This document shows positions 1 through 64,000 of a stretch of 64,000 nt of DNA, one piece after another (the first letter of the stretch is position 1; each line of letters begins with the position of its first letter). Under the pieces are notes generated by a model. It was not told the origin of the DNA. It saw only the letters and a list, made by a program, of their open reading frames with translations, and searched no databases. The stretch is taken from positions 1 through 64,000 of the forward strand of contig OZ037842.1 of the NCBI GenBank assembly GCA_964035575.1, given 5' to 3'. A program made the position numbers and the translations under genes. This DNA comes from Rhynchopus sp. YZ270_cl-10. Its lineage: Eukaryota.

Positions 1-1230
1 GGGTTTGCGGGTTTGCGGGTTTGCGGGTTTGCGGGTTTGCGGGTTTGCGGGTTTGCGGGTTTGCGGGTTTGCGGGTTTGCGGGTTTGCGGGTTTGCGGGT
101 TTGCGGGTTTGCGGGTTTGCGGGTTTGCGGGTTTGCGGGTTTGCGGGTTTGCGGGTTTGCGGGTTTGCGGGTTTGCGGGTTTGCGGGTTTGCGGGTTTGC
201 GGGTTTGCGGGTTTGCGGGTTTGCGGGTTTGCGGGTTTGCGGGTTTGCGGGTTTGCGGGTTTGCGGGTTTGCGGGTTTGCGGGTTTGCGGGTTTGCGGGT
301 TTGCGGGTTTGCGGGTTTGCGGGTTTGCGGGTTTGCGGGTTTGCGGGTTTGCGGGTTTGCGGGTTTGCGGGTTTGCGGGTTTGCGGGTTTGCGGGTTTGC
401 GGGTTTGCGGGTTTGCGGGTTTGCGGGTTTGCGGGTTTGCGGGTTTGCGGGTTTGCGGGTTTGCGGGTTTGCGGGTTTGCGGGTTTGCGGGTTTGCGGGT
501 TTGCGGGTTTGCGGGTTTGCGGGTTTGCGGGTTTGCGGGTTTGCGGGTTTGCGGGTTTGCGGGTTTGCGGGTTTGCGGGTTTGCGGGTTTGCGGGTTTGC
601 GGGTTTGCGGGTTTGCGGGTTTGCGGGTTTGCGGGTTTGCGGGTTTGCGGGTTTGCGGGTTTGCGGGTTTGCGGGTTTGCGGGTTTGCGGGTTTGCGGGT
701 TTGCGGGTTTGCGGGTTTGCGGGTTTGCGGGTTTGCGGGTTTGCGGGTTTGCGGGTTTGCGGGTTTGCGGGTTTGCGGGTTTGCGGGTTTGCGGGTTTGC
801 GGGTTTGCGGGTTTGCGGGTTTGCGGGTTTGCGGGTTTGCGGGTTTGCGGGTTTGCGGGTTTGCGGGTTTGCGGGTTTGCGGGTTTGCGGGTTTGCGGGT
901 TTGCGGGTTTGCGGGTTTGCGGGTTTGCGGGTTTGCGGGTTTGCGGGTTTGCGGGTTTGCGGGTTTGCGGGTTTGCGGGTTTGCGGGTTTGCGGGTTTGC
1001 GGGTTTGCGGGTTTGCGGGTTTGCGGGTTTGCGGGTTTGCGGGTTTGCGGGTTTGCGGGTTTGCGGGTTTGCGGGTTTGCGGGTTTGCGGGTTTGCGGGT
1101 TTGCGGGTTTGCGGGTTTGCGGGTTTGCGGGTTTGCGGGTTTGCGGGTTTGCGGGTTTGCGGGTTTGCGGGTTTGCGGGTTTGCGGGTTTGCGGGTTTAC
1201 GGGTTTGCGGGTTTGCGGGTTTGCGGGTTT
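1..1230. repeat. (GGGTTTGC)n octamer tandem array, about 153 units, runs off the window start
   Basis: Perfect 8-bp periodicity with one variant unit GGGTTTAC at ~1193-1200. Confidence 0.99.
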
Positions 1231-2777
1231 CTAATTATTACGGGTTTGAGGGGTACAAAATGGCGACGCTGCGGGATTGCTGGATCGCGTGGTCCCAGTA
1301 TTTCTGATATGACACTCCGGTAGACTGGGGCCCAAAAACGACGTAATGTACTGGGTTTGGATGTTAGCATTTTCTGGCAATATTTTAAAATTAAAAATGA
1401 GTACGAATACCCTGTACTACCATGTATTCTGTATAAAATAGCCGTAAAATTACGCCACATTTAACCACAACTACTCAAAATGTGAAATCTGTTGCTTTAA
1501 TGGACTCATAGAGCATTTTTATAACCTGGACATGGGGGTCAGATTCCACTTTAGAGCACCTAAAATTTGGTCAAAATAATTTTTTTTCACTATTTCTGCC
1601 TCTGGGTATCTAATTATTACGGGTTTGAGGGGTACAAAATGGCGACGCTGCGGGATTGCTGGATCGCGTGGTCCCAGTATTTCTGATATGACACTCCGGT
1701 AGACTGGGGCCCAAAAACGACGTAATGTACTGGGTTTGGATGTTAGCATTTTCTGGCAATATTTTAAAATTAAAAATGAGTACGAATACCCTGTACTACC
1801 ATGTATTCTGTATAAAATAGCCGTAAAATTACGCCACATTTAACCACAACTACTCAAAATGTGAAATCTGTTGCTTTAATGGACTCATAGAGCATTTTTA
1901 TAACCTGGACATGGGGGTCAGATTCCACTTTAGAGCACCTAAAATTTGGTCAAAATAATTTTTTTTCACTATTTCTGCCTCTGGGTATCTAATTATTACG
2001 GGTTTGAGGGGTACAAAATGGCGACGCTGCGGGATTGCTGGATCGCGTGGTCCCAGTATTTCTGATATGACACTCCGGTAGACTGGGGCCCAAAAACGAC
2101 GTAATGTACTGGGTTTGGATGTTAGCATTTTCTGGCAATATTTTAAAATTAAAAATGAGTACGAATACCCTGTACTACCATGTATTCTGTATAAAATAGC
2201 CGTAAAATTACGCCACATTTAACCACAACTACTCAAAATGTGAAATCTGTTGCTTTAATGGACTCATAGAGCATTTTTATAACCTGGACATGGGGGTCAG
2301 ATTCCACTTTAGAGCACCTAAAATTTGGTCAAAATAATTTTTTTTCACTATTTCTGCCTCTGGGTATCTAATTATTACGGGTTTGAGGGGTACAAAATGG
2401 CGACGCTGCGGGATTGCTGGATCGCGTGGTCCCAGTATTTCTGATATGACACTCCGGTAGACTGGGGCCCAAAAACGACGTAATGTACTGGGTTTGGATG
2501 TTAGCATTTTCTGGCAATATTTTAAAATTAAAAATGAGTACGAATACCCTGTACTACCATGTATTCTGTATAAAATAGCCGTAAAATTACGCCACATTTA
2601 ACCACAACTACTCAAAATGTGAAATCTGTTGCTTTAATGGACTCATAGAGCATTTTTATAACCTGGACATGGGGGTCAGATTCCACTTTAGAGCACCTAA
2701 AATTTGGTCAAAATAATTTTTTTTCACTATTTCTGCCTCTGGGTATCTAATTATTACGGGTTTGAGGGGTACAAAAT
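1231..2777. repeat. 379-bp tandem satellite, 4 apparently identical copies plus a 31-bp partial
   Basis: CTAATTATTACGGGTTTGAGGGG starts at 1231, 1610, 1989, 2368 and 2747. Confidence 0.98.
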
Positions 2778-3229
2778 TTCGACCGAGCGCACCCACCACG
2801 CGCAGCGTGGTGGGGGCGCGAGGGAGAGCGGAGCGAGCCTTTATGCGCAGCGTGAAGGCGAGTGGAGCACGGGGGGTCTGGGGGGGCAGTGCCCCCCCAG
2901 AAAAATTTTTGAAGTTAGGCAGTCCTGATTTAGGAGTTTTTTTGTAGATTTGTATGTATTTTTGGGTGAGGGAATGCTCGAGAGAGAGAACATATCAGTG
3001 AAGCGAGGAGGGTGCTCACCAGGATGTCAGGTACTTTAGGTAAGGTTACTGTGTTCGCGTTAGTAGTGTCAGAGCTATTTATACTCACAAGCGCCCTCTA
3101 TTAACATATGTAAGAGTCCTTCTACGTGTACATGCATGAGTAAGTGCAGGTAAATCTATGAGTAATTGCCTTTATAGATACATGGCTTTAAGACTACACC
3201 AAATTGAAATATGTGAAAGTCAGCATTTG

Positions 3230-4850
3230 CGGTGCTGAACCACACAAACCTGCCACAAAAAAGCGAGATAATTTGTAGACATTAGACTCAGAAATGATAT
3301 GGGGCCAAATGAGGTTCAAAACCAGCTCTAACCAATAGCTATCTGGTAGTACTCATTATTGGTAGTGGCCAAATAGTCTGTCTCTCAACCACACCTGAGA
3401 TGTCATGTTTCAGCGAGCTTTATTATAATGGAATATTATGGAAGAGTTTTTCTGGACTAAACCGGTCGGTACAACTCTCTGCCAATTTTTACCAAGACTT
3501 CTTACATACACATGTACCATTATCTACCATTACCTGAAGAGCAAATTATCTTCACACCCACACCGTGAAATAATCTACCGACTTTCTTCACTCCTGAATA
3601 TTATGAGCAAAAGTTCTGTCAAAAACCTGGCACTAAAAGCGAACTGCAGACGTATTTTTATGTTATTATTAGCGGAGGAGCCTTTGAACCACACCATCCT
3701 GCGACACATAATTTTTCTGAGAATCAGTCATTATTAGCGGCGGATCTAAATAGCCTAATAACAATCAGCCTGTTCTACATTAGCAGTGAATATAAGCGGT
3801 GGAGCAAAGTGCCTCTCAACCACACCCTCCTGCTCCTACATTTTAGCAACCTTTCTTCCATGCACAAATGAAATAAATCCGCCAACACTTTAGCAAACTA
3901 TCTTCTCTATTCGAATATGTCAGTATTAATATCATAGAAATAAAATAGTCTCTCATTGAGACTCAACCACATTATTCATTGAAAGATTTTGATTTTTGAT
4001 TCTCCGTAGTCTGTGCGTGCTGTGATGGGGTCAATTTACGCTGCGAAAAGGGTATATTCTTAACCTAAAAATGCATGTATCAGTTTTTATCCACCATATT
4101 ATTTACATGGTGAAACGTTGCGAGCTTTTTTCTCACATATTAGTGATATTGAGCCAAATAGGTTCACAACCACACCAGTCTGTTATGTGGCAGCATATTT
4201 GCTGCGTGAGCAAAATATCCAAATATTCAATAACACGAACCTGCTGTTTTTAGCATAATATTAGAAGCTACATCCTGTCGTAGATTTTATATCCTATACC
4301 CAAATTGTGAACCCAATATCTCCACAGTTAAGTGGTACGTGGGGAAACTCAAATGTCTTCTCACCCAGAGCCTCCTGCCAAATGTTAGTGTTAGAGCTTT
4401 CAATTTTCATAGAAATCTAAAAAATTCGTAGAGGAACAAATATTAGTATAAATTGCGTCAGATCCCAACGTTGCGCGCAGACCATGCCTCCGTTTGTGAG
4501 CTTTTCTGTACTACTACCACCAATGCCTCAACCACACCATTTTAGCAAGCTCTTTTCGCGTTTGTGGCCACACCAGCTTATTGCAGTCAATATTCTCTGC
4601 GGAGCCAAATAGCCTCTCAACTACACAAACCTGCTGTTTTTAGCAGTATTTAGTGCAATCAGTTGTTATTAGAGCCCAAATCCTGCCATAAATAAGCTGC
4701 AGAGCGAAATACCTCTAAACTACACCATCTTGCTACAGTTTATAACACGTTACTATAATCAATTACTCTGTACATATTAATCACTCATGTCAGCAGTATT
4801 CATAATAATTCACGGCGGAGCAAAATGCCTCATACCCACCCCATCATGCC
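3230..4850. repeat. Highly diverged minisatellite with core GCGGAGC(C/A)AAATAGCCTCTCAACCACACC
   Basis: Recognisable cores near 3366, 3672, 3797, 4151, 4520, 4599, 4699 and 4814, with irregular spacing of roughly 60-120 bp multiples. Confidence 0.7.
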
Positions 4851-4992
4851 TCATGCATGCTTTTCCGTGCCATTCAGGTTCTCCAGTGAATTTTAGGTTA
4901 CATTGCGTGTTTACATATCATTACTCATACCTTAATCGCATCAACACAAAGTAGGTATAACCAAACCACATATTAGCGAGCTTTCTTCTTGT

Positions 4993-5203
4993 GCGGGTTT
5001 GCGGGTTTGCGGGTTTGCGGGTTTGCGGGTTTGCGGGTTTGCGGGTTTGCGGGTTTGCGGGTTTGCGGGTTTGCGGGTTTGCGGGTTTGCGGGTTTGCGG
5101 GTTTGCGGGTTTGCGGGTTTGCGGGTTTGCGGGTTTGCGGGTTTGCGGGTTTGCGGGTTTGCGGGTTTGCGGGTTTGCGGGTTTACGGGTTTGCGGGTTT
5201 GCG
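4993..5203. repeat. Second (GGGTTTGC)n array, about 26 units
   Basis: Same octamer, again with one GGGTTTAC variant near its 3' end. Confidence 0.98.
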
Positions 5204-5959
5204 AAAAATACAATATCTCTCAGCAGGGAAGCATGGTCAACAACACATGGCCACTTATGCCCACCCACAAAGCACCAACGGAGGCGGCAGGTGCAACGAA
5301 AAACCACACCAACCAGATAACGCAACCTAGAACCTGCAGATTCCCGCACACCCACACCCACCAGCCAGCTTATCAACCACACCAACCAGATAACGTTGCC
5401 TGAACCCCGCGCACCCGCACAACCACCAGCCGGATAACGCAACCTAGAACCCGCAAACCCGCGCACCCGCGAACCCGCAAACCCGCACCAACCACCAGCC
5501 AGATAACGCAACCTAGAACCAGATAACGTGCCCGAACCCCGAGAACCCTATCAACCACACCAGCCGGATAACGCTGCCCGAACCCCGCGCACCCGCACCA
5601 CCACACCAGCCAGATAATGCAACCTAGAACCCGCAAACCCGCGCACCCGCGAACCCGCAAACCCGCACCAACCACCAGCCAGATAACGCAACCTAGAACC
5701 AGATAACGTGCCCGAACCCCGAGAACCCTATCAACCACACCAACCAGATAACACTGCCCGAACCCCGCGCACCCGCACCACCACACCAGCCGGATAACGC
5801 AACCTAGAACCCGCAAACCCGCGCACCCGCGAACCCGCAAACCCGCACCAACCACCAGCCAGATAACGCAACGTAGAACCAGTGAAGTGCCTGAATAGCA
5901 CCTGAATGGCCACACGAACCTGTAGATAATGACACAAACTAGGTCCAGTGTCTCTCAAG

Positions 5960-6547
5960 ATCGGTCACCAATATTGCCAGACTGGATTGGGTGCACATGG
6001 TGACATAGTGGTACCAAATCGGGTGCACAGGGTGCCCCCAAATGGTGCACAGGGTGCCTTTTGGGCTCTGAATCGGGTGCACAGGGTGCCCCCAAAATAA
6101 GGGTGCACAGGGTGCCCCTGAAAATCGGGTGCACAGGGTGCCCCCAAAAATATGGTGCACAGGGTGCCAATACGGGTTTGCAATCGGGTGAACAGGGTGC
6201 CCCCCACGTTATAAGCCCCGGCTAAAAAGCACCCTGTGCACCCGATTTTTTGGGGGCACCCTGTGCACCCGATCGGCACCCTGTGCACCCGAGTGGCCAA
6301 CGTGGGGGGCACCCTGTGCACCGGATTGCGAACCCATAATGGCACCCTGTGCACCGGATTAAAAGGGGCACCCTGTGCACCGGATTTGTAGGGGCACCCT
6401 GTGCACCGTTTTTTGCGGGCACCCTGTGCACCGGATCCAGTGCCAAAAAGGCACCCTGTGCACCTTTTGGGGGCACCCTGTGCACCGGATTTGGTACCAC
6501 TATGTCACCCTGTGCACCGGATTCAGGCTGCCAATATTGGTCACCGA
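5960..6547. repeat. Inverted array of the motif GGCACCCTGTGCACC (about 8 copies reversed, then about 11 forward)
   Basis: GTGCACAGGGTGCC repeats at 6023-6200 and GCACCCTGTGCAC at 6229-6517. The array is bounded by TCGGTCACCAATATTGCCAG and CTGCCAATATTGGTCACCGA. Confidence 0.9.
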
Positions 6548-7108
6548 GTTTGAGAAACTAGGTTACGGTCTCTGGCTAGTGGTTGTGCGGGTTTGCGGGT
6601 TTGCGGGTGCGCGGGTTTGCGGGTTCTAGGTTGCGTTATCCGGCTGGTGTGGTGGTGCGGGTGCGCGGGGTTCGGGCAACGTTATCTGGCTGGTGTGGTT
6701 GTGCGGGTGCGCGGGGTTCGGGCAACGTTATCTGGTTCTAGGTTGCGTTATCTGGCTGGTGGTTGGTGCGGGTTTGCGGGTTCGCGGGTGCGCGGGTTTG
6801 CGGGTTCTAGGTTGCGTTATCCGGCTGGTGTGGGGGTGCGGGTGCGCGGGGTTCGGGCAACGTTATCTGGTTCGTGGTTGCGTTATCTGGCTGGTGGTTG
6901 GTGCGGGTTTGCGGGATCCAGGTTGCGTTATCCGGCTGGTGTGGTTGTGCGGGTGCGCGGGGTTCGGGCAACGTTATCTGGTGCGGGTGCGCGGGAACCT
7001 GCTGGTTTAGGTTGCGTTATCTGGTTCTAGGTTACGGTATCCGGCTGGTGGTTGGTGCGGGTTTGCGGGTTTGCGGGTGCGCGGGTTTGCGGGTTCTAGG
7101 TTGCGTTA

Positions 7109-7110
<2 letters not shown>

Positions 7111-7144
<34 letters not shown>

Positions 7145-7590
7145 CCCCAGGCTCGCTTTTTTTATCTACATCCAGTGACAGAGGGGGTACTTACTAGTCA
7201 AGCGAGTATGTAAACAGCTAGATGTCCAGACAAGGGCACTTTACTATTGTACTGGCAAGACAGTGCCTGAAAACACAGTTAGTGGCACTAAAATAGAAAG
7301 CATGTGGGACAACTACAACCAACACTTCCCTGCAAATAAGCAAAAGGGTCGTATGTGAGTGCAATTTTTCCCAAAAGGAAAAGGGGAGGGGATGGGACGG
7401 GAGGGTTGCTCTGTCTACCGGTGTAGTTATATTTTGCTTTGTCTTGGGGAGGGGAGGGGAGGAGAAGGAGGGGATTGAGTGAGCCGTTTCCTCTGTAACA
7501 CACAAACAAATAAAAAGGAAGTTCCATAATCTTTTTAGTAGTTTTCTTTTTGGTGAAAATTTTTGAGAACTTCTGTAAGTGTGACCTGAC
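7111..7590 (-). mobile_element. 5'-truncated copy (3' UTR plus poly(A)) of the CRE-like retrotransposon
   Basis: A T32 run, then ~450 bp almost identical to 10244-10691. It is flanked by TTGCGTTATC at 7101-7110 and 7595-7604 (candidate target-site duplication, TSD). Confidence 0.92.
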
Positions 7591-7955
7591 GGGTTTGCGT
7601 TATCCGGCTGGTGTGGTTGTGCGGGTGCTGCTGGGTGTGGTCGATAAGCTGGCAGGTGGGTGCAGGTGTGCAAACCCGCAAACCCGTGGGAATCTGCAGG
7701 TTGCGTTATCTGGTTGGTGTGGTTGTGAGGGTTTTTTGTTGCGCCTGCTGGTTGGTGCTTTGTGGGTGGGCATATGTGGCCATGTGTTGTTGCACCACCA
7801 TGCTTCCCTGAGAGATGGCTTTTTTTCTTGTGTATACTGTTTTCTGTGTATATTTCTTTAGTGAGTTTCTGCTTTATGTGAGGTTCTTGGGCTACTAAAG
7901 TGGTTTGTGTTGTACTAGTCCTCACTGTAATACTATGCTTCCCTGCTGACGGAGG

Positions 7956-8828
7956 GTGTACTGTGTACTGTGTACTGTGTACTGTGTACTGTGTACTGTG
8001 TACTGTGTACTGTGTACTGTGTACTGTGTACTGTGTACTGTGTACTGTGTACTGTGTACTGTGTACTGTGTACTGTGTACTGTGTACTGTGTACTGTGTA
8101 CTGTGTACTGTGTACTGTGTACTGTGTACTGTGTACTGTGTACTGTGTACTGTGTACTGTGTACTGTGTACTGTGTACTGTGTACTGTGTACTGTGTACT
8201 GTGTACTGTGTACTGTGTACTGTGTACTGTGTACTGTGTACTGTGTACTGTGTACTGTGTACTGTGTACTGTGTACTGTGTACTGTGTACTGTGTACTGT
8301 GTACTGTGTACTGTGTACTGTGTACTGTGTACTGTGTACTGTGTACTGTGTAATGTGTACTGTGTACTGTGTACTGTGTACTGTGTACTGTGTACTGTGT
8401 ACTGTGTACTGTGTACTGTGTACTGTGTACTGTGTACTGTGTACTGTGTACTGTGTACTGTGTACTGTGTACTGTGTACTGTGTACTGTGTACTGTGTAC
8501 TGTGTACTGTGTACTGTGTACTGTGTACTGTGTACTGTGTACTGTGTACTGTGTACTGTGTACTGTGTACTGTGTACTGTGTACTGTGTACTGTGTACTG
8601 TGTACTGTGTACTGTGTACTGTGTACTGTGTAATGTGTACTGTGTACTGTGTACTGTGTACTGTGTACTGTGTACTGTGTACTGTGTACTGTGTACTGTG
8701 TACTGTGTACTGTGTACTGTGTACTGTGTACTGTGTACTGTGTACTGTGTACTGTGTACTGTGTACTGTGTACTGTGTACTGTGTACTGTGTACTGTGTA
8801 CTGTGTACTGTGTACTGTGTACTGTGTA
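7956..8828. repeat. (GTACTGT)n heptamer array, about 124 units
   Basis: Perfect 7-bp period with two identical variant units (C to A) at ~8353 and ~8633, 280 bp apart. Confidence 0.99.
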
Positions 8829-8963
8829 GGACTGCCCTCAGAATATGTTTTCCTTGGTCAGAGGCTCCATACAGGTGAAAGGTGAAAAGTTTTCAAGCAG
8901 CAAAAAAAAAAAGTTTTGCCTGTGAAAGTCATAAGGTGCCAATCTCAAGGGCACCCTGTGCAC

Positions 8964-10000
8964 TTTTTTTTCTCTTTTATGTACTTGGTCTTTTTTTGTA
9001 TGTGAGAATAGAAGAAAGGAAAAAGGAAGAATGGAGTAAACAATAAAGACAATAAAATGAACAGGAAAATGGAAAAGGAAAAAGGAAATGAAAAAATGAT
9101 GACCAAAAAAGGTCGGTGTTTCAAGTTTTAGTATAAAAGGTGGGCGGTAAAGTAAAGTAAGTGGCCACTTCCTCCTAAACAAAACAAGAAACTGCATCGT
9201 GTGTTTGTTTTTTATTCTTTTTAATCAATTTGAATACACAGGCGTCACACTTATGGGGCAAAAAAAGGAAAAAAAGAAGACCTAATCCTCCTTACTTAAA
9301 AGAAGGGAAGGGAGAATAAAAAACACACGTGCCCATTGTTTCGTTGTCTGCAGGATGTCTTGTTTTAGTGCCTCACCTGGAAAAAGAAAAATGGATTCCA
9401 CTCAGTAAAAATAGCACACCTGTTGAACACACGTCAGGCCAGGAACAGAAGAAAAGCAAACGCTTCCACGAATGGAAGCAAAAGAAAAGTGTGGTGAAAA
9501 AACCCTTTTGGCCAAGGTGGTCTTGACTCTCTGTCTACATACTTTGGGGATGCATGAAAAAATGAAACTAGATGATAGATAACAAGGAGTGTGCGAGAGT
9601 GGCCCTTCTCCAAGCTAAACAAAAAGCAAACACCCTCCACCCATCTGATCCCGCCCACAAACACAAACAATCACGACAGAAAACAAAACAGGCAGAGGAT
9701 GACCAGGGTAGGTTTTACTTGGACAGCGAACCTCTGCCTTGATTCCTCTCACGCTCAGCAGGCGAGTAGGGACAGTTGCCTCAACTCTCCAGACCTGTGC
9801 TGCAACACAGGCCTGCACCTTTAGCCGCTTTTCGCTTCATGCCCCTCATCTGGCGCACTACTAACGGGGGACGCCCCATGTAGGCACATCGGTAGGATTT
9901 CGTCTTAACATAGTTTTTTGTGTAAAAAAAAATGAACCCCTGTAAAAAAAAATGAACCCCTGTAAAAAAAAATGAACCCCTGTAAAAAAAAATGAACCCC
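8964..10000 (-). mobile_element. Putative non-autonomous (SINE/RIME-like) retroelement, ~1 kb, non-coding
   Basis: It interrupts a block that is contiguous at 21115-21268, with CCCTGTGCAC duplicated at 8954-8963 and 9998-10007 and a short T run at 8964. Its minus-strand 5' end GGGGTTCATTTTTTTTTACACA resembles the large element's GGGGACCATTTTTTACACA. The first 20 nt are repeated 4 times (9921-10000). Confidence 0.7.
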
Positions 10001-10072
10001 TGTGCACCCTTTTTCGGGACCAAAAAAGGCACCCTGTGCACCCTTTCTCGGGGGCCAAAAGCACCCTGTGCA

Positions 10073-10117
<45 letters not shown>

Positions 10118-10184
10118 GCACACTACTTTGTGAGCGGAAAGTGTCACGTCGTTCACTCACCCAACCGTGCTCCGCAACACCACC

Positions 10185-10229
<45 letters not shown>

Positions 10230-11216
10230 GTGTTGTTCAACTTAGCCCTAGGCGCGCTTTTTTTATCTACATCCAGTGACAGAGGGGGTACTTACTAGTC
10301 AAGCGAGTATGTAAACAGCTAGATGTCCAGACAAGGGCACTTTACTATTGTACTGGCAAGACAGTGCCTGAAAACACAGTTAGTGGCACTAAAATAGAAA
10401 GCATGTGGGACAACTACAACCAACACTTCCCTGCAAATAAGCAAAAGGGTAGTATGTGAGTGCAATTTTTCCCAAAAGGAAAAGGGGAGGGGATGGGACG
10501 GGAGGGTTGCTCTGTCTACCGGTGTAGTTTTATTTTGCTTTGTCTTGGGGAGGGGAGGGGAGGAGAAGGAGGGGATTGAGTGAGCCGTTTCCTCTGTAAC
10601 ACACAAACAAATAAAAAGGAAGTTCCATAATCTTTTTAGTAGTTTTCTTTTTGGTGAAAATTTTTGAGAACTTCAGTAAGTGTGACCTGACCCGACTGAC
10701 TGACACCCAAAGGGGAAAACAACAATAACGCACAACAAAATCAACAACAACAATGGTGGGTCTCGTGCTTACCTGTGGTGGTTTTGAAAAATGAAAAATT
10801 GAAATTGACCTTCACAAGGTAAAAATGAAAAACTAAAGGAGTGAAAAAAGGAACTCAAAGGACAAGAGTTCTGTACAAACTCTACTCTACTGCACAATCT
10901 ATAAAAGTGGCCCAATGGCTCCTGATGCCACTGGCCTGGCTCTTAGACAGGTCTTACTCCGAGACTGCCCTCTACCCTCAGAGCCTCGTCCAAGGGGTAA
11001 GGGCCGTCGCTGGGGTAGACCCGTCCTAGCCAGCAGCCAACCAAAAATATTAACAAATAGGAAGGGGGGCGGAAAGGGGGGAAAGGGGGGGCAAACCCCA
11101 AAGGATGAAAAGAACCAAAAACACAAAATAAAAAGGGTTAAAAATAAACATGGGGCAAACTGTCATTCTCTACACGCTTCTACACACACACTCTCACCCT
11201 CTAACTCTCTAACTCT

Positions 11217-14200
11217 CTAATTCTTTTTATTCCCCTTTTTCCCCTTCCTTCCTCCGCTCTGTCTCCCCTTCTGTCCACCACCGCGACCATTGCGCCCTCT
11301 CTGCACCTCCTGGGGCGAGAGCACATGCTGCGTCGCTTGTGCCACTGCGTCGGTGAACACGTTCGACGTGTTGGACCTACCCTGAGCTGCATGGCGCTGG
11401 GGTCCTTTGGGAGCTGGGGAAGGAGCAGGTTGGGCGGAGGAGGTTGCATTGCCACGGCCTGCCGATGAGGAGGAGGAAGAAGTGGAGACTGCAGGTTGGG
11501 CGATGGAGGTTGTAGTGCCACGGCCTGCAGAGGTGGAGGAAGAAGAAGAAGAAGAAGAAGAGGAGGCTTGAGGTTGTCGGCCTATTCCCTCTCGAGCCGC
11601 TCGTGCCTCATTCTCCCTCCTTGTACTCTCCGCTGCAAAGGCCTGCCCCCTACTGCTCCGGTTGTCCGTCAGGGCATGCAACGTCGACTTTGCCTTGCAC
11701 TTTTCCTGAACCGACCACTCATGCAAACCCACCACCTTCATCACCTCATACCACTGAGTGAAAGTAGCGGTAGAGAGGGGGAGTGACAACAAGGGTCTGC
11801 CATCCTGTTTCTCTCCCTGACGGTAGTGGAACAGGGAGATCCACTTCGTCACAGAAGAAGGCACCGGCGACCCCATGGTGAGGCACGGGAAAAGACCCCC
11901 CCTCTCCGTCCGCTCCTCCTCCGTCCACATCCAAGCCTCGCTCTGCGCCCTCAGCAATTCCCTCACCCTCGCTTGCTTCTTCTGGTCAGGGATGCCTTCC
12001 ACTGACAGAGAATGCGAGCGATCCGCCCCCTCCATCGCGGTGTCGAGGTCCTCCTCCTGCTCCTGCTCATCATCATCCATCTCCTCCACCTTCACACGCA
12101 CCTCGGTGTCTGCCGCCTCGGCCTGTCGCCCCACCTCCTCCTCCAGCTGATCCCGAGAAGGGGTTCCCCAGCTGACCCTGCCTTCCCGAACGACGATGAC
12201 CGCGCTGGTCTTGCCCCAGGTATCGCAGTATCCGGCCTCCCCTGCTATCTTCCTAACCGCCTGACGGGCGACCACCGACTCCGGGCAATCACCGTCCCCC
12301 TCCCCGTTCCCACTCCACGGCTGCTGTGTCGCCCAGCAGTACAGGAACTCGCCCGGGCACGGAGAAGCACCTTGAGGACCAAAGAGAGCCATCCAGTCGC
12401 CGACACAGTCAGGTTCAAGTCCTTCAGGGTCGTCGCCCACCGCTCTCCGCACCGCATGGCAGGGGAGGAATAGCCGCCCTTCGCACACCACCCCAAAGCA
12501 CCGCCCGTATGCCACCATGCGTTCTGCCTCCAGCTGTCGGGAGAGGTTCACCGCCGTCAACAACAGAGTGGTCGCCTTCTGCTCCGACTCATGCTTAGCT
12601 GCGATGGCGTAATGCCTCTCGCAGCGTTGCCTGTCATACTCCGCCCGGAGCGACTCTCCTGCTTCGGGGTGCCGATCGCAGTCTTCCAAGTACTGCGCAT
12701 GCATCTTCTTCGCGTCCTCTGCGAGTTCCCGCTTGTGCCTGGCGGTCAGCTCCTCCACACGATGCCTGTCCGCCGCCTTCGCCTGGTCCAGACGCACATT
12801 CTGTTCCTCCAGGAAACGACTCAACTCCTGCTGGCGGTCGCCAAAAGTGCCCCGAAGCGCGGCCAAATCCGGTCCCCACGACCGACGATGCTCCCGCCGT
12901 ACCTCCAGGGCTTGCTGCCACGCGTCCGACGCACGCTGCAACGCTTCCTTCTTATCCTGGTCCGCCTTTTGTTGTTGCTGCTTCTGCTGTTTCCGTTGCT
13001 TCTCGTGCTTCTGCTGCTTCTGTTCTGCCTGCTGCCCCTCTTCGCCCGCCATTGGCGTGTCTACCTCCTCGACGTCCTCGCCCTCGGGAGCTGGCACTGC
13101 TGGAGAAGGAGCCCGTTTAGGTGGTGGGTCTCCGCTCCCCTCCGCAGAGGCAGCCTGAGCCGGAACATTCGAGTGCAAAAAAGACAGGGCACTGAAGTAT
13201 TCCGCCCTGCCAATTTGCGACAGAGGGCAGTGCTTGGACCCCTGAGCGCAGTGCAGACATGCCAAGCCACCACACGTGTGACAGCAGAAGTGTGCGTCCG
13301 ACGCATCGAAGAGCTTGCTGCATTGTTCGCACTGCAGGAAAGTGTTCGACGCCTCCGCCTCCCTCGCTCCCACAAAAGCCATGGGGCGCTCTGACTGGCA
13401 CTCCCCCTTACCACCTGTGGCCTCAAAAGACAGGATGTGCTGCTGCAGAGCCGGGTCCATGGTGAGGGGCTCGTAGTGTCCCGGGATACTGCCGGATCCA
13501 TCTGCCGCATCCTGATCACCCGAGTGGAGGAGAAGGACCACTGCCTTAGGCCGTTTTCTTGGCACCATCAGAGAAGGGCGGGCGAACTCGTTGAGGATGA
13601 CCACAGATACCTCAAGAGCCTCCCCTGCCCCCGCCACTGCAATGGCATCCGCCCACGTACGCTGGTCTCCTCTGTCCCCACTCGTCATCAGCCGCTGCCA
13701 GACCCCAAAATTAGGGACAGCCGCACTCGACAGATCAGCGCGGCCCTGGACCTTCTTCACTGCCGCCTGGCGCAGACCCTCCACCGTCAAATCCGTGCGC
13801 CCGGTGGCGAAGAGCAAAGCCTCAAAAGCACAGTCCCCCGCCACAAACGACCAAGTCACCTTCGAGGCTCCCAGCTTGGCCGCCTGCTCCGTCGCCCGAG
13901 GCCTCTGCGCTGCCGGGCACTCACGCAAAAACTCCCACTCACGCACCACATCGAGACCAGGCCCTTCCGGAATCACGGTGGCCGAATCGAACCTCCCGGT
14001 CCGCTTCCTCGGTGGCTCCACGTGGTCCGGCTTCACGTCCCTCTTGCGCTTCCCCTGCTGCTCCTCCGTTCGGTCTGCAGGACGACTCATATCGTCGTCA
14101 GGGTTCGCATCGTCACAGAGAGGTTCCACGGCCCCTGCACTGCGGCGTCCAAACCGGTCCATGTCCTCTGCAGACGGTGCCACATCTACCTCCACACACG

Positions 14201-17200
14201 GCTCCCGCTTCAGGGTGGCAATCCCTACACACATAGCACCCCGCTCCAGAAAGGAAGATGCGACCTTTTTCTGGTACGCCACCGCAATGCTCTCCCGGAT
14301 GCGCAACTCTGCCGACCCTGTCAGGTGCGACGTCTGTCCCGTCGTCAGGCCTCCAAGCTGCGCAATCAAGAGGTTCGCCTCGTCGCCTGCACCCCCGAAG
14401 GCTTCAAACACAATAGGGGAGAACTTGGTATTGATCTTGTTCAAATCCCGCTCGTGCTTCTCCCGTTTGACCTGGCCCTGGTTCTTCGCCGACCAGCCCA
14501 CAAACTTCGAGGCCCCTGTTCTGTAGGAAGGCAAGGTGGGGCACACGTGGGTGATGTCCAAACAACGAGGTCCATTTTCCGCCACTCCTACTGGGAGGTA
14601 GACGTCGCCTGGCCGCTTCTTCGACTCCAACTCCACTCGCACGGTCTCCTCCAAAGCAGGGTCCAAGCCCGCCCCTTGAGCAGCTCGGTACACCGAATCC
14701 CGCAAGGCGTTGTGGCGGGCGACGCGGTGTTTGGAGTAGGGGCAGCCAAAGGTGTGGTCGCCAAAGGAGTCCATGACAACCCTTTTCTGCCCCCCCTGAC
14801 ATGCCGAGCAAGTCGTTCCCTCCGCATGGATGGCCACCCCTAGTCGGAAACGGGTCACAACCGCAAAATCCGCTGAAGACATCTGGTTCCTTGCTGAGGG
14901 TGTCGCCGTGAGGTACGTCCCGGAAAGCGGCAGGAGAAGGGACTTCATCCGTGCTCGGTCTCGCATGCAGAGCTGTTGCATCAACTTGTCTGCCTGGGCG
15001 TCAATCACCGCAGATGACAGACTCTGCTGCTCCAGGATCTTCTTCGGCTGGGCCCTGTCCACGTGAAACGCCACCGGTACCCTGGAGTTGTACTCCTCAG
15101 CCGCGCTGTTCCATCTCTCCTCATCCCAGGTGAAGGCAGGGTCCAAGGCCTGCGACAGTTGCAGGTTCCCTGACTGAGAGGCGAGGGACGCAGCTGTCCG
15201 ATGGTCCACGGTGCGACGGATACCCAGCCCCCCAAGCGCCACAGGAAGCGCCGCCTGCGCCCTTGCCAACTCCGGCAGCGCCCCATCCGGGTCATGCAGA
15301 AGCGCAGCCAGGCACCTGTCGATCAGGTCGTCAAAGGCCGTCAGGTACTCCGCGCACTGTGGGATCCCCCGCATGTAGAACACCATGCGGCAGTAGCCTT
15401 CGCAGTATCTCAGTACGTAGAAGGCTGCCTGGGAGTCCCCGAGGTCCACAAGGGCTTCCAGGTTGCGGCGGGAATCGTCCACCTTCTGGGCCATGTACTC
15501 CTCGCAGAAAGCCACAGACCCAATGGGGATGCCCAAGAAGTCGAACCCATCCACATCCAACAGCCGGAACCCGCCTTCACCCATGGCGTCCTGTCCACCC
15601 TCGTTCAACGTGAACCCCACGGCCTCGAGATCCTCCTTGGAGACGCCACCAGTGGAGATGAGCTCACACTTGTTCGCGTTCACCTCCAACCCCAGTTCGG
15701 AGCTACGAGTGCACAGAACCTGGTACGCCTCAAAAACCGCCTTAGGGGACCCCCGCAGAGAGCCGTCATCGAGGTACCACAAAGTCCCATCCAGGCCTGG
15801 GTGCCCCTTCAGCTCTAGCGCCATCTGGTGGATGGTCAGGGAGAAGAGAAGCGGGCCCAAGGGATCTCCTTGTTGAGCTCCGCGCTGTGACCTTATGGTA
15901 TCCCCACCATAAAACAGGCTGGAGGGCTCCAGGTAACACCATCGCACCCATGGGGCCAGCTCGGGGAGGTTCGCGTCGACCGCTCTTAGCATCGACAGGC
16001 GGTCTACGCAGTTGAACGCGTTACGGTAGTCAATTTTCAAAATGACTTTACCTTTTCCGCGGTTGCGCACGGCGTACTGCGAGATAACATCAGTCGCCAC
16101 TGCCGCCCCCCTTGCCGTTGCCACCCCCACCTGGTTCCCTCGAAGAAGAAGCGTCCTAGCAGGCACCCGCACTCGCGCCGACAGAATCTTTCCCACCAGT
16201 CTGCGGAGAGTGTCCCCAACCGCAATCGGTCGCACGTCCTCCTCCAGGCCCGGCCCCTTTGCAGGCTTCCGGAGAGCCACCAAGTTAGCGCCGGCGAAGA
16301 ACTCAGCCACCTCCACTGGAGCATTTCCTCGTGCCAAAGACGTCAACACTGCGGCCAGCGCTGCCAAAGTGCCCTTAGCCCGCCTCTGTAGGCAAAGTGT
16401 ACGAAGGTGCGCGCCCGTCACGTTCGAGGGACCCGCCGCCGATGACTTCGGCATGCTCCGCAGGGCCTTCATCACCTCCACCACTGTCACCGGTGGGACC
16501 TCCTGAGGCTGGGGCCAATCCGCCTGCTCCAGGGCCTTGGAGTCGGCAGCGGCTGGGTGCTTCGTCTGAAGCTTTTCCAGCGTCGCCGGTGTCTGTGGGG
16601 CGAGGCCGTCGCTGGTAGCGCATGACATGGCCTGGCTCGGGAGTCCTGCTCTCGCTTTGGCGATGGTGCGCTTCCGTCTCCCTTCGTCAGTGTCTTCATC
16701 CGACCACCCCGAGGGCCTTGGCTTCCGCTCCTCTACCGTTTGCTCCCACAGGGCGACATACTGGCCAGCCTTCCAAGCCTCCAAGTCCTTCCCCCAGGTG
16801 CTCGTCAAACGTCGCTCCTGGTCCTTGCCCCCTCGTTCTGTCCGTGTCCGGTGCAACACTGTGAAGAACAGTGCAAGGCGCTTCCAGGCCACCTCGTCCT
16901 GGTACTCCAGGATGTCCATGAGGACCCTCAGGAAGAGCTCGCTGTACAGCTGTAGGTGTTTGTCTGGGCACCCGCCCTTCAGCTGGATCCTGGTGGTCCC
17001 CATGACTTCAAAGGAGGGGAGGTCATCCTGATCTGTCAGCATTCCTCGACTGGAGGGAGACGGAGCGGTGAAGCCTTCTTCGCCAAAGTGCACCGTACAG
17101 GTGTTGCAGACCTCCTTGCTCTGCGGCAATAGCATGTCGCACTGATCGTTCGCACAGCGCGACATGCCCAAGTGGCCCAACAGCTCGTCGGGGATGTACG

Positions 17201-18872
17201 CTCCATCCGCCTGGTGGCGACGCATATGCTGCAGCAAGCCCTTACGAGACAGGCCCCCGACCGCATCACTCGAAGACAAAATTCCCGCTCTGCATCCATC
17301 AAAGGGGCAGAACACCCGATCCGCATTGATGTGCCCCAGCTTGGTAGCCAGGGGGGCGGTGGTGGTGGTGTTGGTGGGGATGATGCCATCCAAATGCGCT
17401 GTGTCCAGCACTGCCTGCCGAGCCTCCTTCCTCATCTTCTCTGCCATCCCCTCCTTGGTCTTCCCCACCTCCGGGACAAGCTCCACTGCCTCAAAGTGAG
17501 AGTCACAGAGAGCGATGACGACCGTGGGAAGTTTCGCTTGGAAGCTCTCCGCGTACGACTTGGCGACTCTTTTGCTACCAGGGGTGATGCGCACGAGGGG
17601 GTTCTCTTCCGACGCCTGCACCACCACGATGTTGATGCGGGATGCTGTCGCGGTGAGCTGAAGCCCCAAGTGGTTGAGGTGGGCCTCGCCGGTCACACCA
17701 TTGGCAAACTCCGTCATGGCCTCCTGCGACCCCAGCACCTGCACCAGGCGGTTCGACACCTCCACTGCTGTGTCATACAGCTGCTTGCGCATTGCCCTCA
17801 CGTCCGGCTGCGTGTCGTGGTCCCAGAGGTGTAGTGCCACATAACCACAATCATTAGTAGACACGTTGGGGATGCGTTTAGCTCCAAACTTCGCCAGAGT
17901 CGCGTCCACAGACACCGCCTGCTCTGTATACGCAGGAGCGTTCACGTTTGCGCACCCACCGGTCAACGCAAACGGGGACAAGCTTACCGGGTGCTCCGGA
18001 TCAGCAGGGGCAGGGCGCAGGTCCCAGGGCGTCACCGCTCGCCACAACAACGACAGCAAGACCAGTAGGGACACCGCCAGCATGCCAAATGCCATCCCGA
18101 TCCTACGAGTCCACCTGCGTGCTGCCACACGGCGCACCTCCAAGAGAAGAACCCAGCCAAGTGGGCGCGCGACGCCGACCAGTGCCACAAAACCCGCCAA
18201 ACAACCACCTGCGGACCATGCAACCCACACCCACTCGGCTGCACGCACCGACAACTGACCCACCCCCATCACACTGGCTCTCACCAAGCTGGCAGCCACT
18301 CGGATCCCTCCGGTCCATCGGTGCACTCGCTCGCTCGCCCCTTCCAGCCACCGCCACCCCCTGCGTGCGCGGCACAGTCCCCGCAGCAGACCCACCCCCA
18401 GCACCTCCGCGTCCCGAAACAGCGCACAACCCAAAGCATGTGGCGCTGACCTCCCAAGCTCAGACCCCACAAAAACCAGAACCCAGATGGCCACACACTG
18501 CAAAGCACCTCTCAACGCATCGGCGACCCTGATCCTGCGGAAAACTGGGTGCGCTGCCGGGGAGGGCGGACGATTGCAGGGCGCCTTGCGCCGACGGAGC
18601 CTGCCCGCCTGTGACTTGGTCCAGTTCAAGGACCGGTGTCCTCGTCGCGTCCTCCTGGTCCTCCTGCCCACCAGCCACAAAATGAGATGACTGAGGGTAG
18701 GGGCGCGTCTGTCCTTCCACAGATCCAGGACCGCGAACGACACAAATACTCCCCACTCAGGTGCCTCGGCTACCCAGCAGGGGTCAGGCTGACGCAAGGA
18801 GGTGAAGACCTCCCAGAGGTTGCACGGTGTGAGTCGAACCAAAACTCTATCTGTACACACCCCTTTTGCCAC
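11217..18872 (-). CDS. Retrotransposon polyprotein: OTU-like protease, zinc fingers, reverse transcriptase, restriction-like endonuclease, second OTU-like protease, Cys-rich finger, coiled coil
   Basis: RT motifs RPIAVGDTLRRLVGK, KIDYRNAFN, GAQQGDPLGPLLF, WYLDDG (~15762-15779). RLE motifs CSAC..DHTFGC, RHNALRD, RPGD..LDITH..KREKH..PIVFEAFG. C2H2 finger CPFDGC..HMRRH. OTU-like NDCGY..SHF and GDCAF..WAD..GHY. The annotated start is GTG and the first in-frame ATG is at 18269, so the true start is uncertain. Confidence 0.95.
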   Translation of the reverse strand: MAKGVCTDRVLVRLTPCNLWEVFTSLRQPDPCWVAEAPEWGVFVSFAVLDLWKDRRAPTLSHLILWLVGRRTRRTRRGHRSLNWTKSQAGRLRRRKAPCNRPPSPAAHPVFRRIRVADALRGALQCVAIWVLVFVGSELGRSAPHALGCALFRDAEVLGVGLLRGLCRARRGWRWLEGASERVHRWTGGIRVAASLVRASVMGVGQLSVRAAEWVWVAWSAGGCLAGFVALVGVARPLGWVLLLEVRRVAARRWTRRIGMAFGMLAVSLLVLLSLLWRAVTPWDLRPAPADPEHPVSLSPFALTGGCANVNAPAYTEQAVSVDATLAKFGAKRIPNVSTNDCGYVALHLWDHDTQPDVRAMRKQLYDTAVEVSNRLVQVLGSQEAMTEFANGVTGEAHLNHLGLQLTATASRINIVVVQASEENPLVRITPGSKRVAKSYAESFQAKLPTVVIALCDSHFEAVELVPEVGKTKEGMAEKMRKEARQAVLDTAHLDGIIPTNTTTTAPLATKLGHINADRVFCPFDGCRAGILSSSDAVGGLSRKGLLQHMRRHQADGAYIPDELLGHLGMSRCANDQCDMLLPQSKEVCNTCTVHFGEEGFTAPSPSSRGMLTDQDDLPSFEVMGTTRIQLKGGCPDKHLQLYSELFLRVLMDILEYQDEVAWKRLALFFTVLHRTRTERGGKDQERRLTSTWGKDLEAWKAGQYVALWEQTVEERKPRPSGWSDEDTDEGRRKRTIAKARAGLPSQAMSCATSDGLAPQTPATLEKLQTKHPAAADSKALEQADWPQPQEVPPVTVVEVMKALRSMPKSSAAGPSNVTGAHLRTLCLQRRAKGTLAALAAVLTSLARGNAPVEVAEFFAGANLVALRKPAKGPGLEEDVRPIAVGDTLRRLVGKILSARVRVPARTLLLRGNQVGVATARGAAVATDVISQYAVRNRGKGKVILKIDYRNAFNCVDRLSMLRAVDANLPELAPWVRWCYLEPSSLFYGGDTIRSQRGAQQGDPLGPLLFSLTIHQMALELKGHPGLDGTLWYLDDGSLRGSPKAVFEAYQVLCTRSSELGLEVNANKCELISTGGVSKEDLEAVGFTLNEGGQDAMGEGGFRLLDVDGFDFLGIPIGSVAFCEEYMAQKVDDSRRNLEALVDLGDSQAAFYVLRYCEGYCRMVFYMRGIPQCAEYLTAFDDLIDRCLAALLHDPDGALPELARAQAALPVALGGLGIRRTVDHRTAASLASQSGNLQLSQALDPAFTWDEERWNSAAEEYNSRVPVAFHVDRAQPKKILEQQSLSSAVIDAQADKLMQQLCMRDRARMKSLLLPLSGTYLTATPSARNQMSSADFAVVTRFRLGVAIHAEGTTCSACQGGQKRVVMDSFGDHTFGCPYSKHRVARHNALRDSVYRAAQGAGLDPALEETVRVELESKKRPGDVYLPVGVAENGPRCLDITHVCPTLPSYRTGASKFVGWSAKNQGQVKREKHERDLNKINTKFSPIVFEAFGGAGDEANLLIAQLGGLTTGQTSHLTGSAELRIRESIAVAYQKKVASSFLERGAMCVGIATLKREPCVEVDVAPSAEDMDRFGRRSAGAVEPLCDDANPDDDMSRPADRTEEQQGKRKRDVKPDHVEPPRKRTGRFDSATVIPEGPGLDVVREWEFLRECPAAQRPRATEQAAKLGASKVTWSFVAGDCAFEALLFATGRTDLTVEGLRQAAVKKVQGRADLSSAAVPNFGVWQRLMTSGDRGDQRTWADAIAVAGAGEALEVSVVILNEFARPSLMVPRKRPKAVVLLLHSGDQDAADGSGSIPGHYEPLTMDPALQQHILSFEATGGKGECQSERPMAFVGAREAEASNTFLQCEQCSKLFDASDAHFCCHTCGGLACLHCAQGSKHCPLSQIGRAEYFSALSFLHSNVPAQAASAEGSGDPPPKRAPSPAVPAPEGEDVEEVDTPMAGEEGQQAEQKQQKHEKQRKQQKQQQQKADQDKKEALQRASDAWQQALEVRREHRRSWGPDLAALRGTFGDRQQELSRFLEEQNVRLDQAKAADRHRVEELTARHKRELAEDAKKMHAQYLEDCDRHPEAGESLRAEYDRQRCERHYAIAAKHESEQKATTLLLTAVNLSRQLEAERMVAYGRCFGVVCEGRLFLPCHAVRRAVGDDPEGLEPDCVGDWMALFGPQGASPCPGEFLYCWATQQPWSGNGEGDGDCPESVVARQAVRKIAGEAGYCDTWGKTSAVIVVREGRVSWGTPSRDQLEEEVGRQAEAADTEVRVKVEEMDDDEQEQEEDLDTAMEGADRSHSLSVEGIPDQKKQARVRELLRAQSEAWMWTEEERTERGGLFPCLTMGSPVPSSVTKWISLFHYRQGEKQDGRPLLSLPLSTATFTQWYEVMKVVGLHEWSVQEKCKAKSTLHALTDNRSSRGQAFAAESTRRENEARAAREGIGRQPQASSSSSSSSSSTSAGRGTTTSIAQPAVSTSSSSSSAGRGNATSSAQPAPSPAPKGPQRHAAQGRSNTSNVFTDAVAQATQHVLSPQEVQRGRNGRGGGQKGRQSGGRKGKKGNKKN

Positions 18873-20337
18873 ACCCGCATCATCACACAGCCACTCTGTC
18901 CTTCTCGCCCCGCAAGGCTGACCCCGAACACCAGCATACCTCGCTCACCACCCCCTAGGTTGTTGTCGCTGATGTTGTTGCTGCGTCTGCTGTTGATGTT
19001 GGTGCTGCTGTTGGACCTGCTGTTGGAACTGCTGCTGGAACTGCTTTTGGAGACGCTGTTGGAACCGCTGCTGCAGAAGTCTGTGGAACTGCTGTTGAAA
19101 CTGCTGTTAAGCCTACTGTTGGAACTGCTGTTGGACCTGCCGTTAGAGCTGCTGCCGCAGAAGTCCTTGCTGATGAAACTGCTGTTGTGCCTGCTGTTGT
19201 GCCTGTTGCTGGAACTGCTTTTGGAAACGCTGTTGGAACTGCTGCTGCAGAAGCCATTGGAACTGCTGTTGAAACTGCTGTTGTTGTGCCTGCTGTTGGA
19301 ACTGCTGCTGGACCTGCTGTTGGAACCGCTGCTGCAGAAGTCTGTGGAACTGCTGTTGAAACTGCTGTTAAGCCTACTGTTGGAACTGCTGTTGGACCTG
19401 CCGTTAGAGCTGCTGCCGCAGAAGTCCTTGCTGATGAAACTGCTGTTGTGCCTGCTGTTGTGCCTGTTGCTGGAACTGCTTTTGGAAACGCTGTTGGAAC
19501 TGCTGCTGCAGAAGCCATTGGAACTGCTGTTGAAACTGCTGTTGTTGTGCCTGCTGTTGGAACTGCTGCTGGACCTGCTGTTGGAACCGCTGCTGCAGAA
19601 GTCTGTGGAACTGCTGTTGAAACTGCTGTTAAGCCTACTGTTGGAACTGCTGTTGGACCTGCCGTTAGAGCTGCTGCCGCAGAAGTCCTTGCTGTTGAAA
19701 CTGCTGTTGTTGAGCCTGCTGTTGGAACTGCTGATGGACCTGCCGTTGGAGCTGCTGCTGCAGAAGTCTTTGGAACTGCAGTTGAAACTGCTGTTGTGCC
19801 TGCTGTTGGAACTGCTGCTGGAACTGCTTTTGGAAACGCTCGTGGAACTGCTGCTGCAGAAGCCGTTGGAACTGCTGTTTAAACTGCTGTTGTGCCTGCT
19901 GTTGGAACTGCTGTTGGACCTGCTGTTGGAACCGCTGCTGCAGAAGCCTTTGGAACTGCTGGTGAAAAAGCTGTAGAGCCTGCTGTTGGAACTGCTGCTG
20001 TAAAGGCCTTTGGAACTGCTGCTGCTGCACACCAGGGGTGATACTGGGACCCCACCCAGGACTCCGAAGATTTCGTTTTTGCTGCTATCACAGTTGCAGC
20101 CACTGATGTGGTTGGGCATACATTGCCTCTTTTTGGGGATATCATGGAGGGAAGGGGGGTGTGGGTTGTTATGACAACAGTTCTTTGCTTTGTTGCCTCC
20201 ACACACGTTTTTGTTGCTGCTATCAAAGCTGCAGCTGCTTGGGTTGTTGGGCTCAAGAGGCCTCTTTTTGGGGTAAAAAAGGGGGGGAAGGGGGCTCCTG
20301 CTACTGCTGTTGATGCAGCTTAAGTTGTTGCTCCTGT

Positions 20338-20378
<41 letters not shown>

Positions 20379-20827
20379 TTGTTGCTGCTGCTCTTGTTGC
20401 TGCTGTTGCTGCTGCTGCAGTTGCAGCTGGTGTAGCATATGTTGTTGCTGCTGTTGCTGCTGCTGCTGCTGTTGCTGCTTTTGTTGCTGCTGTTGCTGCT
20501 GTTGCTGCTGTTGCTGCTGTTGCTGCTGTTGCTGCTGTTGCTGCTGTTGCTGCTGTTGCTGCTGTTGCTGCTGTTGCTGCTGTTGCTGCTGTTGCTGCTG
20601 TTGCTGCTGTTGCTGCTGTTGCTGCTGTTGCTGCTGTTGCTGCTGTTGCTGCTGTTGCTGCTGTTGCTGCTGTTGCTGCTGTTGCTGCTGTTGCTGCTGT
20701 TGCTGCTGTTGCTGCTGTTGCTGCTGTTGCTGCTCTTGTTGTTGCTGCTGGTGTAGCTCCTGCTGCTGCTGCTGATGCAGACATGCAGCACCACCCACAA
20801 CGCCCCCAAAAGGGCCTTCCTCCTCAT
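18770..20827 (-). CDS. Possible ORF1 of the retrotransposon, 685 aa, Ser/Asn-rich low complexity with a signal-peptide-like N terminus
   Basis: First ATG downstream of the SL/ribozyme (20827, MRRKALLGALWVVLHVC). The frame stays open through all repeats and overlaps ORF2. It could equally be a by-product of CAG/CAA-type repeats. Confidence 0.35.
19010..19990. repeat. 261-bp tandem repeats made of 12-bp subunits (CTGCTGTTGGAA) in the element's 5' region
   Basis: CTGTGGAACTGCTGTTGAAACTGCTGTTAAGCC at 19081, 19342 and 19603. Confidence 0.9.
20330..20775. repeat. (GCTGCTGTT)n / CAG-CAA triplet tract
   Basis: The 9-bp period is pure from ~20482 to 20733 and degenerate on both sides. Confidence 0.97.
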
Positions 20828-20881
20828 TTTTAAAAAAGCAAAAACCAAAAAACGAAAACAAAGAAGGACAAGACACACTAC

Positions 20882-21033
20882 GCCTTGCGCTTCGCCGGCC
20901 TGCACTCCTCTACCGTTGCCCAGGGACCGCCCCGTGGAGGCGTACAAGGCTCACAATAAAACAAAGGAAAGGGGGAGGGAGGGAGGGTAAAAAGAAAGGA
21001 CAAGTGTGTTGTAATGTGTAAAAAATGGTCCCC
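20882..21033 (-). ncRNA. HDV-like self-cleaving ribozyme (predicted fold)
   Basis: Minus strand: P1 GGGGACC (21033-21027) / GGTCCCT (20928-20922) with a G1-U wobble. J1/2 is ~76 nt and pyrimidine-rich. P2 GCCTTGTAC (20950-20942) / GCGCAAGGC (20890-20882), P3 GCC/GGC, L3 TCCACGG, P1.1 CC/GG, then GCAAC, a short P4 and J4/2 GGCGAA (catalytic C equivalent at 20894). Confidence 0.88.
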
Positions 21034-21071
21034 AATGAAGTACAGAAACTGTAGCTTTAGAAATCGTTGGT
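21033..21071 (-). other. Spliced-leader (SL) exon sequence, diplonemid type, not followed by an SL intron
   Basis: Minus strand reads ACCAACGATTTCTAAAGCTACAGTTTCTGTACTTCATTG (39 nt). It closely resembles the Diplonema SL exon as I recall it (AACCAACGATTTAAAAGCTACAGTTTCTGTACTTTATTG) and the kinetoplastid SL 3' half. The next bases are GGGACC, not GT. Confidence 0.9.
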
Positions 21072-21343
21072 GAAAAAAGGTGAAAAAGGGTGAAAAAAGG
21101 TGAAAAAAGGTGAAAAAAGGTGAAAAGTTTTCAAGCAAAAAAAAAAGTCTTGCCTGTGAAAGTCATAGGGTGCCAATCTCAAGGGCACCCTGTGCACCCT
21201 TTTTTGGGACCAAAAAAGGCACCCTGTGCACCCTTTCTCGGGGGCCAAAAGCACCCTGTGCACCTTTTCAAAATCCAGTTCCGGGGGGTTTCGGGAGAGT
21301 TTCGTGCAGTGGGTTTTCAGGCACCCTGTGCACCTTAGATACC

Positions 21344-22183
21344 TGCAAGGATGCTGTGCAAGGATGCTGTGCAAGGATGCTGTGCAAGGATGCTGTGCAA
21401 GGATGCTGTGCAAGGATGCTGTGCAAGGATGCTGTGCAAGGATGCTGTGCAAGGATGCTGTGCAAGGATGCTGTGCAAGGATGCTGTGCAAGGATGCTGT
21501 GCAAGGATGCTGTGCAAGGATGCTGTGCAAGGATGCTGTGCAAGGATGCTGTGCAAGGATGCTGTGCAAGGATGCTGTGCAAGGATGCTGTGCAAGGATG
21601 CTGTGCAAGGATGCTGTGCAAGGATGCTGTGCAAGGATGCTGTGCAAGGATGCTGTGCAAGGATGCTGTGCAAGGATGCTGTGCAAGGATGCTGTGCAAG
21701 GATGCTGTGCAAGGATGCTGTGCAAGGATGCTGTGCAAGGATGCTGTGCAAGGATGCTGTGCAAGGATGCTGTGCAAGGATGCTGTGCAAGGATGCTGTG
21801 CAAGGATGCTGTGCAAGGATGCTGTGCAAGGATGCTGTGCAAGGATGCTGTGCAAGGATGCTGTGCAAGGATGCTGTGCAAGGATGCTGTGCAAGGATGC
21901 TGTGCAAGGATGCTGTGCAAGGATGCTGTGCAAGGATGCTGTGCAAGGATGCTGTGCAAGGATGCTGTGCAAGGATGCTGTGCAAGGATGCTGTGCAAGG
22001 ATGCTGTGCAAGGATGCTGTGCAAGGATGCTGTGCAAGGATGCTGTGCAAGGATGCTGTGCAAGGATGCTGTGCAAGGATGCTGTGCAAGGATGCTGTGC
22101 AAGGATGCTGTGCAAGGATGCTGTGCAAGGATGCTGTGCAAGGATGCTGTGCAAGGATGCTGTGCAAGGATGCTGTGCAAGGA
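21344..22183. repeat. (TGCAAGGATGCTG)n 13-mer array, about 64 units
   Basis: Perfect 13-bp period. Confidence 0.99.
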
Positions 22184-22987
22184 AGACTGATGCTTGTCCT
22201 GTGACGCTGAAGAGAACAATCACAGACTTGTCCCTCAGCGACGAAAGGAACTCCTGCGTCTGCGGTAGCAGGAGTGCTCTGACGTGCACAGACCGCTGCT
22301 TGTCTCCTTCACAGACGCCTCCAGTGAGTTGAGCCTTCACAGTACAACAACAGCGACGCTGATGTGCTCAGGAGTCACTGAGCGTGGGTCAGACTGGGAG
22401 CGTTGCAATGAAGGAACCTACTCACAGGATGGGAGCTTCAGCTGACTGTCACAGAAGGGCTTATTCCGCTTTGCGGGTTTGCTTTTGGAAGGAGCATCAT
22501 GTTTGACCATGGGGTTCCTATTATGCTGTGAGCAGTGGGCTCGCAAAGTCGCTGAGCACCGTTCTCTTGCTGTTCTTGTTACGCCGTTCTCTTTCTTCGT
22601 AAAGCACGTTCAGTGTCGGCGGCTCACCGTGGTTATTGTCTCTTCACCTCCTCTTCACCGCGCACCTGCTGCACTCTTGTAGGGCCTGTATGTGGGGTAC
22701 GTCTTGTGTCTGGGTGTGTCTCGCTGGTTTAGCTTGGTTCAGTCCTGACAAAAATTTGGTGAAATCTTACATGGTGAGGGTGTGTGTGGGCGTGGTTCAC
22801 ATCTCTTTTGTTACCTACTCCCCCCCGTGCATAAGTCCGATGACCGGTGGTGGGGAGAATTTTTTTTGGCGCGTTTTCCCACTCGCGAAGCGAGCGGGGG
22901 GGAAATATTGGGTGTTTTTCCGCGCGAAGCGAGCGCAATTTGTTTTTTATTGGCGGTGTATTCACCAGGGATCATCTTCTCAGCTTC

Positions 22988-23260
22988 TCATGACAAGCCT
23001 CTGGTGCAGGAAGTCACATCAACCTCTATCGCCTTTGCGACATCATCAGTTCCGTCTGCCCACCAAGTTGTGCCCTTCAACTTGAACCACAGTAAGTAAT
23101 CACAGTACCCAGCCTTAGCACCTTCTGCTTGCACTCCATGCGGACAGTACGACCTGATGGTGGAACGGATCATCCCCACCTCCTCGGTCCCCAAGTTCAG
23201 CACACGCAGACAGTCGGTGGAGTTCATGCTGATCATGGCAAAGCGCCCCCGTCTGTCGCA
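22988..23260 (-). pseudogene. Probable degraded coding fragment of an uncharacterised protein
   Basis: Protein-like stretch TDCLRVLNLGTEEVGMIRSTIRSYCPHGVQAE..WFKLKGTTWWADG with no clear gene context. Confidence 0.35.
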
Positions 23261-24509
23261 GTGCGCTTGTCCGTGAAGTATAATCTGTCTGGAACGACTT
23301 CCCCTCCATCGCCTCAAAGAAATCCGGAGAACCCGTTGCCCCAACACAATGTTGCTGTTGCAACACCCACAAAACAAACTGTGAACCCACCTCGCATCTT
23401 TTTTGGATAGCCTTCACAATGTTGTGTGGAGTGTGTACAAAAATGAGGTACTCCCCGATAAATATGATGCAGAAGCACTGGCCGTATCGCGCTCTGTGCC
23501 GGTCTCATCTCGAAGCTTTCTTTTGGCTTTTGTGTGAATCTGTGCCTGTGTGTGTGTGTTTCATCACAAGTACTGGAAAAAAAATGGCAAGGACCTCACG
23601 CACCTGTGCTGGGAAGCATGCCACAAGTGTCAATGTTTTACAAGGTAAAAAATGACCAAAAAAGCTGATTTTTGGCCGAATGCCACATGATTAAGTCGGC
23701 ACCCCTGTACACCTTAGATACCATAGGAGCGAGCGAGTAGCAAGGAGGTAAGGAACAAAGGGACCTGAAGCAAGGGAGCAACGTTTCTTTTTCTCCTCTG
23801 TTTGAGGTAGGCATAAGAAAAAACTTCAGTGTGAATACACTGAAGGACACGGTGAACAAGCAAGTGTGGCACACGAAGAAAATAAACAGATTCCATAAAA
23901 AGGAGCCAGAATGAAATGAAACCCTCAAAGATATTGCTACAGGCTCAAAACAGCCTTACGCCAGATACCGCGTCTCAAGACCCATCGACTACGCAAAACC
24001 CATCGACGCCGAGCCCCCCGTCCCAAGGCTCCGCGGATGGTGCGGCGCAGGTCTCCCAGGAGACCAAGGACAAGCTGCGGAGAGGGCTGGAGAAGAAGTG
24101 GGATCGCATTAAAAAAAAGGACGTTATAATGACGAGCGCTAAATCCCTGCACGCCATCGGCGAAAAATGGTCAGGGACAATCCCACAACTCCGCAAAATA
24201 GTTGTGGACTTCGAGCTGGGCCTCGCAGTAGCAGAAGCCATGGCCCCCCCGAACTGTGTACACCCTGTACCCCGACCGTTAATGTGGTACCCCGGGACAC
24301 CCTAAAATAGTGTTAAATGTTCATTTTTTTGGTGAAATCCTACCTATGGTGAGGGGGGTGTGGCACACATCTCAAAAGTAAAAACTAAAAAACTAAGGTT
24401 TTTTAGAATTTTAATAGCCGTAAAATTATTTCCTCAAGCCAAAATCCTTCTAGGAGCGGAGTTTTAAGAATGCCATAATTGACGTCTGGAAATAATTGCA
24501 GTGGAGGTA

Positions 24510-24604
24510 TTTTAGCCGGGTTTCCCACACAAAAAATAATTACCGTGTAATTATAGGAAATAATTACACGGTAATTATTTTTTGTGTGGGAAACCCGGCT
24601 AAAA
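24510..24604. repeat. Perfect hairpin with 45-bp arms and a 5-nt loop (AGGAA)
   Basis: 24510-24554 is the exact reverse complement of 24560-24604. Confidence 0.95.
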
Positions 24605-25020
24605 AAAAAATCGCGATTTTTTTTCTTTTTTTCTTTTGTGAACACCCCGGGTTTGATACCTGTACCGCAGGCATTCCTCTGAGTCTAACGATTGATAATC
24701 AGAGCTCGGTTTGTTGTCAAAGACATCTTCCACCATGCATTGAGGAGGGTAAGACAGTGGTCGCAGTTTGTACTTGATAGCATTACAACATTTAACTTCT
24801 CCACGGGGGTCTTGGGCCGTTCACTCGGTTATACCTTGACCAGCGGAAGAGGCCTTTTTGGTCTCTAGAATATCCGGTATTCCCGAACGGAGGCACACTT
24901 TGTGTGTTACTACGACCTGGCAACTTCCAGCAGTAGGTTAAGTAATGCTTTCTTGTAAATTGTTGGATCATTTATCTCCTCAGTGACTGGCGGGTTGGCT
25001 GTGGTTGCCCTGTCACGACT

Positions 25021-25233
25021 TACCTGTGTACCTGTGTACCTGTGTACCTGTGTACCTGTGTACCTGTGTACCTGTGTACCTGTGTACCTGTGTACCTGTG
25101 TACCTGTGTACCTGTGTACCTGTGTACCTGTGTACCTGTGTACCTGTGTACCTGTGTACCTGTGTACCTGTGTACCTGTGTACCTGTGTACCTGTGTACC
25201 TGTGTACCTGTGTACCTGTGTACCTGTGTACCT
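25021..25233. repeat. (TACCTGTG)n octamer array, about 26 units
   Basis: Perfect 8-bp period. Confidence 0.99.
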
Positions 25234-25373
25234 GGGTGACTGGGTACGTACCTGGGTAAATGTGACCAGGTGACCTGGTCAGACCTCTGACCAGCGCACC
25301 GTGACAGCACAGGCTGCCGAAAACGGATTTTGGCTTTCGGAAATAATTTTACGGCAATTAAATATCAAATTCC

Positions 25374-25510
25374 ATGCAATTATTTCACAGAAAATTGCAC
25401 TCGGAGGTGTATTTTTCACTCGTTTTGTTAATTGCACTCGCTGCGCTCGTGCAATTAACCACTCGTGAAAAAAACACCTCCTCGTAGCAATTATGGTGAA
25501 ATAATTGCAT
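25374..25510. mobile_element. 137-bp imperfect palindrome (MITE-like)
   Basis: ATGCAATTATTTCAC ... GTGAAATAATTGCAT, with nested arms around CTCGCTGCGCTC. Confidence 0.7.
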
Positions 25511-25897
25511 AGTAATTAAATACTAAAAATATCGCACGAACGAAAACACACCCAGTAACGCACGCTGTCGCGCACCACGACCATGAAGAAAAATTGGCTG
25601 TCCTGAACGCAAATGGACGCACAGGCTCCGCAGTATTGAAAGATTTTTTTTTCCTTCCATTTTGTAACTAGCTCTTTCCTCTGGTAAAAGGGTGGAAACT
25701 CTTTTACTTATTGTTCGAAGAAAGATTTGCACATTGGGCTTGTCAAAAACAAGGTGAGGAGCAAGAAAAACGAAAAGTGCATGCAAGGCAACGCGGAGCT
25801 ATGTGTTTGACGCTTGAGTGGTGTAAATTTGAATGAATTTTTGCTCTCGGTGTGTGATATTCTCTGCTCTCAAGCTAGGATTTGTCATGAAGGTGAA

Positions 25898-28684
25898 CTA
25901 CGACAACAGGGCACCGTAGTCAGCTTCGGTGTACTCGACAAACAAACCTGTCTTTACCTCACACGGAACAGGCATGGGTGCCTTGCCCTCTTCTTCAAAC
26001 TTCTTGATTCTGTGTATCAGTTCCTTGTCGTAACGAGTGCTGGACTCATTCATGTGACCTAGTGCCTCTGTAAACAACCCTGCGTACAGGCACACAACAG
26101 CTCTGTTGTAGGCTGGAAAAGACATGTCCTCATCCTCAATACCCATCTCGTACATCCACTGGTCACATTCTGTTCCGATCTTCCGAAAGGCTTCTTTCAT
26201 TAAAAAATGCTTTGTGCGAGTGGCCTGTACGCGTGCCACGGCTCGTAAATCGAAATCTACTGCATCGCGGCACACGCCTTCGTCGCACAGGTTTGAACAA
26301 CCCCAATCCGTGCACAATCTGAGCGTAGACCACACAAAAGCCTCCGCTTCACCAATAATACCGAAACGCATGAGACTCGGACACCCAACGTTGCCGCACA
26401 TCGCCTTCCCAGACACTGCTGCAGAGACCACATCCAGCTTGTACTCCTTCTTCAGACCCACAACGCATCGCAGGGCCATATTGCAACTCTGAACAGATGA
26501 CTCGGTCGCATTGTACGAAGAATGGACTTTTTCACCAATCACCTCATCCACCACACCGCGGTACTTCGACACACAGCACTGCACAGCCTCCAGATACGAC
26601 GCCATGGTTGTGCTGACTTCTGAAGCGTCTTTTTCTAACAAAAAACCCTTGAAACTTGTTACAACGAGACAGACATCACGCTGTTTCACTCCAGTGGACA
26701 GATTCACAATCTCTCTCCGTTTCTCGGTTCTTGCTGAGTGCATGGATTTCCCGGAAAAGTACGACGACTTTCCCGAAAACGAATGCTCTGTCTCTTTCAT
26801 GCTATATAAATCCTGATCGCTGTCATCATCGTTGTTTTGTGTTTCCTTCAGAAACAGCGACTGCGGCATGTACGCCTTGTACTGGTTCATGCGGCTCACA
26901 ATCTCGATAAACGAAGCCTGGATAGCGTTTGGCGTCTTCAGCTCTTGAAGGTACGCAACCTGGTCCAGCTGCATCGAAGCAATGGCCTTCGCACACCGTG
27001 CAGCCACAACGTTGTCCGCAAACTGCAGTCTGTACGCTTCATTGCTCTTCCGGTACTTGTACACCAGGAACAGGATGACCAGCACTGCAATGGCACCACC
27101 CACCACAATCAGGGCAATGTGCCATCCTTCCAGCGCATCCTCAACCGTCGTCAGCACAGTGGGTGAAACATAAGGCGACATCCCCATCGTCTCACGGTAC
27201 AGGTCGCGCACCTTCTCCAGACCGTTCCGCTCCGCACGGATCAGCCACAGCTTCCTGATCTCCTCCAGGGACTCGTCCACAGTCAGGTTCCCTTCAAGCG
27301 CCTTTGCAAACACGGTGCCCACGTCCAGTGAGAAAAACGGAGCTTCAGGCAACGTCGAGTCTGGGGCGATGTTCTTCTCACCGATGTTTGTGAACCGCAC
27401 AGTCTCAATGAACTGGTCCGCAATGTCCTTGCCCCACTCCTTCTCCCAACCAGGTGCGTACAAGTGCGATGCACGGAACGGCTCAAACGACGCAGACTGT
27501 CTGTCTGTCACCCATTCAGCAGAATTCTTCGGCTCAATCAGATGCGACATGAAATCAAATGTGGCATCAAAGTGCTGTGAGTGTGTTCCGATCAGCAACG
27601 TGTACCCTCCCCCCAGTGCTGCGTACGGTGCATAGTTGACCAACTTCCCAGATCGTCCCTTCACTGCATACGGGCAGCTCGTTTCCGTGCACTCCGTCAG
27701 GTTCTTATCGATATCGACGTGGGTGGTTCCTGGGAATGGAAAGATCCGTGTCCTGTTCGTACCGACACCTGAGTACGTGTTCTCCAAGTAGAAATCACGC
27801 AGGATCCCACCCTGCCAGTTCATAGAGAACGCACACGTCCCGTTCCCCCACCTGATACGCGGAATGTTCATGCCGGATGTCGAGTCTGCGTGTCTGTTGC
27901 ACTCGTTGCCTGTGGCACGTGTGCCTGCCTGCCACACCGCAAGCGCCATTTCGAATCCCTTCCTGAACCCCTCGTGGTCAATCTGGGCCTCAATGGTCAC
28001 AGGGTCAAACCAGATGCCCTGCTTCGGCCCCTTGGTTTGCATGTAGGTTGCAATGAACTGCATCACATACTCACCGTTCACAAGTGTCGTCAGGATGTCA
28101 TCTGTGGGTCCTCTGCACTCACACCACCCACGGTCAGGAATCCCATCTCCGTTCAGGTCCTGTCCGTCCAGGCGCTTCACCATCTCCAGCAGTTCCTCCA
28201 CAGTCTCTGGCTCACTTCCGACCGGGACCAGGTCTTGCCTCCCAAACATCCCAATCAGGCCACCATCAGACGGCATCCCGTAAGTGCGCTTCCGGTACGC
28301 AGAGTTCTGATCACGGTAGAACGGAAGCAGATCATCCCATGCCAGTTTGTCATCACCACGAATCCTGTCCGTCAGGTCACGGATGTGCCCCGAACGTGCC
28401 AGCTGCGGAAGGTCAACTGCAAGAATCATGTACCCATCCTCACCAAACCCACTCTCCGAAGCTGCTGTGATTCTTTTGATGAGTGAGGCTGAGTCGTCAC
28501 GCACAAGCGTCACGTTGCAACCTGTTTCTTCATAAAAGCGTTGCACGTAAGGTCCAAACGGGCGCATTGCCCACTCCGACATCACAATGCTGACCTGCAC
28601 TCCTTCATACTTCCGTGCTGCCTGCACATGTGTTCCGAGCGACAGGAACACAACAAGAACAGCCACAGATCTGGCTAACGTCAT
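25898..28684 (-). CDS. Receptor-type protein: signal peptide, sugar-binding SBP-like ectodomain, one TM, degenerate class III cyclase domain (copy 1)
   Basis: Start MTLARSVAVL at ATG 28684, after a pyrimidine tract and CAG. SBP-like motifs (DLTDRI..WDDLLPFYR..YGMPSDG), TM WHIALIVVGGAIAVLVILFLVY, and cyclase-like VDEVIGEK and GKAMCGNVG. Confidence 0.9.
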   Translation of the reverse strand: MTLARSVAVLVVFLSLGTHVQAARKYEGVQVSIVMSEWAMRPFGPYVQRFYEETGCNVTLVRDDSASLIKRITAASESGFGEDGYMILAVDLPQLARSGHIRDLTDRIRGDDKLAWDDLLPFYRDQNSAYRKRTYGMPSDGGLIGMFGRQDLVPVGSEPETVEELLEMVKRLDGQDLNGDGIPDRGWCECRGPTDDILTTLVNGEYVMQFIATYMQTKGPKQGIWFDPVTIEAQIDHEGFRKGFEMALAVWQAGTRATGNECNRHADSTSGMNIPRIRWGNGTCAFSMNWQGGILRDFYLENTYSGVGTNRTRIFPFPGTTHVDIDKNLTECTETSCPYAVKGRSGKLVNYAPYAALGGGYTLLIGTHSQHFDATFDFMSHLIEPKNSAEWVTDRQSASFEPFRASHLYAPGWEKEWGKDIADQFIETVRFTNIGEKNIAPDSTLPEAPFFSLDVGTVFAKALEGNLTVDESLEEIRKLWLIRAERNGLEKVRDLYRETMGMSPYVSPTVLTTVEDALEGWHIALIVVGGAIAVLVILFLVYKYRKSNEAYRLQFADNVVAARCAKAIASMQLDQVAYLQELKTPNAIQASFIEIVSRMNQYKAYMPQSLFLKETQNNDDDSDQDLYSMKETEHSFSGKSSYFSGKSMHSARTEKRREIVNLSTGVKQRDVCLVVTSFKGFLLEKDASEVSTTMASYLEAVQCCVSKYRGVVDEVIGEKVHSSYNATESSVQSCNMALRCVVGLKKEYKLDVVSAAVSGKAMCGNVGCPSLMRFGIIGEAEAFVWSTLRLCTDWGCSNLCDEGVCRDAVDFDLRAVARVQATRTKHFLMKEAFRKIGTECDQWMYEMGIEDEDMSFPAYNRAVVCLYAGLFTEALGHMNESSTRYDKELIHRIKKFEEEGKAPMPVPCEVKTGLFVEYTEADYGALLS

Positions 28685-29855
28685 TTTATTTTTGAAAAGT
28701 ACCTGGAAGTGAGTGGTTGTGGAATGAGGGAAAGAAGACACAGACCATACAACAGGAACGTTATTTGTTGTAAATATTAGGGTCGAAGAACCTTGGGCTT
28801 AGGTACATCCATGGATGTCAAAGTACTTGACCCTTTACCTTGTTCGAATTTATTATGGCACTTGAAGTACTTGACCCCCCTTTTTTTCCTCTCAAAATGA
28901 CAGTCAAGGAATCGAAACCAAACCGTTTTTGCCGAGATCGGAACGTGGAGGTGCCGATGGGGGGTGTCTTGCTTGACACATATTTTTTCAAATGTGATTG
29001 AACAATATTAAACCTCCGTGCTGTCTTTGGGAAATAACCTGATCCGCCTTCAGGAAATAAAAAATGTTATTTGGAAGGAAAGACGGGTCGAATGGGCGGG
29101 CTAAGAGGTGGAAGCGCTGGTGCACGGGTGGTGCCGTCACGTAGTGTACGTGTGTCCTGGGAGCCGTGCTTGCACCAAAGAGAAGGCAGAGATTGCTGCG
29201 GAAGCCGTCCTGCAGTGCAGCTGGTTGTGGACATGGACACTGCTACGTCTGCTGTGCTTGCAGAGCTGGTGCGTGCCAGGAAACCACCACTTCTGTGAAG
29301 ACAGAGAAGCTCCACCAAAGAACTACTGGACGAGGTGAAGTGTCACCGTGCGCTGTGTGACGATGCGCTCGATGATGCCGACGTGTTCACTAAAAGCATC
29401 CCTTTTCTCGAGTTGCCTGCAACTATGATGTCGCCTAACGAAATTGTGACCAAACTCGAACAGACGTCCAAGGGAACCCGTTTGCAAACCCGGGTGTGCG
29501 TTTGCGGGTTCGCGGGTTTACGGTGGTGCGTTGATAGCACGGTTGTGTTTAGGGTAAAACGGTACACAGAACCAAGAAAAAAAGTTTGTCCACTCTAATG
29601 CATTGCGGTGTAGCACTTGCCACCCAAAGGAGCGTAATAAAGGACAGAGACACCTTGCGACACATGAATTCAAATTCAAATGCTGCGTGATGTATGTCTG
29701 GCGAGAGTGGAAACCCTCGAAATAATTCCTACTTATTTTCAACGGAAAACAGAAACCATGAGGCAAAATATATGGGACGAACAAATTGAGCCCAACAAAC
29801 GAATGCTGCCTGACAGCCTGAGTATAATAGGCTGAGTATTTAAAAAAAAATGGTA

Positions 29856-29970
29856 GTAGTTGATGCAGGCACCTCCGAATGACTCAACGATGCCAGCCAT
29901 CCGATAAGAGCGCAAGTACCCTGCGCCAACAACAGAAAGTGAAAAGGAAACCTAATGGCTGGCCCGTACG
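29856..29970. repeat. Dispersed ~115-bp repeat family A, copy 1
   Basis: GTAGTTGATGCAGGCACCTCCGA..GATGCCAGCCATCCGATAA is shared with 36846, 56573 and 61922. Confidence 0.88.
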
Positions 29971-30209
29971 TGTGAACGGGGGCACAACCGCTCGTCGGCG
30001 GCACCTTATGCTGAGTTGTGAGCTGGCAAGTACTCCCGTTCGCTGCACCCAACGCTAGCAGTGCACGATTATTGAGAAGAGAGGGGGGCACAGGGACAAT
30101 ATCTCTCTTCGCTTCCCATACTGTACGGCATACTGTACCGACAGTGGGCCTTCTGGAGGGATACATGGACATGTGGCCTGGAACAGCAGACTACGAGGTT
30201 TTCTAGGAT

Positions 30210-32999
30210 TTACAAATCAGCGTAATGGTCTTCGGTGTACGACACAAGCAAACTCTTCTTCACCTGACAAGGAATGGGCAACGGTGGTTCGCCAGAGAGC
30301 TGGAACTTCTCGATTCTCTCTGAAAGTTCCTTATCATTCGGTGTACTGGAGTTGTTCATGTGAGAGGCTGCCTCGTCAAACTCACCGGTGTAGAGACACG
30401 TGACAGCCTCGTTGTACGCGCCGTATACCTTCTCCTGCTCCTGCTTGTCCATCTCGTACATCCACTCGTCACATTCTATTACCAGCTTCCGAATCGCTTC
30501 CCTGACTAAGAAATCCGTCCCTAGACTGACCTTGACACGTGCCACAGAACGCAACTCAAAGCTGAACCCATCGCGGCACACGCCTTCGTCGCACAAGTTT
30601 GTACAACCCCAATCCAATGCCAGTCTGTGTACAGACCACACCAGTAACTCCGGTTGACCAACAATACCGTAACGCATGAGGCCTGTGCACCCAACGTTGC
30701 CGCACATCACCTGCCCAGACACTGCTGCAGAGACCACATCCTGCTTAAACTCCTTCTTCATGCCAACAACGCATTGCAGGGCCATGCTCCCATGCTGAAT
30801 TGACGGCTGTGTAGTGTTGTACGAAGAATGGACCTTGTCTCCAATCACCTCATCCACGATCCCGCGGTACTTCGACACACAGCACTGCACAGCCTCCAGA
30901 TACGACGCCATGGTTGTGCTGACGTCTGCGGCAGCCTTGTCAATTAGTGACTCCTTCAAACTTGTTACTACGAGCGACACCTTCCGCTTCTTCACTTCGG
31001 TGGACAGATTCACCTTCTCTCTGTGGTGTGCGAGACTCCGCGAGACAGAGGAGTGACCCCTTGAGTCCTGTGAAGACTTCACAGAGTTACTAACCGTCTT
31101 GCTATATTCCCGGCCACTAAAGCTTTTCTCCTGCTCCTTCCCCTCCTCGCTTGATGTTTCCTTCAGAAACAGCGACTGCGGCATGTACGCCTTGTACTGG
31201 TTCATGCGGCTCACAATCTCGATAAACGAAGCCTGGATAGCGTTTGGCGTCTTCAGCTCTTGAAGGTACGCAACCTGGTCCAGCTGCATCGAAGCAATGG
31301 CCTTCGCACACCGTGCAGCCACAACGTTGTCCGCAAACTGCAGTCTGTACGCTTCATTGCTCTTCCGGTACTTGTACACCAGGAACAGGATGACCAGCAC
31401 TGCAATAGCACCACCCACCACAATCAGGGCAATGTGCCACCCTTCCAGCGCATCCTCAACCGTCGTCAGCACAGTGGGTGGAGCATAAGGCGACATCCCC
31501 ATCGTCTCACGGTACAGGTCGCGCACCTTCTCCAGACCGTTCCGCTCCGCACGGATCAGCCACAGCTTCCTGATCTCCTCCAGGGACTCGTCCACAGTCA
31601 AGTTCCCTTCAAGCGCCTTTGCAAACACGGTGCCCACGTCCAGTGAGAAAAACGGAGCTTCAGGCAACGTCGAGTCTGGAGCAATGTTCTTCTCACCGAT
31701 GTTTGTGAACCGTACAGTCTCAATGAACTGGTCCGCAATATCCTTGCCCCACTCCTTCTCCCAACCAGGTGCGTACAAGTGCGATGCACGGAACGGCTCA
31801 AACGACGCAGACTGTCTGTCTGTCACCCATTCAGCAGAATTCTTCGGCTCAATAAGATGCGACATGAAGTCAAATGTGGCATCAAAGTGCTGTGAGTGTG
31901 TTCCGATCAGCAACGTGTACCCTCCCCCCAGTGCTGCGTACGGTGCATAGTTGACCAACTTCCCAGATCGTCCCTTCACTGCATACGGACAACTCGTTTC
32001 TGTGCACTCCGTCAGGTTCTTATCGATATCGACGTGGGTGGTGCCTGGGAATGGAAAGATCCGTGTTCTGTTCGTACCGACACCTGAGTACGTGTTCTCC
32101 AAGTAGAAGTCACGCAGGATCCCACCCTGCCAGTTCATAGAGAACGCGCACGTCCCATTCCCCCACCTGATACGCGGAATGTTCATGCCGGATGTCGAGT
32201 CGGCGTGTCTGTTGCACTCGTTGCCTGTGGCACGTGTGCCTGCCTGCCACACCGCAAGCGCCATTTCGAATCCCTTCCTGAACCCCTCGTGGTCAATCTG
32301 GGCCTCAATGGTCACAGGGTCAAACCAGATGCCCTGCTTCGGCCCCTTCGTTTGCATGTAGGTTGCAATGAACTGCATCACATACTCACCGTTCACAAGT
32401 GTCGTCAGGATGTCATCTGTGGGTCCTCTGCACTCACACCACCCACGGTCAGGAATCCCATCTCCGTTCAGGTCCTGTCCGTCCAGGCGCTTCACCATCT
32501 CCAGCAGTTCCTCCACAGTCTCTGGCTCACTTCCGACCGGGACCAGGTCTTGCCTCCCAAACATCCCAATCAGACCACCATCAGACGGCATCCCGTAAGT
32601 GCGCTTCCGGTACGCAGAGTTCTGATCACGGTAGAACGGAAGCAGATCATCCCATGCCAGTTTGTCATCACCACGAATCCTGTCCGTCAGGTCACGGATG
32701 TGCCCCGAACGTGCCAGCTGCGGAAGGTCAACTGCAAGAATCATGTACCCATCCTCACCAAACCCACTCTCCGAAGCTGCTGTGATTCTTTTGATGAGTG
32801 AGGCTGAGTCGTCACGCACAAGCGTCACGTTGCATCCTGTTTCTTCATAAAAGCGCTGCACGTAAGGTCCAAACGGGCGCATTGCCCACTCCGACATCAC
32901 AATGCTGACCTGCACTCCTTCATACTTCCGTGCTGCCTGCACATGTGTTCCGAGCGACAGGAACACAGCAAGAACAGCCACAGATCTGGCTAACGTCAT
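30210..32999 (-). CDS. SBP-TM-pseudocyclase receptor (copy 2)
   Basis: 929-aa ORF whose first ~610 aa are nearly identical to copies 1 and 3. Confidence 0.92.
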   Translation of the reverse strand: MTLARSVAVLAVFLSLGTHVQAARKYEGVQVSIVMSEWAMRPFGPYVQRFYEETGCNVTLVRDDSASLIKRITAASESGFGEDGYMILAVDLPQLARSGHIRDLTDRIRGDDKLAWDDLLPFYRDQNSAYRKRTYGMPSDGGLIGMFGRQDLVPVGSEPETVEELLEMVKRLDGQDLNGDGIPDRGWCECRGPTDDILTTLVNGEYVMQFIATYMQTKGPKQGIWFDPVTIEAQIDHEGFRKGFEMALAVWQAGTRATGNECNRHADSTSGMNIPRIRWGNGTCAFSMNWQGGILRDFYLENTYSGVGTNRTRIFPFPGTTHVDIDKNLTECTETSCPYAVKGRSGKLVNYAPYAALGGGYTLLIGTHSQHFDATFDFMSHLIEPKNSAEWVTDRQSASFEPFRASHLYAPGWEKEWGKDIADQFIETVRFTNIGEKNIAPDSTLPEAPFFSLDVGTVFAKALEGNLTVDESLEEIRKLWLIRAERNGLEKVRDLYRETMGMSPYAPPTVLTTVEDALEGWHIALIVVGGAIAVLVILFLVYKYRKSNEAYRLQFADNVVAARCAKAIASMQLDQVAYLQELKTPNAIQASFIEIVSRMNQYKAYMPQSLFLKETSSEEGKEQEKSFSGREYSKTVSNSVKSSQDSRGHSSVSRSLAHHREKVNLSTEVKKRKVSLVVTSLKESLIDKAAADVSTTMASYLEAVQCCVSKYRGIVDEVIGDKVHSSYNTTQPSIQHGSMALQCVVGMKKEFKQDVVSAAVSGQVMCGNVGCTGLMRYGIVGQPELLVWSVHRLALDWGCTNLCDEGVCRDGFSFELRSVARVKVSLGTDFLVREAIRKLVIECDEWMYEMDKQEQEKVYGAYNEAVTCLYTGEFDEAASHMNNSSTPNDKELSERIEKFQLSGEPPLPIPCQVKKSLLVSYTEDHYADL

Positions 33000-35900
33000 G
33001 TTGTACTAATTTCAAAACCTGAAAATTGCCTGGAGTGAGCAGGTTGTGAAGAAACCGGAGAAAAGATGCGCACGCAAACAGTGTCGCATCGGGAGCGGTG
33101 GCGAGTGGCCAGAAAACGAAGGGGTGCTGTATTTGTTTAAGTTTGTAGGCACACGCAGTGTCAGAAATATGTTGATAGACTTTGTTTGTGGGGGGCAATA
33201 AAACATACGGCAGGTAAATCGAAGTCTCGCTCAATAAGGAGCAAGAAAAGGTGGAGCCAAGATACCCTGTTTGTGTCGCAGTGATCCAACTCAGCTCAGA
33301 AAAGTCGCAAACAATAGTGTTCGCAATAGTACAGGTGCGGAATGCAAGATTGGTTTCTTTGATCATCTTCACAATGTGAATAGTAAGTATTTTCACAAAT
33401 AAAGAAATGTCAAGATCCAAGTAACATTGCCCCAAGCTTCGGTTTGCTGGGTTCTGATTCTATTCGGCCCGCAAAATTGATCTTGGATCCTGCCACTTGA
33501 TCACACATAAAAAGTTGAAAATAACATGTGGCCGTGGAACTCACGCAAACATCAAAAAGAGAAAAAAAATGTGGACAAAAAAGAGACGTGGACACTTCCC
33601 TCTTCAAAGTAACTTCTCAATCGAAGCTAACTTCACATCGCCCAAGAGTACACCGTTTCGTTCAGATAAAATACAAATGGTTGTAAGAGACACAACGCCT
33701 ACAATAAATACACACACAAAGACAAAAAGAAAGCAGAACAACGAAAAGCGCACAAAGAAACGAGACACGTGTCAGGTGAACCGAAGGAAGAAAAGTGGTA
33801 GATACAATGGCCATATGACCGTTGTTTGTGCGCACGACGTAAAAACCCTTCATGGGGGTATTTTTACAGCAGACGCCCATTGACTTCTTTGTGACAATTG
33901 CTACATCTTCACGGGGTAGTGCAGTGCCGAAATCGTCTATCAGTCGGATTTACGAATCTTTGAAACGTACAAACAATAACAAAATACAAATATCGCGAAA
34001 TAAAGTCACCTACACAGTAGCCAGGTCCAGATGAGATCAAGGTGGGAGAGCAAAGAGGGAACAATGTTTATTCCGACCACATAAATGTTTGTAGAAAAAT
34101 GAGCCCGGTCACTAAAAGGAGCGGCCATTTTCATCCAAAATTTTCTAAAACCCTGGTCCAGATTGTAATATTGACCTCCCCTGCATCGATTTTCAATACA
34201 CCACCCTGGGTTGTGACCCTGCGAGAAAAACAAAAATTTTCTCGTACGACGACGATGCGTCGGAGCCTGTGAAGTGTAACCCTTGTTGCGGGGTAGAATA
34301 TGAAAAATGGCGCCGCAGGCAAAAAAAAAATTAAGGTACAACCTGCGTGTGGGATTTCTTGGTGGTAAGTTCCGGTCAGTTCCGAACCCAGGTCCCCATG
34401 GGGAACTGGGCTTTTGGCATCCCACCTTGCTGTCCCACCTGGTAGCCACCGTGTAGGCCAACAGGGTGCTGTATAGCATCTGCACGCTGCGGTACAAAAT
34501 TATTTCCTTTTTTTTTTTTTTTCAAAAAAATATATCATCAGTACATCACTAAGATAGGTACCGCACAACAACAAAAAATCTGAAAAAAAGAAACCCCCCC
34601 CCCCGGTGATGATGTAAGATGAACTTAATAAAAACAAACAGTATTACGTGGCGTGGTCATGTGAGGAATAAATGAAGCCGCACGGTAAACCAAAACGGGG
34701 TGCATTCACCAGCATCCGCAAAAAAAAAAGAAGTCTGGAAAAGGGGCTGTGGGGTGGGCAAGTGCGTTTGCGTCGGGTCTGCTGTACGTCCAAGTGCTGT
34801 GTGGTTAAGTTGAGAATAAGCAGGGGAACTCCAATTTACAAATTCCTGTCCTTACTATTTAACAAACAGTAAGCATTCAAGGAAACCCCTATTTACAAAA
34901 AAAAAAACCCCACATAGAAAATACAGAGAAAAACACTCAACGTGACTGTCCTTTGTGAGGAGTTCGCAATACCTTCACAAAAATGATTAAGATATTCTTT
35001 TCAATCGAAAGATGGAGTTTTGTCCACCAGCGTCGTCTCCTCTTTTCTTCACAAAAAAAAAAAAAGAAAGAAAGAAAGATTCTTAGAAAGAAAGAAAAGA
35101 AAAGAAAAGAAGAGAAGTGCAAACACCTCACAGTTCTCTGCGGGTTATCGAACAGAGAGCACTTCATTGGGAAGCACACGGCTACCACGAGGGAGGTTGT
35201 AAGCAAAGAAAGAAAATGTTACCCCGAAAAACGGAACTGTTTATCTTTTACGGAAATGCGCTGACAAAGGCTGGCAACAACATTTCCAAAGAGGACCACT
35301 TTCGGAGAAAAAATCGGATTTTTTGGGATTAGTGTTGCTGCCATGTATGACAGTCTTCACTGTATTTTTTTGCTTTTGTGTTGAGTGGATGCGTGACTGT
35401 CTACCTATGGGATTAGTATGGATGTTTTCATCACCAGGACGCAGGTACATCCACCCCTGTCTGACGTACAACGTGCAGACATCCTCCAGAGGAGCAGAGG
35501 GGAAATAAACTACAGGGGGGAAAGGGGAACAAAAAAAAAACAACCCTGATATGGTAAGTGAAAGGGAAAAAGGTTTTTTCGTTGATCGCTCAATTACCCT
35601 GTCGGGCGGTTGGCGACCGTATCGAAGGAACTATTTCTCCTTTGAGCTACGCTTTGCAGGTACAAAACAAAAACACGTAAAATGTGCCTCACAAAAAAGT
35701 TGGTATGACATGAGCCTCTCTCTGTGCTTAGTCACAAACTTTCTCTGGCACAAAGACACAATATTCCGTTTCAGCAAAAAAACGAGAATGCCGTGCTGCA
35801 CGGTAAAATCAAGGCTATCTCTGAAAGCGCAGTAACCGGGTTCCGCGGGAAAGCACTTCAGAGCACAAAGAAAGAAAAAATAAAGTAAAGACAGGGCAGG

Positions 35901-36845
35901 GAAGAAAGGAAGGGGAAAGAGAGGAAGAATAGAAGGATGAATGTGCCTCGTCGTGCACACGTCTAATCAAAACCTTGCTGTAATTCGAAGGAACACGGGA
36001 CGGAAAAGGCCCTTGTTTTTAGTGAGACTGCATAGTGATGCATCTATGGTAATCGAAGGGGGTCCAGAAAAATTACTTCAACGCAGATAGGATGTGCTGA
36101 TAGTAAGCTTCGAAATATCTTTCCGGAATGTGTGCAATAAATTGGGGGGAAACAATGTAACTTGAGATCAATGAAGGGCGATATGGACCGTAAGGGCACA
36201 GCAAGTAAATAATACGCTGTGCTTGGACCACTGCCTTCGTGTGTAACTTTCCGTGGCAAAGTTAAGTTGGTCGCATGTGTCCATGGTACCGGGCTGCATC
36301 GTGACATCGCTACTTACCATTGAGCCATGGGCCCATTTGGGTGGCAAAACACCTGCAAAACCCGGTCTTGCCCAAAAATGTTTGTAAGACGTCGGACACA
36401 GGCAAACAAAAAAAAGTTAATGCGATGACCCTCAGTTTCTCTCGCTTAGCCACCTTCATTTTTTTATAGAAAAAAAATAAGTTCTTCTCTTAGCAACTAG
36501 TTGTTTTCACTGTTGTTGTTTTCCACGCACCTTCCTTCAACCCCTGCAGGATCAGTTGTTATTTATAACCTGAAATAACACATCTCAAGGGAACAAATTA
36601 AAAGGGTCCTTATTTGCATTTTTGGGATTCACCGCCCGTGCAGTGGTGGGGTCGATGTTGAAAATTGGACAATTTTTTGACTGGAAATATGAGCCAGTGG
36701 CCCATTTTCGGCCAAAATTGTCCTCAAAATCCTGGGTTTGTAATTGACCCTTTAACCCCCACCCACATCGATTTCAATACTATACCTTACTTCACCTTCG
36801 TTTACCCTTACAGGGGGTGAAGGAAGGTTGTGGAAAACAAAAAAA

Positions 36846-36965
36846 GTAGTTGATGCAGGCACCTCCGACTGACCCACGTACGATGCCAGCCATCCGATAA
36901 AAGCACAAGTACCCTGCGGCCTACAACAGTAAATGTAAAAAGGAAACCTAATGACTTGCCCGTAC
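36846..36965. repeat. Dispersed repeat family A, copy 2
   Basis: Aligns by eye to 29856-29970 over its full length. Confidence 0.88.
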
Positions 36966-38241
36966 CGTAAGAGAACGAGGAAAATAATAGAAACGTTTTG
37001 TTGCGCTGCGACAACATCTGTCACATTTTATCTTCGGCTACCATATTTCCATGCACGTTAAAGCTTGGTTCTGCGCCTTGACCGCGGGTTTGAGAACAAG
37101 GCACAGTCAGTGTATTGTGCAAGCCTGTTTGAGGCGCACACTACTACTACTTTGGTACTCGAAAAGAAGGTCCGCAAAGACGCCTGCTGGGTGATGTAAA
37201 GAGAAAAGCAAACAGTGCGACACTCAGGTGAATGCTACACTGACGTGCACAAACGTGCACAGTGCACAAAATGCATTTGCAATTTTTTAACAAAAAACCA
37301 ACAATTTCGTTCAGTACCTACGCATCAAAAAAGGGGCTCGTTTGTGAAGGAAAGATTCGGGATCAAAAAAGCAAATAAAATACCGCACAGGCACCTAGAA
37401 ACTCTCACATGAAACAAAAAAATCTGTAAGCGAGTGCTTGCTGAATCAAGTAAAAGTGAACACAAAAAAAAGAAAAAAAAAAGCGTTTGTCAAATTGACA
37501 CAAAATATATTTATTGAGGTGATCCAGTGCGCACTTTTTCTCGTTTTTTATCGTTTTTTCGCTTCTGATAACACTTGTTCACACTTTTTTCTCATTTTTC
37601 ACGGATGTGAAAAAGTGCGCGCTGTATCACCTCAATGATATAAAAAAAAGAACCCTTGAAAAGATGAATATGCCTCTCGTGCACACATATATATAAAAAG
37701 TAAAGAAGAAATACAAAAAGGAAGAACACATCAACACAGTCTCACAAAAAGAAATCAACCCTCGTCGCGAACTTGTTGGTCTTACAAGGATTCGACACAA
37801 GTGATTGATACACTTTTTTTTGTTTTGTTTTGAAAACTTGGTTGTATTAGTGTAGACACCCGAGGATGAACTCCACTATATAAGTTTTGTTTTGTTTTGT
37901 TTTGTTTTGTTCAATACAAAAAAAGTGAATACTTAAAAGATGACCCAGCCCGCAAAGTCACCTTTAAAAAAACACTTAAAACTTGGGAAAGACACAGGTT
38001 CCTTCCGGCCAGCCTAGAGCTAGTCCTTTTGAAAGTCCAGCCATGTAACACTACACCTGGCAGAGAGCTAAAGAACGAGACGTCAAGTACCTAATGAAAA
38101 TATTTTAGACTCTTTCGCAACGTCGTATCGCATTAAAATAAACGAAAAGTAGTGACGCAGCCTCTCTCATGCTTAGTCACCGAACCAAAGAAGAAAACAT
38201 CAAAAAATGAAGGGTGTAGAAAAAATGAAAACATAAGAATC

Positions 38242-41040
38242 TCATAGCCCATTGTAGTCAGCATCGGTGTACATGACGTCCAAAGCCTTCTTCATCTCAC
38301 AAGGAACTGGGGTGGGTGCAGCTACCAGTTGTTGGAACTTCTTGATCCTGGCGGTCAACTCATCGTCGTGATCTGTGTTCGAGTCGTTCATGTGGTTCAA
38401 CGCGTTGTTAAACTCACCAATGTAGAGACACGTGACAGCCTTGTTGTAGGCATGATAGCGGTTGTCCTGCTCCTGCTTGTCCAGCTCGTACATCCACTCG
38501 TCGCATTCGGTTTCGATCTTCCGCATCGCTTCCTTCATCAAAAAGTCTTTCGTGAGGTTCGCCTTCACACGTGCCACGGTGCGCAACTCGAAGTTCAACC
38601 CATCGCGGCACACGCCTTCGTCGCACAAGTTTCCACAACCCCAATCCAATGCCAGTCTGTGTACAGACCACACAAATAACTCTGGTTGACCAATAATACC
38701 GTAACGCATGAGGCCTGTGCACCCAACGTTGCCGCACATCACCTGCCCAGACACTGCTGCAGAGACCACATCCTGCTTAAACTCCTTCTTCATGCCAACA
38801 ACGCATTGCAAGGCCATGCTCCCATGCTGAATTGACGGCTGTGTAGTGTTGTACGAAGAATGGACCTTGTCTCCAATCACCTCATCCACGATCCCGCGGT
38901 ACTTCGACACACAGCACTGCACAGCCTCCAGATACGACGCCATGGTTGTGCTGACGTCTGCGGCAGCCTTGTCCATTAGTGACTCCTTCAAACTTGTTAC
39001 TACGAGCGACACCTTCCGCTTCTTCACTTCGGTGGACAGATTCACCTTCTCTCTGTGGTGTGCGAGACTCATGGTTGCTGTCGTTGAACGTGACTTCTTC
39101 GAATGCTGCGAAGACTTTGAAAGGATCGACGCAGGTCCCCTCGAGCCGCTGCCACGATCCTTCGCAAGGCTGCTCTCCTCCTCAGTAGAATCATCTACAT
39201 CGTTCACAAACAGCGACTGCGGCATGTACGCCTTGTACTGGTTCATGCGGCTCACAATCTCGATAAACGAAGCCTGGATAGCGTTTGGCGTCTTCAGCTC
39301 TTGAAGGTACGCAACCTGGTCCAGCTGCATCGAAGCAATGGCCTTCGCACACCGTGCAGCCACAACGTTGTCCGCAAACTGCAGTCTGTACGCTTCATTG
39401 CTCTTCCGGTACTTGTACACCAGGAACAGGATGACCAGCACTGCAATTGCACCACCCACCACAATCAGGGCAATGTGCCATCCTTCCAGCGCATCCTCAA
39501 CCGTCGTCAGCACAGTGGGTGGAGCATAAGGCGACATCCCCATCGTCTCACGGTACAGGTCGCGCACCTTCTCCAGACCGTTCCGCTCCGCACGGATCAG
39601 CCACAGCTTCCTGATCTCCTCCAGGGACTCGTCCACAGTCAGGTTCCCTTCAAGCGCCTTTGCAAACACGGTCCCCACGTCCAGTGAGAAAAACGGAGCT
39701 TCGGGTAACGTAGAGTCTGGGGCGATGTTCTTCTCACCGATGTTCGTGAACCGCACAGTCTCAATGAACTGGTCCGCAATGTCCTTGCCCCACTCCTTCT
39801 CCCAACCAGGTGCGTACAAGTGCGATGCACGGAACGGCTCAAACGACGCAGACTGTCTGTCTGTCACCCATTCAGCAGAATTCTTCGGCTCAATCAGATG
39901 CGACATGAAATCAAATGTGGCATCAAAGTGCTGTGAGTGTGTTCCGATCAGCAACGTGTACCCTCCCCCCAGTGCTGCGTACGGTGCATAGTTGACCAAC
40001 TTCCCAGATCGTCCCTTCACTGCATACGGGCAGCTCGTTTCTGTGCACTCCGTCAGGTTCTTATCGATATCGACGTGGGTGGTGCCTGGGAATGGAAAGA
40101 TCCGTGTCCTGTTCGTACCGACACCTGAGTACGTGTTCTCCAAGTAGAAATCACGCAGGATCCCACCCTGCCAGTTCATAGAGAACGCACACGTCCCGTT
40201 CCCCCACCTGATACGCGGAATGTTCATGCCAGATGTCGAGTCTGCGTGTCTGTTGCACTCGTTGCCTGTGGCACGTGTGCCTGCCTGCCACACCGCAAGC
40301 GCCATTTCGAATCCCTTCCTGAACCCCTCGTGGTCAATCTGGGCCTCAATGGTCACAGGGTCAAACCAGATGCCCTGCTTCGGCCCCTTCGTTTGCATGT
40401 AGGTTGCAATGAACTGCATCACATACTCACCGTTCACAAGTGTCGTCAGGATGTCATCTGTGGGTCCTCTGCACTCACACCACCCACGGTCAGGAATCCC
40501 ATCTCCGTTCAGGTCCTGTCCGTCCAGGCGCTTCACCATCTCCAGCAGTTCCTCCACAGTCTCTGGCTCACTTCCGACCGGGACCAGGTCTTGCCTCCCA
40601 AACATCCCAATCAGACCACCATCAGACGGCATCCCGTAAGTGCGCTTCCGGTACGCAGAGTTCTGATCACGGTAGAACGGAAGCAGATCATCCCATGCCA
40701 GTTTGTCATCACCACGAATCTTGTCCGTCAGGTCACGGATGTGCCCCGAACGTGCCAGCTGCGGAAGGTCGACTGGAAGAATCATGTACCCATCCTCACC
40801 AAACCCACTCTCCGAAGCTGCTGTGATCCTTTTGATGAGTGAGGCTGAGTCGTCACGCACAAGCGTCACGTTGCACCCTGTTTCTTCATAAAAGCGCTGC
40901 ACGTAAGGTCCAAACGGGCGCATTGCCCACTCCGACATCACAATGCTGACCTGCACTCCTTCATACTTCCGTGCTGCCTGCACATGTGTTCCGAGCGACA
41001 GGAACACAGCAAGAACAGCCACAGATCTGGCTAACGTCAT
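38242..41040 (-). CDS. SBP-TM-pseudocyclase receptor (copy 3)
   Basis: 932-aa ORF with the same architecture. Confidence 0.92.
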   Translation of the reverse strand: MTLARSVAVLAVFLSLGTHVQAARKYEGVQVSIVMSEWAMRPFGPYVQRFYEETGCNVTLVRDDSASLIKRITAASESGFGEDGYMILPVDLPQLARSGHIRDLTDKIRGDDKLAWDDLLPFYRDQNSAYRKRTYGMPSDGGLIGMFGRQDLVPVGSEPETVEELLEMVKRLDGQDLNGDGIPDRGWCECRGPTDDILTTLVNGEYVMQFIATYMQTKGPKQGIWFDPVTIEAQIDHEGFRKGFEMALAVWQAGTRATGNECNRHADSTSGMNIPRIRWGNGTCAFSMNWQGGILRDFYLENTYSGVGTNRTRIFPFPGTTHVDIDKNLTECTETSCPYAVKGRSGKLVNYAPYAALGGGYTLLIGTHSQHFDATFDFMSHLIEPKNSAEWVTDRQSASFEPFRASHLYAPGWEKEWGKDIADQFIETVRFTNIGEKNIAPDSTLPEAPFFSLDVGTVFAKALEGNLTVDESLEEIRKLWLIRAERNGLEKVRDLYRETMGMSPYAPPTVLTTVEDALEGWHIALIVVGGAIAVLVILFLVYKYRKSNEAYRLQFADNVVAARCAKAIASMQLDQVAYLQELKTPNAIQASFIEIVSRMNQYKAYMPQSLFVNDVDDSTEEESSLAKDRGSGSRGPASILSKSSQHSKKSRSTTATMSLAHHREKVNLSTEVKKRKVSLVVTSLKESLMDKAAADVSTTMASYLEAVQCCVSKYRGIVDEVIGDKVHSSYNTTQPSIQHGSMALQCVVGMKKEFKQDVVSAAVSGQVMCGNVGCTGLMRYGIIGQPELFVWSVHRLALDWGCGNLCDEGVCRDGLNFELRTVARVKANLTKDFLMKEAMRKIETECDEWMYELDKQEQDNRYHAYNKAVTCLYIGEFNNALNHMNDSNTDHDDELTARIKKFQQLVAAPTPVPCEMKKALDVMYTDADYNGL

Positions 41041-44000
41041 TTTATTTTTGAAAAGTCCCTGGAAGTGAGTGGGTTGCTGGGGATGAGAGAAAAATATTTC
41101 AACTTAGATTTGCCTATATTTTGAAAAACATGGAACAAGACATGCAATATAAAACTGAGCCACAAGAAAATACGGGGAAAATGACTGTAGGTATTTGTGA
41201 TACTCCTTCGCGTGTACACACAAACGAGGTTCTCCCCATCCCGTCAAGAGTCTGGCGATCACCAGACAACGTGTCTTGTATATCTTCTCCTTGTTAGGCC
41301 GCAAAGCAGTCTGTCAAGGATCTTACAAGTGGGGTAAGCTTCTCACCTACCATGGGAAGTAAAAGAAAGGGGTTCTCGCAAGGAAACTTGCCGTCAAAAA
41401 AATCAAGAATACTAGAAATATAAAATATAGACAAACACATACACAACATGTGTGCTCACATGAATGGGAGCGGATGCCTCCAAAACAAGAAAGGAATAGA
41501 CAAAGGCAGTACAAAAAATATATTGAGAAAACCCATCACGGCGGCGAGATTGTTGGGCAGAAAACGTGTTCTATCATCTACACATTAACTCGCTTTCCAT
41601 TCTTGGGTTTTCTTTCGCATGACTCAAAACTGGGCTGCGCATGAATCACGTCGACTTAATGTGCTCTGATTTCCGCAGATGTAAAATACATGAACAAGTG
41701 GCTTCTATTTAAGACGAGGCCACCTGGATGGTTAGCTACTAGGATTTGGCATCTGTGGAGGAAGCACCTACCAACACCATTTCAGACCTTCGGAAGAATA
41801 AACCACGAAGGAAACGCTTATGATGTGGCACTGTCTTGACAATGTAAAAACACACAGTTTATTTTCTATTTGCACAATGTACCCTACAAAAAAACTAGAG
41901 CACTATAAAAACCCCCCCGACACCAAACACCCCCGATACCACTCTGGAAGCGTTGGGCTAGTAAGTAGTAGTCGTGTATCAGACGCAGGCACTGCCCCTG
42001 GTGATGTAATAATAATCGTTGGTTTGGAGCAGAAATTACATCGACATTGCCAACAGTCCAGACCCCAACACAGCACAAATGTTTAGACAAAAAACCACGT
42101 TTGAATTTTTGTATTCCGTGCACACTCCTTTGATGTACATGACAAACCACTTATGGGGAGTATGGGATTAGAGGAGTAGCTTTGGCGCACCCCCCGGATT
42201 AGGGAAAAGGGAAAAGGGAAAAGGGAAAAGGGTAAAAAGCCCCAAAAAAAAAACACCAGGGTACCCCACTTTTGGGGAGTTTGTGCGGCTTTTACCATGT
42301 ACACCATGAACGCTTCTTCTATTCAACAAGGGTGCCGCGATCTTCCCCTCACCCCCCCTCCCCTAATCTCCAAAGAAGACTGACCGAAACGTACACACAC
42401 ATAGAATAAGAATATATAAAGATTGTGTATTTTTTTGCAAAAAATAAAATACAATCAGAGAAAAAGATGGGGTTTTTTTTCCGCCGTTTCCGGTTTTTCT
42501 GGTTTTCAAAAAAAAATTCACGCGCCTTCGGCACGCGAAACCTCCACATTACACGCTCGCCTGGGTATGGTCCCCTCAACCCACCCGGTCCTCAACCAGG
42601 GGCCACACCTGACAGCGGTATATTCACTGCGGTTTTGAAAGGCTCTTCTGGACAGAGACGAACTCAAGAATCAACCAAACCCACCCCGTGTGTTATTTTA
42701 TTTTTACGCCCTTCGGGAAACCCGGGAAAACCAGAAACCAGACCCCATCTCGACCCTGAACAAAGAAAAGAGCACATCAATGTCCACAAATGTGAAAAAA
42801 AAAAAAAAGGGTGTCTGCACAGATATCTTTACTAACTAAATGAAAGACTACAAGGAGTGAAATCTTGTGCAGCGCAGTGCACCCGAAAAAAAAGGTAATA
42901 AACTTTCATATTCAAAGAGAAAGCACAACGACGTTCAAAAAGGAATTTTTTTTTTTTTTGGTGCTTGAAACGCCTTCGGCTCAGGCCATGGAAGGCGCTC
43001 CTCTCACTGGTTGCCAATAATTCGCCAATGCTCATACGGAAACACCGAGACGGGATCTAAGGTGTATCCGCTCATTGCACTGGGGATCAGAAGGGTAGAG
43101 ACACAGCAATGAACGGGAGCCCATCGCAGTTGTGTTTGCACGTTGCGTTGTCTTCAAAAGCCTATGCAGGAACGATACCGTACGCAAGCACAGACGAGAG
43201 AAAAGACACCTTTGCCGTGCGCCCACTATAAGATAATAGTAATACATGGAAAACTCTGCTGCCGTTTTAAACGCTTTGACACACTGCCAAAAAACGGACC
43301 TCAGCAACAACATTTGGGGCAAAAGAGGCAAAAAAAAGGAAACAAAGATGGTCAAAGTTGAGACCCATGTCAGGGCAAGAGAGGGATGAACGTCATGGTA
43401 TAGAGCCAATCGATCCGCTGTCCTTAGCCTCAGAGAGACGAAACAGTGTATGGTGTTTTGACGGTGTTTTAAGGTTTTATATTCTCCACTTCACTGGTGG
43501 GGAAACGTTGTGACTTTTTTTTTTGGAAAAAAAAAATCAAACAGAATACAAAGATACAAAACCAGGGTGTTAACTAATTTTGGAACTTTCCTGGAAAATT
43601 TTTTGCCTCCCGTGGAAACAAAAATTCTCCTCGAAGAAAAAAAAAGGGGCGTTTTCAGCCCCAAGCCCTGAACGAACCAGAAACATCTTTTTTTTCCCGA
43701 AAAAAAAGACCAAAATCTTAAACCTTTACTGGGAGGGGGATGAATACAAGCCCCCGGTAAAGGTCTTGTATTCACCATTCAGCTTTGGGGGGCAAAACTG
43801 ACTGATCGATGTGTAGTGCATCCGGAAACTGCCGGGTGCACATCATCTCTATGAACAACGCACATCTGCTTACCCAATAAGCTGCTAGAGGAGCAGCCTC
43901 TACAGGTGCAAGATGCCTCATCACTTACACGGCACGGTAGTCAGCAAAACGACAACCCAAATAATATGGCATATGACCCCAGAGTTTTTTGGATTGTCAA

Positions 44001-45467
44001 CTAACAACTCAAACATGACTGTCGCAAAGACATCTCACATGCAAATAAGGTTGTCAATGGCATGTCATTTGGGTTGTCATTCCGCACCGTGTAGGGGCTT
44101 AGGGGGACTATTCTTTTCTTAAATTTTGCTCTGCAACAGCAGGACTTACAAAATAAAAGACACGCGCAAAAAACAAAGCACGAAACAAAGAAGAGAAATG
44201 GAAAGAGCAAACGCCTGGTCTGGCGATGGTGCCTCAAAAAAAAATATCGAGACGCTCTTCAGGAAAAGCCCTAAAGAGGATCGTTTTGGGAGACAACGAA
44301 CGAGGTGTTCCCCCGTTGTTGAAATAGGAACGGGACATTGGCTTCGTTTTGCGGGGGGGGGAAGGAAACAAAATTTGGAGCCGAAAAAGTTGAAAAAGAA
44401 AAAAAGAAAGAAAAATTGAAAGATGAATATGCCTCACATACATACGCCTCTAAGAAAAAAATAAGGAAATATGTACCAGGTACGCACACTGCTGTAGCGT
44501 CCTAAAAACAAGCATGTCCTTAAATCGGGGAAAAATCAGGGATTTTATGATTTTCAAATCGCAAAATTTTCGCGCTGCGCGCGAAAATTTTTCGCGCACA
44601 ACTGGAGAAGATATTCTTTTTGCTGTTGTAGGGCCGCAGTGCGGATGGTCATATTTTTCTCTTCCCCCACCCCAGTGTCTTATCCAGGAATCCAGATTTC
44701 AAGGGGGTCAGCTTGTTTTGTTGCCCAATATTATTTCCAGCGCTGCTGACCAGGGAACATTGGGAGCTGTATATAAAATGGCGCCGCAGGCGAAAAAAAA
44801 TTTGGAGCGGGGTGTAAAAATCTAGCTTTTTACACCACAGAGTCACTCAACGAACCCTTTTTTGCGGAGCAAAAAAGGGAAAATGGCGCCGCAGACAAAA
44901 AATTTTTAGGATACAGCTTTCATGGTGCGGTCAGCAACCCAGTTCCCCAGGGAACTCCCGTGGTTCAACCACGTTTCTACCATTACTCTTTTGACCCCCC
45001 CGGGCGCCCCCATTTCAAAAAGACACTACCCCATGTCCATACGAAAAATTTTTCACCTGCAAAAATAAAATTTTCTTATAGAAAATCCCAAATCGCAAAC
45101 CGGATTTAGAGGACAGCATGCCTAAAAAATACAAAAAAAAAAAAAAAAAAAAACGTGACATGATGCAGAGTGCCCAGCATTTGTAGCAAGGAGGGTGTTG
45201 AACCACATCGCCTGCCTCCAACTAGTTGGTCACAGTTTAAAATGGAATATACAGTAAAACGAAATGATAGAGGACGGGAAAATTACACATACGGGTGGGG
45301 GAGCAAGAAACGGGAGAAGAACGAGAAAGGGGAAAAAAAAACGAAAAAAAACAAAAACAAAAACGAAGACTGTAGAGTAAGAATAAATACTGATGTGCGT
45401 CTGACCCTGCACGTAATGGTGTACATTTGCAAAACACCCACGACAGGTTTGATTGACATTTAGCAAT

Positions 45468-48400
45468 CTATTGGATTGTTGGCTTTACCCTTTCGCGGGA
45501 ACCACCAGTGTGTTCCTCCAAGAACTCGCACACGAGGCCCATGGTACGGTCACCCTCGACGTGCAGGTGGGCGGAAATCAGTTTGTAGTTAGACTCGGTG
45601 AAGGCAACGGTGTACTCTTCGCCCCACAGCCAGTCTTGCTCGTCGCCCTTCAAGAAGTCCATCTGGTACACGGTCAGCTGCTCGGACAGAGACGACGAAA
45701 TGTGCAAACGGCTGACAGGCCGGATGACCCCCTGCATCATGTGGTCCGTCAGCAGCGACAGCTTCTGTGAATACGAAGCAACGCACGCAAAACACTTGAA
45801 GTGCTCCGCCTCCAGAACCAGCGAATGTGCAATGTTGATCGGCGTCCCCACAACAGTCATGAACTTCTGCGATCCTGTCCCAACCATGCCACACACAACG
45901 CTGCCGGCGCATATCCCCATCGCCGCTGAGTAGCCGTGCTTCAAGAAGTGCTCCTGAGACAACTCAACAAAGCGAGACGCCAACAGCATGTGCGACCCAA
46001 CGTTCTGAGTGGGGACAGTGTTCCACCCAACAATAAGGCTCGTGTTGTGTGCAGCAATGACATTGCCCTTGGTTCTTTCCAGGTGCACGAGAACAGAGTT
46101 GAATGCACCCGAAAGCATCTCCGCAGTTTCGCCCTCGAAGGCATCGACGAAGCTCATGTCCATGCAACACACTGTTGCGCTTGCAACAACGCTGAAGGAG
46201 TTTGACGTGCCACGGTCGCCAAAGGAGCGCACAGTTGTTGTGTCACAGAAGGGGTTCTTCCCTGGCGAGCCTGCCAACTGCTGGCGTGCCTGTGGGCGAG
46301 CAATCTGCCTTTCGTGGAGGTGCATCAACACATCCTCACGCCTGCCTTCCAGTGTGCGTGGCAAAAGGATCGACAGGTCGTGTGTGCCGCTGAATCCCTT
46401 TAGCGTGGTGTTAGGCAGCTCTACAATGACAAGCTCCTTGTACTGGTCACGGTCCTCCTGCAGCTTCTCCAGCACGCCCCCAGCAACACACACAGATCCT
46501 CCCACACCAGCCGCTTCGAGCCGTGCCGCCTTGTTCACAGTTGAGCCAAAGTAGTCCACACGCCCTGTGAGGGTGTTCGTCTCTGTACTCACCGGCCCAC
46601 TGTGGATCCCGATGCGCACGCGAAGACCCTTCCAATACGAGCCGATCTGCCTACTGGCAGGGTGCGTGTGCAGGTTCGGTGGCCACAGCTCGCTCTGCAG
46701 AAGCGCAAACTGGAAGTCAAGCGCAAACCTAAGCGCCTGATGGTCTGTGTCGAAGGTCACCATAAACGCGTCGCCAATGGTTTTGACCTCGTACCCGTTG
46801 TTCTTCACAATTGCCTTGCGTGCAAGGGTGTTGTGGATGTTCAGCGCTGTCTGCATGTCGTTTGCAAAAGACTCCCACAACTCCGTTGAGCGCTGAATGT
46901 CAGTGAAGACGACAGCAGCAAACTGTGTGTCCAGCCCTGGGGCAAACCTGTCGGGGGGGAAGTTGCCGCTGTCTTCGAGAGATTCGCAGTGCTTGGCAAG
47001 AAGGGAGCGTGGGAGGTAGCGTTTGTACTCAGCAAGGTTGTCGATGATCTGGATGAAGGAGCTGACAATCTCGGAGGGGTTCTGTATGTCACGTATATCC
47101 TTCAGGTCCTCAAGCTGCATGCGTGCGATGCTGGTTGCGCACCGCATTGCGACTGCTGTCTCTGAGTGTAGTTCTGTGATCTTCGACCTGTCGCGAAGCA
47201 CTCGTGTGCACACTAGCGGGACTGCAATCACCAGCACGCCACCGACAATCGCCGATACGATAATCGCAATCAGGATGTTTGAACTCTCATCCTCGAGAGG
47301 GCAGTGAACGTTCCCAAAGCCAGAGTTCGTGTAGCCGCTCGGGCAGGGCGTGCACGAGGAGGCACCTTCCTCGGAGAAGGTGTCCTGTGCACACTCCGTA
47401 CACTCCGCAGCACCGTCCTCTGCGCTGTATGTGCCGGCAGGACACTTCGAGCATTCCTTCACACCTTCGACAATGTCGGTTACGTTTGAGTACATCCCAG
47501 CCAGGCAGGGGTGGCACTCAATTCTATAGGACGGAATCGTTTGGTTGATGTCCTCCACGTAGCGCGTACCACTGGGGCAGGCATCCCCAAAGTGGCTGAG
47601 CTGGCCCACGTCGGTGATGCCCTCAACGAGATACGTCATGTTCACCTGCAGGTAGTAGTCATCGATGCACGTAGCGTTCAGCTCCTGCTGCACAAACTTG
47701 CCTTCATCGTTCCAGATGGGGTAACAGAACGGGTCCCACCCGCCCTTCAGCTTTTCCACCGACTCTTCGAACAGGGAACGTGTATCGGAGCTCACACGGA
47801 AAGAGGGGTCGTAGTTCACAGACACGCCACTAGGGTATCCGTACCAAATGCCATGGTTCCCGTCGCGGAAGTTCCCCGTGTAGGAGCGGTTAATCATCTC
47901 CTTGTAGATTGGACCCCAGTTGAAGTTGGACGACGTCAGGACAGACTCCCCAATGAACTTCCTCCCATCTGTGTTCGCAGCCACGCTTGTGATGTTCACC
48001 TCTTTCGCGTACTTGGAGCCCTCCTGCGTGTTGGTGTGGTATGCAATGACATCGCACCCAAGCAGGTGCATGCGGCGTGCTGCCTCGCGCTCCTTCACAG
48101 GGTCGTAGAAGGTTCCGATCCACATCACCACCACGTCCACTTTGTGCTCCACGTATGTACTGTTCACAATGGCACCGGCACCCACCTGCGCACCGAGGTA
48201 GAAAGCGTTGGCAGACCTGTACACCTCAGCGATGGGGAGGGACGAGATGTAGGAGACGCGGTTCGTCTTCGTCTCGCCGCCTGCCACCACACCCGACACG
48301 TACTTGCTGTGGTACACACGTCCATGCGCAGTGGCGAAGTTGTCGAGACCTGAGTGGTACCCTGTCATGTGCACAAAGTCCATATTCGGGTGGGAGCGTG

Positions 48401-48716
48401 CTGCAGCAAAGGTCTGGTCGTGGTATGTGAAGGACGTGCTGAAGACCATGTCGTAGCCGTCTGCACTGATCTGCCCCATGAGGTCTAATGCGTTGCCGGG
48501 CTCAACGTTCTCGAAGATCTCTGTCCTCAGCGAGTCGCCCCGATCCACCATGTACGGCCGCAGCTCATCGTGTGCCCGAATGCGCCCTTCGTTGTGGGTG
48601 TACGACCACCCGAAGTCCGAGATCACTCCGTTGTACAAGAACGCAACCTTGAATTCTCTGCACAGCACTGCTGGGAGGAGCAGGATGCCCAGCAGTGCGG
48701 GGTACATAGTCGTCAT
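45468..48716 (-). CDS. Receptor adenylate cyclase: BMP/PnrA-like SBP, Cys-rich (GCC2/GCC3-like) repeats, TM, active class III cyclase, degenerate second cyclase domain
   Basis: KVAFLYNGVISDFGWSYTHNEGR (BMP family) and CPAGTYS..CTEC repeats. Catalytic motifs VVFTDIQRST, EVKTIGDAFMV, RVRIGIHSG, DYFGSTVNKAARLE. The likely start is MTTMYPALL (48716), although the frame is open to 48815. Confidence 0.92.
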   Translation of the reverse strand: MTTMYPALLGILLLPAVLCREFKVAFLYNGVISDFGWSYTHNEGRIRAHDELRPYMVDRGDSLRTEIFENVEPGNALDLMGQISADGYDMVFSTSFTYHDQTFAAARSHPNMDFVHMTGYHSGLDNFATAHGRVYHSKYVSGVVAGGETKTNRVSYISSLPIAEVYRSANAFYLGAQVGAGAIVNSTYVEHKVDVVVMWIGTFYDPVKEREAARRMHLLGCDVIAYHTNTQEGSKYAKEVNITSVAANTDGRKFIGESVLTSSNFNWGPIYKEMINRSYTGNFRDGNHGIWYGYPSGVSVNYDPSFRVSSDTRSLFEESVEKLKGGWDPFCYPIWNDEGKFVQQELNATCIDDYYLQVNMTYLVEGITDVGQLSHFGDACPSGTRYVEDINQTIPSYRIECHPCLAGMYSNVTDIVEGVKECSKCPAGTYSAEDGAAECTECAQDTFSEEGASSCTPCPSGYTNSGFGNVHCPLEDESSNILIAIIVSAIVGGVLVIAVPLVCTRVLRDRSKITELHSETAVAMRCATSIARMQLEDLKDIRDIQNPSEIVSSFIQIIDNLAEYKRYLPRSLLAKHCESLEDSGNFPPDRFAPGLDTQFAAVVFTDIQRSTELWESFANDMQTALNIHNTLARKAIVKNNGYEVKTIGDAFMVTFDTDHQALRFALDFQFALLQSELWPPNLHTHPASRQIGSYWKGLRVRIGIHSGPVSTETNTLTGRVDYFGSTVNKAARLEAAGVGGSVCVAGGVLEKLQEDRDQYKELVIVELPNTTLKGFSGTHDLSILLPRTLEGRREDVLMHLHERQIARPQARQQLAGSPGKNPFCDTTTVRSFGDRGTSNSFSVVASATVCCMDMSFVDAFEGETAEMLSGAFNSVLVHLERTKGNVIAAHNTSLIVGWNTVPTQNVGSHMLLASRFVELSQEHFLKHGYSAAMGICAGSVVCGMVGTGSQKFMTVVGTPINIAHSLVLEAEHFKCFACVASYSQKLSLLTDHMMQGVIRPVSRLHISSSLSEQLTVYQMDFLKGDEQDWLWGEEYTVAFTESNYKLISAHLHVEGDRTMGLVCEFLEEHTGGSRERVKPTIQ

Positions 48717-50142
48717 GCTGCCGCCAAAAGGAGCGACAAAACAACAAAACACCTGATGGGTTGTGGTTGTGGTGGCCATGGTGGGGTGCTGGTAACGTAA
48801 AAAACTCATCTGCATCCTTTTTTTTGTTTACGAGCCGAATCATGAACGTGAAAGCACCTCCTCCTTCGGGGCGTTGCCACCAATTAAGTGCAGCTTTTCC
48901 CCAAAAGTAGATTCCCAACTAAAAATAAGCGAAAAAAACAAAGTATAGTGAAGTTGTCGCAAGGGAAAGCATGACTCAAAAGATGAAAATCCTCACACAA
49001 TTCAGAGGAAAAAAAATTTCTGTAAGATCCCAAGCCTCGCATGCTTGCCATCTTACCTAAAAATAATGATACGACAATGTGGACGGAAGCATGTAGTTTT
49101 TGGTCATATGGACCACGAATAAGAACCGGAGACAAAAAAAAAAAAACCGAAAATCATTTGAAAAAAAAGAGCAACAATAATTCAACAGCTTTCTATTCAG
49201 GAACAGAAAGACAAAAATGTGTGAGTTGAGGGAGAAAAAGGTTGAATTGAAACGGGCTGTGCAAGGGTTTTGCCGTTACAAAGAGAAAAAAAGAAGGGCC
49301 AGACAGAGACGAATACACGAGGTGCTGGATTCATACCGATGGACTGTCCCCTCGTAATATGAATTGTTTTGCAACACTTCCCTTTCGACGAGGACCTCGA
49401 TGGCGTCCTGTGTGCCACAACAGATGAGTTATCAGAGGTAGCATTTTCCGCTGCCTTAGAAAGGAAAACATTAGGTGCGCCATCTATGATCGTCTCCGTG
49501 AGACGCGACAGGCTGTGAGCTTGTGAGAGACTGCGAGAGACTGTAAGACGTTGAGAGCTACTGAAAAAAGCTCTCCCCGTTCATAGCTGGTCCAAACAGA
49601 GTTCAAAAACAAAAAGTAAATACAAAAATCACAAAAAGAAAGTTGGTGGTACACATGCTTCGTGGATGAACCCCTGCGGTGCCCTCAAAAGAAGGAAAGC
49701 AGACCGAGACAAAACTCACTCTGATCAGTGTGTAATTTTTATTGTCCCTTTTGTCAAAATCTCTTTGTTTTCTTTTTGCCTAGTTTTCTTGCATTTCTTA
49801 TGATTCTTGTACCTTCTCTGTTTTGGTTGTTAGATACGCTCAATCGCCTATAGTTCTGTGAAAAGCACGAAACTCCTTTTCATGTGTATCTATGGAAAAC
49901 AGTATCATATGTGGTACCAGGGCGCATTCCCACTCCATTCGGTTTTCTCTTACTTAGAAAAAAATTGTATTACAACAGCCCGCTCGTGACGGTGTACCTA
50001 CACTGTCACGAGCCAAAAAATAAACAGGCAGCACTACTTTTTTTTTACATTTTTTCATGCACTGAAAAAGATCCTTTTCACTATTAGGTGAAAGACACGC
50101 ACAAAAAACCCCATTGACCCCACAACCTTTTACCCCCCTACC

Positions 50143-53052
50143 CTACTTACCATTCGGTGAGTCAGTGTTTTCTGACGAGAGCGTCTCGAAGGTGCCTACG
50201 GTCATGTACGGGACGACCTGCGACTCCTCGAGGCGGCCCTGCATCGTGAGGAGAAGTCTGTCCCCTTCCTGTAGACAGCCGATGTCGACGCTGAAGACCT
50301 GCTCGTCGCGTTTGCAGACCCTCTGTGCGAAGGGGCGGTACAGGTAGCCACTCCGCTTCAGCATGCTCACCATATGCGTGTCGCGCGATGTGTACAGAAA
50401 CGGACGATCGTCGCCCGTCAGCTGCGACAGCGCCAACGAGCAGTGCGTCGCCCCCGTCGCTGTGATGAAGCGCTGGTCCTGTGTCCCGACGTACCCACTC
50501 AACACACCACCCGTGCACACTCCACAACGGATCTGCTGTGAGCGGATGATGAGGCCCACACAGCGGAAGCAACTTTCGACGTGCGACACGCACTTCTTCG
50601 TCGCGTTCCACCCCGCAATGACATACGCCCCGACTACAGTCGCGATTACGCCGTCAGTGCGCCCCAGACACGACACCGCTGTCGTGACGAAGGAGTTGAG
50701 CATTGCTGTGGCGGTACGCGGCAGCTGTTCATCAACATCGTGGACGATGCTCGCCACTGTTGCGCTGTCGATGCTGCGCAGGGTGCCCGAGATGTGCACC
50801 AGTGCAGAGGTACGCTGTGCACCGTTAGCCCGCCGCTGTGCCGAGCTTGTGGCCGAGTGTCCGCTCGCACTGAGCGATGCACTGTTGGTGCGCGGCAGCT
50901 TCTCCACCTCCAGGATTGTCTCTGCCCGTTCGGAAAGCGATGTCGGGATCAGAAGTGTGATGTGCACAGGCTCTGCAATCCCCTTGAGTGTGCGGTCGCC
51001 CAAGGGCACCTCCAACGCACCGTGGCAGTCCTGTGAGGTGGCACGCGAGGTGGCAACCGACACAGCACCACCCGCACACCACGACTGGATGCGTGCAGCA
51101 CGGTTCACAGTGGGCCCGAGGTAGTCTGCTCTGCCTGTGGCATCGATCTCCGTGTTGATGGGGCCGTAGTGCACACCGATGCGCACGCGGATGACGTGCC
51201 CGTCTGCGGCAAGCGACTCGGGCCACGCCACCTTGGCCAGCTCCTCTTGCACAAAGAGGCCAAAGCCAACACCGGCGTGCATGCTGTCGAAGGTCACCAT
51301 GAAGGCATCGCCGATCGTCTTCACCTCGTATCCATTCCACTCCACTATGCAGGCCCGGATCGTGAAGTTGTGCATCTCGAGCGCCGTCTTCATGCCTTCG
51401 AGGCTGTGCTCCCAGAGGTACGTCGAGCCTTCGATGTCGGTGAACACGACTGCTGCTTCGCCGTTCTCAACACCTGGGGGGTCACGTTTGAGCAGCGGGT
51501 TGAAGTGCTCGTGGTCCACGTTGAAGATGACCTGCGGTAGGAAGGACTTGTACTCAACCATGTTGGAAACCAGGTGCCGTGTGGCGTTGCGCATCAGCTT
51601 CATCTCCGTGATGCGTATCGGCAGGTTCTCGATGACAGCAGACGCCGACTCGGTGTCCATGGAGGCTACGTTTGAGATAGCAAGGGACAGCTGCTTCATC
51701 GGCAGTGCAATGAAAACCAACTCCACACCCGCAATCGTGATGTCAATCAGCAGCACCAGCACAGAGAACACCACCAAGTACAGAATGGCGGCGTTCACCT
51801 TCCCCTGCACAGAGCTCACAGGACGCATCCACAGCAGCTCAAGGTCCTCATGGCTGTGTATCCTGCTCATGAAGATCTCCGTGCCCTTGCACGTCTTCTT
51901 CGCAAACGAACCAAACTTCATGTCTGCACTCTTACTGAACGCCTCGCGCAGAGACGCAGAAAGGTTCCCCACAGAAAACGAACACCTCAAGTTCAGTTCG
52001 TTGATCTGCGTAATGACTTTACTTTCACTCGGCTGGCACCAGTCTGGGATCATCGGCCCTTCTGTGGAGGCATATATGATCTCCGTCCGTCTGTCCACGA
52101 GAAGCACCGTTGTGTCTGGGTGCTCTAGTCTGTAGGTGTCGAAGGGCGGTTGGAAGGACTTAAAAAGAAACCCGACCCAGACTGACATGTGTTTATAGCC
52201 GTGCCAAGGGTGTGGTGGCGGGGGTGGTACGAAGAAGGCTTGGAACTCTGCGTAGGAGTAGAGGTTCTGGTCGGATGCGTACCAGCGACGTGGCTTCCAC
52301 CAACGTGCGGCGATTGCGTCGCCGGGAGGTGTGCCCCAGACGTAGTGCTCGTTGGACACACCGGGGACACCCATGCCGCGTCCTGTGAGCTCCCAGTCGT
52401 ACACAAACTCTTGGAGCTCGCCTGTATCCCTGCCGATTTTGTAGCTGGGCACTGTCATGACACCGGTGCCGTTTGTGACTGTGAACATCTTTTCCGGCAG
52501 GTGGTCCCCGTACACCCCGAAGACGAGCTCTTGCGAGCCGTTACGCAGGACGTCGCCCCAGACGCCTGCGTAGAAGCCTGACGAGTCGTTCTGGTTGAAT
52601 GTTTCGAGCTGAACTGTTGAGTCGTACAACTCAGCCTGGCTCGACACCTGCGCGAAGGTGATAGAGCGCACGAGAGACGACCACTCGCTCACATTGCCTG
52701 TGGAGACACGCTCTTTTGAGTAGACAATACGCTTCAGGGTGTCCGCCGCCTCCTCCACCTTCGTGAGCTTCCCACGCACCTTGTCCTTCAGGAACGAAAG
52801 CTCCCCTGCACTGGTCTCGCGCACGCTGTCCTCAAGTGCCTCAACGCCTTGGAGGTACATGATCAGTCCACCCGCAATGGACGCTACTGTGCTCAGCAGA
52901 CTTGCCACAAGGATGACAGAGCACACGGAGACATGGAACTTTGTCTTCTTCGGCGCGACGCACACGTTGTCGTCCCCTTCATAGCTGCCCCTCTCATCGG
53001 AGAGGAATAAGGGCGGGACCGGGACTGGGAGGGAATCACTCAGGTCGCTCAT
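50143..53052 (-). CDS. Two-TM receptor adenylate cyclase with an extracellular sensor, an active cyclase and a degenerate second cyclase domain
   Basis: Two hydrophobic helices. Motifs VVFTDIEGST, EVKTIGDAFMV, RVRIGVHYG, DYLGPTVNRAARIQ. Confidence 0.93.
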   Translation of the reverse strand: MSDLSDSLPVPVPPLFLSDERGSYEGDDNVCVAPKKTKFHVSVCSVILVASLLSTVASIAGGLIMYLQGVEALEDSVRETSAGELSFLKDKVRGKLTKVEEAADTLKRIVYSKERVSTGNVSEWSSLVRSITFAQVSSQAELYDSTVQLETFNQNDSSGFYAGVWGDVLRNGSQELVFGVYGDHLPEKMFTVTNGTGVMTVPSYKIGRDTGELQEFVYDWELTGRGMGVPGVSNEHYVWGTPPGDAIAARWWKPRRWYASDQNLYSYAEFQAFFVPPPPPHPWHGYKHMSVWVGFLFKSFQPPFDTYRLEHPDTTVLLVDRRTEIIYASTEGPMIPDWCQPSESKVITQINELNLRCSFSVGNLSASLREAFSKSADMKFGSFAKKTCKGTEIFMSRIHSHEDLELLWMRPVSSVQGKVNAAILYLVVFSVLVLLIDITIAGVELVFIALPMKQLSLAISNVASMDTESASAVIENLPIRITEMKLMRNATRHLVSNMVEYKSFLPQVIFNVDHEHFNPLLKRDPPGVENGEAAVVFTDIEGSTYLWEHSLEGMKTALEMHNFTIRACIVEWNGYEVKTIGDAFMVTFDSMHAGVGFGLFVQEELAKVAWPESLAADGHVIRVRIGVHYGPINTEIDATGRADYLGPTVNRAARIQSWCAGGAVSVATSRATSQDCHGALEVPLGDRTLKGIAEPVHITLLIPTSLSERAETILEVEKLPRTNSASLSASGHSATSSAQRRANGAQRTSALVHISGTLRSIDSATVASIVHDVDEQLPRTATAMLNSFVTTAVSCLGRTDGVIATVVGAYVIAGWNATKKCVSHVESCFRCVGLIIRSQQIRCGVCTGGVLSGYVGTQDQRFITATGATHCSLALSQLTGDDRPFLYTSRDTHMVSMLKRSGYLYRPFAQRVCKRDEQVFSVDIGCLQEGDRLLLTMQGRLEESQVVPYMTVGTFETLSSENTDSPNGK

Positions 53053-53590
53053 TGTATGGTTTATACATCATGTGTTCCTGGACGTGGCGGTGAGGTGAGA
53101 GGAGGGAGGCGTAGGTGGAAAATTGTCAAAAAAGGATCATTTTGTTAGTGCGCGAGGGGGTCATTATTTTCATTCTTCGCATCACCCATCTTCTCTTTTT
53201 TAATTGTAAAGATCTTTTCAGTTCAACAGAAAAAGCAACGAAGCTAGGCTAGATGCGTAGATTGGAGGCGACATGTTCAGATGGCATTGAACAGCCCTCA
53301 TACATGTCGGGAAAGGAAACAAAAAAATTGCAAGATGGATTGTGCGACTCGGATACATGGGTCAGGGTTGTAACTACACTCGGAAGTCGGAAGAGCACAC
53401 CCCTTGCTTGTCTCTCAGCCCCTAAGCCACCTTGGGGGAGCAAAAGGTCAGGAGAGTGCAGCGTCAGAGATGGGCCCACAAAGGGGCGGGGGGTATGTTG
53501 GCTTTTTGCTGGATCGCTGCCGAAGGTTCTGAGGAATGTTCTGTACTCAACGTTATTGAAGGCTAGTGTGCTTGTTATTGTCGCAATTCA

Positions 53591-55588
53591 TCACGCGGCA
53601 CGAATCTCTTTTATCGCCATGCACCAGTCGAACATCTCCTCTTCAGTCTCGCACTTCAGCTTGAATGTCCTGCAAGAACAGATTTTTTTCCATGAAAAAC
53701 ACAATATTCTGAGAAAAGCTACCAAAACGTTAACCGTTAACCTCACTCACCATTACATACTGCCCCTTGCAAGATCAAAACCTTGACCTGATGTGGCGTC
53801 TTTATTTTTTGAAAAAGTACATACTGAGCGGTCCGGGAGCTGAGATACCCATCGGTGTGTCCGTGCAATGTAAACGCGCCGCAGGAGGTCTGAAACAATG
53901 GTGTTTTTCCCCCTTTTCAACATTTTCTATTTCTGACATACCTCTGTACGGGGGTGCGTCTCGGCCTCGGTGAGGTGGATTGTGTAGTACGGCTTGCTTG
54001 TCTCGTCTGCGAAGACGTAGAGGTACTTGTCCATCGTGAGGACCGCGAGGTAGCGTGTGTAGCCTGTGAGGCCCTTGACCTTGAGGGGGCCTGCCTTGTG
54101 CACCATCTCGGAGTGCATGCTGTCCATGAGGGGCACCGTGGCACGTTCCTTCAGGACATCCTCAACAGACGGCTCTTCAGGTTTGTGCTCCACGTCGTCG
54201 TCCGTCTGCGTGCCAACGTCGTGCTCGTCCTCCTCCACGGGCGGTGCAGGGAAGCCCGTGCGCGACAGCATGTCCCAATACTCAGTCTCCGCAGTCTGCC
54301 ACACATCCACACACTTAGCCTGCCCCGTGCTCAGTTTGTCAAGTGCGGTAACAGCCTCTCGCTTGAAGGATTCAAAAACAGCACTATAATGGTTCGACTT
54401 CAGAATGTATTTGCGCTCGCACAGCCACAGCTGCGTGTCGCCCGCAGCAACGCTCGTTGCAGAGAGCAGCTGCAACGTCTGCTCAAACTGCGTCGCGGCC
54501 TCCTTGTGGGCGGTCTCGAGCTTCTTGGAGACAGAGCGCAGTTCGCTGGTGGCGCTGTCGACGTTGCTGGTGGCGTGCTTGCAGACGGCACGCAGGTTGC
54601 GGATGGCGCCGATCGCCAGCTCCGTGCCGTCCTCGCCTGCGAAGGAGATGATGGAAGAGTGCGTGCGCTCCTGCAGGCGGTCTGAGAGCACCTGCAGCGG
54701 GTTCACCAAGGAGACGGTGGTGGGGTCTTGCTTGCCGCTCGAGCGGAGTTGGTGCTCAGTCAGCTTCTGCACCCTGCGCATGACAGACCTGCGTGCCTCG
54801 ATGACACCCTCCATGTTGTCTGCCAGCACCTTCAGGTGGCGCCCCGACTTGGCCAGCTCTGCAGCCACCACACCGACACGCGCCTGCAGCGACGTGCCCT
54901 GCTTCGTCTCTGCGTCGTGTGCCTTGCAGCGTGACTCCTCATGTCGCTTCAGGTAGTTGATGCGCGCATTCTTGACGGTGTGTGCAGACTGCGCCTTTTC
55001 GACAAGCGCAGAGCTCGAGAACTCTGGCTTGACACATGCCGCACGCTTCCACACACGGCGCCGCACAAGACACGAGGCAGTTTTCTCCTTTGAGTACGGC
55101 CCGCCAAAGCCTACGGCATACTCCCACCCTGCGTGATCCGTGTGTGCGGTGGTCTCTAGGCGCCACTCCTCGCTGTGCCAGCAGCACTCCTTCGAGGGGT
55201 GCCCCCACACATCCGGTACAGGCCAGTCCTCACGACGCCGCTCGTACACTCCATCCTTGCACGACCACGCGTAGCGGTCTGTGGGCAGCACATTCGTCGA
55301 CCACCCGCTCAAGGGCACCCACCGCTGGTTCTCGTAGCTGACGGCGTGCGCGATGCAGTTGCCGTCAGGTCCCATGACGTTGTCCTCGCCGCGCCATTGC
55401 TTGTCGTCATTGACAAATGCACGGGGTGCACTTTCGGGTGTGGGGGAGGGGGCCTCGTGTGTTATGTGGGTCGTTTCCGTATCAGGGGCGGCGGTGGCTG
55501 TGGTGGCAGTTGCAGTGGCAGTGGCAGTGGTGGTGTGTTTGGCAGTGTTGCCTGTGGTTGTTGCTGGTGTCGTGTCAGAGTCAGTCAT
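53591..55588 (-). CDS. DysF (dysferlin/peroxin) domain, helical BAR-like region and PH domain protein; 3 exons (55588-53942, 53889-53825, 53669-53591)
   Basis: YENQRW..GW..TDRYAWS..GWEYA..VRRRVWKR. GTATGT..CAG introns at 53941-53890 and 53824-53670 join in frame to complete the PH domain (..QTFKLKCETEEEMFDWCMAIKEIRAA*). Confidence 0.9.
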
Positions 55589-56065
55589 GGTGTGTTGTGT
55601 CTATTCTGTGCGATTTTTGTTCTGTATTTCTTGGTGTCAAAACAAGAGTATGGAGCCAAAAGTAGCCAAAAAATACATTTCCCTCTAGATCTGTTCCTGT
55701 TGGATATATTTTTTTCTGCTCTTTTTTTGTATCGACAAATCACCATCTCCAAAACAAAACAAAAAGGAGAGTTTTTTGGGTTTTTGGTGTTTGACATCAT
55801 GATTTTTTGTTTTTCGACACTTTTCTATCAAAAAATATTGAATTTGGCGTCTTTTGGGTGGACCCAGGGTGTTCGCTGACAAAACTTCGAAGTGTTGAAA
55901 TTTGTTTTACGAGGGTTTTAAATATAAAACAAAGACGATTAAACCACCTCGACAAAAGGTATCCCCATTTTGTAGGGAGTAAAAAAGGGAGGGAGAGAGA
56001 GAGAAGCAACAAAGAACTGCAAATTTGCATCTTTGAAGAATCGACAAAATAAGGAAGGTTTATAA

Positions 56066-56098
56066 GATGAACCTAAGCCTCTCTCGTGCTTAGTCACC
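56066..56098. repeat. Dispersed ~33-bp hairpin motif family B (best copy)
   Basis: GATGAACCTAAGCCTCTCTCGTGCTTAGTCACC, with relatives near 35710, 36424, 38159, 57661, 57984 and 58932. Confidence 0.75.
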
Positions 56099-56572
56099 TT
56101 AAAAAAAAGAGAATAAATTGGCAAAGAATAACCTAAGCCTGCTTAGTCCTTTCGTAACCTTCACAAAGGGTTTGTCACCTTGATTGAAAAGAAACAAAAA
56201 ACAACCACCTCAAAACTAAGTTGTTGATACACATAAAAGACCACCTGACTGATTCCACCTCCACACGCTTTATTCATTTGAATTCACCGATTGTCTAGAT
56301 TTGTTTTTTAGGCAATAAGGCAAACATCAATGTTGAAATGTTATTCGCATTTTGCGGGTTTAGATACCCAAAAGGTTACAAGCATTCACATTTTCCAATA
56401 AAAAAGCGTGCTTTTTTGTGAATTCAGTCTTAACTTTACCATTTTTTTAACCAAAAGAGCATTTTTTTTCTCCTCCAGAAACTAGGGAAACAGCAGAACG
56501 GAGACGAAACGACAAAAGGGGGGTAGGATCGCAGTATGAGAAGGGCAGGGTAGGATGATGGTGAAGTAAACT

Positions 56573-56670
56573 GTAGTTGCCGATGCAGGCACACCTCTGA
56601 CTGACCCACGTACGATGACAGCCCCGGATGAAAGCACAAAGCACCCTGCGGCCTACGGTAACAAATGACT
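56573..56670. repeat. Dispersed repeat family A, copy 3
   Basis: GATGCAGGCACCTCTGACTGACCCACGTACGATGACAGCC..GCACCCTGCGGCCTAC. Confidence 0.85.
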
Positions 56671-59600
56671 TGAACTTTGTGGTTTTACCTGTATTTCACC
56701 GTTGTAAGCCAACGATGAAACTACAAGTCAAGTCAATTTCTTCACCATCATGCAGGAAGGGCATGGTATGTATGGGGAAAAGAGGGAGGAAAATGTGGAT
56801 CGGAGAAAGAAAAAAAAAATTTTTTTTTTGTGGATATTTGTGGATTGACAAAGCGCTGCTATGTTGTGCACACAAAAAAAAAACAAAAACAAAAACTGAA
56901 ACTGAAATTAAAAAAAACTGATCGAGACTTCATTTCCTCCACAAAAAAAAACACACACAACAAAAAGGGGCCCGCCCCAATGAAAGAGTTGAAAGAGAAA
57001 GCCTCACAGAACACCTGAAAAATAAATGACAGTAATGATTCACGCGGAGCATTTTTTTTTTTTTTTGGACCAAATGCTTATTCTATTTTTTTACTACTAT
57101 TTTTTTTTTTTTTTTTTTTTTTTTTTGAAAAATTCGTTGGAGTAGTGGGCCTGCTACTGTGATGCCACAACTGCGCACTTAATCTCCACTATTTTTCATC
57201 TGACAATATGTCATTGCAAATAAAACATACCCCCTCCCCACATCTTGCTGGGTCTGAGGGTTGGGTAAAAGAAAGCTTTTTTCCTTGGGGGGGAAAATGG
57301 GATTTTTGTTGGAAAACAGTGCAGAATAAAAAAGGATAGAGCCGTACAATGTAGCTTTTCCTACGCATATTCCTTGCACACTTTGCGCGGGGAGGGGATG
57401 AATGAAAGCTGTATTATGTATTTCAGATTTCTGATAATTTTTTTATATCAGACCACATCATAACATGCCAGATATGCCTGTAATATGAAGCCTTCTTCTC
57501 GCTCAAATACCTCATATTCAGCACAATACAGCCACCATCCTAAAGGGGGGGAACCCTTCATTTAAAAGGGGGGAAGAAGTTACATTAAATGATTTAAGCT
57601 AATCCACACGTTTTCCCACAGACCCACTTCCGCCCCCTCAGAAGAAAGAAAGGTATATGAGATGAACCAAAGCCTCTCGTGCTTAGTCACCTTGAATAAA
57701 TGGGTAGGGCTTTTAGACTGAAAGCCCTCTAAAGAAAAGACAGAGTCTTTCTCAAAAAAATGGGTACAAATGGCATCGTAAAGGCAAAGGGTATTTTAGT
57801 GTCAGATGAACACACCTTGGCCATAATGCGCGGAGACCCGAATCGGACGTTAAACCCGTTAAACTCGTTAAATTGGGATCTCTGCTTGACGCTTTGTATG
57901 TTCTGTATGTAGTGCCTTAACTCTGTGTAGATCTCTCCGATTTTCCGTCCAGTCTGTCAAAAAAACTTAAGAAAAAAATGGTAAGATGGAACATAAGCCT
58001 TACGTAGCCACCTTGAAAAGAAGAGGTTACGCACAGTGTAGCTCTCACGGTTCTGGATTGTGTACAACAGTGCTGTGATGTTTTTAAATTGTCGAAAAAA
58101 GAAAAAAAGAAAAAAAATAAAAATAAAAATAAAGAAAGAAAGGGATTACACAAAGGCTTTCAGACGTCTGAAAGGGAGACGTAACGCTATTTATTTAGAA
58201 TAGCAAACGTCTCCAATGGACGTAAGCCTAAAGGTGGGGGGGCGAGGTATCACTGTCTCCTATCACCCTATCTACTGTCACAGATTCGCAAAAAAAAAAA
58301 AGATACGAAAATGCCTTCCGAGAGTGCGTAAAATCAAACATTTTTATGTTTTTTTGAAAAACGTTTGATGAAAAAGGGGGGAAATTTAAAAAAAAAGTTT
58401 GTAAGAATGAACCTAAACCTTGCGCTTTATGCCGCCTTACAAATGGATAATACAAAAGCTAGCTGCAATCCTGCCGAATATTAGTTACACTTAATTAAAA
58501 GCCCTTCAGCTTCGAAGGACACAAGGCATGTGTCCTTCTTCGGAAGATGTAATCACCTCCCTTTGCATTGGCATCGTTACTCTCTACAGCTCAGACCCTA
58601 CAGAGGAAGGACGTGGAGAGATTGCACCTAGTAAAAAAAAAGTTGAAATACAACTGCCGGATCGAGACACCTTGGTATCGGCTGTAGCTGTGTGGTTGGA
58701 CCCCAACCATAAAAAAAGAGAAAAAGCTAATAAGTCCTATGTGCACACACATCAAAAAAATAAGAGAAATTTGATTAATGCAAAGTCCTCCCGTTGACAG
58801 TGTACCTTTGGTGCACCATAAGGCACCCCTAGATCCCATTTGCGTGGTTTACATCTGAGAGAAAAAAAAGCTAAGATGATTCTCAGCATTCTGCTACCTT
58901 GGCTGCCTAGGGGGGGAAGAGAAAGGTTGATGATGAACCTAAGCCTCTCTCGCTTACCTTTTAAAAAACGCCCAATATTTTTTGGTTAAAATGAGGAAGA
59001 TTTTTGTGGGGAAAAAAAAATTGTACATTCTCCATGGTCCATGTGCACAGTCACTCCACACCCTTTATACTGTACCCCTGAGAGTCGCATCTCCTGAGGT
59101 GTTTTATGCACACAAAACAAGATGCCGTACAAAGAAAATCAGCCTCAAGCCAAAGTAGAACAAGCGCAAATCCCTTGAAGGGTGTGTGGGGTCGTTCGTC
59201 CCTTGGAAGCTAACAGTAGGCCCACAGTCAAGGACCTCTTCCACCCAAAAAATGCGTTATTGACCAATCCCTCCTCACGAAATCCCACTACATAAAATAC
59301 CAAACAAAAAGGCTTGAAAAATACATCAATTAAAGATGAGGGTAACTACCTGCCCCCTCCTTCCCTAATACAAAGCCCTCTCGTGACAGAGTACCAAAAA
59401 AAAAGAAACACCCCCCCACCTCAATGTGAACACAATCAAAAATTGGCAAAATGAGCGTATGTCTTCGACCTCCAAAAATCAATAAAAATAAAAAATAAAA
59501 AATAAAAATAATGTTCAAGGAAGCGGGGTTTCTATCTTTGTCAATAGATAACCCCTTTTTTGACGTAAACAAAGCAATGGGGCTAAGGGGATCTGAGGAG

Positions 59601-59781
59601 TTGCCAGCGAAAAAAAAAAACTCCTTTACTGTTTGCTCAAACTGAGGCGGGAGGGGGGAGGGTAGGGGAGGGGATGGTTGAGAGAGGAAGATATGTATCG
59701 CTAGTTGTGTTCATTGCAGCATCGACAGGCCAGGTGTTTTTTTTTTTGCTTTTTTTTTTTTTTTTTTGCTTTTTTTTCGTA

Positions 59782-60437
59782 CAGGCCTTTTGCTAACCAT
59801 CATGCCATCATGCCACGTTTTTGGGCGTTTTTTATTTTTTTTTCCATCATGCCACCATCATGCCACGGGGGGTGGTGGGGCAAGGCTTTCGCTATCCATC
59901 ACCTGGGGATTTCCCCCCAGATGGCATGATGGCATGATGGCACCTTAAAATTTTTCTGCTCGCTGCGCTCGCGGAGGTATACCTCAAAAAAAATTCCGCT
60001 CGCTTCGCTCGCGCTGTACGCCATTTTCTTCCTGCCTACGGTGCCATTTTACAATGTCTAGGGGGATTCCCTTGCATTTTACAGCCAAAAATGAAACTTG
60101 ACTCAAGCTGCAAAAGTTTGACCATTTTTAGTTCAAAGTGACCCAACCGTTGCAACAGCCCCTGCTTCTGGAAGACGTATTGATTTTGTACGGTTAGTGT
60201 ACGTAAGGCGCAAGACCAAGCGCCGTTAATAAAGGATTAGATTCCGTTTTTTTGTTATCTCGCAAAGCTGACCCTTCGCCTCTCCACCCTGTGGCTGGCA
60301 GGGAGGCGCGCGCGAAGCGCGCGACGACCGCTTTCACCAGGTGGGAAAGCTCGGAATGTACTTTTTTTCCAGGAAATTATTTTTTTTTGACCATCATGCC
60401 ATTCAGGGGGAAAATCCCAACGTTAGCAAAAGGCCTG
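59782..60437. mobile_element. Non-autonomous DNA transposon (MITE), 656 bp
   Basis: 16-bp terminal inverted repeat (TIR) CAGGCCTTTTGCTAAC / GTTAGCAAAAGGCCTG. 9-bp direct repeat TTTTTCGTA at 59773-59781 and 60438-60446. Subterminal CCATCATG repeats. Confidence 0.85.
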
Positions 60438-60834
60438 TTTTTCGTACAACAATACAGGGCCCCAATCACCCCCCGCGAGAGCCATGACAACATAAATGTA
60501 CTCAAAGCTGTTGCCAAGTCTCTCTGGGACTCAACCATGGGTCCCATCCGTGTCTTGGCAACAAAATCGTTTTCACTGACTACACCTCGGATGCAGGCAC
60601 AAAAAAAAAAAAAGACCAAAAAGCCCTCTGCTTAGGTCATACCCTTTGCCATTTACCTACGGCAAAGTTATGTATTTTTCATCAAAGTGTTTTTCAAAAG
60701 AAGGGGGGAGAGAGTGGGGGAGGGAAAGGTGTTCTGCTTGATCCTTTTACACTACACAATACACTCACAGGCACCGATGCAAGGCACACGGTTTGTTTGT
60801 TTTTTTTTTGCCATGCCACAGAACCCCCCCGACC

Positions 60835-63800
60835 CTACATGTCGTAGCCACCTGGTTTGGGCGGGCTCGAAACGGAGGTAGTCATTTCGTTGGCGGTCTG
60901 CTGGTTGATTGCCTGGTCGAAGTCTTCGTTGAAGCACTGGTCCTCGTTCATGTGCTGGACAAACTCGGAGTAGTCGAGTGCCTGCGACTTCTTTCTGTAG
61001 TAGAAGGCAGCACCACCGACCAGTGCACAGCAGAGCAGAACACCAAGGATGATAGCGATAATGATCCCAATGTCAATCCCGCCGCCCCCATCACTGGAGC
61101 TCGACTCATCACCGGCGGCAGCACTGATGTCGCACCTCTTGAGCGTCTGAGCTGCAGTGATGCCCGACGTCGAGTGCTTTGCCCAGCTTGAGAACACCCG
61201 TCCCGACCCCGAAGCAAAGGCAAAGTCCCAAGCCTGTCCCTTGTCCAGCGGGTACATCTGGTTATCCACACCCAGAATGAACTTGAAGGTGAGCTTCCCC
61301 CCCACGTTGCTCGACTGGTACCACCAAATGTTCTGCAGCGTCGCTGCGTCGGCCTTCTCAGGTGTGCCGCCACTGCTCGTCACGATCTTGGCGTTCCCTG
61401 CTGCACCCTGTGTGTCAGCCACGAAGATGAGGAAGCCCTTCATGTTCTTCTCGGTAGAGGCAGGCCTCAGTGCCACACCACCGTATGTGTCCTCACCCGA
61501 GGGTGCAGGCATCTCGACAGTGAACTGCACACCGTCCTGTTTCTCGCCGAAGACGATGCCGAACTGGTACGACGCCGTCACATCTGGAACGGCTACACCG
61601 TCCTTCAAGAAGGTCAGCGGTGTTGCTGGGTGTGTCACGCCTTGCACAAGACACGGACTGAACGTGCCGTCGTAGAAGCGGCTCGAAGGCGGCGAGAACG
61701 TGCTGCCTGGCGGCGTTGCTGTGAAGGTGGGAGGTGGGGTTTAGGTAACAGATTACTATAGCATGGCTCTCTGTTTTCATCACTTTATTAAATAGCTCCG
61801 AAAAATGGCGTTTAGTGCTGTGTCTGGAGGGCGGGGTTGTCAAAAAAAGCAAAAAACTCCTGTGAAACTTGCTCAAAGCTTAAGTGGCAATAGTAGGCAA
61901 CGTCCAGAAGCAGATAAAACTGTAGTTATTGATGCAGGCACCTCCGACTGACCCACGTACGATGCCAGATACAACAGGCTTACTTGATATTTATCAAGTA
62001 TCTAGCTAGTTTATCATATTCAACCTGACGTGGGGGTAAGGGTAACATACGAGGAGGAGGCAGGGGTGCCAAAGTCCTAGGCGAGCGCGACTCACCTGCA
62101 CCGAGGGGGCCAAGTGTAGCAGGGACACGCGACTCGCCTGCTGGTGCTGCTGTGTCCGTGGGCGAGTAGCTTGCTTGGTATGGGGCCAGCGTTCTGTACG
62201 GAGCGAATGTGCTTGGCGTGTCGGTCAAAGGAGCGCGCGACAACCCAGGAGGTGCCTCCGAACTGTCTGGTGAGTACGTCGACGGTTGCCCAGGCGCGAA
62301 GGAACGTGGCACGGATGTGACGTACGGAGCCAACGTCCTCACGGGAAGTGGCGCACGTGAAGATCCTGCCGGTGCTTCGGACAAGTCTGGTGAATACGTC
62401 AGTGTGGCCGGGGAGAAAGACCTCGGCGTGCCCGTTCCAGGCACAGGGGCCAGCGTCACACCAGGTGCATCTGTGACAGGTGCACGTGAAGATCCTGCTG
62501 GTGCTTCAGTATCCTGTGGAGAATATGTCCCAGGGCTGAGGGACCTTACCACAGGCACTCCTGTGGCAGGTGCATCTGTCTGCGGGGGCAGTGTCAGCCC
62601 AGGCACATTGGTGATCGGAGCAACTGTCATTCCTGGTGGTGCCTGAGTCGTGTCAGGAGAGTATGTTCCGGGTGTCAGCGATCTTGGAGTGAACGTCGGC
62701 GGGGCAGGTGTGGGAGGTGCGTTTGTCTGTGGGGGAAGTGTGACTCCTGGAGCAGCTGTGATGGGTGCAACTGTCATTCCCGGTGGTGCTGGAGTCATGT
62801 CAGGAGAGTATGTTCCAGGTGCCAGTGATCTTGGAGTGATCGTCGGCGGTGCAGGTGTGGGAGGTGCGTTTGTCTGTGGAGGAAGTGTGACTCCTGGAGC
62901 AGCTGTGATTGGTGCAATTGTCATTCCTGGTGGTGCTGGAGTCGTGTCAGGAGAGTACGTTCCAGGTGTCAGTGATCTCGGGGTGATGGTCGGCGGTGCA
63001 GGTGTGGGAGGTGCATCTGTCTGTGGGGGAAGTGTCACTCCTGGAGCAGCTGTGATGGGTGCAACTGTCATTCCCGGTGGTGCTGGAGTTGTGTTAGGAG
63101 AGTATGTTCCAGGTGCCAGCGATCTTGGGGTGATGGTCGGAGGTGCAGGTGTGGGAGGTGCGTCTGTCTGTGGAGGCAGTGTGACTCCTGGAGCAGCTGT
63201 GATGGGTGCAACTGTCATTCCCGGTGGTGCCTGAGTCATGTCAGGAGAGTATGTTCCAGGTGCCAGCGATCTCGGGGTGATGGTCGGAGGTGCAGGTGTG
63301 GGAGGTGCATCTGTCTGTGGGGGAAGTGTGACTCCTGGAGCAGCCGTGATTGGTGCAACTGTCATTCCTGGTGGTGCTGGAGTTGTGTTAGGAGAGTACG
63401 TTCCAGGTGCCAGCGATCTTGGAGTGATGGTCGGCGGTGCAGGTGTGGGAGGTGCGTTTGTCTGTGGGGGAAGTGTCACTCCTGGAGCAGCTGTGATGGG
63501 TGCAACTGTCATTCCTGGTGGTGCCTGAGTCATGTCAGGAGAGTATGTTCCAGGTGCCAGCGATCTTGGGGTGATGGTCGGAGGTGCAGGTGTGGGAGGT
63601 GCGTTTGTCTGTGGGGGAAGTGTGACTCCTGGAGCAGCTGTGATTGGTGCAACTGTCATTCCTGGTGGTGCTGGAGTTGTGTTAGGAGAGTATGTTCCAG
63701 GTGCCAGCGATCTTGGGGTGATGGTCGGCGGTGCAGGTGTGGGAGGTGCATCTGTCTGTGGGGGAAGTGTCACTCCTGGAGCAGCTGTGATGGGTGCAAC

Positions 63801-64000
63801 TGTCATTCCCGGTGGTGCTTGAGTGGTGGCAGGAGAGTACGTTCCAGGTGCCAGCGATCTTGGAGTGATGGTCGGCGGTGCAGGTGTGGGAGGTGCGTTT
63901 GTCTGTGGAGGCAGTGTGACTCCTGGAGCAGCCGTGATAGGTGCAACTGTCATTCCCGGTGGTGCTGGAGTTGTGTTAGGAGAATACGTGCCAGGTGCCA
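60835..64000 (-). CDS. Type I membrane protein, 5' incomplete: Pro/Thr-rich 49-aa repeats, DOMON-like domain, TM, short tail; intron 62050-61719
   Basis: 147-bp repeats from ~62570 to 64000. A GTATGT donor at 62050 and CAG acceptor at 61719 join the 657-aa and 270-aa ORFs in frame (..PLPPP|PTPPGSTFS..). DOMON-like beta pattern with NMKG and AKH. TM IGIIIAIILGVLLCCALVGGAAFYY. Confidence 0.85.
61922..61968. repeat. Dispersed repeat family A, copy 4 (partial, intronic)
   Basis: GATGCAGGCACCTCCGACTGACCCACGTACGATGCCAG is identical to copy 2. Confidence 0.88.

What the first reader, a model, noticed from the sequence alone, without database searches (positions are those of the whole stretch)
11217..18872. 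Retrotransposon polyprotein with two OTU-like protease domains bracketing ZnF-RT-RLE and a long extra C terminus
Seen: OTU-like catalytic motifs upstream of the zinc fingers (NDCGYVAL, Cys ~17848; SHFEAV, His ~17497) and again downstream of the endonuclease (GDCAFEAL, Cys ~13831; WADAIAV; GHYEPL, His ~13477). These are followed by a CxxC..CxxC..CxxC finger, a coiled coil and ~500 aa of unknown sequence. Established: some RLE elements carry a single accessory cysteine protease (e.g. Ulp1-like in NeSL), and the RLE is normally near the C terminus. Inference: the two proteases might cut the RT-RLE core out of the polyprotein or deubiquitinate host chromatin or defence factors.
Basis: partly seen in the sequence, partly recalled or inferred. 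Interest (0 to 1): 0.75.

Follow-up and report, generated by a model that had tools for sequence, protein, structure and literature searches.

The report
Retrotransposon with two ubiquitin-protease domains
A multi-copy jumping gene of a single-celled eukaryote encodes one very long protein with a ubiquitin-protease (OTU) domain on each side of its copying enzymes; the first domain likely trims the protein at a conserved ubiquitin-like cut site and the second likely strips ubiquitin from proteins, which offers a direct test of why transposons carry such enzymes.

Summary
Confirmed. 18944-11217 (-) is a 2,575-codon open frame of a 10.8-kb CRE-like non-LTR retrotransposon (21033 to poly(A) at 10228) with 187 cluster members, full-length ones 99% identical. 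Both OTU domains are real. The C-terminal one folds like yeast Otu2 (Z 14.6); the N-terminal one is supported less strongly (low-confidence model, profile match, homologs). The OTU-RT-RLE-OTU layout recurs in 4 of 258 RT relatives, inside one OTU-bearing RT clade next to a Diplonema papillatum SLACS-like protein. Two sister families carry a dead plus an intact C-terminal OTU-zinc-finger module. New clue: a ubiquitin-tail-like [LM]xGG motif sits 31-37 residues before the N-terminal OTU cysteine in 6 of 9 proteins and before 0 of 9 C-terminal OTUs. So one N-terminal cut is likely; excision of the RT-RLE core is not supported. Also found: an HDV-like ribozyme fold and a spliced-leader copy at the 5' end, and a frameshift near 18830 in this copy. 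Ten paper searches gave no OTU-bearing non-LTR element; OTUs are known in Ginger1 and Helentron DNA transposons. No activity is shown. New variant of a known kind.

The parts
21033..21071 (-). Copy of a euglenozoan spliced-leader exon (39 nt) at the 5' junction; its last G is also the first G of the ribozyme fold
   Evidence: 36 of 39 columns match SL entry 'Euglenozoa 14' in PMC3795323 (compared by eye); only such match in the window; depth spike at 21032-21071 in 3 of 4 runs, and other contigs continue from it into a GT-starting sequence
20882..21033 (-). HDV-like ribozyme fold, predicted cleavage 5' of G21033; P1 21033-21027/20928-20922, P2 20950-20942/20890-20882, P3 20941-20939/20931-20929, P1.1, catalytic C 20894, 76-nt J1/2
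   Evidence: Rfam RF02682 24.6 bits, E 0.96, below cut-off 44; pairs listed; descriptor scan 1 hit in window, 0 in 40 shuffles (descriptor written after seeing the site); X1 contig ends and an X3 contig changes flank at 21033
18770..20827 (-). Upstream frame (685 aa from ATG 20827, 288 Ser and 116 Asn) built on internal tandem repeats; in sibling copies its 3' part runs on into the main frame
   Evidence: P0004 and P0048 also begin with Ser/Asn-rich sequence in frame
18826..18830 (-). Frameshift in this copy relative to siblings
   Evidence: 2-base gap in contigs of X1, X3, X4; X8 had no depth there; 9 full-length siblings start in the upstream frame
11217..18944 (-). Main open frame, 2,575 codons stop to stop
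   Evidence: cluster of 187 members, 9 of 15 listed are 2,567-2,571 aa and 99.1-100% identical to the window protein past its first 60 alignment columns
17967..18825 (-). Poorly conserved Arg/Trp-rich leader with one or two hydrophobic stretches
   Evidence: Kyte-Doolittle 19-residue peaks at aa 241 and 281; similarity only to two sister families
17955..17966 (-). LTGG, ubiquitin-tail-like motif; predicted cut after Gly330
   Evidence: [LM]xGG 31-37 residues before the catalytic Cys in 6 of 9 N-terminal OTU proteins
17478..17936 (-). OTU domain 1 (Cys366, His483, Glu at His+2)
   Evidence: homolog in D. papillatum P0090 scores Pfam OTU E 3e-4
17097..17309 (-). N-terminal zinc fingers (CCHH-type and a four-Cys finger)
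   Evidence: motifs at aa 546-577 and 597-616; 39-40% identity in sister families
15525..16244 (-). Reverse transcriptase core (YLDD at 15776)
   Evidence: Pfam PF00078 E 2.4e-15; nearest solved structures L1 ORF2p and R2 proteins
14265..14810 (-). CCHC knuckle and restriction-like endonuclease (RHN..E..RPGD..D..K)
   Evidence: motifs fit the SLACS/CRE pattern quoted in PMC12857005, with a longer knuckle spacer; Pfam blank
13455..13898 (-). OTU domain 2 (Cys1705, His1823, Glu at His+2)
   Evidence: paralog in P0003 passes the Pfam OTU cut-off, 28.9 vs 23.3 bits
13227..13331 (-). Seven-Cys cross-brace-like finger travelling with OTU 2; weak FYVE/RING-like resemblance
   Evidence: Pfam FYVE E 0.0025, below cut-off; PDB E 0.07-0.17; follows the OTU in all 7 C-terminal modules aligned
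12570..13052 (-). Charged predicted coiled coil, family-specific
   Evidence: composition; no match in sister families
11655..11957 (-). Small conserved C-terminal domain of unknown fold
   Evidence: 27-37% identity in families 2, 3 and P0005; no Pfam, Atlas or credible PDB match
10229..11216 (-). 3' UTR, 988 nt
   Evidence: its last 460 nt recur at 7590-7140
10075..10228 (-). Poly(A) 41, a 72-nt spacer, second poly(A) 41, then the GGTGCACAGGG repeat
7111..7590 (-). 5'-truncated second copy (3' end plus poly(A) 32) between near-perfect 12-13-bp direct repeats
   Evidence: 97% over 488 bp; junctions

Best explanation
This is a multi-copy CRE-like non-LTR retrotransposon whose single long protein carries an OTU cysteine-protease domain on each side of its RT and endonuclease; the first OTU likely cuts the protein once at a ubiquitin-tail mimic just ahead of itself, and the second likely works as a deubiquitinase that stays attached. 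Steps. (1) Shown: domain order, intact catalytic residues, many near-identical copies, poly(A) ends, a 5'-truncated copy with short direct repeats. (2) From established knowledge of RLE elements: it copies itself by target-primed reverse transcription. (3) Inferred: the RNA 5' end is set by the HDV-like ribozyme at G21033; this copy came from an RNA that carried the spliced leader. (4) Inferred: translation starts somewhere in a long, variable, hydrophobic leader, and cleavage after LxGG gives a defined OTU-ZnF-RT-RLE-OTU-ZnF protein wherever translation began. (5) Inferred: the C-terminal OTU-finger module removes ubiquitin from the element protein or from proteins at the integration site; it is kept under selection, since lineages that duplicated it kept one intact copy and let the other decay.
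For: Fold: OTU 2; OTU 1. Cys and His invariant in 5 of 5 N-terminal domains aligned at 23-41% identity and in 4 of 4 intact C-terminal domains at 28-37%. Both OTUs present in 4 of 258 RT relatives (window, P0003, P0004, P0194); 13 of 258 have at least one. 10 of the 11 members of one RT clade (support 0.999) carry an OTU. [LM]xGG lies 31-37 residues before the Cys in 6 of 9 N-terminal OTU proteins, exactly LRGG in P0194, while flanking residues differ; background is 118 motifs in 273,349 residues. Families 2 and 3 and P0196 have a dead C-terminal OTU followed by an intact one. Viral OTU proteases of arteriviruses and tymoviruses both process their polyprotein and deubiquitinate (PMC3968130 passages). 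Other CRE-like lineages carry USP (P0009, P0284), Ulp1 (P0012, P0317) or a separate OTU (P0285), different folds with a shared ubiquitin or SUMO-removing job.
Against: No activity, RNA or protein data. The OTU 1 model is poor and OTU 1 lacks the Trp that P0090, P0194 and P0195 keep. Both window domains have Glu at His+2 and no Asp three residues before the Cys, unlike the common OTU pattern (recalled). 3 of 9 N-terminal OTU proteins lack the motif at that place (P0260 none, P0090 125 residues upstream, P0285 starts 13 residues before the Cys). Several CRE-like proteins with no OTU also have LRGG ahead of the RT (P0006, P0177, P0237, P0264, P0272), so a host enzyme could make the cut. Most cellular OTUs and TYMV PRO do not cut linear ubiquitin peptide bonds, and the nairovirus OTU does not process its protein. 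This copy is frameshifted upstream of the site.
Confidence: 0.6

Rival explanations
1. Both OTUs are plain deubiquitinases aimed at host or element proteins, and the LxGG site is cut by a host deubiquitinase or not at all.
For: LRGG motifs ahead of the RT in CRE-like proteins without an OTU; USP and Ulp1 domains stand in for OTU in other lineages; nairovirus OTU does no processing; same role proposed for Ginger1 OTU/Ulp1 (PMC2836005 passages).
Against: The motif sits at a fixed distance from the element's own OTU Cys in 6 of 9 proteins, and two different OTUs are kept side by side, which suggests different jobs.
Confidence: 0.27
2. The two proteases cut the ZnF-RT-RLE core out of the polyprotein at both ends.
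For: Bracketing layout conserved in 4 families; viral OTUs can cut downstream sites.
Against: No [LM]xGG within 170 residues before 9 of 9 C-terminal OTU domains; downstream of them only 2 of 9 have one, at unrelated places; the window's only other LxGG (aa 655) is not kept in sister families. The site found lies before OTU 1, which would leave OTU 1 on the core.
Confidence: 0.07
3. The OTU domains are captured passengers, or act only as ubiquitin-binding modules without catalysis.
For: Catalytically dead C-terminal OTUs persist in families 2, 3, P0196 and P0075; about 245 of 258 RT relatives show no OTU (many are fragments).
Against: Cys and His are kept at 22-41% domain identity; 3 of the 4 dead domains are followed by an intact one, the fourth (P0075) ends its record; all 10 full-length family-1 proteins checked keep all four residues.
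Confidence: 0.05
4. The long frame is an assembly chimera of a retrotransposon with host OTU genes.
For: The window is repeat-rich.
Against: Single contigs span 10242-18041 in X1 and 10242-18356 in X4; 9 full-length siblings and 3 diverged families share the layout.
Confidence: 0.01

Closest known systems
CRE clade of RLE non-LTR retrotransposons (trypanosomatid SLACS, CZAR, CRE1/2; fungal Cnl1, MoTeR, FoTeR)
   Same: One frame with zinc fingers, RT and RLE, internal repeat regions, poly(A) tail (PMC12278014 passages); RLE motif pattern (PMC12857005 passages); best named RT hit is a D. papillatum protein labelled SLACS 132 kDa.
   Different: Two OTU domains, a 1,010-residue tail after the RLE, an LxGG site, an HDV-like fold; this copy is not in a spliced-leader gene. 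'OTU' and 'protease' occur 0 times in the main text of both papers.
NeSL and Utopia-1_TSP (N-terminal Ulp1-like protease); Dualen (Josephin-like protease, recalled, not confirmed by any search)
   Same: RLE non-LTR elements with an accessory cysteine protease of the ubiquitin/SUMO-removing type before the RT (PMC4640811 passages).
   Different: One protease, of another family, N-terminal only; no Ulp1 match in the window protein.
Ginger1 transposases and Helentrons with OTU domains
   Same: Transposon-borne Pfam OTU domains with a proposed role in transposition (PMC2836005, PMC4067079, PMC6431247 passages).
   Different: DNA transposons; a Ginger1 transposase has either OTU or Ulp1, not both; no self-cleavage site appeared in the passages read.
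Viral OTU proteases (arterivirus PLP2, tymovirus PRO, nairovirus OTU)
   Same: OTU domain inside an RNA-replicon polyprotein; PLP2 and PRO process the polyprotein and deubiquitinate; nairovirus OTUs are among the fold matches.
   Different: No RT-RLE context; the best fold matches are cellular (yeast Otu2, OTUD1, OTUD3), so no viral origin is shown.
L1Tc/ingi and R2 elements
   Same: HDV-like ribozyme at the 5' end (PMC5814959 passages; PMC3774820 abstract start); L1Tc and ingi separate an N-terminal piece with a 2A sequence (PMC3708506 abstract start), a functional analogue of the predicted LxGG cut.
   Different: Other clades; no OTU; ribozyme here has a 76-nt J1/2.

Membership tests
CRE clade (broad) | RT plus CCHC and restriction-like endonuclease in one frame | tested here: met
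CRE clade (broad) | One or two zinc fingers before the RT, internal repeats, poly(A) tail | tested here: met
CRE clade (broad) | RT groups with reference CRE elements against R2/NeSL outgroups | tested here: inconclusive
   Tree groups it with the D. papillatum SLACS-labelled protein (clade of 15, support 0.928), but held no CRE1, CZAR, T. brucei SLACS, NeSL or R2 reference
CRE clade (broad) | Target-site duplication | tested here: inconclusive
   12-13-bp near-perfect repeat around the truncated copy; none clear for the full copy, whose flanks share an imperfect repeat of about 165 bp
SLACS/CZAR/CRE1 family (trypanosomatid) | Insertion inside a spliced-leader RNA gene (between nt 11 and 12) | tested here: not met
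   One SL match in the window, at the 5' junction only; neither 3' flank is SL sequence; other copies have other 5' flanks
SLACS/CZAR/CRE1 family (trypanosomatid) | RLE at the C terminus | tested here: not met
   About 1,010 residues follow it
OTU superfamily (PF02338) | OTU fold, domain 2 | tested here: met
   Z 14.6, rmsd 2.9, 136 aligned to 7pl7; Foldseek E 3e-5
OTU superfamily (PF02338) | OTU fold, domain 1 | tested here: met
   Weaker: Z 8.1, rmsd 5.2, 133 aligned from a pLDDT 47.7 model; 37 of 38 Foldseek rows OTU; hhalign 95% to domain 2 alignment; Atlas 0.93 to clusters with 19-20% PF02338
OTU superfamily (PF02338) | Catalytic Cys and His in register | tested here: met
OTU superfamily (PF02338) | Third catalytic residue and oxyanion-hole Asp | tested here: inconclusive
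   Glu at His+2, no Asp at Cys-3 in both; Asp at His+2 in P0194, P0285, P0287; TYMV PRO lacks these and is active
OTU superfamily (PF02338) | Pfam gathering score on the window's own domains | tested here: inconclusive
   No Pfam row for either; met by the paralog in P0003 (28.9 vs 23.3), near in P0090 (21.7)
OTU superfamily (PF02338) | Ubiquitin (iso)peptidase activity | not testable with these tools
   needs an assay
HDV-like ribozymes | P1, P1.1, P2, P3, P4 nested double pseudoknot with catalytic C | tested here: met
   P1 7 of 7, P2 8 of 9, P3 3 of 3, P1.1 2 of 2 pairs; P4 weak, -1.8 kcal/mol; Rfam score below cut-off
HDV-like ribozymes | Self-cleavage | not testable with these tools
   needs in vitro transcription
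NeSL clade | N-terminal Ulp1-like (C48) protease | tested here: not met
   The N-terminal protease has an OTU fold

The most novel reading that the evidence does not exclude
A lineage of LINE-type retrotransposons matures its own polyprotein like an RNA virus, using an OTU protease and a built-in ubiquitin-tail mimic, and carries a second OTU-zinc-finger module that duplicates and decays in a conflict with the host ubiquitin system. Ubiquitin-site processing may be common across CRE-like elements, with host enzymes used where the element has no OTU.
Probability: 0.45. Interest if true: 0.85.

Novelty: new variant of a known kind. Interest (0 to 1): 0.68.

Why it matters
Many transposons carry ubiquitin- or SUMO-removing proteases, and the papers read offer only guesses about their job. 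Here a young, intact family has two such domains and a predicted cut site, so the question can be tested with small constructs. Non-LTR retrotransposon proteins are not generally thought to be processed by their own protease (recalled), and RLE elements are of interest as genome-writing tools, where the true N terminus is often unclear (PMC13580325 passages).

Tried and rejected
No whole genome is held, so copy number and insertion sites could not be counted directly. Pfam on eight separate segments found no OTU, RLE or C-terminal family. PDB sequence and profile searches with OTU 1 were empty; with OTU 2 alone only chance hits. The first profile-profile test of OTU 1 against OTU 2, with 3 sequences, gave only 21%; adding two homologs gave 95%. 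A homolog search with the OTU 2 alignment among 283-2,000-aa proteins returned 3 proteins, all from these families. The Atlas gave no usable hit for the conserved C-terminal domain, and its PDB hit to a PI3K subunit (E 0.007) lies in an acidic low-complexity stretch and was rejected. A complex prediction of OTU 1 with the 33-residue leader peptide gave no verdict (score 0.01, alignment not used). No RNA holder listed among the sequencing runs. No tRNA. Four look-ups of earlier findings gave one unrelated note and three blanks. A telomere reading of the 8-bp array at 1-1230 was set aside because its G-rich strand points inward. A site-specific SL-gene insertion was rejected for this copy; SL-gene copies elsewhere cannot be excluded with unitig data. 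USP-like identity of the P0197 tail is weak (Pfam E 0.032), and the ubiquitin-like reading of the P0006 segment had no Pfam support. The finger was not folded alone, so its family is open.
Full report
Observation. The minus strand holds an open frame of 2,575 codons from 18944 to 11217. Pfam finds only the RT (E 2.4e-15), also when eight segments are scanned alone, so the OTU claim needed other tests.

OTU 2 (13898-13455). An alignment with three relatives keeps Cys and His. Its profile hits nairovirus OTU structures with both residues in register (best E 0.015; entry titles). The AlphaFold model of aa 1680-1920 has mean pLDDT 71.2. Foldseek gives 16 matches at E 0.001 or better, led by yeast Otu2 and OTUD1; VIA-align gives Z 14.6, rmsd 2.9 over 136 residues. 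A paralog in sister protein P0003 passes the Pfam OTU cut-off.

OTU 1 (17936-17478). Direct sequence tests were blank. The model is poor (pLDDT 47.7), yet 37 of 38 listed Foldseek rows are OTU structures, none at E 0.001, and the best Z is 8.1. The Atlas places it at 0.92-0.93 next to clusters in which 19-20% of members carry PF02338. With five sequences its profile matches the OTU 2 profile at 95%, E 2.2e-8; with three it was 21%. The homologous domain of a Diplonema papillatum protein labelled SLACS scores Pfam OTU at E 3e-4. I take the fold as established, with less certainty than for OTU 2.

Family. The window protein belongs to a cluster of 187 members; 15 were listed, 9 of them full length, 99.1-100% identical to the window protein and with all catalytic motifs intact. 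Two sister families (36 and 30 members, RT 58-59% identical) have OTU 1, then after the RLE a dead OTU (Cys to Ser, His lost) with its finger and an intact OTU with its finger. The dead one is the closer relative of the window's OTU 2 (36-38% against 28%). Shared contig lengths suggest that these three families sit in one assembly.

Distribution. I pooled the window protein and the RT hits into 258 proteins, leaving out cluster members and five near-copies or fragments of the window's own family (P0002, P0074, P0076, P0139, P0252). Only the listed best hits were available: 13 of 13, 120 of 817 and 150 of 14,461. Thirteen of 258 match an OTU profile; 4 have one on each side of the RT (window, P0003, P0004, P0194). 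P0196 repeats the dead-plus-intact pair. Of 230 with a detectable RLE, 197 end within 100 residues of it. In a FastTree RT tree (255 of 258 kept; P0014, P0287, P0288 dropped) the window sits in a clade of 11 (support 0.999), 10 of which carry an OTU; the eleventh, P0077, is a fragment that overlaps the OTU-bearing P0287 by eye. A wider clade of 15 (0.928) includes the D. papillatum protein. The tree has no classical CRE, NeSL or R2 reference.

Candidate cut site. A motif like the ubiquitin tail (LRGG, recalled) lies 31-37 residues before the OTU 1 cysteine in 6 of 9 proteins: LTGG, LVGG, LYGG, MQGG, LRGG, MRGG. The domains are 23-38% identical apart from one close pair, and the residues around the motif differ. 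Background is 118 motifs in 273,349 residues. Misses are P0260, P0090 (motif 125 residues upstream, before an extra finger) and P0285. None of 9 C-terminal OTU domains has the motif within 170 residues upstream. The six share ancestry, so this shows conservation, not six independent origins. Some relatives without an OTU have LRGG ahead of the RT too, which keeps a host enzyme in play.

Ends of the element. A weak Rfam hit (E 0.96) led to a full HDV-like fold whose P1 partner lies 76 nt upstream, with G1 at 21033. A descriptor written for it hit once in the window and 0 times in 40 shuffles; it was written after seeing the site. Independently, the element contig of run X1 ends at 21033 and an X3 contig carries another flank from 21033 on. 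Directly upstream lies a 39-nt piece that matches a listed euglenozoan spliced leader in 36 of 39 columns (by eye), has a depth spike in 3 of 4 runs, and in other contigs runs on into a GT-starting sequence. Its own gene flanks are absent here, so this copy likely came from a leader-bearing RNA. The 3' UTR is 988 nt and ends in poly(A). A truncated copy lies at 7590-7111 between 12-13-bp repeats. An 11-bp motif present 24 times in the window (0.08 expected) follows the second poly(A) and borders another truncated copy in run X8. The target seems to be dispersed repeats, not spliced-leader genes.

State of this copy. Siblings begin at a Met that the window encodes at 18937 in the upstream Ser/Asn-rich frame, and 3 of 4 runs lack 2 bases at 18826-18830. 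The window copy is therefore frameshifted in the leader. All domains and the LTGG site lie downstream of the first in-frame ATG at 18269.

Host. The leader sequence, the D. papillatum hit, the same 8-bp repeat read at the end of that protein and long same-strand neighbouring frames point to a euglenozoan, likely a diplonemid. This is inference.

Mechanism. Retrotransposition by target-primed reverse transcription follows from knowledge of RLE elements. I infer one cut after Gly330 by OTU 1, releasing the working protein from a variable hydrophobic leader, and a tethered deubiquitinase role for OTU 2. Arterivirus and tymovirus OTU proteases do both jobs; the nairovirus one does not process. Other CRE-like lineages carry USP, Ulp1 or a separate OTU. 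No step has experimental support. Confidence 0.6 for the mechanism, about 0.95 for the anatomy.

Literature. Ten searches gave no paper describing an OTU domain in a non-LTR retrotransposon; four asked this directly. Subscription journals and Repbase reports are not covered, and I did not search specifically for LRGG motifs in retrotransposons. Seen as passages: PMC11520807, PMC4640811, PMC12278014, PMC3795323, PMC2836005, PMC4067079, PMC3636483, PMC12857005, PMC6431247, PMC3968130, PMC13580325, PMC3482391, PMC5814959. PMC10161547: passages, section 8 and a term search of 7 supplements; it names SLACS-like gene models (745 in D. papillatum) without domain analysis, and its Additional file 1 could not be read. 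PMC3708506 and PMC3774820: abstract starts only. The Dualen protease is recalled.

Verdict. A real and conserved architecture: a CRE-like element, not a member of the SL-targeting SLACS/CZAR family, with two OTU domains, a candidate ubiquitin-like cut site and a 5' ribozyme fold. New variant of a known kind; interest 0.68.

Noticed in passing
window 1-1230 and 4992-5203; proteins P0090, P0072: 8-bp satellite (154 and 26 copies). The same unit is read at the end of the D. papillatum protein P0090 and at the start of P0072, so truncated elements abut it in other records. Its G-rich strand points into the window, unlike a normal chromosome end.
   Followed up: partly
window 6022-6518: Two facing arrays of the GGTGCACAGGG motif (6 on +, 11 on -) inside a larger inverted-repeat region 5300-7110; looks like a non-autonomous foldback element with subterminal repeats.
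   Followed up: no
window 8972-9997: About 1 kb insertion with an A-rich end, flanked by a 10-bp duplication of the same motif; possibly a non-autonomous retroelement.
   Followed up: partly
window 10116-10187: 72-nt segment between two 41-base poly(A) runs; may be a 3' transduction or the tip of another element.
   Followed up: no
proteins P0003/P0034 and P0004/P0048: Families 2 and 3 share a nearly identical C-terminal 500 residues, and parts of their leaders are 78-83% identical to family 1 while the RTs are only 56-57% identical to it: signs of recombination between families. P0004 has two GG motifs, one degenerate.
   Followed up: partly
proteins P0009, P0284, P0197, P0012, P0317, P0285: Other CRE-like RT proteins carry a C-terminal USP domain, a Ulp1 domain (P0012 also SET, RNase H, Tudor) or an independently gained N-terminal OTU. 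Some may be gene-call fusions; P0009 has cluster members with the same layout.
   Followed up: partly
proteins P0006, P0177, P0237, P0264, P0272: CRE-like proteins without OTU that have LRGG ahead of the RT, four of them RLRGG- or KLRGG-like; possible processing by host deubiquitinases.
   Followed up: partly
proteins P0006, P0145, P0204, P0207: MLLE (poly(A)-binding protein C-terminal) domains fused to CRE-like RT proteins.
   Followed up: no
run X5 laid on window 21032-21071: A joint linking two spliced-leader copies in tandem with 7 bases between them.
   Followed up: no
window 25898-53067: Same-strand long frames: three near-repeat proteins with a bacterial-type solute-binding domain and a transmembrane-like segment, then two adenylate/guanylate cyclases, one with Bmp and ephrin-receptor-like domains.
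   Followed up: no
window 1225-2777, 7956-8828, 21344-22183, 25021-25234, 62562-64000: Further near-perfect tandem arrays with 379-, 7-, 13-, 8- and 147-bp units.
   Followed up: no

Follow-up and report, generated by a model that had tools for sequence, protein, structure and literature searches.

Ribozymes of the HDV type have been reported at the 5' ends of several groups of non-LTR retrotransposons, namely R2, R4, L1Tc/ingi, RTE and Baggins. In the L1Tc/NARTc/ingi/SIDER group the ribozyme, Pr77, cleaves at nucleotide +1 of the element (PMC4035085, PMC5814959), and in R2, where cleavage is at the element end, junctions vary and contain short duplications (PMC3774820). CRE1, SLACS and CZAR carry a reverse transcriptase (RT) and a restriction-like endonuclease (REL), a poly(A) tail and an internal repeat region (PMC12278014), and CZAR and SLACS insert between nucleotides 11 and 12 of the spliced leader (SL) (PMC5814959). 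The literature examined, as far as its text was available, reports no ribozyme for these three elements. In dinoflagellates, retroposition of SL-capped RNA has been described (PMC5585692).

The window analysed here, 64,000 nucleotides of contig OZ037842.1 from Rhynchopus sp. YZ270_cl-10, contains on its minus strand an element of approximately 11 kb, a CRE-type non-LTR retrotransposon from a multicopy family that is headed by an HDV-like fold and, in this copy, by an SL exon (Table 1). With the L1Tc group it has in common that a dispersed non-LTR element, in a euglenozoan whose transcription is polycistronic, carries an HDV-like fold at its extreme 5' end. Unlike it, the L1Tc group belongs to the APE-type ingi clade, has a compact ribozyme of 77 nucleotides and produces transcripts described as unspliced and without SL, whereas the window element has a C-terminal REL endonuclease, a pyrimidine-rich J1/2 of 76 nucleotides and, in one copy, an SL at the predicted cleavage-site nucleotide G1. 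Like R2 it is an REL-type element with a 5' HDV-like ribozyme fold, but the target of R2 is 28S rDNA, from which it takes P1 in many species, while G1 of the window element is its own. The arrangement of RT, REL, poly(A) tail and internal repeats is that of CRE1, SLACS and CZAR, from which the window element differs in lying outside an SL gene, in lacking an SL duplication after the poly(A) and in its much longer open reading frame. Finally, as in relict DinoSL retrocopies, where an SL exon at the head of a genomic copy marks a retroposed trans-spliced RNA, an SL exon heads the copy; here, in contrast, it would be the RNA of the retrotransposon that was retroposed, spliced at the very position where the ribozyme is predicted to cleave.

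Table 1. Features of the element, its 5' end and its surroundings in the window.
Feature	Positions	Strand	Basis or remark
5' flank: dispersed repeat of GTGCACAGGG type, outside SL genes and present again in the 3' flank	21116..21268	-	sequence comparison
About 5.8 copies of the 10-nt target-repeat unit, expanded at the 5' junction	21072..21126	-	other flank: one full and one shorter unit
Nucleotides 2-40 of the host SL exon	21033..21071	-	contig continuations and arrays of a related species
P1 5' strand; starts at G21033, predicted G1 of the cleavage site and 5' end of the family	21027..21033	-	helix check, starts of other copies
J1/2, 76 nt, 79% pyrimidine, candidate polypyrimidine tract	20951..21026	-	sequence, folding
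Predicted second trans-splice acceptor: first AG following G1, where P2 starts	20950..20951	-	AG-context count
P2 5' strand, P3, L3, P3', P1 3' strand, P1.1 GG	20920..20950	-	helix check, Rfam model
GCAA, then short P4	20896..20919	-	helix check, variant list
J4/2 with predicted catalytic C20894, P2 3' strand	20882..20895	-	helix check, Rfam model
ORF from first ATG after G1 (20827); hydrophobic N-terminus, long Ser/Asn-rich repeats	18770..20827	-	ORF reading
2575-aa frame; RT aa 901-1140, C-terminal CCHC/restriction-like endonuclease motif aa 1379-1447	11217..18944	-	domain search, motif
3' UTR and poly(A), A41 at 10228-10188	10188..11216	-	sequence
Unexplained 72-nt piece and second A41	10075..10187	-	not SL exon or intron
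3' flank: 5'-flank repeat again, interrupted by a second insert (about 1040 nt)	8878..10078	-	sequence comparison
5'-truncated second copy, 3' UTR and A32, in another repeat, no SL adjoining	7111..7590	-	sequence comparison

The succession that marks CRE elements, an RT followed by CCHC and an REL motif of the form RHN..E..R/KPD and by a poly(A) tail, is present in the window element; its RT is matched by RVT_1 at E 2e-15, and its REL motif has a longer C-H spacer and reads RPGD when compared with the consensus in PMC12857005. The protein is 29% identical over 893 aa (E 1e-83) to that of the SL-embedded CRE-type locus L048, as against E 8e-9 or weaker for solved R2 and L1 proteins, and E 2e-5 or weaker for solved R2. 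No named CRE protein was found among the relatives in our sequence searches and the CRE assignment rests on the motif and on the likeness to L048; in this form, the initial annotation of a CRE-like retrotransposon is supported. The protein belongs to a cluster of 187 members; two sister families, with 36 and 30 members, stand at about 52% identity, and no relative was found in viral_contigs. In the window copy the upstream ORF and the RT frame are out of frame near 18830, but in P0002 the final stretch of the first ORF's frame is continuous with that of the RT, which indicates that the window copy is frameshifted near this position and that the upstream ORF is likely the start of a single long ORF in intact copies.

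Besides the hydrophobic N-terminus and the Ser/Asn repeats, the protein encoded by 20827-11217 (-) has several hydrophobic segments before the RT, and it carries two motifs resembling OTU proteases at about aa 365 and 1704, with PF02338 precomputed for the sister P0003. To our knowledge, a protein of this build is unusual for CRE elements. Note also that the start of the 72-nt piece between the two A41 runs (10187-10116) is able to base-pair with the nucleotides immediately preceding the first of these runs.

The 5' end folds into a complete HDV-like structure, beyond what chance would be expected to produce. HDV ribozymes share a G1 wobble, an L3 with U..G, and a catalytic C together with A's in J4/2, and judged by this consensus and by the Rfam model the G1 wobble, L3 and the C in J4/2, C20894, are all present. 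As annotated at first, P1 (21033-21027/20928-20922) pairs at seven of seven positions including the wobble G21033-U20922, and P2, P3, L3, P1.1 and GCAA follow in the HDV order: P2 (20950-20942/20890-20882) forms eight of nine pairs and P3 three of three, L3 reads TCCACGG, P1.1 is CC/GG followed by GCAA, and P4 is short, with four pairs (20915-20912/20899-20896), so that P1, P2, P3, P1.1 and P4 stand in the order of the double pseudoknot. Within approximately 400 nucleotides upstream, G21033 is the sole perfect P1 partner, the five candidates with six of seven pairs all lying in the flanking repeat. A strict descriptor has a single match in the window, at G21033, and none in 300 block-wise dinucleotide shuffles; a looser one also finds only this core, and matches in 3 of 40 shuffles.

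Rfam gave no match at gathering score, and the best match in 20700-21300, below threshold, was an HDV family, HDV-F-prausnitzii (RF02682), with 24.6 bits against a cut-off of 44 and E 0.022, which places the sequence outside RF02682 at the gathering threshold. Pseudoknot-free folding assigns P1 and P2 a near-zero probability and prefers other helices, one of them an alternative P2 at -9.7 versus -10.5 kcal/mol for P2; the minimum free energy z-score of 0.42 is uninformative, as pseudoknots lie outside the model. The helix closing J1/2 is weak (-3.0 kcal/mol). Three in-core variants were listed for the family, all inside the 11-nt P4 loop (probability 0.003 if uniform), which favours the fold weakly in so young a family; there is no compensatory change among the variants listed, the letters of divergent copies falling below a 1% share. 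Across 80 metagenome CRE-like loci, of which about 20 have at least 1.5 kb upstream and most are without a 5' end, the HDV descriptor had no match, and neither did Rfam on such loci (16 searched at gathering score, 2 more at E up to 1). Pairing of the SL to the P4 loop as a regulator was considered and rejected, as 677 of 2000 shuffled SLs pair equally well.

Directly before GGGACC, the minus strand at 21071-21033 reads a 39-nt stretch resembling an SL, whose last G coincides with G1 and whose 14-nt core has its sole match in the window here. We examined it with contigs aligned to the stretch from 6 of 13 matching public runs (denoted by X and a number), two of which, X6 and X10, cover the exon only; the listed pieces comprise all 5 of X7 and 8 of 12 of X5, and the 24 runs listed include none of RNA and so have no bearing on expression. 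In runs from four studies the exon continues, with loose ends at 21032, into an intron that starts with GT (23 contigs in X1, 17 in X3, one each in X7 and X6). Upstream, with loose ends at 21071 in 13 contigs of X1 and 5 of X3, there is one extra A and then constant promoter-side sequence. Agreement across SL-exon contigs is 0.92-0.95 on the intron side and 0.97-0.99 on the promoter side. SL arrays of a related species, which sit among U1, U2, U4, U5, U6, 5S and SRP genes, contain a 40-nt exon with the same start and GT donor as in the host in 31 of 31 copies. It is thus a multicopy gene with a GT donor after the exon, as expected for a euglenozoan SL. Given the extra 5' A in the contigs and the 31 related SL genes, the window holds nucleotides 2-40 of an exon that is likely 40 nt long: the annotated 39-mer is the host's real SL exon minus its first base. 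The reported union of an SL exon and an HDV-like fold is therefore borne out by the minus-strand sequence, the helices and the contig continuations. The table row 'Euglenozoa 14' we take to be the Diplonema leader. Among the rows compared it is the one closest to the window exon (PMC3795323), and in D. papillatum the SL exon is given as 39 nt, its gene arrayed with 5S and U2 (PMC10161547). The leader therefore points to a diplonemid host.

The first three nucleotides of the SL stretch are shared with the target repeat, a microhomology, and could equally stem from it; with the first base missing, the copied part of the SL may thus begin as late as nucleotide 5. Other SL-headed pieces with unrelated flanks occur in X1 and X3, with loose ends at 21033 and 21034 before and at 21069, 21070 and 21078 behind, and in other dispersed SL pieces of these two runs the exon start likewise lacks 2-3 nt. 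Cap-4 chemistry is known for the SL of trypanosomes, and the 5'-short pieces are consistent with reverse transcription halting at a methylated cap. From the pieces with unrelated flanks, SL-capped RNA appears to have been retroposed in this lineage. No contig among those listed from the six runs bridges SL exon and element; contigs show presence and not absence, and the junction need not be private to this copy. The longest piece in the SL-junction region is 40 nt, and depth is flat over 21008-21025 in X1 and 20999-21025 in X3.

Where other copies of the family begin was found in three studies, and in each the 5' end lies at 21033 behind a flank that is not SL. Six contigs of X1 stop matching there and go on to repeat the first 17 nt of the element in tandem, a T-run and CA standing before this repeat; the distal T-run is taken from the longest of the six, the median loose end being 19 nt with an agreement of 0.89. 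Piece 27 of X7 starts at 21033 behind a purine-rich flank ending in A, and piece 17 of X5, from the main contig, aligns over 20780-21033 with five unmatched letters left. G21033 is hence the family's own first base. The annotation had made the last base of the SL the predicted cleavage-site G; the positions do coincide, but the base belongs to the family and is present in copies without SL, so that P1 does not require the SL. A family starting at G1 agrees with predicted self-cleavage 5' of G1, as in L1Tc and Drosophila R2, where the element starts at the cleavage site (PMC5814959, PMC3774820), and the ribozyme likely defines the family's 5' end. In X1 and X7 the flank ends in A, and G1 thereby completes an AG, a candidate acceptor.

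The surroundings of the window copy are repeats. The 3' flank matches the 5' flank at 98.8% over 81 nt and 91.5% over 94 nt, which may stem from duplication of a long target or from two occurrences of a common repeat; the empty site continues from loose ends at 21116 in X1, X3 and X5. The window copy lacks an SL promoter upstream, its poly(A) is followed by neither an SL piece nor an SL intron, and neither of the two window copies shows the signature of SL-gene-specific CRE elements, a location in an SL RNA gene with the SL duplicated after the poly(A). Both lie outside SL genes. The second insert in the 3' flank, 10000-8965 (-), is non-coding and about 1040 nt long, with an A-rich tail and a duplication of approximately 10 nt of the GTGCACAGGG target. 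At its beginning a 20-nt unit similar to the terminal 17-mer of the main element is repeated about four times. The terminus of this second, unrelated insert, four U-rich units ending in CA before GGGG, has the same design as that of the main element, and no ribozyme was found in it. Further away, positions 1-7100 begin with 154 copies of the 8-nt unit GGGTTTGC and also contain a 379-nt tandem and degenerate arrays, and may represent the end of a chromosome whose telomere-like repeat is non-canonical; 25898-53067 (-) holds a cluster of receptor-like genes, three with SBP_bac (bacterial-type solute-binding) domains, one with Bmp and an adenylate/guanylate cyclase, and one more cyclase.

Taken at the level of sequence, these data are probably best explained by a dispersed CRE-type copy with a ribozyme-defined 5' end that captured the SL by trans-splicing at an AG whose G is G1 and was then reverse-transcribed uncut. 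Copies would be read through from host transcription and cut 5' of G1 by the ribozyme, and new copies would start at G1. Where an A precedes it, in X1 behind a T-rich run and C, G1 would become the G of an AG acceptor, and addition of the SL there would swap the acceptor G for the SL's last G, leaving four G's, an intact P1 and a U at position -1. The number of G's fits such a replacement: with a G at the end of the SL and four at the start of the family, the window shows four and not five, as an end-to-end join of the SL to cleaved RNA would have given. With its long, weakly paired J1/2 and competing helices the ribozyme is likely slow, so that escape from cleavage is plausible; long HDV-like ribozymes without a stable J1/2 helix are up to approximately 1000-fold slower, full activation lying above about 4 kcal/mol (PMC4908430). 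One SL-capped RNA would thus have escaped and inserted into a dispersed repeat, its copy being frameshifted since. For the normal mRNA, splicing is predicted to use the AG that lies within the ribozyme, 20951-20950; P1 would then be lost, and a capped mRNA with ATG 20827 as its first start would result. The acceptor at G1 itself may be accidental, since any flank ending in A makes an AG.

Of the two origins first offered for the fusion, trans-splicing at AG|GGGACC agrees with the flanks of the other copies, which are not SL, end in A before G1 and in X1 show a pyrimidine run and CAG. The other origin, by which the family resides in SL RNA genes where the exon ends, is transcribed together with the SL from its promoter and releases itself, the window copy stemming from an uncut co-transcript, has become weak, and we hold it to be decidedly unlikely. 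It draws on the insertion of CRE, SLACS and CZAR in SL genes (PMC12278014, PMC5814959), on the ability of R2 ribozymes to take P1 from the host target (PMC3774820), on the GG that is also found at the SL exon-intron border, and on L048 and L059, where an SL exon is fused directly to the CRE 5' end. In these two loci (L048:4690-4860 and L059:3185-3350) CRE-type elements stand in tandem with a kinetoplastid-type SL exon, and poly(A) is followed by SL sequence and then by the next element, in line with CZAR/SLACS insertion; the window copy, unlike them, has no SL after its poly(A). A few contigs of X1 also speak for it: three have an A-rich end before the SL exon, and one (depth 796) reads, over 21032-21071, exon, GT, A6 and exon again, perhaps a nearly empty insertion with SL duplication, so that some element may insert at SL genes. 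Against it stand the non-SL repeats around both window copies, the copies that start at G1 behind non-SL flanks in three studies, and the SL-exon contigs, which for the most part continue into intron and promoter side. As an observation apart, L048 and L059 have a conserved two-hairpin RNA directly after the exon, with compensatory differences and z-scores of -3.2 and -2.2; it matches neither the HDV descriptor nor Rfam and is a candidate 5' processing element of SL-targeting CREs.

A template switch, in which the RT finished a self-cleaved RNA at G1 and jumped to SL RNA, an SL-capped mRNA or an SL gene through a microhomology of one or two G's, copying the exon, seems unlikely to us. A jump at the GG of the SL exon-intron border would likewise give four G's, SL sequence is abundant in the runs, the family has other odd 5' junctions (tandem 17-mers in X1, 10-mers in the window), and R2 junctions include a putative template jump (PMC3774820). 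Yet the junction falls exactly at the exon end, as expected from splicing but not from a jump, five G's would result if a jump or ligation had joined the molecules end to end, and acceptor-like flanks are already present at G1 in X1. That the fold is degenerate or inactive, the G1 end owing its position to a promoter, to trans-splicing or to microhomology with the target, and the SL being the element's normal mRNA cap, we consider very unlikely: the Rfam score below cut-off, an L3 ending in G, the competing helices, the lack of compensatory changes among the variants listed and the inactivity of some well-folded trypanosomatid HDV-like candidates (PMC4035085) would agree with it, but all helices and conserved bases are present, none of the 300 shuffles has such a match, and copies without SL start at G1, as a cleavage product would. 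An assembly chimera of SL repeat and element is suggested by the highly repetitive region and is highly improbable all the same, as promoter sequence would be expected to come along with a joined SL gene, while here the exon stops at nucleotide 2 with microhomology to the target and the two flanks match each other.

Within the preferred reading, trans-splicing at G1 followed by retroposition, the SL fusion fits an event in one copy and looks like a single-copy relic; an SL-ribozyme coupling as a design or switch of the family, as initially considered, is less likely. We doubt that selection has made the 5' end an RNA switch that alternates between trans-splicing and self-cleavage. If it were one, a duplicated U-rich terminal unit, or insertion at CA|GGG, would rebuild a U-tract and CAG acceptor whose G is G1; capping by the SL would spare the ribozyme, whose later cleavage would decap the mRNA and turn it into an RT template, and the second acceptor, with the ribozyme's own J1/2 as its tract, would give a ribozyme-free mRNA. 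This second acceptor has an unusual context: J1/2 has no internal AG, and the AG-free 50-mer before 20951-20950 is 90% pyrimidine, a value of at least 80% being reached at 6 of the 4055 minus-strand AGs of the window. No SL joint to 20950 was seen among the contig continuations listed, from runs of unknown kind. Were the switch real, it would be the first case of a ribozyme integrated with an acceptor of the spliceosome, and the window copy would be its fossil.

SL exons were also seen in unexpected surroundings elsewhere. Giant-virus-like contigs (three of IMG/VR; L081-L084, L105-L107, L109, L111-L113) contain euglenozoan SL exons of the full 39 nt, five in one contig of 237,777 bp and one each in two others; seven of nine pattern matches are full-length, L108 and L110 holding the core only. 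Each viral exon lies approximately 15-20 nt behind an A-rich AAAA(T/A)TGAA motif, presumably the Mimiviridae-type early promoter, and none is followed by a GT donor. In the four cases examined an ORF of 186-593 aa starts 35-65 nt downstream; the neighbours include one Pox_VLTF3 and one downstream gene with a methyltransferase domain. The arrangement suggests that these viruses may hard-code the host leader into their mRNAs, and the available part of the literature searched contains no report of virus-encoded SL exons. Eukaryotic arrays of SL RNA, snRNA, 5S and SRP genes were further found inside bacterial genome bins (L085-L104, L093) and are likely contamination.

As to novelty, the literature searched, which was covered in part and included PMC12278014, PMC3636483, PMC12857005, PMC6765202 and PMC4035085, contains no ribozyme of the CRE clade. 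Within the same partial coverage no ribozyme coupled to SL trans-splicing was found, in agreement with the earlier remark that such a coupling is undescribed in this clade. That the SL fusion is a relic in a single copy limits the surprise it holds. If active, the ribozyme would extend the strategy of 5' self-cleavage to an early-branching clade of non-LTR retrotransposons, and it bears on the question of how uncapped, self-cleaved retrotransposon RNA is translated: in a host with SL splicing, the element offers two exact candidate acceptors, G21033 and G20950, in place of the IRES proposed for R2 and L1Tc.
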